DNA from: Acidobacteriota bacterium
GTDB taxonomy: Bacteria; Acidobacteriota; Aminicenantia; JBFLYD01
DNA: 64,000 nt
Reading direction: 5' to 3'
Assembly: GCA_040756905.1 (NCBI GenBank)
Contig: JBFLYD010000044.1
Coordinates: forward strand, 2,718-66,717
Shown: positions 1 through 64,000 of the stretch, piece after piece
How the letters are laid out: every line of letters begins with the position of its first letter
Numbering within the stretch: position 1 is the stretch's first letter
Position numbers and translations under genes: made by a program
Notes under the pieces: model-generated
Seen by the model: the letters and a program-made list of their open reading frames with translations, nothing else
The model's database searches: none
What the model was told of the DNA's origin: nothing

Positions 1-1326
1 TTTTTCGAGAACACATCTGTATTTTCCGAGCCTCATCGTTCCGCCCATATCTTCAATTCCTTTTAATTCTCTTAACTTAAGAAAAATTTTATATTCTGTA
101 TCAGGGTCAAATTCCTCACTGTTTGCATTCTTCAGATTGCATACATTTCGAGCAAATTCAATAGAGGCGCATTGCATTCCAAGGCAGATTCCAAAAAAAG
201 GTGTTTTTGTTTCCCTTGCAAATCTTATTGCATTTATCATCCCTTCTATTCCTCTTTTCCCAAATCCTCCTGGGATTAATATTCCATCAGCATCTTTCAA
301 GATCTCTTCTGTTTCTTCTGTTTCCATTCCTCCCTCAGAGGATGTCCATATAATATTTACCTTTAATCTAAATGGAATTCCTCCATGGATTAATGCCTCG
401 TTCAAACTTTTATAAGAATCTGTTAATCCTGTATACTTTCCGATCAAATAAATATCTACTTCGTCAACAGGGTTTTTAATCTTTTCCACCATTTCAACCC
501 ATTTATTCAAATCATTACCTTTATCATCTAAATTTAACAGTTTTAAAATTATGCTATCGATGCCTTCCTGGGAAAATACAAGGGGAATCTCATAAACGGT
601 ATTTACATCTTTTGCAGTAATAACTGCTTCTTCTGGGACATTTGTAAAAAGGGCGATTTTACTCTTAATTTCTTTAGAAAGAAATCTATCTGTTCTGCAT
701 AATATAATATCTGGCTGAATACCAATTTCTCTTAATTCTTTCACACTATGCTGGGTTGGCTTTGTTTTTAGTTCTCCTGCGGCCGGGATGAAAGGAACAA
801 GAGTAAGATGTATAAAAAGAGTATTTTCTTTTCCTAACTCCTGTCGTATTTGTCTTATTGCTTCTAAGAATGGAAGGCTTTCAATATCTCCTACAGTTCC
901 TCCTATTTCTACAATAACTATATCAAAACTATCTGAAATTGAGTAAATCGCATTCTTAATTTCGTCAGTTACATGGGGAATTACTTGAATTGTTTTCCCC
1001 AAAAAATCTCCCTTTCTTTCTTTATTGATTATCGCATTATAAATTCTTCCTGCGGTCCAGTTGTTTTCTTTGGATGTTATTAAGGAAGTAAATCTTTCAT
1101 AATGGCCCAGATCCAAATCGGTTTCAGCTCCATCATCAGTAACAAATACTTCTCCATGCTGGTAGGGACTTAAAGTGCCCGGGTCAACGTTTAAATAAGG
1201 ATCAAATTTCTGAAGGGCAACTCGATAGCCTCTATTTTCCAGTAGCATTCCAATTGAAGCAGCTGCCACTCCTTTTCCCAGAGATGAAACAACCCCGCCT
1301 GTTATAAATATATATTTAGATGGCAT
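1..1326 (-). CDS. pyrG: CTP synthase, partial (C-terminal end runs off the window)
   Basis: Not in the ORF track because it is open at the window edge. My minus-strand translation from ATG at 1326 reads [36 protein letters not shown]...[46 protein letters not shown]. This is the synthetase N-terminus plus the GATase Cys region. The start overlaps the kdsB stop. Confidence 0.9.
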
Positions 1327-2038
1327 TTTTAAGCTCCATTTCTATTTTTTCTATATCTTCAGGTGTATCAACTCCAATTGTATGGTACGGAGATTCTATA
1401 ACTTTTATCTTATATCCATATTCAATTGCCCTTAGTTGCTCCAGGTTTTCGATTCTTTCCAGAGGAGAAGGGCTCAGCTTAACGAGATTTAACAGAATTT
1501 GTTTTTTGAATCCATAAACTCCAATGTGTTTGAAATAAATTCTGTTGTCTTGCCTGCAGTATGGAATTGGAGACCTTGAAAAGTAAATTGCAAAGCCTTT
1601 TAAATCTGTTATTACTTTTACCATATTAGGGCTCAAGTATGAATCATCGAGAATTTTTTCTTTTACTGTTACAATATCAATGGTGATATCCTGAAGTTCT
1701 TCCACCATTTTGTCGATGATTAAAGGAGATATTAATGGTTCATCTCCCTGTATGTTGACTATTAGTTCATCATCATATTTTTCTGAAACCTCTGCTATTC
1801 TTTCCGTGCCAGTGCTATGAGATGAAAAGGTTATCAAAGCATTTCCTCCATATTTCTCTACTTTTCTTTGTACTTCATAACTATCAGTTGCCACAATAAC
1901 ATCTCTTAGAAGCTTAGCCTTTTTTGCTCTTTCGTACACCCATATAATCATAGGTTTGTCTTTTATCATAGCTAAAGGTTTCCCCATAAACCTGGAAGAT
2001 GCATATCGAGCAGGGATGATTCCAAGGGCTTTTTTCAT
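1316..2038 (-). CDS. kdsB: 3-deoxy-manno-octulosonate cytidylyltransferase (CMP-KDO synthetase)
   Basis: The ORF contains [31 protein letters not shown]...NIQGDEPLI, typical of KdsB. I prefer the internal ATG at 2038, just after the bactofilin stop, over the track start at 2059. Confidence 0.88.
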
Positions 2039-2382
2039 TTTTTTGTATTCATGATACAATTTCCTTCGAAATAGGCACCTTCTTCTATTACAAGTATAGA
2101 GGTTTCTATTGTACCAAATATTCTTCCTTTGTTGTGAACTTCAACCCTATCTTTTGCAATAATTTTTCCCTTTACGAGTCCATTTATGTACACACTTCCT
2201 ATGGATATATCTGCTTCAACCTCTCCGTTTTCTCCTATTAATAACGATGAATCTGAGGAAATTTTTCCCTTAAAAATTCCATCAATTCTGAAAGAACCAG
2301 TAAAATTTAATTCTCCATTAAATTCAGTTCCCTTATCAATAAAACCTACTAAGTTGCTCAATTCACTCTTTTTTTTGGACAT
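2035..2382 (-). CDS. Bactofilin (DUF583 polymer-forming cytoskeletal protein)
   Basis: 115 aa with a repetitive beta-helix pattern: FNGELNFTGSFRIDGIFKGKI...IGSVYINGLVKGKIIAKDRVEVHNKGRIFGTIET..LVIEEGAYFEGNC. It starts 2 nt after the parB stop. Confidence 0.85.
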   Translation of the reverse strand: MSKKKSELSNLVGFIDKGTEFNGELNFTGSFRIDGIFKGKISSDSSLLIGENGEVEADISIGSVYINGLVKGKIIAKDRVEVHNKGRIFGTIETSILVIEEGAYFEGNCIMNTKK

Positions 2383-2383
2383 T

Positions 2384-3229
2384 TTACATCCTTTCCCTCA
2401 TTAATTTTAAAATTCTGTTTAATTCATTGTCGGAGAAAAATTTTATTGAAATATACCCTCCTTTTTTTGTCTTTTTTATCTTTACTTGAGTTCCAAAAAA
2501 TTTTCTTAATTCTTCCTCGATATTGAGAATATCAGGGTCAATTTGTATACCTATCCTTGATTCTTTTTTCTTTTTCATCCTTTTTATTATTTTCTCAAGT
2601 TCTCTTACAGATAAATCTTTTTTTATTGTGATAGCACACAATATTTTTTGATCTTCTTCATTTTCAATTGAAAGGAGTGCTCTTGCATGGCCCATTGAAA
2701 TTTTGTTCTCTGCCAAGGCATCTTTAATTTCCTTAGGAAGTTTGAGGAGCCTTAAATAATTTGCGATAGAGCTTCTGTCTTTTCCTATTTTTTCAGCTAC
2801 TTCTTCCTGGGTTAAACCCATTCCTTCCACAAGATGATGATATGCAGTAGCAATTTCCAGAGGGTTTAAATCCTCTCTCTGGATATTTTCAATAAGAGAG
2901 AGTTCCAGCTGTTTTTCAGGTGGAATTTTTTTGATGATTGCTGGAATTCTTTTTATTCCTATTTTTTGTGCTGCTCTCCATCTTCTTTCTCCTGTAACTA
3001 TTCTGAAATAGCTTTCGTCTGACACAACGATTATTGGCTGTAATACGCCTGTTTCCTTCATCGAGTTAGCTAATTCATCTAAAGAATCGTCTGAGAATTT
3101 AACTCTCGGCTGCAACTCATTCGGTTTAATTAAATCAATGTCAATTTCAGAATATCTTTCACCTCTTAACAGAGAAATATCCTCAGAAATAAGATCTCTT
3201 ATCCCTCTTCCAAGAACCTTTCTACTCAT
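2384..3229 (-). CDS. parB: Chromosome partitioning protein ParB (Spo0J)
   Basis: Contains LQPIIV...GERRWRAA (ParB box) and an HTH segment QEEVAEKIGKDRSSIANYLRLLKLP. It overlaps the parA stop. Confidence 0.92.
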   Translation of the reverse strand: MSRKVLGRGIRDLISEDISLLRGERYSEIDIDLIKPNELQPRVKFSDDSLDELANSMKETGVLQPIIVVSDESYFRIVTGERRWRAAQKIGIKRIPAIIKKIPPEKQLELSLIENIQREDLNPLEIATAYHHLVEGMGLTQEEVAEKIGKDRSSIANYLRLLKLPKEIKDALAENKISMGHARALLSIENEEDQKILCAITIKKDLSVRELEKIIKRMKKKKESRIGIQIDPDILNIEEELRKFFGTQVKIKKTKKGGYISIKFFSDNELNRILKLMRERM

Positions 3230-3986
3230 TTTTTAATATCTCCTTTGCCAAATTCATGTAGGAAATGGCTCCTTTAGATTTTATATCATAGAGTATTATA
3301 GGAAGGCCAAAGCTTGGAGCCTCTCCTAATTTTACATTTCTTGGGATTACAGTGCTGAAAACCTTTTGTCTAAATAGTTCTCTTACTTCCTTCTCAATCT
3401 GATTGGATAGATTCGTTCGTTCATCATGCATTGTAAGAAGTATTCCCTCCAGCTCAAGCATTGGATTTAAGTACTTTCTAACCTCTTCAAATGTATCAAG
3501 GAGGTCAGAAAGGCCTTCAAGGGCATAATATTCGCATTGAAGGGGTATCAGAACAGAAGTTGCGGCAACTAAAGAATTAAGTGTAAGATAACCCAGAGAT
3601 GGCGGGCAATCGATTAGTATATATTGATATTTATTTTCCAATGATGAGAGTGATAAACGAAGCTTTTTTTCTCTATCTTCCCAATGCAAAAACTCAATTT
3701 CTGCTGATGCAAGGGATTTTGTTGAGGGGCATAAATCTAAATATTTTAATTTTGTTTTGATAATCGAATCATGGATTAAGGCTTCTTGGGTTATTGTTTC
3801 AAAAATGCCAGGATTAATTTCATCTCTTTTGAACCCGAGTCCGCTTGTTGCATTACCCTGGGGATCCATGTCAACGATCAAAACTCTTATCTCTGCAGCA
3901 GATAAGGAAGCACCAAGGTTTATAACAGTAGTGGTTTTACCTACCCCTCCTTTTTGATTTGCTACAGCCAAAATTTTTTTCTTCAT
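3222..3986 (-). CDS. parA: Chromosome partitioning ATPase ParA (Soj)
   Basis: Contains the deviant Walker A motif ANQKGGVGKTTTVINL, then VLIVDMDPQGNAT and a ParA-type C-terminus. Confidence 0.92.
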   Translation of the reverse strand: MKKKILAVANQKGGVGKTTTVINLGASLSAAEIRVLIVDMDPQGNATSGLGFKRDEINPGIFETITQEALIHDSIIKTKLKYLDLCPSTKSLASAEIEFLHWEDREKKLRLSLSSLENKYQYILIDCPPSLGYLTLNSLVAATSVLIPLQCEYYALEGLSDLLDTFEEVRKYLNPMLELEGILLTMHDERTNLSNQIEKEVRELFRQKVFSTVIPRNVKLGEAPSFGLPIILYDIKSKGAISYMNLAKEILKNE

Positions 3987-4608
3987 AATGTTCCACGTGA
4001 AACATTTTTTAAAATCAATAGAAATAGCCTGGCTTTTTTAGGTATTTGATATAATTCCCATTCAAAACTTTTCATTTTTTTTATATTTTTGAGTCTTTTA
4101 ATTTCATTTTCGCCTGTTACAAATGCATATCCAATTTTAATCATTTCTAAATCATGCCTAACAAATTTTTCTTTATATTTTATTCCCATTGAGACTAAAT
4201 AATCAAATTTTTGTTTTTTCATTTTAAAAATTTTTAATGAAGAATTGAAATCCAACCCTAAAACTTCAATATCCAAAAATGAAAATGCCTCTTTTAATTT
4301 TTTTAAAAATAAACTTTTTTTTTATCGGGTTCAATTTGGATTATTTCAGCTCTGTTATTAAGGATTTTTAAGGGAATACTTGGAAATCCAGCACCTGCTC
4401 CGACATCTACAAGAGAATTGTAAGGGGATATTTTTTCTCCCATGAACAGACTTATAGATAATAAATTTAAAAAATTAATATCAAAATTTTTTCTCGAAAC
4501 TAAATTCATTTTTTCATTCCATTCTTTTAAAAAATGGAAAAAAAAATCGAATTGATCTACCTGGGCTGGATTAAGATATGCAAAGGAGTTTTTAATTATT
4601 TGCTTCAT
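3983..4608 (-). pseudogene. rsmG: 16S rRNA (guanine527-N7)-methyltransferase RsmG/GidB, split by a frameshift in an A9 run
   Basis: ORF 4303-4608 carries the N-terminal half, including the SAM motif VDVGAGAGFPSIPLKI. ORF 3983-4276 carries the C-terminal half. The reading frame breaks at the homopolymer at 4315-4323 (T9 on the plus strand). Adding one A gives EPDKKKSLFLKKLKEAFSFLDIEVLGL and joins the two halves. Confidence 0.8.
3989..4004. promoter_or_regulatory. parS: parS centromere-like site
   Basis: TGTTCCACGTGAAACA matches the palindromic parS consensus TGTTTCACGTGAAACA at 15 of 16 positions. It lies 3 nt upstream of the parA start, inside the last codons of rsmG. Confidence 0.8.
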
Positions 4609-6451
4609 TTGCTTTTTGTTGTATTAGATGTATATAGATAGCTAATATTTTTAATGCAGCTGGCGTCATCCCTGGAATATTTGAAGCTTCTCCAAGAGTT
4701 AATGGCTTAAATTTTTTCAATTTCTCAACAATCTCTTTAGATAATCCAGAAACGTTATCAAAATTTAAACCATCGGGAATTTTTTTAGAATATTCTTTTA
4801 ATAATTTTTTTATTTCTTTTTTCTCTTTTTCAATATACCCACTGTATTTTATTTCCGCTTCGATATACTTAATTTCTTCCTCTTTAAGATTCATTATCTC
4901 ATTTTTATCAGGAATATATTTTAATATACATTTGAAATTTATTGAAGGGTTTTTTAAGTATTGTTCCAATGAAATTTTTTCTTTTTTTTCTTCAAGATAA
5001 ATCTTTTCTTTTTTTAACATATCGATGATTTTTTTCAGTTTTTTTTTCCTCTCCAGAAACTTTTCAATAACATCTTTTTCGATAAGTCCATATTTTAATG
5101 AATATTTCATTAACCTTTCGTCAGCGTTATCAATCCTTAACATCAATCTATGTTCTGCTCTTGAAGTGAAAAGTCTGTATGGTTCATCAACTCCTCTTCT
5201 GATTAAATCATCGAGAAGGACTCCCATATATGCCTCATCTCTTCTTAAAATAAAAGGTTCTTTTTTCATTATTTTAAGGGATGTGTTTATTCCTGCCATA
5301 ATACCCTGCGCTGCTGCTTCCTCATAGCCAGAAGTTCCATTTATTTGCCCTGCAAAGAAGAGATTTTCTATTTCTATTGTTTCGAGACTATGTTTTATCT
5401 GCTGGGGGTTTACAAAATCATATTCAATTCCATAGGCTGGTCTTACTATTTCTGCATTCTCAAGGCCTTCAATGTTCTTTAAAATTTCGGTCTGAACTTC
5501 TACAGGTAAACTGGAAGAGATTCCATTTACATAAATTTCATTCGTGTCCAATCCTTCTGGCTCCAAAAAAAATTGGTGTCTTTCTTTATGGGGAAATTTA
5601 ACCACTTTATCCTCAATTGAGGGACAATATCTCGGCCCAATTCCGATGATTTTTCCACTGTATAAAGGAGATTTATCCAGATTTTTTCTGATGATTTCAT
5701 GAACTTTTTTGTTTGTATACCCTATGTAACATTTAATTTCGTTGCGTAACTTTTTTTCTGTTCTAAAAGAAAATGGAGTTGGGTTTTCATCTCCCTCTTG
5801 AGGTTCAAATACATCCCAGTTAATGGTCCTTTTATTCAATCTCATAGGAGTCCCTGTTTTTAGCCTCCCAAGTTTAAAACCCAAGTTTTCAAGGGATCTT
5901 GAAAGCTGAATTGAAGGGGGTTCGTTCGCCCTTCCTGCAGGATAAGAATTTAACCCGATGTGGATCAGTCCATTTAAAAAGGTTCCCGGAGAAATTATCA
6001 CACAATTTCCAGTGATTTCAATTCCTTCTCTTAATCTAACTCCAACAGCTTTTTTTCTGTGGATGAGGACATCAACAACTTCTCCCTGATAAATCTTTAA
6101 ATTTTCGACTTTTTCCAGAAAGTTTTTCATCGATATCCTATATTTTACCTTATCGCATTGGGCTCGAGGAGCTTGAACTGCATATCCTCTGCTTTGGTTT
6201 AAAAGTCTAAATTGTATCCCGGTTTCATCAGCTAATGTACCCATGATCCCTCCAAGGGCATCGATTTCCCGAACTAAATGGCCCTTTGCCAAGCCTCCAA
6301 TTGCTGGATTACAGGACATTTGTGCAATGGTGTCAAGGTTAAGAGTTATAAGAATTGTTCTCATTCCCATTTTTGATGAGATATGAACTGATTCGCAGCC
6401 ACTATGTCCAGCACCAACAACGATTACATCAAAATCTCTAAAACCCATCAT
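4592..6451 (-). CDS. mnmG: tRNA uridine 5-carboxymethylaminomethyl modification enzyme MnmG (GidA)
   Basis: 619 aa with the FAD motif DVIVVGAGHSGCE, plus GGLAKGHLVREIDALGG and GQINGTSGYEEAAAQG. Confidence 0.95.
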   Translation of the reverse strand: MMGFRDFDVIVVGAGHSGCESVHISSKMGMRTILITLNLDTIAQMSCNPAIGGLAKGHLVREIDALGGIMGTLADETGIQFRLLNQSRGYAVQAPRAQCDKVKYRISMKNFLEKVENLKIYQGEVVDVLIHRKKAVGVRLREGIEITGNCVIISPGTFLNGLIHIGLNSYPAGRANEPPSIQLSRSLENLGFKLGRLKTGTPMRLNKRTINWDVFEPQEGDENPTPFSFRTEKKLRNEIKCYIGYTNKKVHEIIRKNLDKSPLYSGKIIGIGPRYCPSIEDKVVKFPHKERHQFFLEPEGLDTNEIYVNGISSSLPVEVQTEILKNIEGLENAEIVRPAYGIEYDFVNPQQIKHSLETIEIENLFFAGQINGTSGYEEAAAQGIMAGINTSLKIMKKEPFILRRDEAYMGVLLDDLIRRGVDEPYRLFTSRAEHRLMLRIDNADERLMKYSLKYGLIEKDVIEKFLERKKKLKKIIDMLKKEKIYLEEKKEKISLEQYLKNPSINFKCILKYIPDKNEIMNLKEEEIKYIEAEIKYSGYIEKEKKEIKKLLKEYSKKIPDGLNFDNVSGLSKEIVEKLKKFKPLTLGEASNIPGMTPAALKILAIYIHLIQQKANEANN

Positions 6452-7815
6452 TTTCCAACACAGAAGTTTTGAAAGATATTGTTAATAATTTCCTCAACTT
6501 TAATTTCTCCTGTGAGCTTTCCAAGAGAATTCATCGCTCCTTTTAATTCCTCAATGATTATTTCTTCTCTATATCCATTTTCAAAAAAATCGAACCCTTT
6601 TTCAAGAAACTTTAACACCTCTTCCAAAACCTGCTTCTGTCTTAGATTGAGAATAAATTCGCTTTCTTTTATTTCTGAAACAAAGAAGTTATTAATTAAA
6701 TTTTCAAGTTGATTAAGGTTTGCCCTTAATTTTGCTGAGATTTCTACAGAAGGTCTTCCGTCTAAAATTTTTATAATTTTTTCTGTTTCAAGTTTTCTGG
6801 GAAGATCCATTTTATTAAACACAATAATCATGTTTTTATTTTTCACTTTATCGATAATTTCATAATCTTTTTTAGAAACCCTTTTTGAGAGGTCAAAAAT
6901 AAGGAGGATACCATCAGATTTTTTAATAATTTCTTCTCCTTTTTTTATGCTTTCAATATCAATAGCGTTGTTTGATTTTTCAATTCCTGCAGTGTCGATT
7001 AAAGAACATGGGATGTCATTTATAAGAATTGTTTCTCTTATATAATCTCGAGTGGTTCCAGGGAATTGGGTTACTATTGCCCTTTCTTCTTTTAGAAGAG
7101 AATTAAAAAGGGTGGATTTTCCAACATTTGGTTTTCCGGTTATAGAGAGAGAAAATCCCTCTTTTAAAAGCTTACCATACTCAAATGTTTCTAACATTTT
7201 ACTTATATCTTCTATTAGCTGTTTTATCCAGAGACCATAAAGATCCCAATTTATTTCTAAGTTCTCGTCCGGAAATTCAATGCTCGCTTCTACAGAAGAA
7301 ATTATATCTATTAATTTTTTTTTGATGGCTTCAATTTTTTTAGAAAGAAACCCTTCAGATTGAGTGAATGAAACAAGAGCCTGTTTTAGAGTGTTTGACA
7401 TTATCAAATCATTTATAGCCTCTGCCTGGAGCAAGTCTATTTTACCGTTTAGAAAAGCTCTCTGAGTGAATTCTCCTGGTTCTGCCAGCCTCGCGCCTGA
7501 TTTTATACCTAACAGTAACACATAATTTAGAATAGGAGGACTGCTAAAACAGCTGATTTCTACCACATCTTCACCAGTATAAGATCTGGGAGCTTTGAAA
7601 TAGGTGACAAGGGCTTTATGGATTTTAATGTGTTTTTCAGGATCAATTATAAAGCCGGTAAAAATTTCTCTTGGCTTTAAATCATCCCACCCTTTTACAG
7701 GGATAAATATTTTTTTTATTATGCTTAAAGATGAGTTGCCGCTTACTCTAACTATCCCTATGCCGCCTCTTCCATATGGAGTAGATATGGCGATGATTGT
7801 ATCATTATTTTTCAT
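6448..7815 (-). CDS. mnmE: tRNA modification GTPase MnmE (TrmE)
   Basis: N-terminus [23 protein letters not shown] domain [12 protein letters not shown]...DTAGI...NKMD, and the C-terminal CVGK tetrapeptide. Confidence 0.95.
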
Positions 7816-8422
7816 ATTGAACAGGGCTTATTACAACCTTTTTAAGGAATCCCTTGCCAGTACTTGAACTAATAACTCCATGGATATTATTGATTGTAGT
7901 ATGTACAATCTTTCTTTCCCATGGGTTTAAAGGGCCGATTGACTCGTCCTTTTTGGATTTTATTACATTTTCAGCAGTTTGTTTAGCAATCTCAATCAAC
8001 TTATTTTCCCTTTTTTTTCTAAAACCCTGACAATCGAGTACTATTCTCTTTTGATAGTTAGAAAATGATTTATTCAACAAGTATTGAAGAGAATTTAGTA
8101 ATTCTCCTTTGTGTTCTAATAAGAAATTTTTATCATTCCCGAATAGAATAATCTCTATTATTTCTTCTCTTGATTTAATTTTAAAATCAAGATCCAATAG
8201 AGTCTGCCTCAAGAGTTCAGATAGAAATTTTGATACTTCTTCTTCATCTTTTGAATATTTTATTCCAGCTAATATAACTATCTCTCTTTTTTTAAACTCC
8301 ATAAATTTGGTTTTTTCTGCTATAACTTGAAATTCTATTCTTGATTTATCCTCTCTGAAATATCTTGAAGCTTCGTTCAATGCATCTTCAAGACTTCTTC
8401 CTCTGAATTCTTTTTTCTCCAT
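7805..8422 (-). CDS. jag: Jag/KhpB-type RNA-binding protein (Jag_N, KH, R3H)
   Basis: 205 aa with the conserved position downstream of yidC. It has an N-terminal Jag-like segment (SLEDALNEASRYF) and a C-terminal R3H-like segment LNPWERKIVHTTI. Confidence 0.8.
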   Translation of the reverse strand: MEKKEFRGRSLEDALNEASRYFREDKSRIEFQVIAEKTKFMEFKKREIVILAGIKYSKDEEEVSKFLSELLRQTLLDLDFKIKSREEIIEIILFGNDKNFLLEHKGELLNSLQYLLNKSFSNYQKRIVLDCQGFRKKRENKLIEIAKQTAENVIKSKKDESIGPLNPWERKIVHTTINNIHGVISSSTGKGFLKKVVISPVQYEK

Positions 8423-10010
8423 GTTCCTTTTTATAAATAAATTTATTAATCAAATATTGCTGTCCTATTTGAAGAATATTTTGGGTAAGCCAGTAGAGAA
8501 CAAGCCCACTTTGAAAATTTAGGAAGAAAATTGTCATAAATACAGGCATGAACATCATCAATTTTCTTTGAGCAGGGTCTCCTCCAGTTGGCGTCATTTT
8601 CTGAAGGATGAATTGAGTCGCTCCCATAAGTATTGGGGTTACGAAATAAGGGTCTTTTTTTGACAAATCTTTGATCCAGAATATAAAGGGTTGATGTCTC
8701 ATTTCAATTGATTTTGAAAGGAGATTAAAAAATCCCCATAGAATTGGAATTTGAAGAATAAGGGGAAGACAGCCGCCTGCAGGGTTTATTCCTTCTGATT
8801 TGTAGAGTTTCATTATTTCCTCATTCATCTTTTTTCGTTGTTCTGGATCTGTTTTATATTTTCTATATTTTTCTCTTATCGCTTTCATTTTAGGCTGAAT
8901 CTTTTGCATCTTTGCCATTGATATACTCGAAGACCATGTCAATGGGAACAGAATTACTTTAAGTATAAGAGTTAACAGAATTATGGAAAAACCATAATTA
9001 GGTATGAAAGAGTGGATAGACTTTAGAGCCTTTAATAGAATTTTTGCGATTATTCCAAAAAAGCCAAAATCTATTACTTTTTCCATCTGATTTCCCATCG
9101 AGCGAAGGAGGTCATAATCTTTGGGTCCAAAATAAATTGAATTTGGTTTAAATATCTTAAGATATTTTTCATTAGATTTATTTGAGTTTGGTGTTATTAT
9201 GGAGATTGAAGATTGCTCGTTTACAATTGCGATTTCAGTAAAATAAGTTGAATCATATGCAGCCCATGTAAGATAGCCATCATATAGTTTTCCATCTTTG
9301 AGTTTCTTTGTATCAATTCTCTTTAAGTTGTTCAAATTGAGGAAAACTATGTATTCCCTGTGAGACTTTAGGTCTTCCTCTGGGGGATTTCCTATTCTTG
9401 GAGTAAGAATGATTGAATAATTCTTTTTCTCATTATTTATATATATTTCATTTTCTATGTCCATAGTGTAAATTCCGCCGGTAAAGCTGTATTTCTTTTT
9501 ACCAGATATACTCTTCCCATCCGAGAAATAAAAGATCAAATCTTTTCTCTGGCCATTCTTTAAAGTGATATTTTCTTCTGAGGGACTGTAAAGGGAAGTG
9601 TTTAAAATCTTATCTATTTCAGAACTTCCAGTTTTTAAAGACAAAGGAAGTAGGTTATCATTATTTTTCTGGGAGATTAATTCAAGATTTGAACCTTTTT
9701 CATCCTTGTATTTTTTCATTTTAAGGCTTTTTAATACTCCACCTTTATTTAAGAATGTGGCAGAAAAAAGAGATGTTTCTACCTTTATCTCCTTTATATT
9801 TTTTTCTTCTACTACATTTTTTTCGATGAATTCACCAGTTTCTTTTTCTGTTTTAATTTTTTGAATTTCAGGTTGTTTTTTCTCTTTAATTTTTTCAATT
9901 AATTTGCTCTCTTTTAGCTTCTCAGGCTCAGGGGGCTTCAGAAAAAAACGCTGGTAAAGAAAAATGATTAAAAAAGATATTACTATAGCAAGAAGTAGCC
10001 TCTTTTCCAT
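8388..10010 (-). CDS. yidC: Membrane protein insertase YidC
   Basis: 540 aa with an N-terminal TM segment, a large periplasmic domain and the C-terminal 60-kDa insertase core (PLTWSSSISMAKMQKIQPKMKAIREKY...GCLPLILQIPILWGFF). Confidence 0.92.
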   Translation of the reverse strand: MEKRLLLAIVISFLIIFLYQRFFLKPPEPEKLKESKLIEKIKEKKQPEIQKIKTEKETGEFIEKNVVEEKNIKEIKVETSLFSATFLNKGGVLKSLKMKKYKDEKGSNLELISQKNNDNLLPLSLKTGSSEIDKILNTSLYSPSEENITLKNGQRKDLIFYFSDGKSISGKKKYSFTGGIYTMDIENEIYINNEKKNYSIILTPRIGNPPEEDLKSHREYIVFLNLNNLKRIDTKKLKDGKLYDGYLTWAAYDSTYFTEIAIVNEQSSISIITPNSNKSNEKYLKIFKPNSIYFGPKDYDLLRSMGNQMEKVIDFGFFGIIAKILLKALKSIHSFIPNYGFSIILLTLILKVILFPLTWSSSISMAKMQKIQPKMKAIREKYRKYKTDPEQRKKMNEEIMKLYKSEGINPAGGCLPLILQIPILWGFFNLLSKSIEMRHQPFIFWIKDLSKKDPYFVTPILMGATQFILQKMTPTGGDPAQRKLMMFMPVFMTIFFLNFQSGLVLYWLTQNILQIGQQYLINKFIYKKEHGEKRIQRKKS

Positions 10011-10013
10011 TTT

Positions 10014-10223
10014 TTATTTTAATAAATCTATGCCTCCTGGATGAAAGGGATGACATTTTAGAATTCTTTTCGTTCCTAAAAACACTCCTTTTAAGACTCC
10101 ATATTTTTCAATCGCCTCATAGGTATAAGATGAACAGGAAGGATAGAATCTACAGTTATCTCCCAGAAAAGGAGATAAGAATTGTTTGTATAATTTAATC
10201 AGAAACAAAATGGTCTTTTTCAT
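10014..10223 (-). CDS. yidD: Membrane protein insertion efficiency factor YidD
   Basis: 69 aa containing [35 protein letters not shown]...[10 protein letters not shown]. Confidence 0.92.
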
Positions 10224-10224
10224 C

Positions 10225-10602
10225 TTAACAATAAGGATGATTTAGGAGGCTATTGTTCGAATTTCTTATCAATGGCTTTATTACCTCAATAAAATCTTTT
10301 TCGATTTCCTGATATTTTTTTTCTGACACTGAATTTTTTGGTATTATAAGAATATCCAATCCATCTTTAAATAAGTATTTATTTTTTCGGAATGCCTCTC
10401 TAAATAATCTTTTGACTCTATTTCTTTTCGTGGCTTTTCCTATTTTTTTTCCTGTTAGAATTGCCATTCTTGAAAATCCTAAGTCATTTGGACTAAAATA
10501 TAATCTAAAATTAATTCCTTCTCGTGTTCTTTTTTTGTTCAATATTGATTTAATCTCTTCTTTTTTTCTTATTCTTTCTTTTTTCAGAATTTTTTGATTC
10601 AT
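10225..10602 (-). CDS. rnpA: Ribonuclease P protein component
   Basis: 125 aa, basic, in the conserved rpmH-rnpA-yidD-yidC order. Contains the RNR-like motif [16 protein letters not shown]. Confidence 0.85.
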
Positions 10603-10736
10603 TGAGGAGCAAGATTTTTTCTTTTTTTTGCTCTTCTTCTTTTAAGAACTTTCCTTCCTCCCTTTGTAGACATTCTTACCAGAAATCCATGGGTTTTTTT
10701 CCTTCTTCTTATGTTTGGTTGAAAAGTTCTCTTCAA
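10599..10736 (-). CDS. rpmH: 50S ribosomal protein L34
   Basis: Below the ORF-track size cut-off. My translation from TTG at 10736 reads (M)[44 protein letters not shown]. Its TGA stop overlaps the rnpA ATG (ATGA). Confidence 0.85.
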
Positions 10737-10808
10737 TTTAGATTCTCCATCTTAAAAAAATATATTAAATGAATTACATTTTTTTTTCAACGATTATTTT
10801 ATGTAAAT

Positions 10809-10912
10809 GAGAGGCCAACCATCTTCTGAGCGAAGGGAATGGTTGGCCTCTTTATTTCTGTCTTGGTAACCTTTGCTGTCCAAATTATATAACTTTACCA
10901 AACTTTATATGC
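10809..10912. repeat. GC-rich intergenic repeat, family B copy 1 (13-bp stem hairpin plus shared tail)
   Basis: Hairpin AGAGGCCAACCAT (10810-10822) pairs with ATGGTTGGCCTCT (10839-10851). The left arm plus flank is the reverse complement of 42587-42610. The tail 10864-10912 resembles 32916-32963. Confidence 0.7.
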
Positions 10913-11401
10913 TTACTTTATGTCTATAAAATCTACTGACATGTGTTCAAGATTTAAAATAGCAATAGAGCTGGATCCATAGAGCCAGCCTCCAGCTTCG
11001 CCTGGATTAATTATTAATACATTTTTTTCTTTCCTCAAATCCTTGCGATGAGTATGTCCGTATATTATTATCCTGTTTTTTCCTTCTTCAATTAGTTTAT
11101 CAATTTCAACGGGTTCATGAAGTATCAAAAAATTAATCTCGTTTATACTGAATCTCAGGGGTGCTTCCCAGACTTCTCCAATTAATGAAATTGAGCTTTT
11201 AAGACCTTTCCTTTCTCCGTCATTGTTACCAAAAACTCCAATCATCGGGCATTTTAAATTCATCAGGTCGTTTATGATAAATGGGGCAACAAAATCTCCT
11301 GAGTGAATAATAAGCGAACAATTTTCATTGTTAAAAATATCTACAGTTTTTTTTGCGTATTCTCTGTGATCATGGGTATCAGATATAATTCCTATTTTCA
11401 T
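10913..11401 (-). CDS. YfcE/MJ0936-family metallophosphoesterase
   Basis: 162 aa with the calcineurin-like motifs ISDTHD, GDFV, GNNDGE and GHTH. Confidence 0.8.
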   Translation of the reverse strand: MKIGIISDTHDHREYAKKTVDIFNNENCSLIIHSGDFVAPFIINDLMNLKCPMIGVFGNNDGERKGLKSSISLIGEVWEAPLRFSINEINFLILHEPVEIDKLIEEGKNRIIIYGHTHRKDLRKEKNVLIINPGEAGGWLYGSSSIAILNLEHMSVDFIDIK

Positions 11402-14067
11402 TATACTTCAGCCCAGTTTTTTCCAACTTTTAAATCGACAATCAATGGAACTTCAAGGGGATAAACTTTTTCCATCTTCTCTTTTAAGATTGACTTTATT
11501 TCATCAATTTCGTTTTCTGGAGCTTCAAGGATGAGTTCATCGTGAATTTGAATGATAATCTTGGATTTTAGATTATTCTTTTCAATTTCTCGAAACACAT
11601 CAACCATGGCTTTTTTCATCAGATCAGCTGCTGAGCCTTGGATGGGGGTATTTATTGCAATTCTTTCCCCAGCTTGCTGGATAATTTTATTTGGATTTTT
11701 TAATTCTGGAACTTCTCTTATTCTCCCTAACATTGTTGTGGTGTAACCTCTTTCATATGCTTCTTTTACCATCTTTTCTATATATTCATTTACTTTTTTA
11801 TATTTTTCAAAATATTTTTCTATAAAATTTTGGGCATCTTTGGTTGATACCTCAAGTTCCTTCGCTAAAGAGAATGCAGAGGTTCCATAAATAATTGAAA
11901 AATTAATTATTTTTGCTTTTCTTCTCTGTTCCTGCTTGCTTAAAGGAGAATTTTCTCCGAACACTTCTCTGGCAGTTCTTTCATGGATATCTTCCCCTTT
12001 TATAAATGACTCTATAAGGGCCTGGTCTCTTGAAAGATGCGCTAAAACTCTCAATTCAATTTGAGAGTAATCAGCTGAAACAAACTTTGATCCAGGTTCT
12101 GGTATGAAAGATGCTCTTAATCGTTTTCCCAAGTCTGTCCTAATTGGTATGTTCTGGAGGTTCGGATCAGACGATGACAATCTACCAGTTGCAGTTACAG
12201 TCTGATTGTATGAAGCATGGATTTTTCCGGTTTTTCTATTTAGCAACTTTGGAATAGCATCAACATAGGAAGATTTAATCTTGGATAAAGTTCTGTATTC
12301 TAAAATTAAAGCTGGAACTGGATGTAACAAGCTTAATTCTTTAAGAACCTCCACATCTGTAGAAAAATTTCTTATTTTTTTTGTTCTTTTCTGTACAGGA
12401 AGGTTTAATTTATCAAATAAAACTTCAGCCATCTGTTTTGGAGAATTTATGTTAAATTCGGTTCCTGATTTTGAAAAGATTTCTTCTTGTATCTTTTCAA
12501 TTTCAGCCTCCAATTCTTTTGATAATTTTTTAAGAATTTCCAGGTCTATTTTCACCCCTGCCAGTTCCATATGAGCAAGAACTTCCATAAGAGGAAGTTC
12601 AATTTCATAATAAAGAGCTTCCAAACTTTTTTCTCTAATTTTTTCAAATAAAATTTTCGAAAGCTGCAACGCTATGTCCGCATCTTCACATGAATAGAAA
12701 CTTACTTTTTCAATTTCTATTTTGTCCAGAGTCTTTTCTTTTTCCCCTGTGCCTGCAATTTCATTAAAAGAGATTGGTTTATAGTTGAGATAGTTCATCG
12801 AAAGCTCATCCAGATTATGATTTCTTTTATTGGGGTTCAACAGGTATGATAGAATCATAGTATCGAGATCAATTCCCTTCATGTCTATTCCATTGTTTTT
12901 AAGCACAATGTAATCATATTTAATATTCTGCCCAATCTTTTTAATATCCTCTTTCTCAAAAATGGGTTTTAATAAATTCACTACCTTTTGTTTTTCAAGT
13001 TGAGCTGGACAGTCGGAATACATATGTCCTATAGGGATGTAGAAAGCTTTATCAGGGTCAAGAGTGATGGATATTCCTACTAAGTTAGCAGCTACGGGAA
13101 ACTGACTATCTGTTTCCACGTCCAATGACAGATATTTTCTCTTTTTTATCTCGTTTATCAATTCAAGTAATTCCTTCTCATCGAATATTGTTTTGTACTC
13201 TTTTGAAGTCCGACTGGTTTCTGTATATATTTCATCTAAAAAGCTTTTGAATTCAAGTTCCCTGAATAATTGAATTAATCTTGGAGTATCAGGTTCTTTA
13301 GGCAATAGTTTTTCAAAATTTAACTCGATTTCCAGGTCTTTTTGGATTTTTACCAACTCAGAGCTCAGTTTTAACAAATACATATTGTTCTTTAAGGATT
13401 GCTTGTATTTTTCATTTTTAATTTTATCTATGTTTTTAAGAAGGTTTTCTAAGTTAGAGAATTCATTTATCAGGTCTTTTGCACCTTTTTCACCAATACC
13501 AGGAACTCCTGGAACATTGTCAGTAGAATCACCCCATAATGAAAGAACATCAACTACCTGAGAGGGGTACACTCCAAAAAATTCCTTGACTTCCTTTTCA
13601 TCGAGAATTATTTCTTTTGAAGGATTGTAAACTTTAATCCCATTTTTTACGAGCTGAAAAACATCTTTATCGGTTGAGATTATAATAACCTGGTAATTTG
13701 ATTTTAATGCTTTTTCAGCTATAGTGCCTATCACATCATCTGCTTCATACTGGGGTATTTCAAAAAAGGTAATGTTGTACGCATTTAAAATTTCTTTTAT
13801 TTTTGGAATCTGAACAGAGAGATCTTTTGGCATCGGTGGTCTTTGTGCCTTATATTGTTCAAAAGATATGCGCCTGAGGGTCTTTTCACTGCTATCAAAT
13901 ACTACTCCTATGAGTTCTGGCTTCTTTTCTTTCAAAATTTTTTTAATTGTATTTAAAAAACCAAAAATTGCATTGGTGGGAAATCCATTTGAATTACTGA
14001 GCCCCCTTATGGCGTAATAGGACCTGTATATAAGAGAATTTGCGTCTACAAGATAAATTGTTTTCAC
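11401..14067 (-). CDS. polA: DNA polymerase I
   Basis: 888 aa with a 5-prime nuclease N-terminus, a 3-5 exonuclease region (LSLDVETDS) and polymerase motifs (DYSQIELRVLAH, RRKAKIINFSIIYG, QIHDELI). Confidence 0.95.
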   Translation of the reverse strand: MKTIYLVDANSLIYRSYYAIRGLSNSNGFPTNAIFGFLNTIKKILKEKKPELIGVVFDSSEKTLRRISFEQYKAQRPPMPKDLSVQIPKIKEILNAYNITFFEIPQYEADDVIGTIAEKALKSNYQVIIISTDKDVFQLVKNGIKVYNPSKEIILDEKEVKEFFGVYPSQVVDVLSLWGDSTDNVPGVPGIGEKGAKDLINEFSNLENLLKNIDKIKNEKYKQSLKNNMYLLKLSSELVKIQKDLEIELNFEKLLPKEPDTPRLIQLFRELEFKSFLDEIYTETSRTSKEYKTIFDEKELLELINEIKKRKYLSLDVETDSQFPVAANLVGISITLDPDKAFYIPIGHMYSDCPAQLEKQKVVNLLKPIFEKEDIKKIGQNIKYDYIVLKNNGIDMKGIDLDTMILSYLLNPNKRNHNLDELSMNYLNYKPISFNEIAGTGEKEKTLDKIEIEKVSFYSCEDADIALQLSKILFEKIREKSLEALYYEIELPLMEVLAHMELAGVKIDLEILKKLSKELEAEIEKIQEEIFSKSGTEFNINSPKQMAEVLFDKLNLPVQKRTKKIRNFSTDVEVLKELSLLHPVPALILEYRTLSKIKSSYVDAIPKLLNRKTGKIHASYNQTVTATGRLSSSDPNLQNIPIRTDLGKRLRASFIPEPGSKFVSADYSQIELRVLAHLSRDQALIESFIKGEDIHERTAREVFGENSPLSKQEQRRKAKIINFSIIYGTSAFSLAKELEVSTKDAQNFIEKYFEKYKKVNEYIEKMVKEAYERGYTTTMLGRIREVPELKNPNKIIQQAGERIAINTPIQGSAADLMKKAMVDVFREIEKNNLKSKIIIQIHDELILEAPENEIDEIKSILKEKMEKVYPLEVPLIVDLKVGKNWAEV

Positions 14068-14080
14068 TTTCTTATTTTAA

Positions 14081-14207
14081 AAGAGACCTCTTAAAAAGTC
14101 CATCTGCTGCGTTGCAGTCTCAGCTTTATCGCTCCAACGTACAGAAAGTACGCCTCCGCTCAAAGCTTCACTGCGCCTTGCATCTGGAGCTTTTTAAGAG
14201 GTCTCTT
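14081..14207. repeat. 127-bp imperfect palindromic element with 18-bp perfect terminal inverted repeats (family D)
   Basis: AAGAGACCTCTTAAAAAG (14081-14098) is the exact reverse complement of CTTTTTAAGAGGTCTCTT (14190-14207). The GC-rich interior folds back on itself with regularly spaced mismatches. It lies between the glmS stop and the polA start. Confidence 0.75.
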
Positions 14208-14314
14208 CTTTTCTACAGAAGGAAAAATTATCGATTCTCAAAAATTTTTTTTATTAACATAAAATTACTTTTTAAGAAATCTCAAAAAGAAGGATTGATA
14301 AATTAAAAATATTT

Positions 14315-16144
14315 TTATTCCACTGTTACGCTTTTAGCTAAATTTCTTGGTTGATCTACATCATAGCCTTTTTTGAAAGCTATGTTATAAGCAAAAAGCT
14401 GTAATGGGATTATATTGAGGAAGGGAGTAAAAATTTCTGAAGTTTCTGGAACATGGATAATTTCATCGACTTTTCCTTTCATTTCTTCATCTCCTTCGGT
14501 AGCGATAGCTATTACCTCTCCACCCCTTGTTTTTACCTCTGAGATGTTATTCATTACTTTATCTTTTACCCTGTCCTTTGTTGCAATTGCAACTGTTGGC
14601 ATCTTTGTATCTATAAGAGCTATAGGACCATGTTTCATTTCACCAGCTGGATAGCCTTCTGCATGGATGTAAGATATTTCTTTTAATTTTAAAGCACCTT
14701 CAAGAGCCACAGGGTAGTTAATCCATCTACCAAGGTAGAGAAAATTGTTATAGAAAACATATTTCTGACTTATCTGTTCTATTTTTTTATCTTTGTTTAA
14801 TATCATTTCTATTTTATGAGGAATTCTCTGGAGTTCATTTAATAGGCTTATCGAATAATCTTTATTGATATTTTTCTTAGCCCAGGCCAGATGAATTGCT
14901 AAAAGAGCCAACACCACTAATTGAGATGTAAAAGCTTTTGTAGAAGCAACTCCTATTTCTGGCCCTGCATGCGTATATATAATTCCATCTGCTTCTCTTG
15001 TAGCCATGCTTCCATGGACATTACATATTGTGATAATTTTTCCCCCAAGCTTCTTTATTTCTCTCATAGCAGCAATAGTATCAGCTGTTTCTCCAGATTG
15101 GGTTATTGCAACTCCGAGGAAATTTTTATTCCATATGAGGTCTTTATATCGATATTCAGAGGCATAATCCACTTCGGCTGGTATTTTAGATATGCTTTCG
15201 ATTAAGTATTTTCCTATCAATCCTGCATGCCAAGATGTCCCACATGCAATTATTACAATTTTTGATACATTTTTCAGAAATTCATCATTCAAATTTAATT
15301 CATCAATATAGGTTTTTCCAGTGTCAAGAGAAATTCTTCCAAAAATTGTTTCCCGTAATGCTCTTGGTTGCTCGTATATTTCTTTCAGCATAAAATGTCT
15401 GAATCCACCTTTCTCAGTCATCACAGGATCCCAATTTATTTTCTGAGAATTTTTTTGTACAAATTTCCCATCAAAATTTAAGAATTTTACCCCTTCTGAT
15501 TGTATAATAGCAATTTCTTTATCTTCTAAAAAGATAACATCTCGGGTATGATTCAGGATCGCTGCGAGATCAGATGAAAGAAAATATTCATCTTCTCCTA
15601 TTCCTATTATCATTGGCGGTCCATATTTTGCTGCTATCAATTTTTTAGGGTCCTTTGGGCTTATTATTCCCAAAGCATAAACCCCTTCTAAATGATTTGA
15701 AGCCTCTATTAAGGCTTCTTCGAGTTTTCCTTTGAAATATTTTTCTATTAGATGAGCAATAACCTCTGTGTCAGTTTCAGTGATAAATTTATGACCTTCG
15801 TTTATGAGTTGATTTTTTAATTTTAAATAATTTTCAATAATTCCGTTGTGAACGACAACTATAGTTCCTGTGCAGTCCCGATGAGGATGAGCATTTTCTT
15901 CAGTTGGCCTTCCATGAGTAGCCCATCTGGTATGGCCAACACCATAGCTGCCATCTAATGGAGAGATAAGAAGATTCTCCTCTAAATCCTTTATTTTCCC
16001 CTGGACTCTTTTTATATGAAGATTTTTTCCATCTATAACAGCTATTCCTGCAGAATCATATCCTCTGTATTCTAATCTTTTAAGTCCTTCCAGAAGAAGG
16101 GGCACGATTTTCTTTTTTCCTATGTATCCAATTATTCCGCACAT
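14315..16144 (-). CDS. glmS: Glutamine--fructose-6-phosphate aminotransferase
   Basis: 609 aa with the MCGIIGY N-terminal nucleophile, two SIS domains and the C-terminal NLAKSVTVE. Confidence 0.95.
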   Translation of the reverse strand: MCGIIGYIGKKKIVPLLLEGLKRLEYRGYDSAGIAVIDGKNLHIKRVQGKIKDLEENLLISPLDGSYGVGHTRWATHGRPTEENAHPHRDCTGTIVVVHNGIIENYLKLKNQLINEGHKFITETDTEVIAHLIEKYFKGKLEEALIEASNHLEGVYALGIISPKDPKKLIAAKYGPPMIIGIGEDEYFLSSDLAAILNHTRDVIFLEDKEIAIIQSEGVKFLNFDGKFVQKNSQKINWDPVMTEKGGFRHFMLKEIYEQPRALRETIFGRISLDTGKTYIDELNLNDEFLKNVSKIVIIACGTSWHAGLIGKYLIESISKIPAEVDYASEYRYKDLIWNKNFLGVAITQSGETADTIAAMREIKKLGGKIITICNVHGSMATREADGIIYTHAGPEIGVASTKAFTSQLVVLALLAIHLAWAKKNINKDYSISLLNELQRIPHKIEMILNKDKKIEQISQKYVFYNNFLYLGRWINYPVALEGALKLKEISYIHAEGYPAGEMKHGPIALIDTKMPTVAIATKDRVKDKVMNNISEVKTRGGEVIAIATEGDEEMKGKVDEIIHVPETSEIFTPFLNIIPLQLFAYNIAFKKGYDVDQPRNLAKSVTVE

Positions 16145-17520
16145 TTCATTATTTTTTTCTTGACCCAGTTGAGTTTATTTTTCTGTTTCTCTCTTGCTAT
16201 TGCAAGAGCAAAAGGAGGAACATTTTTTGTAATGGTAGATCCGGCTCCTACATAGGATTTTTTCCCTATCTTTACAGGAGCAACCAATTCAGTGCCTGAG
16301 CCGATGAAAACGTCTGATTCTATAATAGTTTTATTTTTTTTCTTGCCGTCAAAATTGCAAGTTATTGTACCAGCTCCTATATTGACATTTTTACCGATTT
16401 CTGAATCCCCAAGATATGTTAAATGCATTGCCTTGGAACCTTCTCCGAATTTAGTGTTTTTTACTTCTACAAAATTTCCAACCCTTGCCCCTTTTTCTAT
16501 CTGAGAATTCATTCTTATCCTGCAGAAAGGACCAACTGTAGAACCATTTTTTAAATTAGAATTTTGTATATAAGATGAAGTTAAAACTGTTACACTATCA
16601 CCTATGATTGAATTGCTGATGTGAGTGAATGAATATATTTTGGAATTTCTGCCGATTTTAGTATTCCCTTCAATAAATGTATATGGGTATACGATTGAAT
16701 CTTTTCCGATTGAGACATCCCATTCTATCCATGAAGTATTGGGGTCGATTATTGTGGTTCCATTTTTTTGTAGCTCTCTAATTTTTTCTAATCTCAGAAT
16801 ATCAGTAGCTCTTGAAAGTTCTTCACGATCGTTTATTCCCAGTATTTCATCTGAATTTTTGTTCATCCACACTCCAACTTTTTCACCCTTTTTTATTAAA
16901 ATATCGATTATATCAGTTAGATAGTATTCTTTCTTTTTGTTTACATTGGATATTTTTTTTAAGTAAGGGAAGATTTTATTGTAGGAAAAACAATAGATTC
17001 CAGCATTAATCTCTTTTATTTTGTTTTCCTCTTCGGTTAAATCTTTTGCTTCCACTATTTTTTTTATCTCTCCGGAGCTACCCCTTACAATCCTTCCATA
17101 TTCATTTGGGGATTCTAATATGGCACTCATCAAGGTGAGTGAATTTTTATTTTTTAAATGATATTTATAAAATTCTAATAGAGAACTAATTTTAATTAAT
17201 GGGATATCCCCATTTATGATTATTCCATCTTCATCTTTAAATTCAATCTCGTCTTCACAACACATTATAGCATGAGCGGTTCCCAGTTGCTCATCCTGAA
17301 TGATATATTTTATTTGTGGATCTGAGAACCTCTCGATTATCATTTCTTTTTTATAACCAACAATTATATAAACCTTTTTTGGTTGCAGTTTTAATATTTT
17401 CTCTATCAATACCTCTAACATTGGCTTTCCCAGTATGGGATGCAGCACTTTGGGAATGGATGATTTAAATCTTGTTCCTTTTCCTGCTGAAAGAACTAAA
17501 AAATATGGAATGCTTTTCAT
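16132..17520 (-). CDS. glmU: Bifunctional GlcNAc-1-P uridylyltransferase / GlcN-1-P acetyltransferase
   Basis: 462 aa with LSAGKGTRFKSSIPKVLHP at the N-terminus and a left-handed beta-helix hexapeptide C-terminus. It overlaps the glmS start. Confidence 0.9.
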   Translation of the reverse strand: MKSIPYFLVLSAGKGTRFKSSIPKVLHPILGKPMLEVLIEKILKLQPKKVYIIVGYKKEMIIERFSDPQIKYIIQDEQLGTAHAIMCCEDEIEFKDEDGIIINGDIPLIKISSLLEFYKYHLKNKNSLTLMSAILESPNEYGRIVRGSSGEIKKIVEAKDLTEEENKIKEINAGIYCFSYNKIFPYLKKISNVNKKKEYYLTDIIDILIKKGEKVGVWMNKNSDEILGINDREELSRATDILRLEKIRELQKNGTTIIDPNTSWIEWDVSIGKDSIVYPYTFIEGNTKIGRNSKIYSFTHISNSIIGDSVTVLTSSYIQNSNLKNGSTVGPFCRIRMNSQIEKGARVGNFVEVKNTKFGEGSKAMHLTYLGDSEIGKNVNIGAGTITCNFDGKKKNKTIIESDVFIGSGTELVAPVKIGKKSYVGAGSTITKNVPPFALAIAREKQKNKLNWVKKKIMKCAE

Positions 17521-18017
17521 AGTTGTGTAATTTCTTGAAATTCCTTTAAATTGTGCAGAGGTTCAAAGTCTGGTTCGTTAATTGCAAGAGCTTTAAAGTA
17601 ATCATCTCTTATGGTAGCTTTTTTAAGGAATTCTATAGAATTTTTATAATCAGAATTTTTAGCATAACATAGACTCATTATGTAGTAGCAAGTTGGATCT
17701 TTTGGCATTTTCTCGAGCGCGCGGTTGAATAATTTTATCGCTTCCTTTGTTTCTCCTTTGTTTAATTTGTATACTCCATACAAAAAAATGTCTTCGTATT
17801 TTTTTAAAGTATTTTCTTTTTTTCCTAAAAAATTATCGCATATGGAAATGTAAGAATTGGACCTTGCTACCATCTCTTTTTCTGAGAAAAATTTCTCATT
17901 AAATTCTTTAAAAAGCATTTTCGCCTTTTCATATTCTTTTTGATAAAAAGCTTTAATGGCTTTTTCCCAGAGATGGAGCACTTCCTCTCCTTTTTTAGGA
18001 AATGGCTTCTTTTTCAT
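17517..18017 (-). CDS. TPR-repeat protein
   Basis: 166 aa with TPR-like helices (EAIKLFNRALEKMPKDPTCYYIMSLCYAKNSDYKNSIEFLKKA). It overlaps the glmU start. Function unknown. Confidence 0.55.
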   Translation of the reverse strand: MKKKPFPKKGEEVLHLWEKAIKAFYQKEYEKAKMLFKEFNEKFFSEKEMVARSNSYISICDNFLGKKENTLKKYEDIFLYGVYKLNKGETKEAIKLFNRALEKMPKDPTCYYIMSLCYAKNSDYKNSIEFLKKATIRDDYFKALAINEPDFEPLHNLKEFQEITQL

Positions 18018-18068
18018 ATATCCTCCAAATAGGTTTTAATTTTAATATAATTTTTTAAGAAGAATCAA

Positions 18069-18959
18069 TCAAATATTTCGAGTTATATTATAGAGGGAAT
18101 TTTTCCCATCTGAAAGTTCTATTAATTCAGATAGGTCAGGATTGTCTAAGATATAATTTATAAATTTTAAATGAAGGGAATGACCTCCTTTGTATATATT
18201 TATGCATCCAAGAATACTGAATTCTAAGATGCTTAAATCACCAAGAAAATCAAGAATCTTATGTCTTACAAATTCATCCTTAAACCTTAGAGGACCATTT
18301 AGAATCCCATCCTTTGTGAGAACTATTGAATTTTCTAATGAAGCACCTTTTATTATCCCTTTCTCTTCAAGAATGTCTACGTGATCTAAAAAACCGTAAG
18401 TTCGAGCTGGTGCAATTTCTGTGGCAAAGGAATCTTTTGTAACTATAATAGATTTTTCTTGATTTTCAATTAATGGATGAGAGTAAGAAATAAAGTAGTA
18501 TATTTTTAAATAATCAGAGGGAAAGACTTCAATCTTTCTTCCATTTTCCTCGATTTTGAAAGGGGATTTGATTCTTAAGTATTGTCTTTTTTCAGGGAAG
18601 AATTTGATTCCAACCCTTTCAATTTCTTTTACAAAAATATAGGAACTTCCATCCATAATAGGGATTTCATTTCCATCTAGCTCGATTGTAGCATTGTCAA
18701 TTCCAAGAAATTTTAGGGAAGCTAAAAGATGTTCTATCGTATAAATTTTGAACCCATTATAAACAATAATAGTGCTATGATTGGATATAGCTTTTCTCGG
18801 GTCCAATTTGAATTCAATTCCATTATGATCTTTTCGTTTAAAAGTGATTCCTCTATGGAGCTTAGATGGCTGAATTTTAAGATTAACTTTTTCTCCAGTA
18901 TGAACTCCAATGCCACTCAATTCTATGCTTTCTTTTAAAGTACCTGAATATGGAAACAT
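18069..18959 (-). CDS. lpxC: UDP-3-O-acyl-N-acetylglucosamine deacetylase
   Basis: 296 aa containing GIGVHTGEKVNLKIQP, TIEHLLASL and HKILDFLGDL. Confidence 0.9.
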   Translation of the reverse strand: MFPYSGTLKESIELSGIGVHTGEKVNLKIQPSKLHRGITFKRKDHNGIEFKLDPRKAISNHSTIIVYNGFKIYTIEHLLASLKFLGIDNATIELDGNEIPIMDGSSYIFVKEIERVGIKFFPEKRQYLRIKSPFKIEENGRKIEVFPSDYLKIYYFISYSHPLIENQEKSIIVTKDSFATEIAPARTYGFLDHVDILEEKGIIKGASLENSIVLTKDGILNGPLRFKDEFVRHKILDFLGDLSILEFSILGCINIYKGGHSLHLKFINYILDNPDLSELIELSDGKNSLYNITRNI

Positions 18960-19160
18960 ATATATTTTATAAGCAAAATGTATGCCAAATATCTAAGTTA
19001 TTGATATATATATACATATGAAATTTTACATTCATTTCGATTTTCCAGATTAACACAATCATTGTGGAATTTTTTCCACATTAATAATTGAGAAGATGGT
19101 TGACCTCTATAAAAAAATGATAAAATTGCTATAAATAAGCTGAATTATTATAATATTATC

Positions 19161-19907
19161 ATGTTTAAAAATAAGGTAAAAAAATTATTAGAAGAGTTAA
19201 AGGAAGGAAGGATTGATATTGAGGATGCCTATGAAGCTTTGCAATTTCTTCCTTATGAAGATATTGAATTTGCAAAAATAGATTTTCATAGAGAGATAAG
19301 AAGAGGAGTCCCTGAGGTTATCTTAGGAATCGGCAAAACTGATGATCAGATTTATAAAATAGCAAAAAAGATAATGAAGAATGGAGGCAATTTGATAATT
19401 ACTAAATTGGATGAAAAAATGTATAAAAAAATAAAAAAGAAAATTCCTTATTTGAAATATAATAAATTGGCGTCAATTGCGTATTATGATAAGAATCAGG
19501 TTGAAAAAGGGAAGGGAAAAATTTTAATTCTCTCAGCTGGCACTTCAGATATTCCTGTTGCTGAAGAAGCCTATGTTACCTGTAAATTGATGGGAAACGA
19601 TGTAGAAAAAGTATACGATGTGGGAGTAGCTGGAATACATAGACTTTTTGATCAGATTGAGAGGATGAGAGAAGCCAGGGTGATTATTGTAGTCGCGGGC
19701 ATGGAAGGTGCTTTACCATCAGTGGTTGCAGGGTTTGTTCACTCTCCTGTAATCGCAGTACCTACAAGTCAAGGGTATGGAGCAAATTTTGGAGGTATAT
19801 CTCCTTTATTGACAATGCTGAACAATTGTTCTGGCGGAATAGCAGTGGTAAATATTAACAATGGCTTTGGAGCTGGTTATTTCGCTTCCTTGATTAATCA
19901 TTTATAA
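19161..19907 (+). CDS. larB: LarB-type (PurE-like) nickel-pincer cofactor biosynthesis carboxylase/hydrolase
   Basis: 248 aa containing ILILSAGTSDIPVAEEA...VVAGMEGALPSVVAG...VIAVPTS.GYG, the typical LarB/AIR-carboxylase-like fold. Confidence 0.8.
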   Translation: MFKNKVKKLLEELKEGRIDIEDAYEALQFLPYEDIEFAKIDFHREIRRGVPEVILGIGKTDDQIYKIAKKIMKNGGNLIITKLDEKMYKKIKKKIPYLKYNKLASIAYYDKNQVEKGKGKILILSAGTSDIPVAEEAYVTCKLMGNDVEKVYDVGVAGIHRLFDQIERMREARVIIVVAGMEGALPSVVAGFVHSPVIAVPTSQGYGANFGGISPLLTMLNNCSGGIAVVNINNGFGAGYFASLINHL

Positions 19908-19917
19908 AAAATAGAAT

Positions 19918-20107
19918 AGTGTGCTGTCTATTAAATTTTGTTCATTGAGTAATTTTATTTTTTTGACAGCACACTGAAGGGGTATGGGGAAGGTATCTTC
20001 CCCATGTCTGGGGGGTGCTCAGCGAAGCGTCTAAGGAGATCTTTCTCCCATAGGGAAAGTGTCATGTCACAATAATATAACAAAAGGTATTTAAGTGACA
20101 TGACACT
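19918..20107 (+). repeat. About 190-bp structured intergenic element, family A copy 1
   Basis: 5-prime hairpin AGTGTGCTGTC (19918-19928) pairs with GACAGCACACT (19965-19975). The GC-rich core is followed by a 3-prime hairpin, AGTGTCATGTCAC (20058-20070) pairing with GTGACATGACACT (20095-20107). About 85 percent identical to 56824-57009. Confidence 0.8.
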
Positions 20108-22835
20108 AATTTTCCCTTATTTCTCCTTTTTCTTTTAAAACTGCTCTTGCAGAAGCTAATCGAGCTATGGGTATTCTGAAAGGAGAGGCACTTACATAAT
20201 CCAGACCAATAGAATGACAGATTTCAATCGAATCAGGTTCTCCTCCATGTTCTCCACAGATTCCTATTTTCAAATTCTCCCTTACTTTTTTTCCTTTTTT
20301 TACAGCAATTTCCATTAACTCCCCAACTCCATTTCTATCCAGGGATTCAAAAGGGTCTTTATCCCAGATGCCCTCCCTCAAATAATACCTTGCAAATTTT
20401 ACTGAGTCATCTCTTGAAATTCCGAAAACAGTCTGAGTTAAGTCATTTGTTCCAAATGAGAAAAATTCGGCTTCTTCTGCAATTTCATCTGCAGTGATAG
20501 CTGATCTGGGTACCTCAATCATAGTTCCCACCATAAATTCTATTTTTATTTTATTTTTCTTCATTACTTCATCTGCCACTCTTTTGATTATTTCCTTTTG
20601 ATCCTTTATTTCTTTTACCGAACTCACAAGGGGTATCATAATTTCTGGGGATATTTTTTCTCCCTCTTTAATTAGTTCTGCGGCTGCTTCGAAGATAGCT
20701 CTTGCCTGCATTTCAGTTATTTCTGGAAAGGTAATTCCAAGTCTGCACCCCCTGTGTCCTAACATTGGATTGAATTCATGAAGTTCCTCAACTCTTTCGA
20801 GAATTTCCTCTAATTCTTTTAACTCTTGGGTATTTACTCCTGGATTTTTAGTTTTTAGAGTTGCGATTTTGACCATTAATTCTTCTCTTTTTGGCAAAAA
20901 TTCATGGAGCGGAGGATCTAATGTTCTTATAGTCACCGGAAGTCCTTTCATTTCTTTAAAAAGTCTAATGAAATCTTCTCTCTGGAATGGAAGTAATTTT
21001 TCAAGTATCTCTTTTCTTTCTTTTTCAGTTCTTGCCATTATCATCTTTTGCATGTATGGAAGCCTATCCTCACCGAAAAACATATGCTCTGTCCTGCAAA
21101 GTCCGATTCCTTCAGCACCGAATAAGATCGCCATCCTTGCATCATCTGGAGTATCAGCATTTGCCCTTACTCTAAGTCTTCTTATCTCATCTGCCCAGCT
21201 CAATAGTTTTTCAAAATATTGATAAATTTTAGATTCATGTTTACTTAATTTTCCCTTTAAAACCTGGAGAATTTCAGATTCCTTGGTGGCTATTTTACTA
21301 AGAAAAATCTCTCCTGTATTTCCATCTATTGAAATCCAGTCTCCTTCTTTTATCCTATTTCCGTTTAAATCAAAGTATTTTTCATCTTCATTTATTTTTA
21401 ATTCTCCGCATCCAACAACAGCAGGCTTCCCCATTTGCCTTCCTACGACTGCGGCATGGGAAGTCATTCCTCCTCTTGCTGTTAAAAATCCCTGGGATAC
21501 ACTCATACCATGGATATCATCAGGGGATGTTTCCAGTCTAACAAGGATAACTTTTTCATTTTTTTGATTCCATGTAACAGCATCATCAGCATTAAAAACC
21601 GTCCTTCCAGTTGCAGCGCCAGGAGAAGCAGCGAGTCCTTTCGCCGCAGAAGGATATTTTTTCTTTTCTTCAGGGTCAAAAATAGGATGAAGAAGTTGAT
21701 TCAGAGAAGGAGGGTCAACCATCGCAATTGCTTCATCTTTTTGAATTAGTCCTTCCTCTACTATATCAACTGCAATTTTGACAGATGCAAGTCCTGTTCT
21801 TTTTCCACTTCGAGTCTGGAGCAGATACAATTTATTTTCCTGGATTGTAAACTCATAGTCCTGCATATCCCTATAGTGGATTTCGAGAGTTTTTGTGATT
21901 TTTTCAAGCTCTTTAAAAACATCTGGCATTAAATTTTTTAGCTCTGATATATGTCTTGGTGTTCTTATTCCTGCTACAACATCTTCTCCCTGAGCATTTT
22001 CAAGAAACTCTCCATAAAATTCTTTCTCACCCGTTGAAGGATTTCGGGTAAAGCCAACCCCAGTTCCTGATCTTTTTCCAAAATTTCCAAAGACCATTGC
22101 TTGGATATTAACTGCTGTTCCAAGATCAGAAGAAATATTGTATATCTTGCGATAGGTTATTGCTCGAGGGTTGTTCCATGATTTAAACACAGCATTAATT
22201 GCCATCTCAAGCTGCTGGTAAACATCCTGAGGAAATTCGATATTTTTTTCTTTTTTTACAAGAATCTTGTATTTTTCAATTAATTCTTCAAATTTTTTTT
22301 CTGATAGTTCGAATTCATATTTAATTCCTTCAATATTTTTGATCTCGTTGAGAATATCTTCAAATTTTCTTTTATCAATACCAAGGACTACATTGGAGAA
22401 CATGTGAATAAATCTTCTGTAACAATCAAGGGCAAATTTAAGGTTGTTTGTTTTTTGAGCGAGACCTTTCATTGTCTTATCGTTTAAACCAAGATTGAGG
22501 ATTGTATCCATCATTCCAGGCATTGAATATTTTGCTCCTGACCTTACAGAGACAAGAAGAGGGTTTTTTTCGTCACCAAATCCTTTTTTTGTAACTTTTT
22601 CCAATTTTTTTAAATTTTTGTATATTTCATTTTTTATTGAATCAGGAATTTTTTCTCCATTTTTGTTAAAAATTGTACATGCCTCAGTAGAGATAGTAAA
22701 TCCAGGCGGAACAGAGATACCTGCATTGGTCATTTCAGCTAACCCAGACCCCTTACCTCCCAGTATATCTTTCATCTCTTTATTACCCTCAGCTTTGCCA
22801 TCAGAGAAAAAATATACGTATTTTTTCATCGGCAA
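20106..22835 (-). CDS. ppdK: Pyruvate, phosphate dikinase
   Basis: 909 aa with an ATP-grasp N-terminus, the phosphohistidine segment GGMTSHAAVVGR and a PEP-utilising C-terminus (CGEHGG). Confidence 0.95.
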   Translation of the reverse strand: MPMKKYVYFFSDGKAEGNKEMKDILGGKGSGLAEMTNAGISVPPGFTISTEACTIFNKNGEKIPDSIKNEIYKNLKKLEKVTKKGFGDEKNPLLVSVRSGAKYSMPGMMDTILNLGLNDKTMKGLAQKTNNLKFALDCYRRFIHMFSNVVLGIDKRKFEDILNEIKNIEGIKYEFELSEKKFEELIEKYKILVKKEKNIEFPQDVYQQLEMAINAVFKSWNNPRAITYRKIYNISSDLGTAVNIQAMVFGNFGKRSGTGVGFTRNPSTGEKEFYGEFLENAQGEDVVAGIRTPRHISELKNLMPDVFKELEKITKTLEIHYRDMQDYEFTIQENKLYLLQTRSGKRTGLASVKIAVDIVEEGLIQKDEAIAMVDPPSLNQLLHPIFDPEEKKKYPSAAKGLAASPGAATGRTVFNADDAVTWNQKNEKVILVRLETSPDDIHGMSVSQGFLTARGGMTSHAAVVGRQMGKPAVVGCGELKINEDEKYFDLNGNRIKEGDWISIDGNTGEIFLSKIATKESEILQVLKGKLSKHESKIYQYFEKLLSWADEIRRLRVRANADTPDDARMAILFGAEGIGLCRTEHMFFGEDRLPYMQKMIMARTEKERKEILEKLLPFQREDFIRLFKEMKGLPVTIRTLDPPLHEFLPKREELMVKIATLKTKNPGVNTQELKELEEILERVEELHEFNPMLGHRGCRLGITFPEITEMQARAIFEAAAELIKEGEKISPEIMIPLVSSVKEIKDQKEIIKRVADEVMKKNKIKIEFMVGTMIEVPRSAITADEIAEEAEFFSFGTNDLTQTVFGISRDDSVKFARYYLREGIWDKDPFESLDRNGVGELMEIAVKKGKKVRENLKIGICGEHGGEPDSIEICHSIGLDYVSASPFRIPIARLASARAVLKEKGEIREN

Positions 22836-22848
22836 CCCTCCTCTGAAT

Positions 22849-25428
22849 TTATTCTGTAATAAAGGTAGTTTCTTCTTTAAATCTATCCCAATCCACCTTG
22901 ATAGAGGTTCCGTTCTCTATTTTTCCAGACAGTATTTCCATTGCCAATGGATTCTGAATAAGGTTTTGAATCGCCCTTTTTAGAGGGCGAGCACCAAATA
23001 CAGGATCAAATCCTTTTTCTTTTATAATTTCTCTCATTTTTTTTGAGATTTTCAAATTAATATTTTTGTCTTTTAGAATTTTTTCTAAATCATTGATTCT
23101 CAAATCTATTATTTTTTCAATAGAACTCTCTGAAAGAGGCTTAAAAATAATTATGTCATCTATTCTATTGAGGAATTCTGGTTTAAAAAATTCTCTCAGC
23201 ATTTCCATGATTTTATTCTTCATCTGGAATTCATCTTTTATCATATCCTGAATTATTGAACTCCCCAGATTGGAAGTCATTATTATCAAAGTATTTTTAA
23301 AATCCACTGACCTTCCTTTACTATCGGTAAGCCTTCCGTCGTCAAGGATCTGGAGAAGAATATTGAAGACATCAGGATGGGCTTTTTCTATTTCATCCAG
23401 AAGAATGATAGAGTAAGGTCTTCTTCTAATAGTCTCTGTAAGTTGGCCCCCTTCTTCATAACCCACATAGCCCGGTGGCGCTCCTATTAGCTTTGAGACT
23501 GAATGCTTTTCCATAAATTCTGACATATCTAACCTGACCATGGCCTTTTCATCATCAAAAAGAAATTCAGCAATTGCTTTTGCAAGTTCTGTTTTTCCAA
23601 CCCCAGTTGGGCCTAAAAAGATAAAAGAACCAATCGGTCTTCTTGGGTCTTGAAGTCCTGACCTTCCTCGTCTTATAGCATTGGAGACAGCTTTGACAGC
23701 TTCATTCTGTCCGATAACTCTTTCTCTTAATCTCTCTTCCATGTGAATTAATTTTTCTTTTTCGCTTTCTAATAATTTTGATAATGGAATGCCCGTCCAT
23801 TTTGATATAACCTCTGCTATATCTTCCTCATCGACTTCTTCTTTTAACATCTTTCCTCTTTTTTGAATCTCAACAAGCTTCTCATTCTGTTTTTTCAGTT
23901 GATTTTGAAGTTCAAGCAATTTTCCATATCTCAGTTCTGCTACTTTATCATACTCTCCTTTTCTCTCTAAATTCTGTTCTTCAATTTTTAATTTTTCTAT
24001 GGATTCTTTAATATTCCTTATTTTAAGAATTGTGTCTTTTTCTAAAATCCATTGGGATTTTAATTTGTTTTTTTCCTCGCTATGTTGAGTGATCATTTTG
24101 TTTAAAGCTTCTATCTTGTCAGCCGAATCCTTTTCCCTTTTTAAAGCTTCCTTTTCAATTTCAAGCTGAATGATTTTTCTTTCGATTTCATCAATTTCAG
24201 TGGGAAGACTGTCGATTTCAATTCTAAGTCTCGCGGAAGCCTCATCTATTAAATCAATTGCTTTATCTGGAAGATATCTATCAGATATGAACCTGTTTGA
24301 TAGAGTTGCAGCAGCCACAAGAGCAGAATCCTTTATTTTTATTCCATGATGTAGTTCATATTTTTCCTTTAATCCTCTAAGTATTGAGATTGCCTCTTCT
24401 ACAGTTGGTTCATCCACATAAACTGGTTGAAATCTTCTTTCAAGAGCAGCATCTTTTTCGATGTGTTTTTTATATTCACTAAGGGTTGTAGCTCCGATTG
24501 CGCGAAGTTCACCACGGGATAAAGGAGGTTTCAGGATGTTTGAAGCATCTACAGCTCCTTCTGCTGCTCCTGCTCCCACGATTGTGTGGAGCTCATCCAT
24601 GAAAAGCATAATTTCTCCATTTGATTCGACCACTTCTTTGATAATTGCTTTTAATCTATCTTCAAATTCGCCCCTGTATTTAGTTCCTGCAATGATTGAA
24701 CCAATGTCAAGAGCTATAATTTTTTTATTCTTTAAACTTTCTGGACAGTCTCCAGAAATTATTCTCTGGGCAAGACCCTCGACAATGGCAGTCTTTCCAA
24801 CACCTGGCTCTCCAATAAGAACAGGGTTATTTTTCGTTCTTCTACTTAGAACTTGAATTACTCTTCTTATTTCATCATCTCTTCCAATAACCGGATCAAG
24901 TTTTCCTTTTTTTGCTAAATCAGTTAGATCTTTTCCGAATCTCTGTAAGACCTGATATTTTTCCTCTGGCATTTGGTCTGACACTCTCTGGGAGCCCCTT
25001 ATGGCTCGTAAGGCGTAAAGAAAATTTTCTTCAGTCATTCCATTATTTTTTAATAGTTTTGAAGCTGTTTTACCCTCATTCAAAAGGCTTAGCAATAAAT
25101 GCTCAGATGAGATGTAATCATCTTTAAATTTATCAGCAATTTTTTCTGCTTGATTTACGACATTGATCATTCTTCTTGATATAAATATATCTCCACCTTC
25201 AACTGAGGGGAGCGTTTTAAAATGGTCTTTTAGAGAGCTGATTATCAAATTCGAATCTGCTCCGATTTTATTAAATATGGGCATTAAGATCGAATCTTTC
25301 TGGGTCAACAACCCGTATAAAAGATGCTCTGGAGTTATCTCCTGGTGATTGTATTCTTTGGCTATTTTCTGGGCTTCCTCGAGGGCTTCTTGAGATTTTA
25401 AGGTTAATTTTTCTGTATTCATATTCAT
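22849..25428 (-). CDS. clpB: ATP-dependent chaperone ClpB
   Basis: 859 aa with the Clp_N domain, two AAA+ modules ([15 protein letters not shown]; [13 protein letters not shown]) and a long middle coiled coil. Confidence 0.95.
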
Positions 25429-25432
25429 ACGA

Positions 25433-26509
25433 TTATAAATAATTCAATTTTTTTTCTTTTTTCAACATTTCAATTATTTCTTTAACTCTTTGTGATTTTT
25501 CCTTCGGACAGATTAAAAGGGCATCATCTGTATCTATTATTACCATATCCTTTACATCGATTAGGGAAATGAGTTTTTTTTCGCTGAAAACAACACATCC
25601 TGAGGAATCGATCGTTGTCAGATTTGCTCTTATTGCATTGTTATTTTTGTCCTTCCCCCACAATTCATAAAGAGAAGACCATGAGCCAACATCAGACCAG
25701 ATAAAGTTAGCCTTGCCCACAAAAACATCGTCAGATTTCTCCATTAACGCATAATCGATTGAAATTGATTGAATTTTTTTATAAATATTTTTTAAAAGGG
25801 AGAAATCTTTTTTAGCCAGGGCATTTTCAAATTTTTTATAATAAACAAAAAATTCTGGAGCAAATTTTTCTAATTTATTTTCAAAAGCTTCAATGCTCCA
25901 TAGAAAAATCCCGCTATTCCAGAAGAAATTTTTAGAAGAAATAAATTCAATTGCCTTTTCTTTAGAGGGCTTCTCCTTGAACTGTTTTACTTCAAAAAAG
26001 TAGTTACCGTTTTTTTGAATCTGTTTATTTCTGTTGATTTCAATGTATCCATATCCTGTTTCTGGAGCCTTGGGATTTATCCCAAAAGTTATTAAATAGT
26101 CATTCTCTTCAGCGATTTCAAAGGCAGATTTTATAAGTCCGTGAAAAAGTTCATCTTTTCTTATAAAATGATCTGCTGGTAAGATTAGTATTGAGCTATT
26201 TCTATCTTTCTTTGAAATGAAAGAAGCGACATAGATAACTGCAGGAGCTGTGTTTTTTGATTCTGGTTCAAGAAGGATGTTTTCTTTATTAAATTTCGGA
26301 AATATTTTTTTTATTTTTTTATAGAAAGATTCATGGGTAACGATAATTATATTTTTTTCCGGAATCATCGGTTTTATTCTTTTAACTGTTTCTTCAATCA
26401 TAGGACTTTTACTTATTACAGGAAGGAATTGCTTTGGGTTATTTTGCCTTGACCATGGCCAGAATCTTGTTCCCATGCCCCCTGCCAAGATTACAGCCCA
26501 TCTTTGCAT
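25433..26509 (-). CDS. manC: Mannose-1-phosphate guanylyltransferase (nucleotidyltransferase domain only)
   Basis: 358 aa containing [15 protein letters not shown]...PKQFL and GYGYI. Confidence 0.85.
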
Positions 26510-26511
26510 TT

Positions 26512-27321
26512 TTATCTCCAGAATAAGTTATAAAAAATCATAAGAATTCCAACAAAAAAACAATAGAAAGAAAAAATGAAGAATTTACCTTTTTTTATTA
26601 TTGAAAAAAGATACTTAAGGGAGATAAGACCAACTAAAAAAGAAAAGAAAACGCCAGATATCATTATCGTTAAATCTTCATTTTGCAATTGCTTTACCTT
26701 TAGAGATTCATAAAAAAGAGCTCCAAGAATTGCAGGAATAGATAATAAAAATGAAAATTTTGTGGCGATTTCTTTTTTCCAACCCAGTAACAAAGCTATT
26801 CCTATTGTCATTCCTGACCTTGAAATTCCTGGAGCTATTGCTAAACCCTGGAATATTCCGATTAGAAATGGATGAATTACATGAACATTTCTCCTTTCTT
26901 TTGCGTATTTAGTAATAAACAATATGATTCCAGTGATAAGAAAGGAATATCCGATGTATTTTAAAGTACCGAACAATTTTTCAAATTCTTTATCAAAAAG
27001 AATCCCAATCAACGCTGTTGGTATAAGGGCGATTAACATATACAACAAAAAAATATGGCCTCTGATAATTAAAAAAGGGTTTGACTCATTTTTACTTTTT
27101 ATAATTGAAAACAGAATTTCTATTATATCTTTTCTTAAATATAAAATAATCGCCAGAAGGGTTCCTCCATGGAGAACAATATCAAACATAATCTGAGGCT
27201 CTCTTATTCCAAATAAGAATTGAAATAATACTAAATGGCCTGAGCTGGATATAGGGAAGAATTCAGTTGTTCCTTGGACAATGGATAGAAATATTACCTC
27301 GAAAAAATTTACGCTACTCAA
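26512..27321 (-). CDS. uppP: Undecaprenyl-diphosphatase
   Basis: 269 aa, polytopic, containing QGTTEFFPISSSGHL and PGISRSGMTI. Confidence 0.9.
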   Translation of the reverse strand: MSSVNFFEVIFLSIVQGTTEFFPISSSGHLVLFQFLFGIREPQIMFDIVLHGGTLLAIILYLRKDIIEILFSIIKSKNESNPFLIIRGHIFLLYMLIALIPTALIGILFDKEFEKLFGTLKYIGYSFLITGIILFITKYAKERRNVHVIHPFLIGIFQGLAIAPGISRSGMTIGIALLLGWKKEIATKFSFLLSIPAILGALFYESLKVKQLQNEDLTIMISGVFFSFLVGLISLKYLFSIIKKGKFFIFSFYCFFVGILMIFYNLFWR

Positions 27322-27343
27322 TTTTTGCCCCTCACAGTTATAG

Positions 27344-28717
27344 TTATGCCAGTGTATCTTTTAATTTAATTTTAATTTCATGCACTTTTTTCTCAATCAG
27401 ACTTTGGATTTTTTCTAAGTCCTTTTCCGTGTCTGCCTCAAACCTCATAACTAAAACTGGCTGAGTGTTTGAAGCCCTCACCAATGCCCATCCTTTTTCA
27501 AAATTTATTCTTACGCCATCAACATTAATATATGGGTAATCTTTGAATTCTTTCTTCATTTCCTCAACAACTTTAAATTTCAAGTCATCAGAACTGGGGA
27601 TGCGGATTTCAGGGCTAAAATAAGTTCTCGGAAGATCTTTTAACAATGATGAAAGAGGGTTAGAGGTATTTGATAGGATCTCAAGAATTCTTGCTCCTGT
27701 ATAAATAGCATCGTCGAAACCAAAATACCTATCAGCAAAAAATATATGTCCGCTCATTTCTCCTGCTAAGAGTGCTCTTTCATCCCTAATCTTTTTTTTC
27801 ATCAGTGAATGCCCTGTTTTCCACATGATTGGATGACCACCAAGTTTTTTAATTTCTTCAAACAGCAGTTTTGAGGATTTAACCTCAGCTATAATAGTGG
27901 CACCAGGGTTATCTTTTAAAATACTTCTGGAGAGAATTATCATTATCTGGTCTCCCCAGAGGATATTTCCTTTATCATCTATTATTCCAATTCTGTCAGC
28001 ATCTCCATCAAATGCAATTCCAATATCTGCTTTATTTTTTTTAACATTTTCTACAATGTCCTTCAAAAATTCAGGAATTGTAGGGTCAGGATGATGGTTT
28101 GGAAAGTTTCCATCCACTTCACAATATAACTCATGGACATTGCATCCCAATTGCTTATAAATGGGCACAGCCACCACCCCTCCTGTTCCATTTCCAGCAT
28201 CAACCACTACAATGGGTTTCTTTTTTAGATGTACATTATTTATTAGGAATTTTTGATACTCAGGGATGATTTGGTAGATAAACAGATTTGCACCCTTTTC
28301 TTCTATAAACCTTCCCTTCTCGATTATCTTATATAATTCAAGAATTTGGTCTCCCCATAGTGTCTCCAGCCCAGACATTATTTTAAAACCATTATATTCA
28401 GGAGGATTATGAGAACCAGTTATCATCACTCCACCATCTTTTTTAAGAAAATGATTTGCAAAATAAAAAACTGGCGTTGGGACTACTCCTAAATCAGTAA
28501 CATTGCAACCCGTAGAAAGAAGACCTGAAATTATTGCTTCTTTAAATGCACTGGAGCTATTTCTCCCGTCCCTTCCAACAACTATGTTTTTTTTGCCCTG
28601 ATTTCTCAAATAAGTTCCTATGGATTTTCCAAGAATTTCAACTACCTCAGGAGTAAGGTCCTCTTCGACTACACCCCTTATATCATATTCTCTGAAAATA
28701 TTAGGATTCATATTCAT
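27344..28717 (-). CDS. Phosphomannomutase/phosphoglucomutase
   Basis: 457 aa with the active-site TGSHNPPEYNG, the metal loop FDGDADR and GEMSGH. Confidence 0.9.
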   Translation of the reverse strand: MNMNPNIFREYDIRGVVEEDLTPEVVEILGKSIGTYLRNQGKKNIVVGRDGRNSSSAFKEAIISGLLSTGCNVTDLGVVPTPVFYFANHFLKKDGGVMITGSHNPPEYNGFKIMSGLETLWGDQILELYKIIEKGRFIEEKGANLFIYQIIPEYQKFLINNVHLKKKPIVVVDAGNGTGGVVAVPIYKQLGCNVHELYCEVDGNFPNHHPDPTIPEFLKDIVENVKKNKADIGIAFDGDADRIGIIDDKGNILWGDQIMIILSRSILKDNPGATIIAEVKSSKLLFEEIKKLGGHPIMWKTGHSLMKKKIRDERALLAGEMSGHIFFADRYFGFDDAIYTGARILEILSNTSNPLSSLLKDLPRTYFSPEIRIPSSDDLKFKVVEEMKKEFKDYPYINVDGVRINFEKGWALVRASNTQPVLVMRFEADTEKDLEKIQSLIEKKVHEIKIKLKDTLA

Positions 28718-28778
28718 GTTATCTTAAGAAATTATTATTATACATGAATCTTCCAAAATTTTAAATTTACATTATATA

Positions 28779-28787
28779 TGGTATAAT
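28779..28787 (+). promoter_or_regulatory. Extended -10 promoter (TGgTATAAT) for gatB; implies a near-leaderless mRNA
   Basis: TGGTATAAT at 28779-28787 lies only 10 nt before the ATG at 28798. There is no Shine-Dalgarno sequence between them. Confidence 0.4.
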
Positions 28788-28797
28788 TCATTTCCAA

Positions 28798-30237
28798 ATG
28801 TATCAATCAGTAATAGGTCTTGAAATTCATGCTCAGTTATTGACCAAAACAAAGCTCTTCTGTAGCTGTTCGACAAATTTTGGCGAGCCTCCCAATAAGA
28901 ATGTTTGTCCTGTATGCCTTGGTTTGCCGGGCGCCCTTCCTGTTTTGAATGAGGAAGTGGTGAATTTTTCGATTAAATTAGCCCTTGCTTTGAATATGAA
29001 AATAAATTTAATATCGAGATTCAGCAGAAAAAATTATTTTTATCCGGATCTTCCAAAAGGCTATCAGATAACTCAGTATGATCTTCCTCTTGCTGTTGGT
29101 GGGTATCTTGAGCTTGATGGAGATAGAAAGGTTGTAATTGAAAGGATAAATCTTGAAGAGGATGCTGGAAAATCAATTCATGATGGGATGCCCGACTCCA
29201 ATAAAAAAACCTACCTTGATTTTAACAGATCAGGAATACCTTTAATTGAGATAGTAACTAAACCTGAAATTTACTCACCTGAGGAAGCAGTTCAATTTGT
29301 GATGAAATTGAGGTTAATTTTGCAATACCTTGAAATATGCGATGGAAATATGGAAGAAGGAAGTCTAAGGTGTGATGCCAATGTATCCCAGAAAAAGATT
29401 GGGAAAGAGGAACTCGGTACTAAAACAGAAATAAAAAATTTGAATTCATTCAAGTTTTTACATAAAGCTCTGGAATATGAAATAAAAAGACAGGAAGAAC
29501 TTTTGAATAGAGGAGAAAAAATATTCCATGAAACAAGATTGTATGATTCTTCCTCAGGAAAAACATTTCCGATGAGGTCAAAGGAAGAAGCCCATGATTA
29601 CAGATACTTTCCTGAACCAGATTTATTGCCTCTTAGAATAAGTAAAGATAGAATTCAGTTGATAAAGTCAAATATTCCAGAGCTTCCTGACAGTAAGAGA
29701 AAAAGATTTAGAGAAAAGTATGGAATTCCTTCTTATGACTGTGAAATTTTAACAAGTTCAAGATTGATTGCTGATTATTTTGAGGAAACAGTTAAATATT
29801 GTAAAATGCCTAAAAATGCAAGTAACTGGATCATGGGAGAAGTTCTAAGATATTTAAATGATGAAAACATTGATTTCAATGAATTCAAATTGCCGCCTGA
29901 GTATTTAGCTGAACTGATAATTAGAGTTGAAAATGGAGAGATTCCGATAAGTGTGGCGAAAGAAATATTCCCCTTGATGGCAAGAGAGAAAAAAAGGGTC
30001 GATGAGATTCTTCAGGAGAAGAAGATTGAATTGATTACTGATGATGAGAGGATAAGAGAAATAATAGAGGAAGTTTTTAAAGAGAATCCGTTAGCTTTAA
30101 AACAATTAAAAGAGGGCAAGACCCAGGTTATAAGCTTTTTGATCGGACAGGTTTTAAAAAAGATGGAGAGAAAGGGAAATCCGAATCAGATAAAAAGATT
30201 ATTGGAAAAGGTATTGAATGAAAAACATACTGAATGA
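28798..30237 (+). CDS. gatB: Asp/Glu-tRNA(Asn/Gln) amidotransferase subunit B
   Basis: 479 aa starting MYQSVIGLEIHAQLLTKTKLFCSC, with RCDANVS and a C-terminal YqeY-like tail. Confidence 0.95.
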   Translation: MYQSVIGLEIHAQLLTKTKLFCSCSTNFGEPPNKNVCPVCLGLPGALPVLNEEVVNFSIKLALALNMKINLISRFSRKNYFYPDLPKGYQITQYDLPLAVGGYLELDGDRKVVIERINLEEDAGKSIHDGMPDSNKKTYLDFNRSGIPLIEIVTKPEIYSPEEAVQFVMKLRLILQYLEICDGNMEEGSLRCDANVSQKKIGKEELGTKTEIKNLNSFKFLHKALEYEIKRQEELLNRGEKIFHETRLYDSSSGKTFPMRSKEEAHDYRYFPEPDLLPLRISKDRIQLIKSNIPELPDSKRKRFREKYGIPSYDCEILTSSRLIADYFEETVKYCKMPKNASNWIMGEVLRYLNDENIDFNEFKLPPEYLAELIIRVENGEIPISVAKEIFPLMAREKKRVDEILQEKKIELITDDERIREIIEEVFKENPLALKQLKEGKTQVISFLIGQVLKKMERKGNPNQIKRLLEKVLNEKHTE

Positions 30238-31054
30238 GGAGGAAGAATTAGGGCTTAAGCGAATAGCAAAGAAGTTAAGAATTAATGTTTTAAAGATGAC
30301 AACGATGGCCGGCTCTGGCCACCCAGGAGGTTCTCTTTCTTCTGCTGACATAGTAACTTTCTTGTTTTTTAAGAAGATGAGAATTGATCCATCAAATCCG
30401 AAATGGAATGAAAGGGACAGGTTTATTCTTTCCAAGGGTCATAGTGCTCCAATATTATACGCAGCTCTGGCAGAGATAGGCTTTTTTCCTGTAGATTGGC
30501 TGTGGAATTTGAGAAGATTTCAATATCCCCTTCAGGGCCATCCTGATATGAATACAACTCCTGGAGTTGAAATATCAACTGGCTCACTGGGTCAAGGGTT
30601 GTCTGTGGCAAATGGTCTTGCTTTAGCATTAAAACTTCAAAACATCAATTCAAAAATATATGTTCTTCTTGGAGATGGAGAAAGTCAGGAAGGTCAGGTC
30701 TGGGAAGCTGCAATGACATCAAGTCATAAAAAATTGGATAATATTTGTGCAATTGTTGACTATAACGGCTTACAGATTGATGGATGGATCAAGGATATAA
30801 AGTCTTTAGAGCCATTAAAGGATAAATGGCAAGCATTTGGCTGGCATGTTTTTGAAATAGATGGACACAATTTTTTTGATATCTCTAATGCTTTGAATGA
30901 AGCTGATTTGATTAAAGGGAAACCGAGTGTAATTATTGCCCATACTATAAAAGGAAAGGGAGTCTCATTCATGGAAAATAAAGCAAGATATCATGGAATT
31001 GCCCTTACCCCAAAAGAGCTTGAATTAGCATTGAAAGAGCTGGATGAAAATTAA
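30218..31054 (+). CDS. Transketolase, N-terminal (TPP-binding) subunit
   Basis: 278 aa containing GSGHPGGSLS and GDGESQEGQVWEA. This is the split-type transketolase. Confidence 0.9.
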   Translation: MKNILNEEEELGLKRIAKKLRINVLKMTTMAGSGHPGGSLSSADIVTFLFFKKMRIDPSNPKWNERDRFILSKGHSAPILYAALAEIGFFPVDWLWNLRRFQYPLQGHPDMNTTPGVEISTGSLGQGLSVANGLALALKLQNINSKIYVLLGDGESQEGQVWEAAMTSSHKKLDNICAIVDYNGLQIDGWIKDIKSLEPLKDKWQAFGWHVFEIDGHNFFDISNALNEADLIKGKPSVIIAHTIKGKGVSFMENKARYHGIALTPKELELALKELDEN

Positions 31055-32021
31055 ATTGAAAGAAATAAAAGAAGAGAGCTTGAGGGATGTATACGGAGAG
31101 ACCCTCTTAGAATTGGGAAGAGAAAACAAAAAGATAGTGGTTTTAGATTCAGACCTTTCTGCTTCAACAAAGACCAATTTATTTGCAAGGGAATTTCCTG
31201 AAAGATTTTTCAACATGGGAGTAGCCGAACAGGATATGATTGGAACTGCAGCAGGTCTGGCATTGGGAGGAATGATCCCTTTTGTTTCATCGTTTGCAGT
31301 CTTTGAAGCAGGGCGAGCATGGGAACAGATAAGGCAGAGTATATGCTATCCAAATCTAAATGTGAAACTCGTTGCAAGCCATGGAGGGATAACAGTCGGA
31401 GAAGATGGTGCTACTCATCAGTCAAATGAGGATTTGGCTTTAATGAGAATACTTCCAAACATGAAAGTCATATGCCCCTGTGATGCTGTTGAGACAAGAA
31501 AGATAATCATATCGATAGCAGAAGATTATGGGCCTTGCTATGTCAGGCTTTCAAGGCCTAAGTTTCCAGTGATTCTTGATGATGATTATTCATTTGAAAT
31601 TGGAAAAAGCTTTATTTTAATGGAGGGAGATGACATCGCAATTTTTGCGATAGGAATAACTCTTTTTCATTCTTTAATTGCTGCTGAAGAACTTGCGAAA
31701 GAAGGAATTCATGCAAGAGTGGCAAATCTTTCTTCGATAAAACCAATTGATGAAGAATTGATAGTGGAGAGTGCTAAAAAAACAAAAGCTGTTTTAACTG
31801 TGGAAGAGCATTCGATATTTGGAGGACTGGGGTCTGCAGTAGCTGAGGTGCTCTCTCAAAACTATCCATGTTTTATAAAAATAATGGGAATCCCGGACAC
31901 TTTTGGAATTTCCGGGAAACCCCATGAACTGCTTGATTTTTATGGAATATCCTCTCCTTATATATACAGAGAGGCTGTTAATTTGTTAAAAAAGAAAAAG
32001 GAAAAACATGGAGCATATTAA
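31044..32021 (+). CDS. Transketolase, C-terminal (pyrimidine-binding) subunit
   Basis: 325 aa containing FNMGVAEQDMIGTAAG and GEDGATHQ. It overlaps the preceding subunit gene. Confidence 0.9.
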   Translation: MKIKLKEIKEESLRDVYGETLLELGRENKKIVVLDSDLSASTKTNLFAREFPERFFNMGVAEQDMIGTAAGLALGGMIPFVSSFAVFEAGRAWEQIRQSICYPNLNVKLVASHGGITVGEDGATHQSNEDLALMRILPNMKVICPCDAVETRKIIISIAEDYGPCYVRLSRPKFPVILDDDYSFEIGKSFILMEGDDIAIFAIGITLFHSLIAAEELAKEGIHARVANLSSIKPIDEELIVESAKKTKAVLTVEEHSIFGGLGSAVAEVLSQNYPCFIKIMGIPDTFGISGKPHELLDFYGISSPYIYREAVNLLKKKKEKHGAY

Positions 32022-32044
32022 CGGGATACATAGTTGTCAAGGCA

Positions 32045-32701
32045 TTAAAGATTCAAATTTTTACCTATAGTATGGGCAAATCTTAAAGGTTCTGGAATCC
32101 TGAATCTTGAAACTTTCAGGATAATCTCGATGCTTTCCTCAAAGTTTATCAAATGGCCAGGTGAGATATAAACAGGCTTTACATTTTCTCGTGTTCTTAA
32201 GGAAACACCCACTATTTCTTCTTTTTTATTTTTCATATATTTAAATGCCCCTATATAGTTTTCTGGAATTTCTGTGGGATAGAAAGGTTTCTTTGCGCAT
32301 CCAATCGTAGGAATGTTTAAAAGAATCCCCATATGGGATGCAATTCCAATTTTTCTCGGATGCGCAATTCCATTTCCATCTACTATAAGTAAATCCGGTA
32401 AAATATGGAGTTTTTTAAATGCATTAAGTAAACATGGTATTTCTCTAAAGGAAAGTAGGCCGGGAATGTAAGGAAATGAAATAGGCTGAGTGGAGGTTTT
32501 GAATTCCACCATTTTCAGAGTGTCTAAATTTAAAATAGCAATTATCCCTATAGATTTATTATGTTTACTGTAGCTAACATCAGCTCCCCCAACATGCTCA
32601 ATTTTTCTTTTAAATTTGACAATCTTTACCCTTGGAGCCAATTTTTCCTGGACTTCTATAGCATCTTTATAGCTTTTAGGAATTATAAATTCTTCCATCA
32701 A
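32045..32701 (-). CDS. nfi: Endonuclease V
   Basis: 218 aa containing GGADVSY, YIPGLLSFRE, VDGNGIAHPR and GIASHMG. Confidence 0.9.
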   Translation of the reverse strand: MMEEFIIPKSYKDAIEVQEKLAPRVKIVKFKRKIEHVGGADVSYSKHNKSIGIIAILNLDTLKMVEFKTSTQPISFPYIPGLLSFREIPCLLNAFKKLHILPDLLIVDGNGIAHPRKIGIASHMGILLNIPTIGCAKKPFYPTEIPENYIGAFKYMKNKKEEIVGVSLRTRENVKPVYISPGHLINFEESIEIILKVSRFRIPEPLRFAHTIGKNLNL

Positions 32702-32730
32702 TTTTAAAAAAATTATATAAATTTTATGTT

Positions 32731-32963
32731 AAGCACGTAAAGTTTTATTGAAGAAGAATTTAGTTTATCTTTTATGGGCAGGAAGGGTGGCCAAGAAAAC
32801 CGTCACGAATGCGGAGCGGGCATGGTTTTCCCGAGACTTTAGGCTCGGGAAAGAGCGGAGCATGAGTGCCGAGCTGTAATTTTCCTCGCTGGGGAAAATA
32901 CAGCGTGTTTTCGGGTCACCCTTGCTGCCCAAATTATTTACCACCATAAAACTTTACGTGCTT
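32731..32963. repeat. 233-bp GC-rich nested palindromic element, family B copy 2
   Basis: The outer 17-bp inverted repeat is perfect: AAGCACGTAAAGTTTTA (32731-32747) and TAAAACTTTACGTGCTT (32947-32963). The inner arms are GGGCAGGAAGGGTGGCC and GGTCACCCTTGCTGCCC. Internal hairpins include TTTCCCGAG/CTCGGGAAA. Parts recur at 42481-42531 and 10864-10912. Confidence 0.75.
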
Positions 32964-33034
32964 CAGCAATTCTACTTTGCTTGACAATTTATGCGAATTA
33001 ATATAAATTTATTAAGATCTAAAGGTAACATTAA

Positions 33035-33556
33035 ATGAGAGTTAATATATTGGATATTCCCAATGAGGGGTTGGAGATTGTACAAGAATTTAAATTTGAA
33101 GATTTCATGCTTCTTGAAAAAAATTCTTATTTTCTTGGACCAGCCCAGGTTAAAATAAAAATAACAAAGAAAGCTGAAAAAGCTATAATAGAAGGACAGA
33201 TTTTTACTCAAATATCTTTGATATGTAGTAGATGTCTTTCTGATTATACAATGGAAATAAATTCTTCATTTAATCTGGTTTATTACCCAATGGAACAATT
33301 TTTGAGCGAAGAACTGAAAGAAAAGGAATTGAGAGAAAAAGATCTAGAATCATTATATTACAGAAATAATGAGTTAAATATAGATTCCATCATTTTAGAA
33401 CAGATAAACCTTTCAATTCCTCTAAAGCCAATATGTAGTGAAAATTGTAAAGGATTATGCGAAATATGTGGGGTTAACTTAAACATCAAGTCATGTGGGT
33501 GTGAATTGAAAGCTAAAAATCATTTTTTTGATAAGATTAAATTAAACATTAAATAG
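33035..33556 (+). CDS. yceD: YceD/DUF177 family protein (large-subunit rRNA accumulation protein)
   Basis: 173 aa in the conserved position upstream of rpmF-plsX. It has a C-terminal Cys cluster CSENCKGLCEICGVNLN...CGC. Confidence 0.8.
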   Translation: MRVNILDIPNEGLEIVQEFKFEDFMLLEKNSYFLGPAQVKIKITKKAEKAIIEGQIFTQISLICSRCLSDYTMEINSSFNLVYYPMEQFLSEELKEKELREKDLESLYYRNNELNIDSIILEQINLSIPLKPICSENCKGLCEICGVNLNIKSCGCELKAKNHFFDKIKLNIK

Positions 33557-33566
33557 AGAGGAGATA

Positions 33567-33749
33567 ATGGCAAACCCTAAAAGACGTCATTCTCATTCAA
33601 GAAAAGGAAAAAGAAGAAGCCATGATCATTTAAAGATACCATCCTTTTCTATCTGCCCCCATTGTGGAACCCCAAAACTTCCTCATCGGGTTTGTCCTTC
33701 CTGTGGATTTTATAAAGGAAGACAGACAATCGAAGGTGAGGAGGAATAA
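33567..33749 (+). CDS. rpmF: 50S ribosomal protein L32
   Basis: MANPKRRHSHSRKGKRRSH followed by the zinc ribbon CPHCG...CPSCG. Confidence 0.92.
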   Translation: MANPKRRHSHSRKGKRRSHDHLKIPSFSICPHCGTPKLPHRVCPSCGFYKGRQTIEGEEE

Positions 33750-33760
33750 TTTAATTTAAA

Positions 33761-34771
33761 ATGAAAATTGCTTTGGATGCAATGGGAGGAGATAGAGCAC
33801 CTTCTGCAATCATTGAAGGTGCTGTAAAAGCTTCCCGTGAATTGAACGTAGATATAATTCTTGTGGGTGTGGAAGATATTATTAAAGAGGAATTGAAGCG
33901 ACTTAATGATAGAAGTTCAAAGATTGAAATAGTTCATTCTCCTGAAGTTATAAAAATGGAGGAAAGTGTGTTTCAAGCATTAAGGCTTAAAAAAAGTTCT
34001 TCGATTAAAAAAGCCGTTCAACTTGTTAAAGAGGGAAATGCTAATGGTGTGGTAAGCGCTGGAAATACAGGAGCTGTAATGGCTCTTTCAAAAGCTATCC
34101 TCGGACCGGTCGAAGGAGTTGAGAGGCCTGCTCTTGCTATTATAGTTCCAACTTTAAAGGGGTTCTCGATACTGATGGATGTAGGAGCAAATGTGGATTG
34201 TAAGCCAAGACATTTAAAACAGTTTGCATTGATGGGAAAAATTTTCATGGAACAGATTTTTGGAAAGGAAAACCCTAAAATTGGCCTTGTAAACATTGGC
34301 GAGGAAGAGGGGAAAGGAAATGAGCTTATTAAAGAAACTTTTAAAGAACTGAGAAATTCGAATTTGAATTTTATCGGGAATATAGAAGGAAGAGCTATAT
34401 ATCAAGGAGTTGCAGATGTTATTATCAGTGATGGGTTCACTGGAAATGTTGCTCTCAAAGTTACTGAAGGAGTTGTAGAAGTGCTTTTCTCGATGTTAAA
34501 AGGAGAGGTGAGCAGAAACCTTATTGCAAAATTAGGGTTTTTGTTGATGAACAGAGCCCTAAAGAAATTTAAGAAAAAAGTAGATTATTCAGAATACGGA
34601 GGGGGGCTTTTGCTAGGTATAAATGGAGTGGCTGTTATTGGTCATGGAAGATCCGGTCCTGAAGCGATAAAAAATGCAATAAGAGTGGCAAAGAATTTTA
34701 TTTATAGAAAGGTGCAGGAAAGAATCAGTTTTGAAATACTTAAACTCAAAGAAGATTTTAGAAAGATTTAG
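33761..34771 (+). CDS. plsX: Phosphate acyltransferase PlsX
   Basis: 336 aa starting MKIALDAMGGDRAP, with SAGNTGA and GFTGN. Confidence 0.95.
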   Translation: MKIALDAMGGDRAPSAIIEGAVKASRELNVDIILVGVEDIIKEELKRLNDRSSKIEIVHSPEVIKMEESVFQALRLKKSSSIKKAVQLVKEGNANGVVSAGNTGAVMALSKAILGPVEGVERPALAIIVPTLKGFSILMDVGANVDCKPRHLKQFALMGKIFMEQIFGKENPKIGLVNIGEEEGKGNELIKETFKELRNSNLNFIGNIEGRAIYQGVADVIISDGFTGNVALKVTEGVVEVLFSMLKGEVSRNLIAKLGFLLMNRALKKFKKKVDYSEYGGGLLLGINGVAVIGHGRSGPEAIKNAIRVAKNFIYRKVQERISFEILKLKEDFRKI

Positions 34772-35517
34772 TGATGAGGTTTAAAGAAAAGGTAAGTATA
34801 GTTACGGGCGCTGCTCAGGGAATTGGAAAAGAGATAGCTGTTTCACTGGCACAAGAAGGTGCATCATTGGCTCTTGTTGATATGAATCGCCATAAACTTT
34901 TTGAGACCGTTGAGGAAATCAAAAAAATGAATGGAGATGCGGAAGCATTTGTTACTGATGTATCGAAAAAAGAAGAGGTGGAAAAAACTGTGAATGAAAT
35001 TGAGCAGAAATTTAATAAAATCGATCATCTTGTAAATAATGCTGGAATTACAAAGGATAACCTTTTACTGAGAATGAGCGAAGATGAATGGGATAAAGTT
35101 CTGGATGTGAATTTAAAAGGAACCTTTCTGTTTACTAAAAGTGTTTTAAAATATATGTTAAAAAACAGATATGGAAAGATAGTTAGCATATCTTCAGTTG
35201 TGGGGATAATAGGAAATGCCGGTCAGGCAAATTATTCTGCTTCGAAAGCAGGAATAATAGGGTTTTCCCGATCTTTAGCCAGAGAGGTCTCCTCTAAAGG
35301 AATAAATGTAAATGTAGTCGCACCTGGGTATATAGAGACAGAGATGACAAAATCCCTGCCTGATTCGATTAAAGAAACATTTTTTAATTTGATTCCAATG
35401 AAAAGGTTTGGAACCCCTAAAGAAGTCGCAAATGTGGTTCTTTTTCTTCTTTCCGATGAATCGATATACATTAATGGTGAGGTTATTCATGTGAATGGTG
35501 GACTTTTTATGGGATAG
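34771..35517 (+). CDS. fabG: 3-oxoacyl-ACP reductase
   Basis: SDR with TGAAQGIGKEIA, NNAGI, YSASKAG and INVNVVAPGYIETEM. GTG at 34771 overlaps the plsX stop, and ATG at 34774 is an alternative start. Confidence 0.9.
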   Translation: MMRFKEKVSIVTGAAQGIGKEIAVSLAQEGASLALVDMNRHKLFETVEEIKKMNGDAEAFVTDVSKKEEVEKTVNEIEQKFNKIDHLVNNAGITKDNLLLRMSEDEWDKVLDVNLKGTFLFTKSVLKYMLKNRYGKIVSISSVVGIIGNAGQANYSASKAGIIGFSRSLAREVSSKGINVNVVAPGYIETEMTKSLPDSIKETFFNLIPMKRFGTPKEVANVVLFLLSDESIYINGEVIHVNGGLFMG

Positions 35518-35542
35518 ATCAAATCATTTTTAGGAGGAATAA

Positions 35543-35785
35543 ATGGATAGGAATGAAATTTTTTCTAAAGTAAAAGAAGTGATCGTTGAAAAATTGAAAG
35601 TTAAAGAAGAACAGGTAACAGAAGATGCTTCATTTATAGATGATCTGGGAGCAGATTCTCTCGACACAGTGGAACTTGTCATGGCTCTTGAGGATCACTT
35701 CAAAATGAGCATTCCTGATGAAGAAGCAGAAAAACTCACAACAGTTGGAAAAGCTGTAGATTACATACATAAGCACATACAATAA
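35543..35785 (+). CDS. acpP: Acyl carrier protein
   Basis: 80 aa with the phosphopantetheine site [16 protein letters not shown]. Confidence 0.95.
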
Positions 35786-35803
35786 TCTACAAATATAAAA
35801 TTA

Positions 35804-37066
35804 ATGAGTTCCCAATTCGGGGAGAAAAGAAGAGTTGTAATTACGGGTATTGGTTTAGTTTCTCCCTTAGGTATTGGAAAAGAGGAGAATTGGAAAAACA
35901 TCCTTGAAGGAAAAAGTGGAATTGGGTTAATTACAAAGTTTGATGCCTCCGAGTTTAGAACACGGATTGCTGGTGAAATAAAAGGATTTGATCCATTAAA
36001 ATTCATTGAAGAAAAAGAGATTGGTAGGATAGATCCCTTTATACAATATGCATTGGCTGCAGCCCATCTCGCAATAGAAGATTCTGGTATAAAATTGCCT
36101 TTTGAAAATCCTGAAAGAGTAGGTGTTTATGCTGGTTCAGGAATAGGAGGTTTGAAGTCAATTGAAGATACACATCGGGAGTATCTTGAAAAAGGACCTA
36201 AGAGGATATCTCCATTTTTTATAACTTCTGTTGTTATCAATTTAGCTGCAGGCCAGATCTCAATAAAATATGGGGCAAAAGGACCTAACTCTGCAACTTC
36301 AACTGCCTGTTCAACGAGTTCTCATTCAATAGGTGATTCCTTTAAAATAATTCAGAGAGGAGAAGCTGACATAATGATTGCAGGAGGCTCAGAAGCTCCT
36401 ATCACTCCATTAGGGCTTGGAGGTTTTTCTTCAATGAGAGCTCTATCCACAAGAAATGATGAACCAGAGAGAGCATCAAGACCTTTTGATAGATATAGAG
36501 ATGGGTTTGTAATGGGAGAGGGAGCAGGGATATTAATTTTAGAGGAGTTGAATAGTGCTTTAAAAAGAAATGCTAATATCTATGCAGAAATTATCGGATA
36601 CGGAATGTCTGGAGATGCATTTCATATTACAGCACCCTGTTCTGATGCCGATGGAGCTATTAGAGTTATGGTTAACACTATAAAAGATGCAGGAATTTCA
36701 CCGGATTTGATAGATTATATAAATGCCCATGGAACTTCTACTCCTTTGAATGATAAGCTTGAGACCCTTGCAATTAAAAAAGTTTTTGGAGGTAGGGCGT
36801 ATAAGATTGCAATTTCTTCCACAAAGTCAATGTCAGGTCATCTTTTAGGAGCAGCAGGAGCACTGGAAGCTGGAATAACAGCAATGGCAATAAAAGAGGA
36901 GATATTGCCTCCCACGATAAATCTTACCAATCATGACCCTGATTGCGACCTCGATTATGTTCCAAATGTTTCAAGAAAGATGAAAATATACGCAGCGATC
37001 TCCAATTCGTTTGGCTTTGGTGGAACGAATGCCTCACTGTTATTTAAAAAATTTGAAGGAGGTTAG
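35804..37066 (+). CDS. fabF: 3-oxoacyl-ACP synthase II
   Basis: 420 aa containing the active-site Cys in [14 protein letters not shown], plus NAHGTSTP and [11 protein letters not shown]. Confidence 0.95.
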
Positions 37067-37067
37067 A

Positions 37068-37850
37068 TTGGAAATTTTAGTATTTATAAAACAGGTTCCA
37101 GATACAGAAACCAGGATCAGGATATCTGAAGATAAAAAATCCATCGTAGAAGAAGATTTAGCTTTTATACTGAACCCTTACGATGAATTTGCCATTGAAG
37201 AAGCCTTAAGGATTAGGGAAGCAAGAGGCGGAAAGGTCACAGCAGTCTCTGTGGGAAAAGAAAAAGTTACCACAGTATTGAAGAAAGCTTTGGCAATGGG
37301 AGTGGATGAGGCGATTTTAATAAAGGATGAAGCTGGAGAAACTTACGATGGATTCAGAATTGCAAAGATAATTTCTGAATTTATAAGAAAAGAGTTTCCT
37401 GTTTATGGTCTTTTGTTTTTTGGAAAACAGGCAATTGGAAGCGATAATGCAGTTATTCCCAGTATGGTGGGAGAATTTCTGACTATCCCCTCGATTACGG
37501 TTGTTACTAAATTAACGGTTGAGAATGGAAAAGGAAAAGTCCACAGAGAGATTGAAGGAGCGACAGAGGTTGTTGAATTTTCGCTTCCTGCAATAATTTC
37601 TGCTCAAAAAGGATTGAATGAACCAAGATATGAAACTTTGAAGGGAATAATGGCTGCAAAGAAGAAGGAAATCAAGATTTTTACTCTTGAAGGGTTAGGA
37701 CTTAAAGAAGAAGATTTAAGCCCGTCGATTGAGATTTCGAAAATTGATTACCCTCCTCCAAGAAAAGAGGGTAGGATAATTGACGGAACACCCGAGGAAG
37801 CAGTGAAAAAGCTTGTTGAACTTCTAAGAAATGAAGCAAAGGTAATTTAA
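37068..37850 (+). CDS. etfB: Electron transfer flavoprotein, beta subunit
   Basis: I place the start at TTG 37068 (LEILVFIKQVPDTE), preceded by GAAGGAGG at 37055-37062. The track extension back to 37011 overlaps the fabF C-terminus and is rejected. Confidence 0.85.
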   Translation: MEILVFIKQVPDTETRIRISEDKKSIVEEDLAFILNPYDEFAIEEALRIREARGGKVTAVSVGKEKVTTVLKKALAMGVDEAILIKDEAGETYDGFRIAKIISEFIRKEFPVYGLLFFGKQAIGSDNAVIPSMVGEFLTIPSITVVTKLTVENGKGKVHREIEGATEVVEFSLPAIISAQKGLNEPRYETLKGIMAAKKKEIKIFTLEGLGLKEEDLSPSIEISKIDYPPPRKEGRIIDGTPEEAVKKLVELLRNEAKVI

Positions 37851-37867
37851 TGAAATAGGGAGATAAA

Positions 37868-38827
37868 ATGATATTAGTATTTATAGAACAAAGGGAAGGA
37901 AGGATAAAAAAATCCTCAATCGAAGTTTTGTCGAAGTCAATCAGATTAAAAAGAGGAGAAGTTAATTCAATAATTATTGGAAATAATTTGAAAGATTCCA
38001 TCAATGATTTAAAAAAATTTTGTGAAAAAATTTATGTTTATGATGATCCTTTTTTTGAAAAATATTCTTCTTTATATTCTGACATAATTGTAGATTTAGC
38101 GAAGAGATTAACCCCAGAAGCAATTTTCTTTTCAGCCACATCTTTGGGAAAGGATTTAGCTCCAAGAGTTGCAGCTAATTTGAATGTATCGATTGCGTCA
38201 GATTGCATAGAGATAAAATGGGAAAGCGATATTCTTTATATAAAGAGGCCGATTTACGCAGGAAAAGCTTTTGCCTTAGTTAATTTCTTAAAAAAACCTT
38301 ATATTGCTACTTTAAGGCCCAATGTTTTCTCCATCGATTTTAATGGAGATAAAAATGCTGAAATAATAGAAGAAAAGTATGAATTAAAAAAAGAAATAAA
38401 CAGTAAGGTTATCGAAATTCTAAGAGGAGGAGGAACAGCTCTTGATATAACAGAAGCACAGGCCATTGTATCTGGAGGAAGGGGAATGAAAACTCCTGAA
38501 AATTTTTCCCTTCTCAAAGAATTAGCTTCAATTATCCCGAATTGCGCTGTTGGTGCCTCAAGAGCAGCTGTGGATGCAGGATGGATAGACCATCAACATC
38601 AGGTTGGGCAGACAGGAAAAGTTGTATCTCCTGATTTATACATGGCCTTTGGAATTTCTGGGTCTATTCAGCATCTTGCCGGTATGTCCTCTTCTAAAGT
38701 GATTGTGGCAGTGAATAAAGACCCTGAAGCACCAATTTTTAAAGTAGCAGATTATGGAATTGTTGGAGATTTGTTTGAAGTAGTACCTCTTTTAAAAGAA
38801 GAGTTGAAAAAACTTTTATCTCAATAA
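37868..38827 (+). CDS. etfA: Electron transfer flavoprotein, alpha subunit
   Basis: 319 aa with the FAD-binding C-terminus VSGGRGM...ASRAAVDAGW....QVGQTGK.V.P.LY.A.GISG.IQH. Confidence 0.9.
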   Translation: MILVFIEQREGRIKKSSIEVLSKSIRLKRGEVNSIIIGNNLKDSINDLKKFCEKIYVYDDPFFEKYSSLYSDIIVDLAKRLTPEAIFFSATSLGKDLAPRVAANLNVSIASDCIEIKWESDILYIKRPIYAGKAFALVNFLKKPYIATLRPNVFSIDFNGDKNAEIIEEKYELKKEINSKVIEILRGGGTALDITEAQAIVSGGRGMKTPENFSLLKELASIIPNCAVGASRAAVDAGWIDHQHQVGQTGKVVSPDLYMAFGISGSIQHLAGMSSSKVIVAVNKDPEAPIFKVADYGIVGDLFEVVPLLKEELKKLLSQ

Positions 38828-38828
38828 A

Positions 38829-40403
38829 TTAAAGAAGCATAACATTTTTTTCTGAGCGTGTTTCTCCAACACTTGTTATTCTAATTGCTGCAAGGTCTCT
38901 AACAGGACACTTATATTCACATATTCCACATCCAATACATTCTTCAGGGATTACAACCGGAACCTTCATGATTTTTTTTCCATCCTTTGTGGTTACTTCT
39001 TCTTCGACCATTTTTATTGCCTTGGGAGAGGTAGGACAGTGTTCCTCACATACAATACAATTTATTCCAAATGAGAAAGGAAGGCATCTGTCTTTATCCA
39101 CAAAAGCTGTTCCGATATGAATTTTCTTTTTCTTTTCCATTGTAATTTTTTCAATCGCATCTGTGGGACATACCTGGGAGCAGAGATAACAGTTATACTC
39201 ACAGTATCCTATTTTGGGAACAAGTTTTGGAGTCCATAGAGTTTCAAAACCTCCTTCGAATAAGGAAGGGTGCAATCCATTCGTAGGACAAACTTTTATG
39301 CACTCACTACATTTTATGCATTTTTTTACAAATTCTTCCTCCTTAACTGCTCCGGGAGGTCTGATTAGCGAAGGGTCAGCGTTTTTTACCGCAGATGAAA
39401 TTTTGAAAAATGGAGCTAAAACAACACCTGCCATTCCTGTAAATATTAATTTCCTTTTCTCAAAATTAACTGTTTTGTTTAGAGCAGGCTTGGATTCAAG
39501 GGGGAATGTAATGCCAGAATAAGGGCAAACTTTTGCGCACGTAAAACAGAATATACATTCTGAGGCTTTCCATTTGTTTTCTGGAAAAGGAGTTGCCTCG
39601 GTTGGACATCTAATGTTACATAATTTGCATTCATTACATTTACTTCGGTCTAATTTTAATTTCAAAAATGAAAAATTTCCGAATATTCCCAGCAGTGCAC
39701 CGAGCGGGCATAGGGCTCTGCACCAGAATCTATCTTTTAAAGAATTCAAAAATATAATCACCAAAAAAATCAACCCGATAAACAATCCCTGATCGAAATT
39801 TAAATCCATATAGTAAGATTCCATGAACTGGGAGATTCTATCACCGAGTTCAACGAAAAGATTCATGTTTATTGAGTAGAAAATAAATATAACTGAATCG
39901 AGTATCTTCCCTGCTACAGGAAATACAGAGTTTGTAAATGATCTGTAAAGGAGAGAGAATGGGTCTATGATACCGAAAAGATTCACTGAGAAAATTGAAA
40001 ATATCAAAAAGGCTATAAGTAAATAATATTTCCACAGGAGTCTGCTCTCTTTATCCTTTAACTGTATAAATATTTTTGCTTTTCTGAAAATAAATGAAAA
40101 TAGCTGGAGCAAAGAACCTAATGGACATATCCATCCACAGAAAAACCTTCCGAATAGAATTGTTATCATCAATGTTATCAGTGAGAAATAAAAAGCTTTT
40201 AATAAAATGTGAGAAGATACCAGATTTACTAATGGTATTAAAGGGTCAAATTTAAAAAATATATTTACCGGTGCAGAAAGAACATCTTTCTCTGGATATT
40301 TTGTTATAAGAATAAGATAAAAAAAAATAAAGAAGAATATGAATTGGGTTATTATTCTTAAAAGCTCAATTATTATATATTTTTCAGATCTTTGATTTTT
40401 CAA
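38829..40403 (-). CDS. NapH/MauN-like membrane polyferredoxin (multi 4Fe-4S)
   Basis: 524 aa. The N-terminal TM helices carry two CxxxCP motifs (FCGWICPLGSL, WCRALCPLGAL). These are followed by about six CxxCxxCxxxCP ferredoxin motifs. Confidence 0.75.
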   Translation of the reverse strand: MKNQRSEKYIIIELLRIITQFIFFFIFFYLILITKYPEKDVLSAPVNIFFKFDPLIPLVNLVSSHILLKAFYFSLITLMITILFGRFFCGWICPLGSLLQLFSFIFRKAKIFIQLKDKESRLLWKYYLLIAFLIFSIFSVNLFGIIDPFSLLYRSFTNSVFPVAGKILDSVIFIFYSINMNLFVELGDRISQFMESYYMDLNFDQGLFIGLIFLVIIFLNSLKDRFWCRALCPLGALLGIFGNFSFLKLKLDRSKCNECKLCNIRCPTEATPFPENKWKASECIFCFTCAKVCPYSGITFPLESKPALNKTVNFEKRKLIFTGMAGVVLAPFFKISSAVKNADPSLIRPPGAVKEEEFVKKCIKCSECIKVCPTNGLHPSLFEGGFETLWTPKLVPKIGYCEYNCYLCSQVCPTDAIEKITMEKKKKIHIGTAFVDKDRCLPFSFGINCIVCEEHCPTSPKAIKMVEEEVTTKDGKKIMKVPVVIPEECIGCGICEYKCPVRDLAAIRITSVGETRSEKNVMLL

Positions 40404-41268
40404 TTTTTAATTTTGAAAGGTCTACCTCACCATTCTTTCTTTTCTCGGCAATTCTTAAAAATCCAAGTTCTCTATAAGTTTTTCCGAAGAGTGTAGCTCC
40501 ATAGGAATCAACTGCAACATAATCCCTGCCTGCTATGATTGTCTTCTTTATCTGGACATCAGAAAGGCTCCCACCAGTTGGACCATTTCTTACCATAATT
40601 CTCCAGGCATCGATAACTGAAAGGCTGGGCTTAAAGAAATCTGCAAGGTCATTAACTACTCCATCAATCTGTTGATGGAGTCTATTCCTCTCGCCACCGA
40701 TAGCTCCGAGCCAGTTTTTCATTCCGAGCGTGAGAACAGCTAAGCTGTGATGTTTTGCTACAGGGACATTAATGATTTTATCTACTTCAACAAAATTTAC
40801 GAGAACATCCCATTCTTTCAAATATTCTCCATTAATTGAGACTCTTTTTATTCTTCTCAAATTTGGAAGAGGAACCTCAGCTCCTGCTTCTTTTGCTGCT
40901 TTCTCAATCCCTGACCTTATGTATGTTTTCTTTGCGTTATCGCACGGATTGTCAAGAACCATGACTTTTCTTGCTCCTGCTTCATATGCCATTTCAACCA
41001 ATGCTTTTACAACCTCTGGATTTGTGTTTGCTCCCTGTTCAGGAATTCTATCCCATCCGATGTTTGGTTTTACTATTACCTTATCTCCTCGAGATATAAA
41101 TTTCTTCATCCCCCCTATCTTTTCTATTGCTTTTTTTGTTCCTATATAAGGAGATTCTGATTGTACCACTGCCAAGTCAGGCAAAGTTTGAGAATGAATA
41201 ATTTCGGGGAAAAATTTTAGAACAACCCCACCAGCAATAATAGAGTTTAAAAATTTTCTCCTTTCCAT
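40384..41268 (-). CDS. Tat-exported DUF362-family protein
   Basis: 294 aa with the twin-arginine leader MERRKFLNSIIAGGVV. The body resembles DUF362 (IKPNIGW...NP.VV.A, KHHS). It overlaps the polyferredoxin start by 20 nt. Confidence 0.65.
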   Translation of the reverse strand: MERRKFLNSIIAGGVVLKFFPEIIHSQTLPDLAVVQSESPYIGTKKAIEKIGGMKKFISRGDKVIVKPNIGWDRIPEQGANTNPEVVKALVEMAYEAGARKVMVLDNPCDNAKKTYIRSGIEKAAKEAGAEVPLPNLRRIKRVSINGEYLKEWDVLVNFVEVDKIINVPVAKHHSLAVLTLGMKNWLGAIGGERNRLHQQIDGVVNDLADFFKPSLSVIDAWRIMVRNGPTGGSLSDVQIKKTIIAGRDYVAVDSYGATLFGKTYRELGFLRIAEKRKNGEVDLSKLKIEKSKI

Positions 41269-41271
41269 TTT

Positions 41272-42429
41272 TTAAACCTTTCCGAGGGATTTTAAATATT
41301 CTAATATGCCGTTATAGATTCCTGAAGCTATTTTTTCTCTTTCAGAAGGCTTTCTTAGAAGGGCTGCATCTCTTGCATTACTTAAATAAGCAACTTCAAC
41401 GAGAATTGAAGGCATTTCAGCTCCAATCAACACATAGAATGGAGCCTGTTTTAATCCTTTTGGAACAGGAAATGCGTTATTCTCCATACTTTTATGTATC
41501 ATTTTTGCTAATCCCTGAGATTCGCTCAGTTTACTGTTAAGGATGATTTTTTTCAGGATGTTTTCCAGTTCTCCTATGGATTTTGTTGAAACTGCATTTT
41601 CTCTCGCAGCCACATCTATGGCATCAGGGTCAGTTGTAAAATTTAATGTGTAAATTTCAAACCCATTTCTATTTTTATTTCTTGAGGAATTAGCATGGAT
41701 TGAAATAAATAAATCCGCCTTTTCTGAGTTTGCTTTTGCAGTTCTTTCCTCCAGCGGAATGAAATTATCTTTGTTTCTTGTGATTATTACATCAATGTCA
41801 AGATTTTTTTCGATTAATTTTTTGATTTTTAGTGCTATATCAAGGACAATCTCTTTTTCTTTCAATCCAAATAAGCCAATAGCACCAGGGTCGTGTCCAC
41901 CATGCCCTGGATCGATAACTATTTTTTTAACTCCTAAGCCAAGCTGTCTTGCCATGGAATACTCTTTTTTTTCTGTAGGAGAAGGGATGGAAGGAATTGA
42001 TGGCCTTGTAAATTCTTCTCCAAATATGTCGATAATGATTCGAAATGGATTTTGAAGAGAAAAGATATTATATTTCTGGATTTCTTTGAATTCTAATACA
42101 ACTCTTACTATGTTTCTTCTAAATTGGGCTATTCTTATTTCCTTAAGATAACCTTTGTTTATTATGAACCTATCTGGTATATTTGCCAATCTGGAATTCA
42201 GGATATCAAAATAAATTCTTGTTCTACCTTTTTCAATGAGTTTCTGTTCATTGAATTTTACTGGCTTATTCACATCCACGACCACTCTTGTGTAGTCCTC
42301 ACTTGAAAAATATCTTATGTTGTGAACGATTGCGATATCTTTTAAAGAATAAACTGGAAAAGTAGACAACAAAAAAAATAAGATTAATGTTGGGTAAGTT
42401 AAATACCTTTTATAATTTTTTTGAGACAT
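41272..42429 (-). CDS. N-acetylmuramoyl-L-alanine amidase with N-terminal AMIN domain
   Basis: 385 aa with a signal peptide, an AMIN-like domain (YTRVVVDV...IRIAQF) and an Amidase_3 core (VIDPGHGGHDPGA...SIHAN). Confidence 0.85.
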   Translation of the reverse strand: MSQKNYKRYLTYPTLILFFLLSTFPVYSLKDIAIVHNIRYFSSEDYTRVVVDVNKPVKFNEQKLIEKGRTRIYFDILNSRLANIPDRFIINKGYLKEIRIAQFRRNIVRVVLEFKEIQKYNIFSLQNPFRIIIDIFGEEFTRPSIPSIPSPTEKKEYSMARQLGLGVKKIVIDPGHGGHDPGAIGLFGLKEKEIVLDIALKIKKLIEKNLDIDVIITRNKDNFIPLEERTAKANSEKADLFISIHANSSRNKNRNGFEIYTLNFTTDPDAIDVAARENAVSTKSIGELENILKKIILNSKLSESQGLAKMIHKSMENNAFPVPKGLKQAPFYVLIGAEMPSILVEVAYLSNARDAALLRKPSEREKIASGIYNGILEYLKSLGKV

Positions 42430-42480
42430 GAACTTAAGGAGTTTAATATAACAAAAAAATTGTCAAATGAGAATAATTTT

Positions 42481-42612
42481 ATTCGTGACGGTTTTCAGGA
42501 ACCTTCGGTTTCTCCGCCACCCTTCCTGCTCACTCTTATGTATTTATTATTGTAGCTTACTTTTTAATTAAATAATCGTCGATATATCGCTCAGAAGATG
42601 GTTGCCCTCTTA
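42481..42612. repeat. Family B copy 3 (mosaic fragment, opposite orientation)
   Basis: ATTCGTGACGGTTTTC (42481-42496) is the reverse complement of 32795-32810. CCGCCACCCTTCCTGCTC resembles the reverse complement of 32776-32792. TCGCTCAGAAGATGGTTGCCCTCT (42587-42610) resembles the reverse complement of 10810-10833. Confidence 0.7.
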
Positions 42613-42618
42613 ATTTAA

Positions 42619-42990
42619 TTACAATTTATTTTTGTGAAAATAGGATAAAGCACTTAAAAATATAATGGATCCGAATAGATTAAATACTATATCTTTAATT
42701 GAGGCTTCACGGCCTGGAACAAAACTTTGAATGATTTCATTAAGAATTCCAAATAAAAATGAAATAAAAATTGTCACAGCAGCGTTTCTTTTCAGACTTT
42801 CCTTAGGATTTCTTGAGATAGAAAGAAATAAAAGGACTCCCAAAATCCCGTATTCAATGAAATGAAGAAGATAATCAGGGAAGTATCTTGTTATATCAAG
42901 CGGAGCCTTTGTTTTTGTAGAAGAATAAATAATTAAAGAAGCATAAAGAGCAGTTATAAGTCTTATGTATATTAATTTTGATTGGAACAT
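42619..42990 (-). CDS. VanZ-like membrane protein
   Basis: 123 aa with 4 TM helices. It shows the VanZ-like pattern H..EYGILG...NEIIQSFVPGR..S..D. Confidence 0.65.
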   Translation of the reverse strand: MFQSKLIYIRLITALYASLIIYSSTKTKAPLDITRYFPDYLLHFIEYGILGVLLFLSISRNPKESLKRNAAVTIFISFLFGILNEIIQSFVPGREASIKDIVFNLFGSIIFLSALSYFHKNKL

Positions 42991-43166
42991 TAAAAAGGGA
43001 ATGGATACATTATCCAGGCAAAAATTATCCCTCCTAAAATTAAAGAGAGAAAAAGGATTATTCCGAATTTTATTCGTTCTCTTCCTTCTTTTCTAATTAA
43101 AGAAAGAACTATTGAGGTTAGGGCAGCGTATATAATCATTGTAAAAAGATGACTTTTAAGAATCAT
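42990..43166 (-). CDS. Small two-TM membrane protein (58 aa), not in the ORF track
   Basis: My translation reads MILKSHLFTMIIYAALTSIVLSLIRKEGRERIKFGIILFLSLILGGIIFAWIMYPFPF*. Its ATG overlaps the upstream stop (ATGA), and its TAA shares one base with the VanZ ATG (TAATG). Confidence 0.45.
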   Translation of the reverse strand: MILKSHLFTMIIYAALTSIVLSLIRKEGRERIKFGIILFLSLILGGIIFAWIMYPFPF

Positions 43167-43537
43167 TTTTTCTTTCCTTTTGCTATATCATATGCATTCA
43201 ATGCAACAAGGTAATTTAGAAGACCTGAACCAGCTATGTAAGCAGTTCCATAATCGAATGTTACAGCCCTTTGGTTTCCTTCGCCGGTTCCCATTGCGCT
43301 GAAGATTATGTATAAAATTCCGTTCCCTAAATCAGAAAAAAAAGCAAGAAGACCTAACAAATTCTCAACTTTTGATTTAAAAAATTTACCTTCCATTGTG
43401 AGGCCGAGTAAGAACATAGAAACTATACATAAAAAGAAAATAACTGCTCTTACATATTTTTTCTGGATTAAATGCCCCAATCCTGGAACAAGCCATCCTG
43501 AAAAGAAAATAAAATATGCATTCATTATGAAACTCAA
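43163..43537 (-). CDS. Hypothetical polytopic membrane protein
   Basis: 124 aa with 3-4 TM helices and the motif GWLVPGLGHLIQKKY. The real start is probably ATG at 43525, because the TTG at 43537 abuts the predicted -10 box. Confidence 0.5.
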   Translation of the reverse strand: MSFIMNAYFIFFSGWLVPGLGHLIQKKYVRAVIFFLCIVSMFLLGLTMEGKFFKSKVENLLGLLAFFSDLGNGILYIIFSAMGTGEGNQRAVTFDYGTAYIAGSGLLNYLVALNAYDIAKGKKK

Positions 43538-43566
43538 ATATTAAAGCAAATCATCAAATTCGTCAA
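43538..43566 (-). promoter_or_regulatory. Sigma-70-like promoter (TTGACG-17-TAATAT)
   Basis: On the minus strand, TTGACG (43566-43561) and TAATAT (43543-43538) are separated by a 17-nt spacer. Confidence 0.4.
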
Positions 43567-43623
43567 TTCATTTTTCAGAAATATTGCTTTTTTTAATATG
43601 ACTAAATTTAAATTGAGGTAGCA

Positions 43624-45204
43624 TCAACTGTTGAGGATTTTTTCTACTTCTTCTTTGTCTGTATCCATTATATAAGAAATTCCACTTATCTCTGCTGCTT
43701 CCTTTGTTATAGCTGCTATGTCATCTCTTGTTATGTAATTCAGAGAGAATTTTCTGTTTCCTGCCATAAGCTGTTTTAGTCCCTGTTCTATTCTTTTTAA
43801 ATAAGTGTAGAGACCTAATGCTCCAGTCGGGACCTTATCAAAATCCTTTCCCAGTTCTTTTTTAAGTTCAGGAGCAGTTACAAATATTTCTTCTGCAGTT
43901 TCTCCAAATCTTTCTACATAAACTGGAATATCTCCCTCAATGATTCTCTTTCCTATTGTCTTTCCAACCATTGCTGCTGCCAAAGGTCCTCTTGCCATAC
44001 CAACTAATTTAAAATAAGGAGCTCCAAGAGCCAATCCTTTATAAATTTGGTCTTCGAGAATAAATCCTCCAGCAACCCCTAAATCAGGAACATACTCTCC
44101 TTTTTTAGCAAGCTTATCTGCATATGAATAGAGTAATGAATGCAATTCAACAACTGGAACTCCCCATTCGTTCATCATCCTCCATGGGCTCATTCCTGTC
44201 CCGCCACCAGCTCCATCCACGGTTAGAAGGTCAACTTTTGCTTTTGATGCAAATTTTATAGCTCTTGCTAAATCAGAAGGGCGGTATGCTCCTGTCTTAA
44301 GAAATACATATTTTGCTCCTGCTTTTCTCAATTCCTCTACTCTTGAAAGAAATCCCTCTTCAGTAACCATACCAACCCTTGAATGTCTTTCAAATTCTTT
44401 AAAAACCCCCTTGTTAAATGCTTCTATAACTGTTGGGTCTTCAGGGTCAGGGAGAACAACATATCCTCTTTTTTTAAGAAGCTGGGCTTTTTGAAGGTTT
44501 TTTATCTTTACTTCTCCTCCGATATCTTTCGCACCCTGGCCCCATTTTAATTCCACTGCCTCGACCCCAAGTTTCTGAATTACATATTCATGAACTCCAA
44601 GCCGAGTATCCTCAACATTTGCCTGAACAATTATTGCTCCATATCCGTTTTGCTGCCACTCTTTATATAATTTAATTCTCCATGAAAGCTCTGGCGCTTC
44701 TACTACTTTTCCATTCTCAATCTTTGAATTATCATCCATTCCTGTAACGTTTTCGCCAATAGTAAGAGGAATTCCCGCTAATGCTGCTCCTATGGCAAGT
44801 CCTTCCCAGTTGTTTTTGGCCACTGCAGTTGAGCCAAGGCCAGGAATAATTACAGGAAGCTTAACCTTTATTTTTTTATCTTTTCCAATTTTCCTTTCCA
44901 GGTTTACGTTCGGAAAAATTGCTCTATCACTGTCAGCTTCGATTCCATGGGCACCAATAACAGTCCCCAGAATTGTAAAATGAGAGTAATCAACAGGATA
45001 AATTTTTTCTGATGCTGTTGTAATTATACCGAATGGCTGAGGGTATATTACTTCAGGACCTCTGTAAGCTGATTTTCCAATTTCGCACATTCCGATGCAT
45101 CCATCGACACAGGTAACGCACATTCCGCTTATAGATACTATAGAACCTTCTGTTCTATTCTTTGTTAATGTTGCTGCTGTAGCATTAATTCTTGATAATG
45201 ACAT
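43624..45204 (-). CDS. Stand-alone glutamate-synthase-type FMN domain protein (GltB domain 2-like) with N-terminal Cys cluster
   Basis: 526 aa with the FMN-domain signature LTVDGAGGGTGMSP, plus GVAGGF and an N-terminal CVTCVDGCIGMCEIGKS. There is no amidotransferase or GXGXG domain. Confidence 0.85.
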   Translation of the reverse strand: MSLSRINATAATLTKNRTEGSIVSISGMCVTCVDGCIGMCEIGKSAYRGPEVIYPQPFGIITTASEKIYPVDYSHFTILGTVIGAHGIEADSDRAIFPNVNLERKIGKDKKIKVKLPVIIPGLGSTAVAKNNWEGLAIGAALAGIPLTIGENVTGMDDNSKIENGKVVEAPELSWRIKLYKEWQQNGYGAIIVQANVEDTRLGVHEYVIQKLGVEAVELKWGQGAKDIGGEVKIKNLQKAQLLKKRGYVVLPDPEDPTVIEAFNKGVFKEFERHSRVGMVTEEGFLSRVEELRKAGAKYVFLKTGAYRPSDLARAIKFASKAKVDLLTVDGAGGGTGMSPWRMMNEWGVPVVELHSLLYSYADKLAKKGEYVPDLGVAGGFILEDQIYKGLALGAPYFKLVGMARGPLAAAMVGKTIGKRIIEGDIPVYVERFGETAEEIFVTAPELKKELGKDFDKVPTGALGLYTYLKRIEQGLKQLMAGNRKFSLNYITRDDIAAITKEAAEISGISYIMDTDKEEVEKILNS

Positions 45205-45279
45205 TTTTCCTCCTAATTAATTTTCATTTTTAAATTTTTAATAAAATCTATGTATAGAATGTAAGTCCTTTTAAAAAAC

Positions 45280-45975
45280 TCATTTTCTTAACTTTTCAGG
45301 TGTTTCCCTTACACAGGTTCCGCAATCTCCAGTAGGACCCATGAAACACATCAAATCTTCATAATAGTCAGTGCAGGTTGGGGATATAGTTAAACATGAA
45401 CCACAGACATCCTCTTCAAGTTCGGTTCCTAAGCATCTCATCTGACATGCAGGACAGATATACATGCAGGCGCCACATCTTCTGCAAACTTCAGATTTCA
45501 TGTCAAAAGGAGTTGTTATTCTACGATTATACCCTCTCTGAACAAAGCCGATTGCCTTTGCATCCATCTGTTCAGCGCATATTCTTACGCACAGTCCGCA
45601 GAGAGTACAATCATCATTGCGAATCTTAAATCTGACTTTTGTAACTCCAAATTTAGAGGCTAAATCCTGTATTGTTTTTGAAGTGGAACAGATTGAAAGT
45701 AACAATTCAATCATCATTTTTCGTGCTCTAATAACTCTTTTTGAATTAGTTCTTATGTTCAATCCATCTTCAGCTGGGTAAGTGCATGAGGAAACAAGTT
45801 TTGATTTATTGTTTTCTTGAATTTCAACAAGACATAGTCTACATCCACCATAAGGCGTGAGTCCTTCATAATAACATAAGGTAGGAATTTCAATTCCTAA
45901 GAAATTTGCTGCCTCTAAAATTGTTGCTCCTTTATCTACTTCCTGATCAATTCCATCTATTCTAATTAATGGCAT
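45280..45975 (-). CDS. 2Fe-2S / 2x[4Fe-4S] ferredoxin-like subunit (NuoG/HydA N-terminal type, no catalytic domain)
   Basis: 231 aa with the N-terminus IRIDGIDQEVDKGATILEAANFLGIEIPTLCYYEGLTPYGGCRLCLVEI, then CTLCGLCVRIC and CRRCGACMYICPAC. An additional C-terminal Cys-rich tail follows. Confidence 0.8.
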   Translation of the reverse strand: MPLIRIDGIDQEVDKGATILEAANFLGIEIPTLCYYEGLTPYGGCRLCLVEIQENNKSKLVSSCTYPAEDGLNIRTNSKRVIRARKMMIELLLSICSTSKTIQDLASKFGVTKVRFKIRNDDCTLCGLCVRICAEQMDAKAIGFVQRGYNRRITTPFDMKSEVCRRCGACMYICPACQMRCLGTELEEDVCGSCLTISPTCTDYYEDLMCFMGPTGDCGTCVRETPEKLRK

Positions 45976-45984
45976 TTCTCCCTC

Positions 45985-47853
45985 TTACTCAATGTATACG
46001 GCATCAAATTTACATACTTCCATACAGATTCCACATTTTATGCACTTTAATCGGTCAATCTCATGGGCAACCTTTTTCTCTCCAGAGATTGCCTCTTCAG
46101 GGCAGTTTCTTTGGCATACTCCACATCCATGACCTTGCAAAACACAAATATCTTTATCTATGTAATAACGAATCAAAGGTTTACAAACACCCGCAGGACA
46201 TTTTTTATCTATAATATGAGCTTGGTATTCTTCTCTGAAATAACGAAGTGTACTCAGTACAGGATTTGGAGCTGTTTGACCAAGCCCACACATGGAAGCA
46301 TCTTTTACTATCTCTGACAATTCCTCCAATAATTCCAAATCCTCTTCGGTTCCTTTCCCTTCCGTTATTTTATCCAAAATTTCCCACATTCTCTGAGTTC
46401 CTTCTCTACAGGAAAGACATTTTCCGCAAGATTCATCTCGAAGAAAATTCATGAAATATTTAGCAACATCAACCATACATGTATTCTCATCCATTACAAT
46501 CATTCCACCCGAACCCATCATTGAACCTGCTTCGGTTAATTTTTCAAAGTCAATTGGAAGATTGAGCAATTCACTGGGTATGCATCCTCCAGAAGGTCCT
46601 CCTGTTTGGACTGCTTTAAATTTTTTCCCACCTGGAATTCCTCCTCCAATGTCATATATTATTTCTTGTAATGTGATTCCCATTGGAACTTCCACTAACC
46701 CTGTATTATTTATCTTCCCAACTAAGGAAAATATTTTAGTGCCCTTAGAGGTTTCTGTGCCTATTTTGGAATACCAGTTTGAGCCGTTAATTATAATGAA
46801 CGGAACATTTGCCCAGGTTTCAACATTGTTTATATTTGTAGGTTTCCCCCATAATCCCTTTATTGCCGGATACGGAGGTCTTTGTCTCGGCTCTCCTATT
46901 CTTCCTTCAATAGAGGAAATGAGAGCAGTTTCTTCTCCACTTACAAAAGCGCCAGCTCCTCTTACTATTTTTATGTCGAAATTAAAACCCGTTCCCATAA
47001 TACTTTCGCCCAAAAAGCCATATTTTTTAGCCTGAGCAATTGCAAGAGTGGCGTTTTTTACTGCTAAAGGATATTCATGTCTTACATAAATGAATCCTTC
47101 TTTTGCTCCGATTGCATAAGCTCCTATCAACATTCCTTCAATTACACTATGAGGGTTGCCTTCTAAAAGACTTCGGTCCATATAAGCCCCAGGGTCTCCT
47201 TCATCACAATTGCAGATCAGGTATTTGGTATTGCCATTGCTGTTTTTTTTGCAAATCTCCCATTTTTTCCCTGTTAAAAACCCAGCTCCGCCCCTTCCTC
47301 TTAATCCTGACTTCTTAATTTCTTCTATGATTTCATCCTGATTCATCATTTGCAAAGCTTTCTTAAATGCTTCATAACCGTTGATTGCGATGTAGTCTTC
47401 GATCTTAGTTGGATCAATAAATCCGTTGTTTCCAAAAATGATTCTTTTCTGTTTTTGATAGAAGGGAACTTTGTCATCATAGATTATTTTTTCTTTTGTT
47501 AAAGGATCTTCATACAATAAATGCTCTACAATTTCTTTATTTTTAATTGTTTTTGAGAGTATTTCATCTACATCTTCACTTTTAACTCTTTGGTAGAATA
47601 CTCCATCTGGCTGAATTACTAATATTGGACCTCTTTCACAAAATCCATGACATCCAGTGGCTCTTATGTCAACATCAAGATTCATCTCCTTTGCCCTCTC
47701 TTTAAAAGCTTCTGTAACTTTTTCACAGCCATAAGCGTGACAGCCAGTTCCATTGCATATAGTAATAGTCTGTTTGAGTGAATTTCTTTTATTCATTATT
47801 CTTTTTCTTAATTTCTCAAGATCTTCAAAATTTTTTATCTTCCTCATTTTCAA
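45985..47853 (-). CDS. NuoF/HndC-like NADH-binding FMN/FeS subunit
   Basis: 622 aa. It has an N-terminal thioredoxin-like 2Fe-2S domain and a NuoF core (GLRGRGGAGFLTGKKW, CDEGDPGAYMDR, ESCGKCLSCREG). The C-terminus carries 2x 4Fe-4S motifs (CGVCQRNCP, CIKCGICMEVC). Confidence 0.9.
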   Translation of the reverse strand: MKMRKIKNFEDLEKLRKRIMNKRNSLKQTITICNGTGCHAYGCEKVTEAFKERAKEMNLDVDIRATGCHGFCERGPILVIQPDGVFYQRVKSEDVDEILSKTIKNKEIVEHLLYEDPLTKEKIIYDDKVPFYQKQKRIIFGNNGFIDPTKIEDYIAINGYEAFKKALQMMNQDEIIEEIKKSGLRGRGGAGFLTGKKWEICKKNSNGNTKYLICNCDEGDPGAYMDRSLLEGNPHSVIEGMLIGAYAIGAKEGFIYVRHEYPLAVKNATLAIAQAKKYGFLGESIMGTGFNFDIKIVRGAGAFVSGEETALISSIEGRIGEPRQRPPYPAIKGLWGKPTNINNVETWANVPFIIINGSNWYSKIGTETSKGTKIFSLVGKINNTGLVEVPMGITLQEIIYDIGGGIPGGKKFKAVQTGGPSGGCIPSELLNLPIDFEKLTEAGSMMGSGGMIVMDENTCMVDVAKYFMNFLRDESCGKCLSCREGTQRMWEILDKITEGKGTEEDLELLEELSEIVKDASMCGLGQTAPNPVLSTLRYFREEYQAHIIDKKCPAGVCKPLIRYYIDKDICVLQGHGCGVCQRNCPEEAISGEKKVAHEIDRLKCIKCGICMEVCKFDAVYIE

Positions 47854-48314
47854 GCTCCCCTCAATTTTTTAATCAAAGGATTGACCTTCGATTTGGTCAT
47901 CTGTCCATGGTAATCATTGTTTACAATAACAATGGGACCCAATGCACATGCGCCAACACAGTTAACAGATTCAAGAGAGAACATCATATCATTTGCTATT
48001 TCACCTGATTTTATCTGCAGTCTTCTTTCAAATTCCTCTAATACTCCAAGGGCTCCTCGAACGTGACAGGCTGTGCCAAGACACACTGTAACATGATATT
48101 TCCCAATCGGATGAAGTCTGAACCAGCGATAAAATGTAGCAATTTGGTATATATTTATGAGTGGGATTTTGAGTTGGTTTGAAATCTCAATCAAAGCTTC
48201 TTGGGGGAGATATTTATATTGGTCTTGAACATCCTGCAATATCGCAATTAAAAGACTTTTTTCATTTTTATATTTTTTTAGAATCGATTTACATTCTTTT
48301 AAATTAACTTCCAT
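47850..48314 (-). CDS. NuoE/HndA-like 2Fe-2S subunit
   Basis: 154 aa containing CLGTACHVRGA...VNCVGACALGP. It overlaps the nuoF-like start. Confidence 0.9.
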   Translation of the reverse strand: MEVNLKECKSILKKYKNEKSLLIAILQDVQDQYKYLPQEALIEISNQLKIPLINIYQIATFYRWFRLHPIGKYHVTVCLGTACHVRGALGVLEEFERRLQIKSGEIANDMMFSLESVNCVGACALGPIVIVNNDYHGQMTKSKVNPLIKKLRGA

Positions 48315-48414
48315 TATGAGTGCCTCCTAAAAATATTTGTAAAGTTATTAATCCTGAAATATTAAATAAAAAAGATAGTCTTTCTCCTCTTTTTTTATTT
48401 TGATTTGCATTTAA

Positions 48415-48897
48415 TTATCCTTCCCGAGTCCAAATTTTTATAGGAGGAGTTTCTATAGAAGTTACCATTGCTCCATAGCCTTTCCTTTCTATAATCTCTC
48501 TGTCATTAACAATATGAATATCTAAAAAGTGGCCCATTTCTTCGCATCTATCGCCCATGAAATTTTTATAGTGCTCTAACATTTTTTTATCCAATTTTTT
48601 TATGGCTTGCTGGAGTTTTTCTTTTCCATTATTTATATGGATTATCATGTCAATATCTGATGTAAATGATGCTCTGTCCTCTAAAACAGTGCCATAAATA
48701 TAAGCAGCCTTAATACAACTGTTAACAGTATTATTCAAATAGGAAACTATTTGTTTGGCTAAAGCATATCTGAATGAACTATGAGTTTTTTTATCTCCCT
48801 GGTGAAGTGACGTCAGAATCAGATTTCTGCCCTGCTTTGTCTTTTCCACACAGAAACTCAAGGCATTATCAAACATCATTTTTATAGTCATACTCAT
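48415..48897 (-). CDS. Polymerase-beta-fold nucleotidyltransferase-like protein
   Basis: 160 aa with the motif YGTVLEDRASFTSDIDMII (G-S/T ... D.D) and a later LDIHIV. Function unknown. Confidence 0.5.
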   Translation of the reverse strand: MSMTIKMMFDNALSFCVEKTKQGRNLILTSLHQGDKKTHSSFRYALAKQIVSYLNNTVNSCIKAAYIYGTVLEDRASFTSDIDMIIHINNGKEKLQQAIKKLDKKMLEHYKNFMGDRCEEMGHFLDIHIVNDREIIERKGYGAMVTSIETPPIKIWTREG

Positions 48898-49157
48898 TTA
48901 AATAATTTAACGCATGAATCTTTGTTACATCTTACTTGATTTGCTCTCACCTCAATCCTCTTCCCAGAGGGGAGAGGGATGGTAAGGGGCCAGTAATGCA
49001 TCAGAATTAAATGTGTTTGTATTATTAAAAAAGAAAGCCCCCTCAGTGCCTTCCTGATTAAAAGGATCTTTAGCTGCTTAGATGACCTGGAAAACAGCCA
49101 TTGAAAGACGCCTTTTCTTATCAGAGAAATTTTGGCATCAAGGGGGCATATATTCAT
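48894..49157 (-). CDS. Doubtful 87-aa ORF spanning a repeat copy
   Basis: ATGA overlaps occur at both ends (49154-49157 and 48894-48897). The central third is encoded by the family C repeat (48950-49024), which also occurs in non-coding positions. Confidence 0.25.
   Translation of the reverse strand: MNICPLDAKISLIRKGVFQWLFSRSSKQLKILLIRKALRGLSFLIIQTHLILMHYWPLTIPLPSGKRIEVRANQVRCNKDSCVKLFK
48982..49024. repeat. Family C repeat fragment, copy C1
   Basis: AAGGGGCCAGTAATGCATCAGAATTAAATGTGTTTGTATTA is nearly identical to 49593-49635. It is preceded by the hairpin CCTCTTCCC-AGA-GGGGAGAGG. Confidence 0.65.
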
Positions 49158-49345
49158 TTTTTATTTCTCAATTCCTCTTTTTTTATTTGAATATGTTCTT
49201 GATAAACTTCACATTTAAGATAATCTTTACAGGTGCAATATCTCTCTTTTTCTGATCGACTGGGAACAATTATTTTTTTCTCAAATACCTTGCAATATCT
49301 CATCACTGTTTCTTCATAGAAAGGGCACTTCATTTTTATTTCCAT
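49154..49345 (-). CDS. Small Cys-rich protein (5 Cys), first ORF after the sigma-54 promoter
   Basis: MEIKMKCPFYEETVMRYCKVFEKKIIVPSRSEKERYCTCKDYLKCEVYQEH... ATG 49333 (MKCPFYEE) is the more likely start, given the promoter geometry. Confidence 0.55.
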   Translation of the reverse strand: MEIKMKCPFYEETVMRYCKVFEKKIIVPSRSEKERYCTCKDYLKCEVYQEHIQIKKEELRNKK

Positions 49346-49359
49346 CCATTATTTTTAAA

Positions 49360-49374
49360 GCAAATTTAGTGCCA
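49360..49374 (-). promoter_or_regulatory. Sigma-54 (-24/-12) promoter
   Basis: The minus strand reads TGGCACTAAATTTGC, a perfect TGGCAC-N5-TTGC. It lies downstream of an NtrC-family activator gene carrying GAFTGA. Confidence 0.7.
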
Positions 49375-49592
49375 ATCATTATTTTGACAAAATAAGTTAA
49401 ATTAAAATATTGTAATTGATTGAATTTTAAGGATTTGTAATTAATAAAATTTTTTGATAGGGATTTATAGAATTATTAAGAGAAGTTGATTTGTATTAAA
49501 TATGTTTAATATTTATACATTAAATCTATTCTTCTAAAAAGAAGAGTACAAATTATGGAAAAAGAAGAGTCTGTTTCAAATTGACTAAGGCT

Positions 49593-49635
49593 CTAAGGGG
49601 ACGGGAATGCATCAGAATTAAATGCGTTTGAATTA
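49593..49635. repeat. Family C repeat fragment, copy C2
   Basis: AAGGGGACGGGAATGCATCAGAATTAAATGCGTTTGAATTA lies in the intergenic region upstream of the sigma-54 promoter. Confidence 0.65.
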
Positions 49636-49714
49636 GTAGAAGTGGAATGAGTAAAGGTGTGGATCTTTAAAGATTAGTTGTTCTGATAATAACTGTATAA
49701 TTATTATACATATT

Positions 49715-51070
49715 TTATTTTTTTAATTTATATTTTTTAATTTTATTGTAAAGAGTTAATCTTTCTACCCCTAAAATCCTCGCACTTTTGCTGATATTCC
49801 AGTTATTTTCATTTAAAATATTGGATATATAATCTTTTTCAATTTCGTTTAATGATTTTTTTAAAGAGGGCATATTAGATTCCATTTTTGTTTTTTCAAT
49901 TATTGTCGGAGGAAGATCTTCGGGTTTAATAATTTTATCCTTGCATAAGATAACCAATCTCTCAATCATATTTTCTAATTCTCGGATATTCCCTGGCCAT
50001 TCATATTCCATTAGTAAATTCATTGCAGCAGGAGATATCGACTTTTTATCTCTACCCGATTCAAGACTATATTTAGTCAAGAAATGATCGACAAGAAGAG
50101 GTATATCTTCTTTTCTTTCTTTCAATTCAGGGAGGTATATGGGAATAACATTTAAACGATAAAATAAATCTTCTCTGAAAGTGCCATTTTTTACTGCTTC
50201 TTCTAAATTTTTATTACTCGAGGTAATAATGCGAATATCTATTTTTATTAATTCTGAGCCACCAACTCTTCTAAATTCTCTTTCTTGTAGAACCCTTAAC
50301 AGATGTATTTGTGTCTCAAGACTCATATCACCTATTTCGTCAAGAAATAATGTTCCACCATTGGCGAGCTCAAAACGTCCTTTTTTTGTATAAATAGCCC
50401 CTGTAAAAGCCCCTTTCTCATGGCCAAACAATTCACTTTCCAGGAGTTCTCTTGGGATAGCTGCACAATTGGCTGCGATAAAAGGTTTATTCCAGCGCTG
50501 GCTTTTTTGGTGAATTGCTCTTGCAATTACCTCTTTCCCAGTGCCACTCGCTCCTTGAATCAGCACAGTAGCGTTGCTATCAGCTATATTTTCAACTAAC
50601 TCTAAAATTTTCTTCATCTGATGACTTTTTCCAACAATATTTTTTAGACTATACCTATCTTCTAACTGTTGTCGTAACTGAATATTTTCAGCTTCTAATT
50701 GTTGATATTTAACTATTGTTTTTACTGTCAACTCAATTTCGTCTAAGGAAAATGGTTTAATTAAATAATTATATGCTCCTTCCCTCATAGCTTTTATGGC
50801 TGTTTCTATTGTGGCATAGGCTGTCATAATTATTACTGCCACCCCTGGATTTATTTTTTTGATAGCCTGGAGAACTTCAAGGCCATCTTTTCCAGGCATC
50901 TTAAGGTCTATAAAGGCTACATTGAAGGATTCTAATCTGATTTTTTCAATGGCATCTTTTCCATTTGCTGCAACAATAACATTGTATCCCTTTTCTTTTA
51001 ACCAATCTGACATGGTGTTTCGCATGATAGCTTCATCATCTGCAATTAATATATTAACCTTTTTATTCAT
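49715..51070 (-). CDS. Sigma-54-dependent response regulator (REC-AAA+-Fis HTH, NtrC family)
   Basis: 451 aa with the REC domain (ILIADDE...DLKMPGKDG), Walker A GASGTGKE, GAFTGA in GHEKGAFTGA, and a C-terminal HTH (ISKSARILGVERLTLYNKIKKY). Confidence 0.95.
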   Translation of the reverse strand: MNKKVNILIADDEAIMRNTMSDWLKEKGYNVIVAANGKDAIEKIRLESFNVAFIDLKMPGKDGLEVLQAIKKINPGVAVIIMTAYATIETAIKAMREGAYNYLIKPFSLDEIELTVKTIVKYQQLEAENIQLRQQLEDRYSLKNIVGKSHQMKKILELVENIADSNATVLIQGASGTGKEVIARAIHQKSQRWNKPFIAANCAAIPRELLESELFGHEKGAFTGAIYTKKGRFELANGGTLFLDEIGDMSLETQIHLLRVLQEREFRRVGGSELIKIDIRIITSSNKNLEEAVKNGTFREDLFYRLNVIPIYLPELKERKEDIPLLVDHFLTKYSLESGRDKKSISPAAMNLLMEYEWPGNIRELENMIERLVILCKDKIIKPEDLPPTIIEKTKMESNMPSLKKSLNEIEKDYISNILNENNWNISKSARILGVERLTLYNKIKKYKLKK

Positions 51071-52793
51071 TTATATTTTCTCTCTTGAGAGGTAGTTTAA
51101 TAATAAAGGTTGTTCCTTTATTTACTTCACTCTGGACTTCAATACTCCCATCGTGCTCATCTATGATTCCGTAGACAACCGATAATCCTAAACCTGTTCC
51201 TTTTCCTTGGGGCTTAGAACTGAAAAAGGGGTCAAAAAGGTAGGGTAAATTCTCTTGGGGGATTCCATATCCTGTATCAACAATTCCAATTTCAATGGTA
51301 TTTCTTTTTTGATTATACTTAGAAAAAATCTTTAATTCTCCTCCTTTCGGCATAGCTTCCATAGAGTTTAAAATTATATTCATTAAAGCTTGATGAATTT
51401 GATGAGCATCAGCAAATATTTGAGGTAGATTATGTTCTAATTCTTTAAATATAATGATATTCTGAATCGAAGCCTGAGGTTCAATAAGAGCGATTAATTC
51501 TTGTATAACTGTATTAACATCCATTAGGGCAGGATTAATCTTGGGAGGTCTTGAAAATGCGAGAAAATCACGGACAATTTTTATGCATCGATTTAATTCT
51601 TGCTCAGAAGCTTTCAAATACTTAATCGAATCAATATAATCTTTTGGTTTGGGGTTAGACTTGTTAATCTTTGTGGAAATCAATTTCAAACAATTTGAGA
51701 TTCCGCTGAGGGGATTATTTATTTCATGGGCTACCCCTGCAGCCAATTGTCCCACTGCCGCTAATTTCTCTGACCTTATAAGCTTTTCCTGTTGCTTTTT
51801 GATCTCCTGATCATGTCGCCTCAACATCTTAACAATTCTTTTTGAAACAAATATGGTAAAGTTAATAATAGCCACAATTGTTATAAAATTAATTAGTAAA
51901 AATATATTTCTTAAGTGGTAAATTGTCTTGAATGCTTCTGATCTATCCTGCTCAACCATCAGACACCATTCCATGTTAGGTATCCAGTAGTAAGCTCCTA
52001 AAACAATTTTATTTCTATAATCAACATACTCACCCACACCGGATCTACCTTTTTTGCATTCTTGGGTTCCTTTAGTTGATATTTTCTTTTTTAAAATATA
52101 GCCTGGTTCAAATTTTGATTCGGTAAGAAAAAATCCATCTTTGTTAACCAAATAACTCTCACCAGTTTTACCTATTTCAATGTCTTGCATTAATTTGTGA
52201 ATAGACTCTAATTTGATTCTTTCAGCTAATACACCCATTATTTCATTTTTAAAATTTCTAATCGGTGTTGCAACAATCATAGTTGGTTTATTAATGCTTG
52301 GGGATGAGTAAACATTTGTATTGAAAGTTTTTCCATTTAAGACTTCATGAAAATAATTTATTTCTCCAATAATATCTTTAGTTTTTCCAGTAGTGATAAG
52401 CATCTGCCCCTTTCTATTTAATATAAAAATTTCATTGTAACAACCATATTTGTTTTTTACAAATTGAAGATGTGCTTTTAGATTAACATAGTTTTTTTGG
52501 TTAATATCTATGTTGGGATATGGATTTTTTATATCATTAAAAAATTTTATTACTTCAGATGAGCGGGCAAAGACTTCAGCATCAGCATGGCGTTCGAACA
52601 GCCATTTCTGTATTGCGATACCTTTATTTTTAGCTATTTCAAAAAGATGAGTGGAAATAATATTATGGAGAGAATTTCTAAAACTGTAGTAGGAAACTAA
52701 AGAAATCGTAAGTAATGGAGTTAGAGATAGAAATAGAAATAGAATAATGAAAGACTTTTCAAGAGCTCTATATCTATCCTTTTCTGTTCTCAT
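51063..52793 (-). CDS. Sensor histidine kinase with periplasmic Cache-like domain
   Basis: 576 aa with two TM segments flanking a Cache-like sensor of about 270 aa. It has the H-box AAGVAHEINNPL and HATPase N/G boxes (DTGYGIP, GTGLGLS). It overlaps the regulator gene. Confidence 0.9.
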   Translation of the reverse strand: MRTEKDRYRALEKSFIILFLFLSLTPLLTISLVSYYSFRNSLHNIISTHLFEIAKNKGIAIQKWLFERHADAEVFARSSEVIKFFNDIKNPYPNIDINQKNYVNLKAHLQFVKNKYGCYNEIFILNRKGQMLITTGKTKDIIGEINYFHEVLNGKTFNTNVYSSPSINKPTMIVATPIRNFKNEIMGVLAERIKLESIHKLMQDIEIGKTGESYLVNKDGFFLTESKFEPGYILKKKISTKGTQECKKGRSGVGEYVDYRNKIVLGAYYWIPNMEWCLMVEQDRSEAFKTIYHLRNIFLLINFITIVAIINFTIFVSKRIVKMLRRHDQEIKKQQEKLIRSEKLAAVGQLAAGVAHEINNPLSGISNCLKLISTKINKSNPKPKDYIDSIKYLKASEQELNRCIKIVRDFLAFSRPPKINPALMDVNTVIQELIALIEPQASIQNIIIFKELEHNLPQIFADAHQIHQALMNIILNSMEAMPKGGELKIFSKYNQKRNTIEIGIVDTGYGIPQENLPYLFDPFFSSKPQGKGTGLGLSVVYGIIDEHDGSIEVQSEVNKGTTFIIKLPLKRENINE

Positions 52794-52940
52794 TTCATTA
52801 ATTATTGTTTAATATTTATACACTATAATTATTCGCTGATTTCAGTAAATTGTCAATTTAATAAATTTAAACCATATTATTCGGGGCAACAAAATTCTAT
52901 AAGTTTCCTCTTTTTCTAAAAGAATTCTCTTAAGCGGAAA

Positions 52941-53038
52941 TTTATGAAGTTGGGGAGAGGATTAAAGCTTGCCCCATACTTGATACGGGGGTGAGGGATC
53001 ATACTGAGAATGTAATAAAACTTTTTGCGTTTGTATTA
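52941..53038. repeat. Family C repeat, copy C3
   Basis: GGGGAGAGG...GGGGGTGAGGG ... GCGTTTGTATTA. The CGTTTGTATTA end (53028-53038) lies 10 nt from the gdh stop. Confidence 0.6.
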
Positions 53039-53047
53039 ATCTATTTT

Positions 53048-54307
53048 TTAGACCCAGCCTCTTAACTTCATTGCCTCTGCAACTCTTTCTATTGCCACTA
53101 CATATGCTGCCATTCTATGGTGCACTTTATATTTTTTAGATGTTTCGAGAGTATCATGGAAGGCTTTTGTCATTTTTTTGTCTAATTTCTCGTGAACTTC
53201 TTCCTCAGTCCAATAATATCCGTATAAATTTTGAACCCATTCAAAGTAAGAAACTGTTACTCCTCCAGCATTACATAGAAAGTCAGGAATTACAAATACA
53301 CCTTTTTTATATAGAATTTCATCAGCATCAGGAGTTGTAGGGCCATTTGCTAATTCAGCAGAAATTTTGGCTTTTACATTAGGAGCATTTCCCCCTGTTA
53401 TTTGATTTTCAAGCGCTGCAGGGAAGAGTATATCCACATCTAATTCAAGAATCGCTTCATTTGATATTGGTTTTGTTTTTGGGAAATTGATAACTGAGCC
53501 TGTTTTTTTCTTAAAGTTATTTACTTCTTCGGGATCAAGACCATCTGGATTGAAGATTCCCCCTTTTGAATCACTTACAGCGACTACTTTAGAACCGAAC
53601 ATTTCTTCTACTAATTTTGCTGCATAATATCCAGCATTACCATATCCTTGAATCGCAACAGTTGCTTTTTTTAAATCAAGACCTAAAACTTTGGCAGCCT
53701 CTCTAACAGTATACATTCCTCCTCTTGCAGTAGCATCGCCTCTTCCAGCTGATCCTCCTAAAGCAACAGGTTTTCCTGTAATTACTCCAGGAGCACTATG
53801 TCCAACAATTTTGCTGTATTCATCCATCATCCAAGCCATAATTTGAGGATTAGTATAAACATCAGGTGCAGGTATATCTTTTTCTGGACCAATAAATGTT
53901 CCAATGGCACGAATATAACCCCGACTTAATCTTTCCAATTCGCCTTCTGACATTTCTTTTGGATTACAAATAACCCCTCCTTTTCCTCCTCCATAAGGGA
54001 GGTCTACCATGGCTGTTTTCCAGGTCATCCATGCAGCCAAAGCCTTAACTGTATCGATGGTTTCATCAGGATGGAATCGAATTCCACCTTTAGTTGGTCC
54101 TTTGGCATCATTGTATTGGACTCGGAATCCTCTGAAAACTTTTACTGTTCCATCATCCATCTTAATGGGGATGGAAACATGAAGTTCTCGCATAGGTTCG
54201 CGTAGCATCGCATGCACCCCAGGATCCAACTTAATGATTTTTGCAGCCTCATCCAATTGGGCTTGAGCCACCGCAAATGGATTAAGAGACTCTTTGTTTT
54301 TATTCAT
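53048..54307 (-). CDS. gdh: Glutamate dehydrogenase (paralogue 1)
   Basis: 419 aa with the catalytic Lys region [11 protein letters not shown], plus GGGKGG and the Rossmann motif QGYGNAG. Confidence 0.9.
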
Positions 54308-54339
54308 AATAAATCCTCCTTGTATATAAAAATTTAATT

Positions 54340-55662
54340 TTAGGCATATAAGCCTCTTATTTCCGATGTCTTTATCACTCTTTTTATTGCCACTATGTAT
54401 GCGGCTACTCTCATGCTGACTTTTAAATCTAAAGATGTTTTTAGGACATTATTAAACGCCTGATCCATTATTCTTTTTAAATCTTCAATAACTTTTTCTT
54501 CTGACCAGTAATATCCCATTCTATTCTGAACCCATTCAAGATAGGATACCGTCACGCCGCCTGCGTTGCATAATATATCTGGTATGATAAAAATTCCTTT
54601 CCTGCTTAGAATATCATCTGCTTCTACGGTTGTTGGTCCATTGGCTCCTTCGGCAATAATTTTTGCTTTGATTCTTTCTGCATTTTTTTCTGTTATCTGA
54701 TTCTCCAGGGCCGCTGGAATGAGGATATCAACTTTAAGCTCTAAAAGATCCATGGGATTTTTCAATTTTTTTACCTTTAAAAATTTCTCCAGATCTTTTA
54801 AAGAACCTTTCTCTACTGCATACTTCACTACAGCCTCTATATCCAATCCATTCTCATTGTAAAAAGCTCCGTTTATGTCAGAAATTGTAATTATTTTACA
54901 TCCTTCCTTGGATAGAAGCTTTGCTGTGTTTGAACCGACATTTCCAAACCCCTGAATTGCAACAGTTGATTTTCTTAAATCCATTTTTAAATACTCTAAA
55001 GCTTTTTTTATGGTGAATAATATTCCCCATGCAGTGGCTTCAATCCTTCCCTCAGAACCTCCTATTTCAAGGGGTTTCCCTGTTACAACCCCTGGAATGT
55101 ATTCTCTGAAGTGCATTGAATAGGTATCCATGTACCATCCCATTATCTGGGGGTTTGTGTTTACGTCAGGCGCAGGAACATCTTTGTCAGGACCAAATAG
55201 TTCAATCATATCTGCGAAGTATCTTCTTGATAATCTTTCTAATTCTGCCTCTGATAATTTTTTTGGGTCAACTACTACTCCTCCTTTGGCTCCTCCCATC
55301 GGGATGTTGACAACAGCGCATTTGTATGTCATCCAGAAAGCCAGAGCTTTTACCTCTTCCAGGTTAACATCCGGATGGTATCTCACACCTCCTTTTGCTG
55401 GTCCTCTTGCCACATTGTGTTGTACTCGATATCCTTTAAAAATCTTTATTGAATTGTCATCCATTCTGACAGGGAGGTTAACTTCAACAATTCTTCTGGG
55501 CTCTTTTATCATTGCAATCTGATTTTCATTTAATTCTAAAATATTTGCAGCTCTTTCAAATTGCTTTAAGGCATTTTCAAAGGCGGAAGAGGTTTGTTTT
55601 CCATCCTCGTATAATTCACATCTTATTCTCTTGTAGAACTGTTTTCTTGATTCCCGAGCCAT
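54340..55662 (-). CDS. gdh: Glutamate dehydrogenase (paralogue 2, about 20-aa longer N-terminus)
   Basis: 440 aa containing [17 protein letters not shown] and QGFGNVG. It is collinear with paralogue 1. Confidence 0.88.
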
Positions 55663-55734
55663 TTAGGAAACCACAAAATAACCTAAAACCTACATATTGT
55701 CAAGTTCGGCGTGCTCTGGGTGTGTTATTAGTTC

Positions 55735-55763
55735 TTGACTTGATCAAGATATTAATTTATAAG
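55735..55763 (+). promoter_or_regulatory. Sigma-70-like promoter (TTGACT-17-TATAAG) for the TPR lipoprotein gene
   Basis: TTGACT (55735-55740) and TATAAG (55758-55763) are separated by 17 nt. GGAGG lies at 55781-55785, ahead of the ATG at 55791. Confidence 0.4.
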
Positions 55764-55790
55764 ATAATAGAAAATGTGAAGGAGGTTTTT

Positions 55791-56777
55791 ATGAAGAGAG
55801 AATATTTAATTTCAGCAGGAGTGATAATTCTTTTTATATTTTTCATAAGTTGCCAGAAGTTGAGTATTAATAATTTAAAAGCAAATTATCATTTTAAAAA
55901 AGCAAACAAATTATATTCTGACCAGAATTATAAAAAAGCCATTGAAGAATATGAGGAAACGATGAAATATGCTCCAAATTTAGCCTCTGCCCATTTTTAT
56001 CTTGGTTCTTGTTATCAACTTCTTTTTAAACCTGGAATAGAGAGTGAAGATAATAAAAAGAAAGCTGAAAAAGCGATTGAACATTTTAATAGAGTTTTAG
56101 AGTTAGACCCAAATAATAAAGATGTTTTTTATAATTTAGGGGATATATATGATAGGTTGAGAAATTTTGAGCAGGCAGAAAAATACTACAAAAAAATTCT
56201 TGAGTTGGATCCTAAAAATTCTAACAATTATTATGTGGTTGCAGAATTTTATAACAAATACGATAAAGATGACCAGGCAGTGAAGATGTATTTAAAGAGA
56301 ATCGAACTGGACCCTTCAAACCCAGAAGGATACTCTTATCTTGCAAGTTTTTATAGCAATAAAATCAATGTATTAACAGATTTAGAAAAAGCAAAAGATT
56401 ATATGAGAAAATCAATTGAAATTCATGAGAAAAGAGTTGCCCTTGATCCGAACAATGCTGAAGCTTTTTATTCCCTTGGGGTAACTTGCTGGGCGATGAG
56501 TTACAGGGTTATGCCCAATGAAATAAATGAAGAGAGAAGAGCAATTATTGAGAAGGGGATAAAGGCATTGGAAAAATCAATTGAATTAGCCCCTGATTAT
56601 CCAGATCCTAACGCATGGGCAGGTCTTCTTTATAGAGAGCTGGCAAAAGTTGATATAAAGAATGAAAAGAAATACAAACAAATAGCTGAGGATTATCTAA
56701 GAAAACATAATGAAGTTAGGGAAAGAAAGCTCGAAAAAGAAAAGCTTTTGGAACAGATGAGGGCTGTAACCCGATAA
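55791..56777 (+). CDS. TPR-repeat lipoprotein
   Basis: I place the start at ATG 55791 (MKREYLISAGVIILFIFFISC, with the lipobox FISC). Multiple TPR units follow (AIEEYEETMKYAPNLASAHFYLGSCY...). The track extension to 55512 is antisense to gdh and is rejected. Confidence 0.7.
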   Translation: MKREYLISAGVIILFIFFISCQKLSINNLKANYHFKKANKLYSDQNYKKAIEEYEETMKYAPNLASAHFYLGSCYQLLFKPGIESEDNKKKAEKAIEHFNRVLELDPNNKDVFYNLGDIYDRLRNFEQAEKYYKKILELDPKNSNNYYVVAEFYNKYDKDDQAVKMYLKRIELDPSNPEGYSYLASFYSNKINVLTDLEKAKDYMRKSIEIHEKRVALDPNNAEAFYSLGVTCWAMSYRVMPNEINEERRAIIEKGIKALEKSIELAPDYPDPNAWAGLLYRELAKVDIKNEKKYKQIAEDYLRKHNEVRERKLEKEKLLEQMRAVTR

Positions 56778-56823
56778 ATTAATACAAATTGAGTTCCTCG
56801 ATTAAACCATTAACTTAAAACTT

Positions 56824-57009
56824 AGTGTGCTGTTACATAAATTTCTTTACAAACAAACAATTTCTCATAAAGCACACTGAAGGGGTATGGGGAAGGAACT
56901 TCTCAATGTATGGGAGGTGCTCAGCGAAGCGTCTAAGGAGATCTTTCTCCCAGAGGGAAAGTGTCGTGTTACATCAAAATCACAAAAAGTATTTAAGTGA
57001 CACGACATT
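56824..57009 (+). repeat. About 186-bp structured intergenic element, family A copy 2
   Basis: It has the same architecture as 19918-20107, with identical blocks of 26 and 37 nt. The 3-prime hairpin AGTGTCGTGTTAC (56960-56972) pairs with GTGACACGACATT (56997-57009) and carries a compensatory A-T to G-C change. Confidence 0.8.
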
Positions 57010-57028
57010 AGGTTAAATAAAAAAGTTA

Positions 57029-57703
57029 ATGTTAATACCTTTAAAAGATGAAAACCCGACACGGTCTTTTCCATTTATTACTGTAACATTTATCGCTTTA
57101 AATATTCTAATTTTTTTATATCAATTATTATCTCCTGAGGGGCTGAATTATTATGTACTGAGGTTAGGCGCGATTCCTTATGAATTCACTCATTTTAAAA
57201 CCCTCCATTTCAGGCAGGACATTATTCCTTTAACAACCCTTTTTACATCGATGTTCATGCACGGAGGATTTTTTCACATTATAGGTAACATGCTCTATCT
57301 CTGGGTATTTGGAAATAATGTAGAGGATTTTCTTGGCACTTTAAAATTTATCCTGTTCTATGTCCTGGCAGGATTGGTAGCTACTTTCTCCCATGTAATT
57401 TCTAACCCCAATTCAAAATATCCATTAATCGGTGCTTCAGGAGCGATAGCAGGGGTTCTTGGGGCCTATCTTGTGCTTTTTCCATATGCAAGAATAAGAA
57501 CTCTGGTTTTTTTATTTTTTTTAATCAGGGTGGTTGATATTCCAGCAGCCTTTTTTCTACTTTTCTGGTTTTTCATGCAGGTTCTCTATGCAGGAATGGG
57601 AGGAGAGGTGGCCTGGTTTGCCCATATAGGGGGATTTCTTTTCGGTTTCCTTGCAATAAGGGCTTTTATCAAAAGAAGAGGGAGAAGGATTTATTATCAT
57701 TGA
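57029..57703 (+). CDS. Rhomboid family intramembrane serine protease
   Basis: 224 aa with 6 TM helices, HGGFFHIIGNMLYLWVFG, the catalytic GASGAIAG and AHIGGFLFG. Confidence 0.9.
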   Translation: MLIPLKDENPTRSFPFITVTFIALNILIFLYQLLSPEGLNYYVLRLGAIPYEFTHFKTLHFRQDIIPLTTLFTSMFMHGGFFHIIGNMLYLWVFGNNVEDFLGTLKFILFYVLAGLVATFSHVISNPNSKYPLIGASGAIAGVLGAYLVLFPYARIRTLVFLFFLIRVVDIPAAFFLLFWFFMQVLYAGMGGEVAWFAHIGGFLFGFLAIRAFIKRRGRRIYYH

Positions 57704-57715
57704 ATCCGTAAAAAA

Positions 57716-57798
57716 GGGGCAGGCTTCTTATTTAATCATATAGAAATCATCTAAAGTTTTAATCAACACTTAAATAAGTAGCCTGTCCCCTTTTTTTT
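57716..57798. terminator. Long-stem intrinsic terminator, bidirectional (A-run / stem / T-run)
   Basis: GGGGCAGGCTTCTTATTTAA (57716-57735) pairs with TTAAATAAGTAGCCTGTCCCC (57770-57790), with one bulge and one mismatch. It is flanked by A6 upstream and T8 downstream, between convergent genes. Confidence 0.6.
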
Positions 57799-57850
57799 GA
57801 CTTTTTCTTGATTATGCAAAGCTAAAGCTTTGCCCTACTCACAGTTCTAT

Positions 57851-59218
57851 CTAATCCTCTATTTCTATCTGACTAGGATAAAAGACTCTGATTTGAGGGA
57901 TATTTTTATAGAATTTTAGAAAGCCATGAACTTTAATGTTTTTTCCTTCAAGGCTTTTCAAAAAATCCTCCATGAAATGAATAAAGTCATCTTCAAAAAT
58001 TACTGCCTGGAATTTTGCCCTGTAAGAAGGGTCTGAATATAAGTAAGTAATGTATCCATGTTTAGAAACTTTGTGACACCTGTATTTCATCTTTACTATT
58101 CTTCCCAGGAGAAACACTGAATCCTGTGGTTTCAAAGTAACCACATCTTCAAAACCCCATAATCCTCTTTTTTCTTCCTTTGCTTTTTTTTCTGCATCGA
58201 TAAAATTTTTCTTGTATTCAATGTTAAAGGGATATTTTGTAAATGCATTTGCATATCCCTGTTCTATGATGAATTCGTTAAAGAATGTGAGGTTCTCCAG
58301 CCATACATATGCAAGGAGCCTATCATAGGAATCCCTTTTTTCTTTTCCAAGTTTTATGTAAATGTTTTTGTTCTGTAGGTGGAAAGCTGTGAATTCCTCT
58401 GCAATCTTTCCCATCAAAGAGACTTCTTCTTTTTCATCGAATATTTCAGGAGAGTTAACTCCTATTAATCGAAGCTTTTCATCTTTTCCATTTAATATAA
58501 TTCCAATTGTATCTCCATCGTATACTTTTTCTACAAATACTTTTATTTTATCCTTTGTCTCTTCGATTAATTCCTGGATTCTTTCGATATCTTCTTTGAA
58601 ATCGCGCCTGAGTCTTTCATCCTCAGTTGACTCGTAGAAATTTTTTAAGACTCTTATAGCTTCTTCGAATTTTCCCACATCTCTGTAAAATTTTCCTGAG
58701 AGAGATGGAACATAAGGAGGATGTCCTGGCATTTTGCTGGCAATCTCGTAATATTTGGCTGCGTTGTAGTAGTCATCAAGATAATAGAAGTAGTTGTAGC
58801 CAATTAAATGGGGAAATTTCCAGTAATTGGGGTGATGTTTCATTCCTTTTAGGAGTAATGTGGCTGATTTTTCTACATCAACAAGCGCTGTAAGTCTCCC
58901 TCCCATCAGAAAAGCTTCTTTGTTATGGGGATCCATATCAGTTACTACATCGAAAAGATGATAAAGCCAGGGATATGAGAATTGCCTCTCCTGTTCATAG
59001 TAATGCCTTCCGAAATAAATCAGAGCTTGGGCAAGGAGTAGGTCACCAAAAAAGGAATTGTAACCAACTGAAATAAAATCAAGATACTTTCCTGATGGAA
59101 GATAAAGAAAGACCTCAGGAGACTTTCCAAAAGTCTTTTTTTTTCCAAGTTCAATGTTTAAGAATACAGCTGATATAATTAATGTTGTAGTTAAAGCAAT
59201 TATTATAAATTTTTTCAT
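57851..59218 (-). CDS. Membrane-anchored TPR-like domain fused to a thermonuclease (SNase) domain plus a C-terminal OB-like region
   Basis: 455 aa. It has an N-terminal signal/anchor, a helical repeat region (YYNAAKYYEIASKM..., FEEAIRVLKNFY) and an SNase core (VYDGDTIGI....KLRLIGVNSPE...DRLLAYVW...NEFIIEQGYA). Confidence 0.7.
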   Translation of the reverse strand: MKKFIIIALTTTLIISAVFLNIELGKKKTFGKSPEVFLYLPSGKYLDFISVGYNSFFGDLLLAQALIYFGRHYYEQERQFSYPWLYHLFDVVTDMDPHNKEAFLMGGRLTALVDVEKSATLLLKGMKHHPNYWKFPHLIGYNYFYYLDDYYNAAKYYEIASKMPGHPPYVPSLSGKFYRDVGKFEEAIRVLKNFYESTEDERLRRDFKEDIERIQELIEETKDKIKVFVEKVYDGDTIGIILNGKDEKLRLIGVNSPEIFDEKEEVSLMGKIAEEFTAFHLQNKNIYIKLGKEKRDSYDRLLAYVWLENLTFFNEFIIEQGYANAFTKYPFNIEYKKNFIDAEKKAKEEKRGLWGFEDVVTLKPQDSVFLLGRIVKMKYRCHKVSKHGYITYLYSDPSYRAKFQAVIFEDDFIHFMEDFLKSLEGKNIKVHGFLKFYKNIPQIRVFYPSQIEIED

Positions 59219-59343
59219 CCTTCTATCAGCTTATTTTTATGTTCAAACATTCTACGGATAAGGTCGTTTGTTACTCCCATGTAAAGCACTTTATTGAATT
59301 TATTCGTGAGAATATACACATAGCATTGCTTATCCTTCTTCAT
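59215..59343 (-). pseudogene. Truncated GIY-YIG nuclease family gene (N-terminal half only)
   Basis: MKKDKQCYVYILTNKFNKVLYMGVTNDLIRRMFEHKNKLIEG* keeps the GIY...YMG (YIG) and R..EH motifs. It stops where full-length members continue (FT.KY...LVY.E). The track N-terminal extension (59344-59442) reads through a hairpin repeat. Confidence 0.6.
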
Positions 59344-59498
59344 GATGGAATATTTTATTAATTTTGAGATTCTGAAACAAGCCTTCTCTGAAGAGATGCC
59401 GAAACAAGTTCGGCATGACACTTTCAGGATTTGGAATAACACTCGTAAATGAGCATTTTATCTTCCATCACGAAATTGGAAATGCTTCCTTTTATTTA

Positions 59499-60263
59499 TT
59501 AAATATCCTTTCTCGAAAGAATTATCGAAGATAAAACTAACAAAAATGCAGAATAAAAGATTGAGTAAATCGGTGAATATAAGAACTGTATTTTTGGAAC
59601 ATCAAGGTTATACACAAGCTGGGTCTTTACATTGAAATTTTCAAGATTTGGAAGAATGTAATAAAGAAGCTTAAATAAAACTTTTGTGGTTATTAATTCG
59701 GATTGAGCTGTCAGCTGAACTGCTTTTTCAGTTGAATGACCTATTATATAAATAAAAATCATCGACGCCATTCCTAAATAGCCACTCATGAATGTTGAAA
59801 AAAATAAAGAAAGAGCGGAAAGAAGCACAAGCTCAAAAAAAAGAAAATACCCTCCTTTTAAAAGAGGAATCAACCAGTTTTCTCCATTTATCAGAAGAAA
59901 TACCCAATCAACAGTTGAAACTACAAAAATTAATATCAATCCTAAAAGCAGGAGTGCATTAAAATTTGCAAGGATATATTGGTAGTGTTTAATCGGTTTT
60001 GAAAGAATGATATAGAGAGTTTTTCCAGTTATTTCCCTTGATATTAAATTTGAACCCACAATTATTATTAAAAGAACACCGAAAAAAGATTCAGAAACCA
60101 ATCCAAGGTCTTTATAAACTTTTCCCTTTTCTCCAACTGCCATTTCCCTCAAGATAAGGGAGGCAAAAATAAAAAGGATTGCCACTAAAAGAAAAGACCA
60201 GAAGATTTTTTCTCTAAATATATCTTTAAAGATTATAAAGGAGAGTCTGATAGTCTTTTTCAT
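59499..60263 (-). CDS. ABC-2 type transporter permease
   Basis: 254 aa with 6 predicted TM helices. It lies directly downstream of the ABC ATPase gene, with a 1-nt gap. Confidence 0.7.
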   Translation of the reverse strand: MKKTIRLSFIIFKDIFREKIFWSFLLVAILFIFASLILREMAVGEKGKVYKDLGLVSESFFGVLLIIIVGSNLISREITGKTLYIILSKPIKHYQYILANFNALLLLGLILIFVVSTVDWVFLLINGENWLIPLLKGGYFLFFELVLLSALSLFFSTFMSGYLGMASMIFIYIIGHSTEKAVQLTAQSELITTKVLFKLLYYILPNLENFNVKTQLVYNLDVPKIQFLYSPIYSIFYSAFLLVLSSIILSRKDI

Positions 60264-60264
60264 T

Positions 60265-61191
60265 TCAATGAAAAATTACATCAGAACTCTTTACTTTTTC
60301 AAGGTATATTTTCTGTAAAACACTCCCAGAGAAAGGTTTTACATTTATTATCTTTCCGCCCTTTCTTTTTACTATCTCAAAGAATTTCCAGAGAGATTCC
60401 TCCGATGGTATTTCTGCTTTGAATAAATCTCCTGATTTTAAAATTTTAACATTTTCGATTTGCATTTCTTTCTCCCATGAAAATAAAACATCATAGGATT
60501 TAAGGGATTCCCCATAGAGCTTTTTTATGTTTATTTCATCGATTAATTCTCCTCTGTCGATTATGGCTACCCTGTCGCAGAGACTTTCAGCATCCTCTAA
60601 ATCGTGAGTTGCAAGAATAATCGTTTTTTCCTCATCTCTAAGTTTCAAAATTAAATCATAAAGAAGTTTCCTTCCCAGAGGGTCAAGTCCTGTCATCGGC
60701 TCATCCAAAATCAAAAGCTCAGGGTCATGAAAAAGAGCCTGGGCTATTCCAATCCTCTGAGTCATTCCTCTTGAATACGTGCTGAGTCTGGAATTTCTGA
60801 ATTCAGTCAGTCCGACTAAATCGAGTAATTCATCTATTCTTTTTTTAGTTTTCTCTTTAGAGTAGTTAAAAAAATAACCCATCATCTTTAAAAGCTCAAA
60901 AGCCCGGAGATTTTTTAAAAATGATGGGTTTTCTGGAAGAAAACCTATTTTCTTTTTCGTTTCCTCATCAAGAGTTTTTGAACCGAATATTTCAAATTCA
61001 CCAGATGTGGGCCTTAAAACACCGACTAATATCTTTAATGTTGTGGTTTTTCCTGCTCCATTTGGGCCTAAAAAACCATATATTTCATTCTTTTGAATTT
61101 CTAAATTTAAATTTTTTAAAGCTTGAAATTTTTTAAAAGCTAAAGAATAAGTTTTTGAAAGGTTTTTTACACTAACTGATGTTGCTTGAAT
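60265..61191 (-). CDS. ABC transporter ATP-binding protein (probable ATT start)
   Basis: The track ORF starts at 60885 and lacks Walker A. The frame stays open upstream to 61191: IQATSVSVKNLSKTYSLAFKKFQALKNLNLEIQKNEIYGFLGPNGAGKTTTLKILVG... with no ATG, GTG or TTG. ATT at 61191-61189 follows an in-frame TAG and lies 6 nt after GGAAGGGA. Downstream are the signature YSRGMTQR and Walker B LLILDEP. Confidence 0.8.
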   Translation of the reverse strand: MQATSVSVKNLSKTYSLAFKKFQALKNLNLEIQKNEIYGFLGPNGAGKTTTLKILVGVLRPTSGEFEIFGSKTLDEETKKKIGFLPENPSFLKNLRAFELLKMMGYFFNYSKEKTKKRIDELLDLVGLTEFRNSRLSTYSRGMTQRIGIAQALFHDPELLILDEPMTGLDPLGRKLLYDLILKLRDEEKTIILATHDLEDAESLCDRVAIIDRGELIDEINIKKLYGESLKSYDVLFSWEKEMQIENVKILKSGDLFKAEIPSEESLWKFFEIVKRKGGKIINVKPFSGSVLQKIYLEKVKSSDVIFH

Positions 61192-61216
61192 CTAATTTCC
61201 CTTCCTTCAGTTAATT

Positions 61217-61819
61217 TTACCTTATCTTCTGGGCTAAATCGTCTTCACTTACTTCACTCCCAACTGGTAGTAGAAAATTTGTTGAGACATTTCTATCTTC
61301 TCCTGCTGAAAGTACAACTGTAGCATAATTTGCTAAGGTTACATATTTAATATTAGCTTCATATCTTTGACCCCATTGGTCTTCTCTAATTTCATCTAAG
61401 TAAGGACCTCTCCAGTATCCTGCTTTTAATTTTACTCCTGCAAGATCTTCTGTTCTATAAGCATTTGCTGTACTTCCTCCTGGTTTATTCAAAATTAAAT
61501 GATTATCAAACGAATCCACAGCAACACCAGTGCCATTCCAATTTGAATTGTTGGCTGTAGGCCAAACGCCTTCCTGACTGTAAAGAAGTTCATAATAAAA
61601 AGTTGTACTATTATCATTTTGATAGACTGGCCATCTTCCCATATCTTTGTAAAAGTCTCCAATTGCTGCTGCAATTACCTGACATTCATGGGTTGTACGG
61701 GCAACTTTTGAGTAACGAATATTCTTTGCAATTGTTGGAGTGAGAATTGCTGCAAGGATTGCAATAACTGCAAGAACTACTACCATTTCAATCAGTGTAA
61801 AACCTTTAAATTTCTTCAA
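61217..61819 (-). CDS. GspG-like pseudopilin / type IV pilin-like protein (paralogue 1)
   Basis: 200 aa with a prepilin leader and cleavage/methylation motif MKKFKG|FTLIEMVVVLAVIAILAAI. The GspG-type core is WRGPYL...DQWGQRY...LSAGEDR. It has a TTG start with GGAAGGAGG upstream. Confidence 0.8.
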   Translation of the reverse strand: MKKFKGFTLIEMVVVLAVIAILAAILTPTIAKNIRYSKVARTTHECQVIAAAIGDFYKDMGRWPVYQNDNSTTFYYELLYSQEGVWPTANNSNWNGTGVAVDSFDNHLILNKPGGSTANAYRTEDLAGVKLKAGYWRGPYLDEIREDQWGQRYEANIKYVTLANYATVVLSAGEDRNVSTNFLLPVGSEVSEDDLAQKIR

Positions 61820-61847
61820 TTTTACCTCCTTCCATCAAATTAATTTT

Positions 61848-61876
61848 TTTATATCTCATAAATCCATATTTGTCAA
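61848..61876 (-). promoter_or_regulatory. Sigma-70-like promoter (TTGACA-17-TATAAA) for pseudopilin 1
   Basis: On the minus strand, TTGACA (61876-61871) and TATAAA (61853-61848) are separated by 17 nt. Confidence 0.5.
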
Positions 61877-61891
61877 GCATTTTTTCAAAAA

Positions 61892-62043
61892 TAATACAAA
61901 AGCAATAAATAATTTGTAGGGCAACCCTTCAGAGCCTGCCCCAAACCTTGCCCTGAACTTGTTTCATGGGTTAATTCGGGGGTTGCTTAATGCAAGGCTA
62001 AAGCCTTGCCATGCATGTCAATTTATTTAATTCATTTGTATTA
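61892..62043. repeat. 152-bp TIR-bounded GC-rich element, family C copy C5
   Basis: The TIRs are TAATACAAAAG (61892-61902) and CATTTGTATTA (62033-62043), complementary at 10 of 11 positions. The interior carries hairpins, including GCAAGGC-TAAA-GCCTTGC (61992-62009). Confidence 0.7.
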
Positions 62044-62050
62044 GTAATGT

Positions 62051-62770
62051 CTAATTGGATGTCAATACAAAGCCAATATCATCATGTCTTGGAGAATCAT
62101 CAGGCTCTGTGTTTCTATTAATAGTATCGTCAAAAGGAGTGGACCAGAATTTATCATTTCCAGCAGAGAGAATATAAACATTGTGAAAACGGAAATCTTT
62201 TCCCAAAGGGTTGTTGGGAAAATATCTTGCATTGATTACATAAGCACTTCCCCATGGGTCTCTATAGACTCGATAGTCAATATAAGATCCTTTCCATGCA
62301 TGATTTCCGTCTATATTAAAGTCTTGACCAGGTTCATTTTGATTAAACCTCCAGGTGTCTTCATCAGGGTTATTGAAATATAGATAGTCATAGAGAGGTT
62401 TGAATATTGCATAATTTCCCCATCTTTCTGCTCCAACATATGCAATACGTGCTCTCCCCTGAGGAATGTTGAATATATCTCCAACAACTCTATTCACGCC
62501 TCCTGAAGGTCCTGGAAGATTTGTATAAGGCCACATTCCAGTGTCTTTATAAAAATCTGCAATGGCAGCACCCAATACTTGTAGTTCATTTTTTGTTCTT
62601 GCTACCCTTGCATCTGTCAAATGTCTTGCCATCTGGGGAATCAATATCGCAACTAATATAGATATCACTGCTAAAATCACAATCATCTCAACTAAAGTAA
62701 AGCCGTTACAAAATCCATGTTTAAATTCTTTTGTGAACTTTTCTCTTTTTTCTTTATGTTGCTGTTTCAA
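62051..62770 (-). CDS. GspG-like pseudopilin (paralogue 2, long leader)
   Basis: 239 aa with ...KHGFCNG|FTLVEMIVILAVISILVAI, then WKGSYID...DPWGSAYVINARY...LSAGNDKFWST...DDIGFVL. The start is uncertain: TTG at 62770 has no SD. Confidence 0.75.
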   Translation of the reverse strand: MKQQHKEKREKFTKEFKHGFCNGFTLVEMIVILAVISILVAILIPQMARHLTDARVARTKNELQVLGAAIADFYKDTGMWPYTNLPGPSGGVNRVVGDIFNIPQGRARIAYVGAERWGNYAIFKPLYDYLYFNNPDEDTWRFNQNEPGQDFNIDGNHAWKGSYIDYRVYRDPWGSAYVINARYFPNNPLGKDFRFHNVYILSAGNDKFWSTPFDDTINRNTEPDDSPRHDDIGFVLTSN

Positions 62771-62797
62771 TGTTTTTTCTTAACGATCATTTTGTTA

Positions 62798-62826
62798 AAA
62801 TTAAAATATATTTTTAAATTTGGCAA
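62798..62826 (-). promoter_or_regulatory. Sigma-70-like promoter (TTGCCA-17-TAATTT) for pseudopilin 2
   Basis: On the minus strand, TTGCCA (62826-62821) and TAATTT (62803-62798) are separated by 17 nt. Confidence 0.35.
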
Positions 62827-62860
62827 GACTTTTTTATTTCCTTCAATTAATTAAATCCAC

Positions 62861-63007
62861 TAATACAAACGAAATTAATAATGTTACATTTACCGTCATT
62901 CCTGCAAAAGCAGGAATCCAGAAACATAATGATAAAACTGGATTCCCGCCTCCGCGGGAATGACAATACTATGAGTTTATGTCATCTTACTTAATGCGTT
63001 TGTATTA
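62861..63007. repeat. 147-bp TIR-bounded GC-rich element, family C copy C4
   Basis: The 11-bp TIRs are perfect: TAATACAAACG (62861-62871) and CGTTTGTATTA (62997-63007). Internal hairpins are ATTCCTGC-AAAA-GCAGGAAT (62898-62917) and ATTCCCGC-CTCC-GCGGGAAT (62942-62961). Confidence 0.75.
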
Positions 63008-63073
63008 ATTTTAACAAATTCAATAGATTTAATTTATTTATTTTACTTTTAATTTTTACTTATTTAACAGTAA

Positions 63074-63823
63074 TTACCTATACCTATAATAATAAGGAAA
63101 TCTTTCATACCTTATTTCAGTTTCATTTGTGTAAAGGACAAATCCAAGATCATCTCCATATGGGTTGTCATCAGGCAGTGTATCCTTGGTTATAAAGTCA
63201 GAGAAAGCTGTTGACCACATGTTGTCAGGACCAGCTGATAAAAGTAAAACTTTATGTCCTGCTGTGTTCTGACCGAAAAAATTATTTCCGGGAAGATATC
63301 TTGCATTAATTACATAAAAATATCCCCAGGCATCTTTGTATGCATCCTTAAAGACATCTCTATCAATGTAAGGCCCGTTCCATCGAAATTCACCAAGTAA
63401 AGGATAATCCTGTCCAATCTCATTTACATTCAGAGGGCCAGTGTCATTATCAGGATTATTGAAATTTAGATAATCATACAAAGGCTTAAATGGAAGCCAG
63501 CTCCCCCAGTTAATTGCACCAGGAAGAGCCTTTTCAGGAGGAGCCACTGCTTTGCATTCTCCTCCTGGTTCTAAAACGGGATTTCCTCCGATTACTCTAT
63601 TCACACCACCGGATGGCCCATCCATGTTTGTAAACGGCCATTTACCTGTATCTTTATTCAAATTTAATATAGCAGCTCCAATTATCTGAAGTTCATTCTT
63701 GGTTCTGGTTATCCTTGCATCATTTATGTATCTTGCAACCATTGGAACAACTATAGCAATAAGAATTGAAATTATTGTAAGAACAACAACCATTTCTATA
63801 AGTGTAAAGCCTTTCTCTCTCAT
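63074..63823 (-). CDS. GspG-like pseudopilin (paralogue 3)
   Basis: 249 aa with MREKG|FTLIEMVVVLTIISILIAI, then WNGPYID...DAWGYFYVINARY...LSAGPDNMWST...DDLGFVL. It is collinear with paralogue 2. Confidence 0.8.
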   Translation of the reverse strand: MREKGFTLIEMVVVLTIISILIAIVVPMVARYINDARITRTKNELQIIGAAILNLNKDTGKWPFTNMDGPSGGVNRVIGGNPVLEPGGECKAVAPPEKALPGAINWGSWLPFKPLYDYLNFNNPDNDTGPLNVNEIGQDYPLLGEFRWNGPYIDRDVFKDAYKDAWGYFYVINARYLPGNNFFGQNTAGHKVLLLSAGPDNMWSTAFSDFITKDTLPDDNPYGDDLGFVLYTNETEIRYERFPYYYRYR

Positions 63824-63841
63824 TTTTTTATTCTAAGCAAA

Positions 63842-63870
63842 ATATAATTCAATGAAAGCTCGAAAGTCAA
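63842..63870 (-). promoter_or_regulatory. Sigma-70-like promoter (TTGACT-17-TTATAT) for pseudopilin 3
   Basis: On the minus strand, TTGACT (63870-63865) and TTATAT (63847-63842) are separated by 17 nt. Confidence 0.4.
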
Positions 63871-64000
63871 ACTGTTTGAGTTTAAAGCCATGTCTCTTTT
63901 TATTTAATATTTTATTCAGATTATTCAGAATATTCTTTACATTATATTTTTTTTCTAAAAACAATTGAGATTTCATCCATGTAAATTACTTCCCATTCAT

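Follow-up and report, generated by a model that had tools for sequence, protein, structure and literature searches.

A predicted Bfu-type electron-bifurcating enzyme operon with a glutamate-synthase-like flavoprotein

In a 64,000-nucleotide stretch of an Acidobacteriota bacterium contig (GCA_040756905.1, contig JBFLYD010000044.1; hereafter the window), four minus-strand genes almost certainly encode one enzyme, in which an NADH/ferredoxin "Bfu" electron module is wired to a glutamate-synthase-like flavoprotein. The combination is found in hundreds of uncultured anaerobes, and our literature searches found no paper that describes or tests it. We propose, with a probability of about 0.5, a soluble iron-sulfur flavoenzyme of the BfuABC (HydABC-type) family, in which a GltB-like FMN protein takes the place of the hydrogenase, formate dehydrogenase or tungsten subunits and whose third substrate is 2-oxoglutarate + NH3 / glutamate; both the chemistry and its direction are inferred. 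A first-pass annotation of the sequence had read the locus as a NuoE/NuoF/FeS module paired with a GltB-like protein instead of a hydrogenase or formate dehydrogenase, and our analysis supports that reading. The features of the locus are listed in the table.

Table. Features of the locus and its surroundings, in coordinates of the window.
Coordinates	Strand	Feature	Length
14315-16144		GlmS, housekeeping, next to GlmU (GATase_6/7 + SIS domains)	
43624-45204	-	GltB-like FMN TIM-barrel flavoprotein; proposed catalytic (third-substrate) subunit	526 aa
45280-45975	-	Small Type-2 (WorA-type) BfuA, FeS protein	231 aa
45985-47853	-	BfuB / NuoF-like subunit	622 aa
47850-48314	-	BfuC / NuoE-like [2Fe-2S] subunit	154 aa
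48415-48897	-	ORF with weak nucleotidyltransferase (Pol-beta) similarity; operon membership uncertain	160 aa
48894-49157		Doubtful ORF over a repeat element	
49154-49333	-	Cys-rich ORF (MKCPFYEE...CTCKDYLKCEVYQEH); possible accessory or metal-binding protein	59 aa
49359-49374	-	Sigma-54 (-24/-12) promoter, TGGCACTAAATTTGCT	
49715-51070	-	NtrC-family sigma-54 activator (response regulator)	
51063-52793	-	Sensor histidine kinase with a periplasmic dCache_1 domain	
53048-54307	-	Glutamate dehydrogenase paralogue 1	419 aa
54340-55662	-	Glutamate dehydrogenase paralogue 2	440 aa

The nuoE and nuoF genes overlap by 4 nt if the TTG start is used, with 9 nt between nuoF and the FeS gene and 75 nt between the FeS gene and the flavoprotein gene. 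No intrinsic terminator or stable hairpin was found in the 75-nt or 100-nt intergenic regions (z = -0.6 and +1.2), and an AGGAGG ribosome-binding site precedes the flavoprotein gene. The promoter is an exact match to the consensus, TGGCAC-N5-TTGCT; five matches with at most one mismatch occur in the 64 kb against 1.2 expected, and 0 of 100 shuffles reach five. However, the promoter lies 1,045 nt upstream of nuoE, and the first-pass annotation, which had the gene string simply following it, missed the three ORFs in between. The first of these, the Cys-rich ORF, matches no Pfam family but is 46% identical to an ORF at the same position in one related locus, L003; small proteins with a C-x2-C-x5-C...CEE[YF] motif hold this position in 17 related loci, with a looser version in the window. 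The ORF closest to nuoE scores E = 4.5e-5 against Pfam Polbeta, below the gathering score, has no homologue in 80 related loci and has no predicted terminator on either side. Similar promoter sites (at most one mismatch) lie upstream of nuoE in 8 of 49 related loci, all 8 with an adjacent activator. In the window, the activator gene lies immediately upstream of the promoter (Response_reg + Sigma54_activat + HTH_8) and overlaps the gene for the sensor kinase; we infer that the promoter and this two-component system drive expression.

The NuoE-like subunit matches 2Fe-2S_thioredx (PF01257) at 172 bits, with NuoE/HoxE NCBIfam hits just below their cut-offs. The NuoF-like subunit comprises an N-terminal 2Fe-2S_thioredx domain, Complex1_51K, SLBB, NADH_4Fe-4S and a C-terminal Fer4 dicluster, corresponding to a Trx-like [2Fe-2S], the FMN/NADH site, the [4Fe-4S] B1, a CPAGVC B2 site and a 2x[4Fe-4S] ferredoxin-binding domain. 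It aligns over its full length, with the Cys ligands aligned, to the bifurcating HydB/WorB/NfnB structures (7T2R_B, 837 bits over residues 30-619, and 8A6T_B, 9MQX_B and 9N5U_B), and it has every cluster site that separates bifurcating BfuB from plain NuoF. The FeS subunit (Fer2_4 + Fer4 dicluster) lacks a catalytic domain; it contains A1 [2Fe-2S] and two [4Fe-4S] (A2, A4), no His-ligated A3 motif, and a C-terminal tail with 7 invariant Cys, as measured in 63 orthologues.

The best PDB match of the FeS subunit is WorA (9MQX_A, E = 4e-41, residues 4-213) from WorABCSL, the tungsten aldehyde oxidoreductase-Bfu of Acetomicrobium mobile (PMC12318220). In that enzyme, a BfuBC core is joined to a small BfuA of 247 aa with A1, A2 and A4 clusters, no A3 and a Cys-rich C-terminal domain, on which the separate catalytic subunits dock. 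Small Type-2 BfuA subunits work with extra catalytic subunits (PMC9304861, PMC12318220). Here the partner is a single FMN TIM-barrel protein rather than a tungstopterin WorL plus polyferredoxin WorS, the BfuA tail has 7 invariant Cys against the 4-Cys zinc finger of WorA, and the third substrate would be high-potential rather than low-potential.

Gene order is conserved in essentially every locus with enough flank. Across 134 non-redundant loci from GTDB species representatives, spanning many bacterial and archaeal phyla, the FeS gene lies directly upstream of the flavoprotein gene in 119 of 122 loci and within 700 nt in the other 3, NuoF is upstream in 95 of 95, and NuoE is upstream of NuoF in 83 of 85 and further upstream in the other 2. 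The flavoprotein has more than 8000 homologue clusters, 72-83% identical across phyla; only orthologues at least 67% identical carry this context, and divergent paralogues (43-64% identity) have no such neighbours. The alternative that the flavoprotein is merely co-transcribed, with NuoE/NuoF/FeS serving some unlinked partner, could draw on the 75-nt gap and was weighed without a multimer model, and hence without FeS distances; we consider it very unlikely given the conserved adjacency, the absence of a catalytic domain in BfuA, the absence of another conserved candidate partner in the neighbourhood clustering, and the flavoprotein's own cluster site, which is suited to receive single electrons.

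The flavoprotein matches Glu_synthase (PF01645), its only Pfam family hit, at 62.7 bits (cut-off 20.4), although only over residues 280-400, with DGAGGGTG at 330-337 and an N-terminal C29xxC32xxxC36xxxC40 site. An AF2 model (pLDDT 87, pTM 0.88) shows an alternating strand-helix pattern whose nearest solved folds are FMN TIM barrels. Synthase-site motifs line up with those of E. coli GltB, VQANVEDTRLGV with KQVASGRFGV, ELKWGQGAKDIGGE with IKVAQGAKPGEGGQ (catalytic Lys), R246 with the Arg of IAKLR, and DGAGGGTG with DGGTGA, and these residues are invariant or nearly so in the family; the N-terminal motif alignment was, however, made by eye. Similarity to proven glutamate synthases is weak: phmmer against the PDB found none, a profile search against PDB GltS gave E = 0.36, hhalign aligned only the C-terminal half at 71% probability, and a genuine split-GltS FMN subunit scores 462 bits on PF01645. 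The amidotransferase, central and GXGXG domains of GltS are absent, as is its [3Fe-4S] motif, in place of which is the N-terminal 4-Cys site.

It is therefore possible, though less likely, that the same complex acts on another 2-oxo, imino or 2-hydroxy acid, or another small acceptor, with the neighbouring glutamate dehydrogenase (GDH) only supplying or removing 2-oxoglutarate and NH3 for a linked transamination. Foldseek ranks alpha-hydroxy-acid oxidases and IDI-2 as high as GltS, Q978 of GltS is replaced by Glu (E231) with a loop one residue shorter, and in two loci (L160 and L194) a paralogue coexists with a bona fide split GltS, so the family may do something related but different. Against this, the QGAK Lys, the Arg 20 residues on and the FMN phosphate motif are conserved in GltS order, and the recurring neighbours are GDH and glutamine synthetase (GS) rather than lactate, glycolate or isoprenoid genes. 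GDH genes (at least 40% identical) occur in 15 of the 134 loci, sigma-54 activators in 50, and GS in 5 of the first 80, and paralogues sit in GS / ANTAR regulator / split-GOGAT clusters. In the window, the first GDH gene encodes ELFV_dehydrog and ELFV_dehydrog_N domains and scores 684 bits on GdhA_Arch, just under its cut-off of 750. GDH, encoded next door, already catalyses the same net reaction with NAD(P)H, which weighs against our proposal.

A GltD-like FAD/2x[4Fe-4S] module, the natural reductase of GltB, is fused to or follows NuoF in 43 of the first 65 classifiable loci and in 62 of 95 in the larger set. The window has the minority form, which keeps the ferredoxin domain, and the first-pass observation that GltD is absent holds for this window only, where tblastn found no GltD-like sequence. 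Nfn-Bfu / Stn transhydrogenase (NfnABC; S. ovata, C. saccharolyticus, T. sibiricus) likewise combines a BfuBC core with a GltD-like FAD/NADPH module, but there the module is part of BfuA, and no GltB-like subunit is present. No Fe-hydrogenase or molybdopterin domain was found in any ORF scanned, although ORFs under about 250 aa outside the locus were not all included. The first-pass statement that the window contains no glutamine amidotransferase domain is not literally true, as GlmS, 28 kb away, carries one.

We infer that NADH exchanges electrons with the FMN of BfuB and ferredoxin with the B3/B4 clusters, via C1. From B1, electrons would pass to A1, A2 and A4, through the Cys-rich tail of BfuA to the N-terminal [4Fe-4S] of the flavoprotein, and finally to its FMN, where 2-iminoglutarate formed from 2-oxoglutarate and free NH3 would be reduced to L-glutamate. 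As no glutaminase domain is present, the enzyme would be ammonia-dependent, and as the glutamate couple is far more positive than NADH or ferredoxin, the likely direction is reductive. Either NADH and reduced ferredoxin are both oxidised, giving an ATP-independent, NADPH-independent glutamate synthase, or 2 NADH are split between 2-oxoglutarate amination and ferredoxin reduction. A third substrate near -0.1 V does not, however, fit the classic mid-potential Bfu scheme (Table 1 of PMC9304861).

Such a high-potential acceptor needs no coupling thermodynamically, and most relatives lose the C-terminal ferredoxin domain in favour of GltD, which raises the unlikely alternative of a plain NADH-dependent, ammonia-dependent glutamate synthase without bifurcation, its extra clusters being passive wires or vestiges. 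Yet the window's BfuB keeps the N-terminal 2Fe-2S site, the B2 site and the C-terminal dicluster, which non-bifurcating homologues lack (PMC9304861), and Wor-Bfu stays tightly coupled although its reaction is also exergonic for each acceptor alone. An unlikely further alternative is catabolic, in which glutamate + reduced ferredoxin + 2 NAD+ give 2-oxoglutarate + NH4+ + 2 NADH, analogous to the lactate dehydrogenase/Etf confurcation, pulling the unfavourable deamination in peptide-fermenting anaerobes. The hosts are mostly anaerobic lineages such as Aminicenantes, Zixibacteria, WOR-3, Theionarchaea, Thermoplasmata and Bathyarchaeia, many of them possibly peptide degraders; the dCache domain is of a kind that probably binds amino or organic acids; the two GDH genes lie in the same co-directional cluster; and this mode appears to be near equilibrium, unlike the two-donor mode. 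Conversely, GltS-type enzymes are physiologically glutamate-forming, sigma-54/NtrC-type control and GS neighbours fit assimilation better, the mode would turn all reducing power into NADH, which such fermenters dispose of poorly, and most relatives replace the ferredoxin domain with a GltD module.

The survey paper of the Bfu family never mentions glutamate, and the first-pass statement that no characterised enzyme with this subunit set is known agrees with our literature searches. A possible parallel, of unverified homology, is the Geobacter sulfurreducens operon GSU1235-1239, comprising two small hypotheticals, a pyridine-nucleotide-disulfide oxidoreductase, an FeS protein and a 'glutamate synthase-related protein'. 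It has a predicted RpoN promoter (PMC2725144) and is treated as that organism's GOGAT, and GSU1239 rises together with glnA (PMC6964889); its layout and regulation resemble the sigma-54-driven relatives here, and no Geobacter locus appeared among the best 80 of either genome scan. Lastly, the same flavoprotein family, including its N-terminal Cys site, occurs fused in one chain to an FrhB-like F420 module (P0244, 38% identity), an uncharacterised architecture discussed as F420-dependent glutamate synthase (PMC9012536), in which the input is F420H2 via FrhB, showing that the flavoprotein is a modular acceptor subunit.

We first placed the four genes in their genomic context, as part of a co-directional cluster on the minus strand in which they are the last to be transcribed. 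The first-pass annotation gave coordinates, gaps and domain calls for these genes that are all correct, but two of its statements need amending. The statement that the window contains no glutamine amidotransferase domain does not hold, as GlmS carries a class II amidotransferase domain; this is the only such domain found among the ORFs scanned, and it is unrelated to the locus. The gene string described as following a sigma-54 promoter also needs a qualification: the promoter is 1 kb from nuoE, with ORFs in between. The promoter matches the sigma-54 consensus (-24 GG / -12 GC) exactly, and the gene of the NtrC-family activator ends 341 nt upstream of it. Neither a second sigma-54 promoter nor a terminator was found between the small Cys-rich ORF and nuoE, and no terminator-like site lies between the promoter and the end of the last gene, apart from a weak one inside the flavoprotein ORF. 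The 75-nt and 100-nt spacers fold no better than shuffled sequence. The genes downstream of the cluster (DUF6677, VanZ and an amidase) are unrelated.

Coordinates of features in the window and in related loci (locus names beginning with L denote related loci from other genomes).
Sequence	Coordinates	Strand	Feature
Window	43624-55662	-	co-directional cluster ending with the four genes
Window	54340-55662	-	glutamate dehydrogenase paralogue
Window	53048-54307	-	glutamate dehydrogenase paralogue
Window	51063-52793	-	dCache sensor kinase
Window	49715-51070	-	NtrC-family sigma-54 activator
Window	49594-49641		copy of 48-nt direct repeat
Window	49359-49374	-	sigma-54 promoter, TGGCACTAAATTTGCT
Window	49154-49333	-	59-aa Cys-rich ORF
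Window	48983-49030		copy of 48-nt direct repeat
Window	48894-49157	-	doubtful ORF over a repeat copy
Window	48415-48897	-	160-aa ORF, weakly nucleotidyltransferase-like
Window	14315-16144	-	GlmS
Window	14315-17520	-	GlmS (class II amidotransferase + 2 SIS domains) and a GlmU-like gene
Window	37011-41268		EtfA-like gene, membrane polyferredoxin-like protein and DUF362 protein
Window	37868-38827		EtfA-like gene
Window	61520-61535	-	second exact sigma-54 consensus, TGGCACTGGTGTTGCT
Window	61217-61819		ORF with the second consensus inside it or at its start
Window	1-10010		ParB-, MnmG-, MnmE- and YidC-like genes
L003	4356-4604		counterpart of the 59-aa Cys-rich ORF
L059	about 4823-5176		small Cys-rich protein
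L029	about 6602		small Cys-rich protein
L039	about 5089		small Cys-rich protein
L014	1501-5619		inserted block between NuoE and NuoF-GltD
L020	4129-5709		second flavoprotein paralogue
L027	5021-6604	-	second flavoprotein paralogue
L140	2730-4238 and 5776-7335		two flavoprotein paralogues
L160	2274-7995		paralogue beside canonical glutamate-synthase genes
L194	161-8000		paralogue beside canonical glutamate-synthase genes

A 48-nt direct repeat (85% identical, 611 nt apart) brackets the promoter and the small ORF, and its core, CATTTAATTCTGATGCATT, occurs exactly twice in the 64 kb against 0.02 expected. One copy sits about 220-280 nt upstream of the promoter, where an activator binding site would be, while the other lies inside an ORF that we consider doubtful as a gene because it has no Pfam hit and overlies the repeat; the repeat remains unexplained. 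The 160-aa ORF that follows has weak similarity to Pol-beta-type nucleotidyltransferases (E = 4.5e-5, below threshold) and is absent from 80 related loci. A different gene is inserted at the equivalent place in locus L003, a 231-aa ORF whose sequence, judged by eye, suggests a helix-turn-helix motif. The stretch upstream of nuoE may be an insertion hot spot.

The electron-input module is a Bfu core, not just NuoEF. The 622-aa NuoF-like protein (BfuB) aligns end to end with the B subunits of structurally solved bifurcating enzymes, namely A. mobile NiFe-HydB 7T2R (837 bits), T. kivui/A. woodii HydB, WorB 9MQX and NfnB 9N5U. In addition to the NADH/FMN site, the Cys ligands align for the N-terminal [2Fe-2S], the B1 [4Fe-4S] cluster, the CPAGVC B2 site and the C-terminal 2x[4Fe-4S] dicluster, with all Cys motifs aligned to 7T2R_B, 8A6T_B and 9MQX_B, although the first C-terminal motif carries a 4-residue insertion. 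The N-terminal [2Fe-2S], B2 and C-terminal dicluster sites are those that separate bifurcating BfuB from ordinary NuoF/HoxF/FdsB (PMC9304861). BfuC, with one [2Fe-2S], matches PF01257 at 172 bits, and its gene overlaps or abuts bfuB. The 231-aa FeS protein (BfuA) has Fer2_4 and dicluster domains of the NuoG/HydA N-terminal type and is closest to WorA of the tungsten aldehyde oxidoreductase-Bfu (9MQX_A, E = 4e-41). WorA is a small "Type 2" BfuA with A1, A2 and A4 clusters, no A3, and a Cys-rich C-terminal domain that recruits the catalytic subunits (PMC12318220); the window's protein likewise lacks the A3 motif, which makes it Type 2. In 63 orthologues of this protein, the 12 cluster Cys are invariant, and seven further Cys in the tail (177, 181, 191, 194, 201, 210, 218) are conserved in at least 97%. 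This is more than the four that bind zinc in WorA, so an extra metal site at the docking end is possible.

The 526-aa flavoprotein gives a confident AlphaFold model (pLDDT 87, pTM 0.88) with an alternating strand-helix pattern, in which residues 1-26 and 58-66 are disordered. Foldseek places the model among FMN TIM-barrel oxidoreductases, with type-2 IPP isomerase, glycolate/mandelate/lactate oxidases and flavocytochrome b2 scoring highest; ferredoxin-GltS 1LLW has the highest query TM-score among the 50 listed matches (0.49), but it does not stand out. Sequence similarity to canonical GltB is weak. PF01645 scores 62.7 bits against a cut-off of 20.4, but only profile positions 186-303 of 369, about one third of the model, are matched, and no NCBIfam model matches. 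Sequence searches against the PDB found no glutamate synthase at E < 0.1; de novo TIM barrels dominated the profile search and were discarded as repeat or low-information matches. An hhalign comparison with the E. coli GltB FMN domain gives 71% probability for the C-terminal half only. Compared side by side, however, the motifs of the GltS synthase site appear to follow in the same order, with the N-terminal half aligned by eye and Q978 of GltS replaced by Glu.

Proposed synthase-site motifs of the window flavoprotein compared with those of E. coli GltB.
Window protein	E. coli GltB
VQANVEDTRLGV	KQVASGRFGV
ELKWGQGAKDIGGE	IKVAQGAKPGEGGQ (catalytic Lys)
AQLLKKRGYVVLPDP	IAKLRYSVPGVTLISPPP (substrate Arg)
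FERHSR	PHHD
DGAGGGTGMSP	DGGTGASP

These residues are invariant or nearly so in the family. The GltS [3Fe-4S] motif after the FMN loop is missing, with no Cys after residue 40 in the consensus; instead, an N-terminal C29xxC32xxxC36xxxC40 is at least 90% conserved. The protein also lacks the class II amidotransferase, central and GXGXG domains of the glutamate synthase holoenzyme. Among about 270 related loci and the window, tblastn with the E. coli GltB domains hit the amidotransferase domain in two paralogue loci only, and the central domain only marginally in one, while the GXGXG domain gave no hit and was found by Pfam in paralogue locus L160. No amidotransferase or GXGXG gene accompanies the Bfu-linked group, and a GltD-type FAD/NAD(P)H small subunit is absent from the window.

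Among homologues of the flavoprotein, the best 120 are 75-83% identical. Named sources among those 120 include Aminicenantes (closest, 83%), WOR-3, Hydrogenedentota, Aerophobetes, Spirochaetes, Theionarchaea, Thermoplasmatales and Bathyarchaeia, and a genome scan adds Zixibacteria, Ignavibacteria, Planctomycetota, Methanoperedens and ANME-1. All are labelled only "FMN-binding glutamate synthase family protein". In a library clustered at 50% identity, only 189 clusters reach E <= 1e-30; the family is therefore compact. The flavoprotein is the most conserved subunit, with identity to the window of 71-80%, against 52-71% for NuoF, 52-68% for FeS and 39-55% for NuoE. Its 72-83% identity from Aminicenantes to Theionarchaea and Methanoperedens indicates that the constraint on it is strong and that the function is probably important.

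Synteny was counted over 134 non-redundant loci. The FeS gene lies within 400 nt upstream of the flavoprotein gene in 119/122 loci, and within 700 nt in the other 3, with a small inserted ORF in between. NuoF is upstream in 95/95 loci and NuoE in 83/85; in the remaining two, NuoE lies further upstream, behind an inserted block. In loci L014 and L031, a block inserted between NuoE and NuoF-GltD holds a histidine-kinase-like ATPase, a 427-aa [FeFe]-hydrogenase-like protein (Fe_hyd_lg_C + Fer4 + FeS domain), a PHP phosphatase-like protein, a second HATPase and a small Trx-like 2Fe-2S protein, and looks like a sensory-hydrogenase regulatory module embedded in the operon. Homologues of 43-64% identity, sampled with a motif-based DNA scan and by contig look-up, never have FeS or NuoF neighbours, so the linkage defines one orthologous group. 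Dethiobacter, Methanoperedens and Ammonifex MAG loci (L020, L027 and L140) carry a second flavoprotein paralogue, 52-62% identical to the window's. In L020 and L027 it lies right next to the Bfu-linked cluster, and in L140 two paralogues precede a NuoE-like gene at the end of the stretch analysed.

The Bfu-linked loci have two architectures. Of the first 65 classifiable loci, 22 are like the window, in that BfuB keeps its ferredoxin-type dicluster domain, whereas in the other 43 BfuB is fused to or followed by a GltD-like Fer4_20 + FAD module; in the larger set the latter figure is 62/95. Loci that seemed to have only GltD, FeS and flavoprotein genes, without NuoF, all proved to be NuoF-GltD fusions cut by the 8-kb stretch retrieved. 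A more distant relative, the 800-aa protein P0244, fuses an FrhB/FdhB-like N-terminal half to a flavoprotein of this family (38% identity; QGAKPGMGGE motif) and is a putative F420-linked version of the same catalytic subunit. The flavoprotein thus behaves as a modular acceptor fed by different electron-input modules.

All-against-all clustering of neighbouring ORFs in the first 80 loci identified as recurrent partners sigma-54 activators (23 loci), histidine kinases (17), GDH (15), a receiver/PEP-utilising protein (10 loci; the representative is archaeal), small Cys-rich proteins (9) and glutamine synthetase (5). In the larger set, 50 of 134 loci have a sigma-54 activator. Sigma-54 promoter matches with at most 1 mismatch lie upstream of nuoE in 8 of 49 loci, all 8 of which have an adjacent activator, and these account for 8 of the 13 plus-strand matches in about 910 kb. 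Small proteins with one or two copies of C-x2-C-x5-C...[WYH]-x-CEE[YF] occupy the first position after the activator or promoter in 15 related loci, and in two more they follow the flavoprotein gene. The window's 59-aa ORF is a looser version (CPFYEE...CTCKDYLKCEVY) with a 46%-identical counterpart in L003. No Pfam family matches these proteins, which may be an extra subunit, a metal chaperone or a regulator of the complex.

Paralogues of 56-61% identity (in L160 and L194, and also in L104 and L096) lie beside canonical glutamate-synthase genes. Those of 56-59% identity lie inside clusters of glutamine synthetase, an ANTAR regulator and a genuine split glutamate synthase, which comprises GATase_2, a Fer4 + PF01645 subunit at 462 bits, and GXGXG. 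L160 and L194, the two loci scanned with Pfam, have glutamine synthetase next to the paralogue; L194 adds an ANTAR response regulator and a GATase_2 gene, and L160 a Fer4 + PF01645 FMN subunit and a GXGXG gene. These neighbours tie the wider family to the glutamate/glutamine node, but they also show that the family is not simply the GltS FMN subunit.

Taken together, we infer that the four proteins form one complex, although this rests on sequence and synteny, without biochemical or expression evidence; an AlphaFold prediction of a BfuA-linker-flavoprotein chimera, made with a 13-row paired alignment to test the interface, yielded no FeS distances. In the proposed path, NADH donates to the FMN of BfuB and ferredoxin exchanges electrons at the B3/B4 clusters; electrons then run through B1, A1, A2 and A4 and the BfuA tail to the flavoprotein's N-terminal [4Fe-4S] and on to its FMN, where 2-iminoglutarate, formed from 2-oxoglutarate and free ammonia, would be reduced to glutamate. 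The glutamate couple probably lies at about -0.1 to -0.15 V, against about -280 to -320 mV for NADH and about -420 to -500 mV for ferredoxin (PMC9304861), so the reductive direction is favoured. This places the enzyme with the predicted "high-potential" Bfu members (Nuo-Bfu, Rub-Bfu). The data do not distinguish consumption of both NADH and reduced ferredoxin, a split of 2 NADH between amination and ferredoxin reduction, and the reverse of the latter serving glutamate catabolism. The GltD-fused majority form would add an NAD(P)H site.

The third substrates listed in the Bfu survey are hydrogen, formate, NADP, F420, aldehydes, pyruvate, CO, benzoyl-CoA, quinone and peroxide; glutamate is mentioned neither in its text nor in the one supplementary file examined (PMC9304861). 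In literature searches that did not cover all journals, we found no paper on a bifurcating or Bfu-type glutamate synthase or dehydrogenase, and none combining NuoEF with glutamate synthase that describes this enzyme. The nearest characterized systems are Wor-Bfu, with the same BfuA type and docking logic, Nfn-Bfu, with a GltD module on a Bfu core, and glutamate synthase itself. A GltD-like domain on HydB has been noted in archaeal hybrid hydrogenases, and a GltAB-GudB counter-enzyme complex is a precedent for GDH-GltS association (PMC11216029). We therefore regard the system as a Bfu-family enzyme with a new, glutamate-synthase-like catalytic subunit. As it fails several defining features of GOGAT, it should not be called a glutamate synthase without assay.

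More tentatively, and less likely than not, the locus could be the founding example of an abundant, unrecognized Bfu class ("Glt-Bfu"), used by hundreds of uncultured anaerobic bacterial and archaeal species, that couples NADH and ferredoxin directly to reductive amination of 2-oxoglutarate. It could serve as an ATP- and NADPH-independent route of ammonium assimilation, or as an energy-conserving NADH bifurcation in which glutamate formation pays for ferredoxin reduction, with the GltD-fused variant linking the NADPH pool to the same site.

Glutamate formation is the entry point of nearly all nitrogen into biomass, and the known routes use NAD(P)H (GDH, GltBD), ferredoxin (plant and cyanobacterial GltS) or ATP (GS). 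An enzyme that plugs a glutamate-synthase-like site into the NADH/ferredoxin bifurcation core would add a new way for energy-starved anaerobes to tie nitrogen assimilation, or amino-acid catabolism, to their redox economy, and would extend the Bfu family to a central metabolic reaction not listed among its predicted third substrates (PMC9304861). Being widespread in sediment and subsurface lineages, it would also change metabolic reconstructions that now label the gene simply "glutamate synthase family protein".

A possible lead from a cultured organism, for which homology remains unverified, is the five-gene operon GSU1235-1239 of G. sulfurreducens, which has a predicted RpoN promoter and comprises two hypotheticals, a pyridine-nucleotide-disulfide oxidoreductase, an FeS protein and a "glutamate synthase-related protein" (PMC2725144). 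The operon is treated as the organism's GOGAT, and GSU1239 rises together with glnA (PMC6964889). A paper on nitrogen regulation does not mention the operon (PMC2995071). A codon-biased DNA pattern scan and a second scan for relatives with a deltaproteobacterial query returned no Geobacter record. The one Desulfuromonadaceae hit, locus L159, is a 44%-identical paralogue without FeS or GltD neighbours.

Elsewhere in the window, an EtfA-like gene, with a probable EtfB gene just before it, lies tail to tail with a 524-aa membrane polyferredoxin-like protein (four Fer4 stretches) and a DUF362 protein, possibly forming another electron-transfer system 2-6 kb from the operon. A second exact sigma-54 consensus lies inside or at the start of a further ORF. 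Lastly, ParB-, MnmG-, MnmE- and YidC-like genes lie together at the start of the window; as such a set tends to be origin-proximal in many bacteria, the window may lie near the chromosomal origin.
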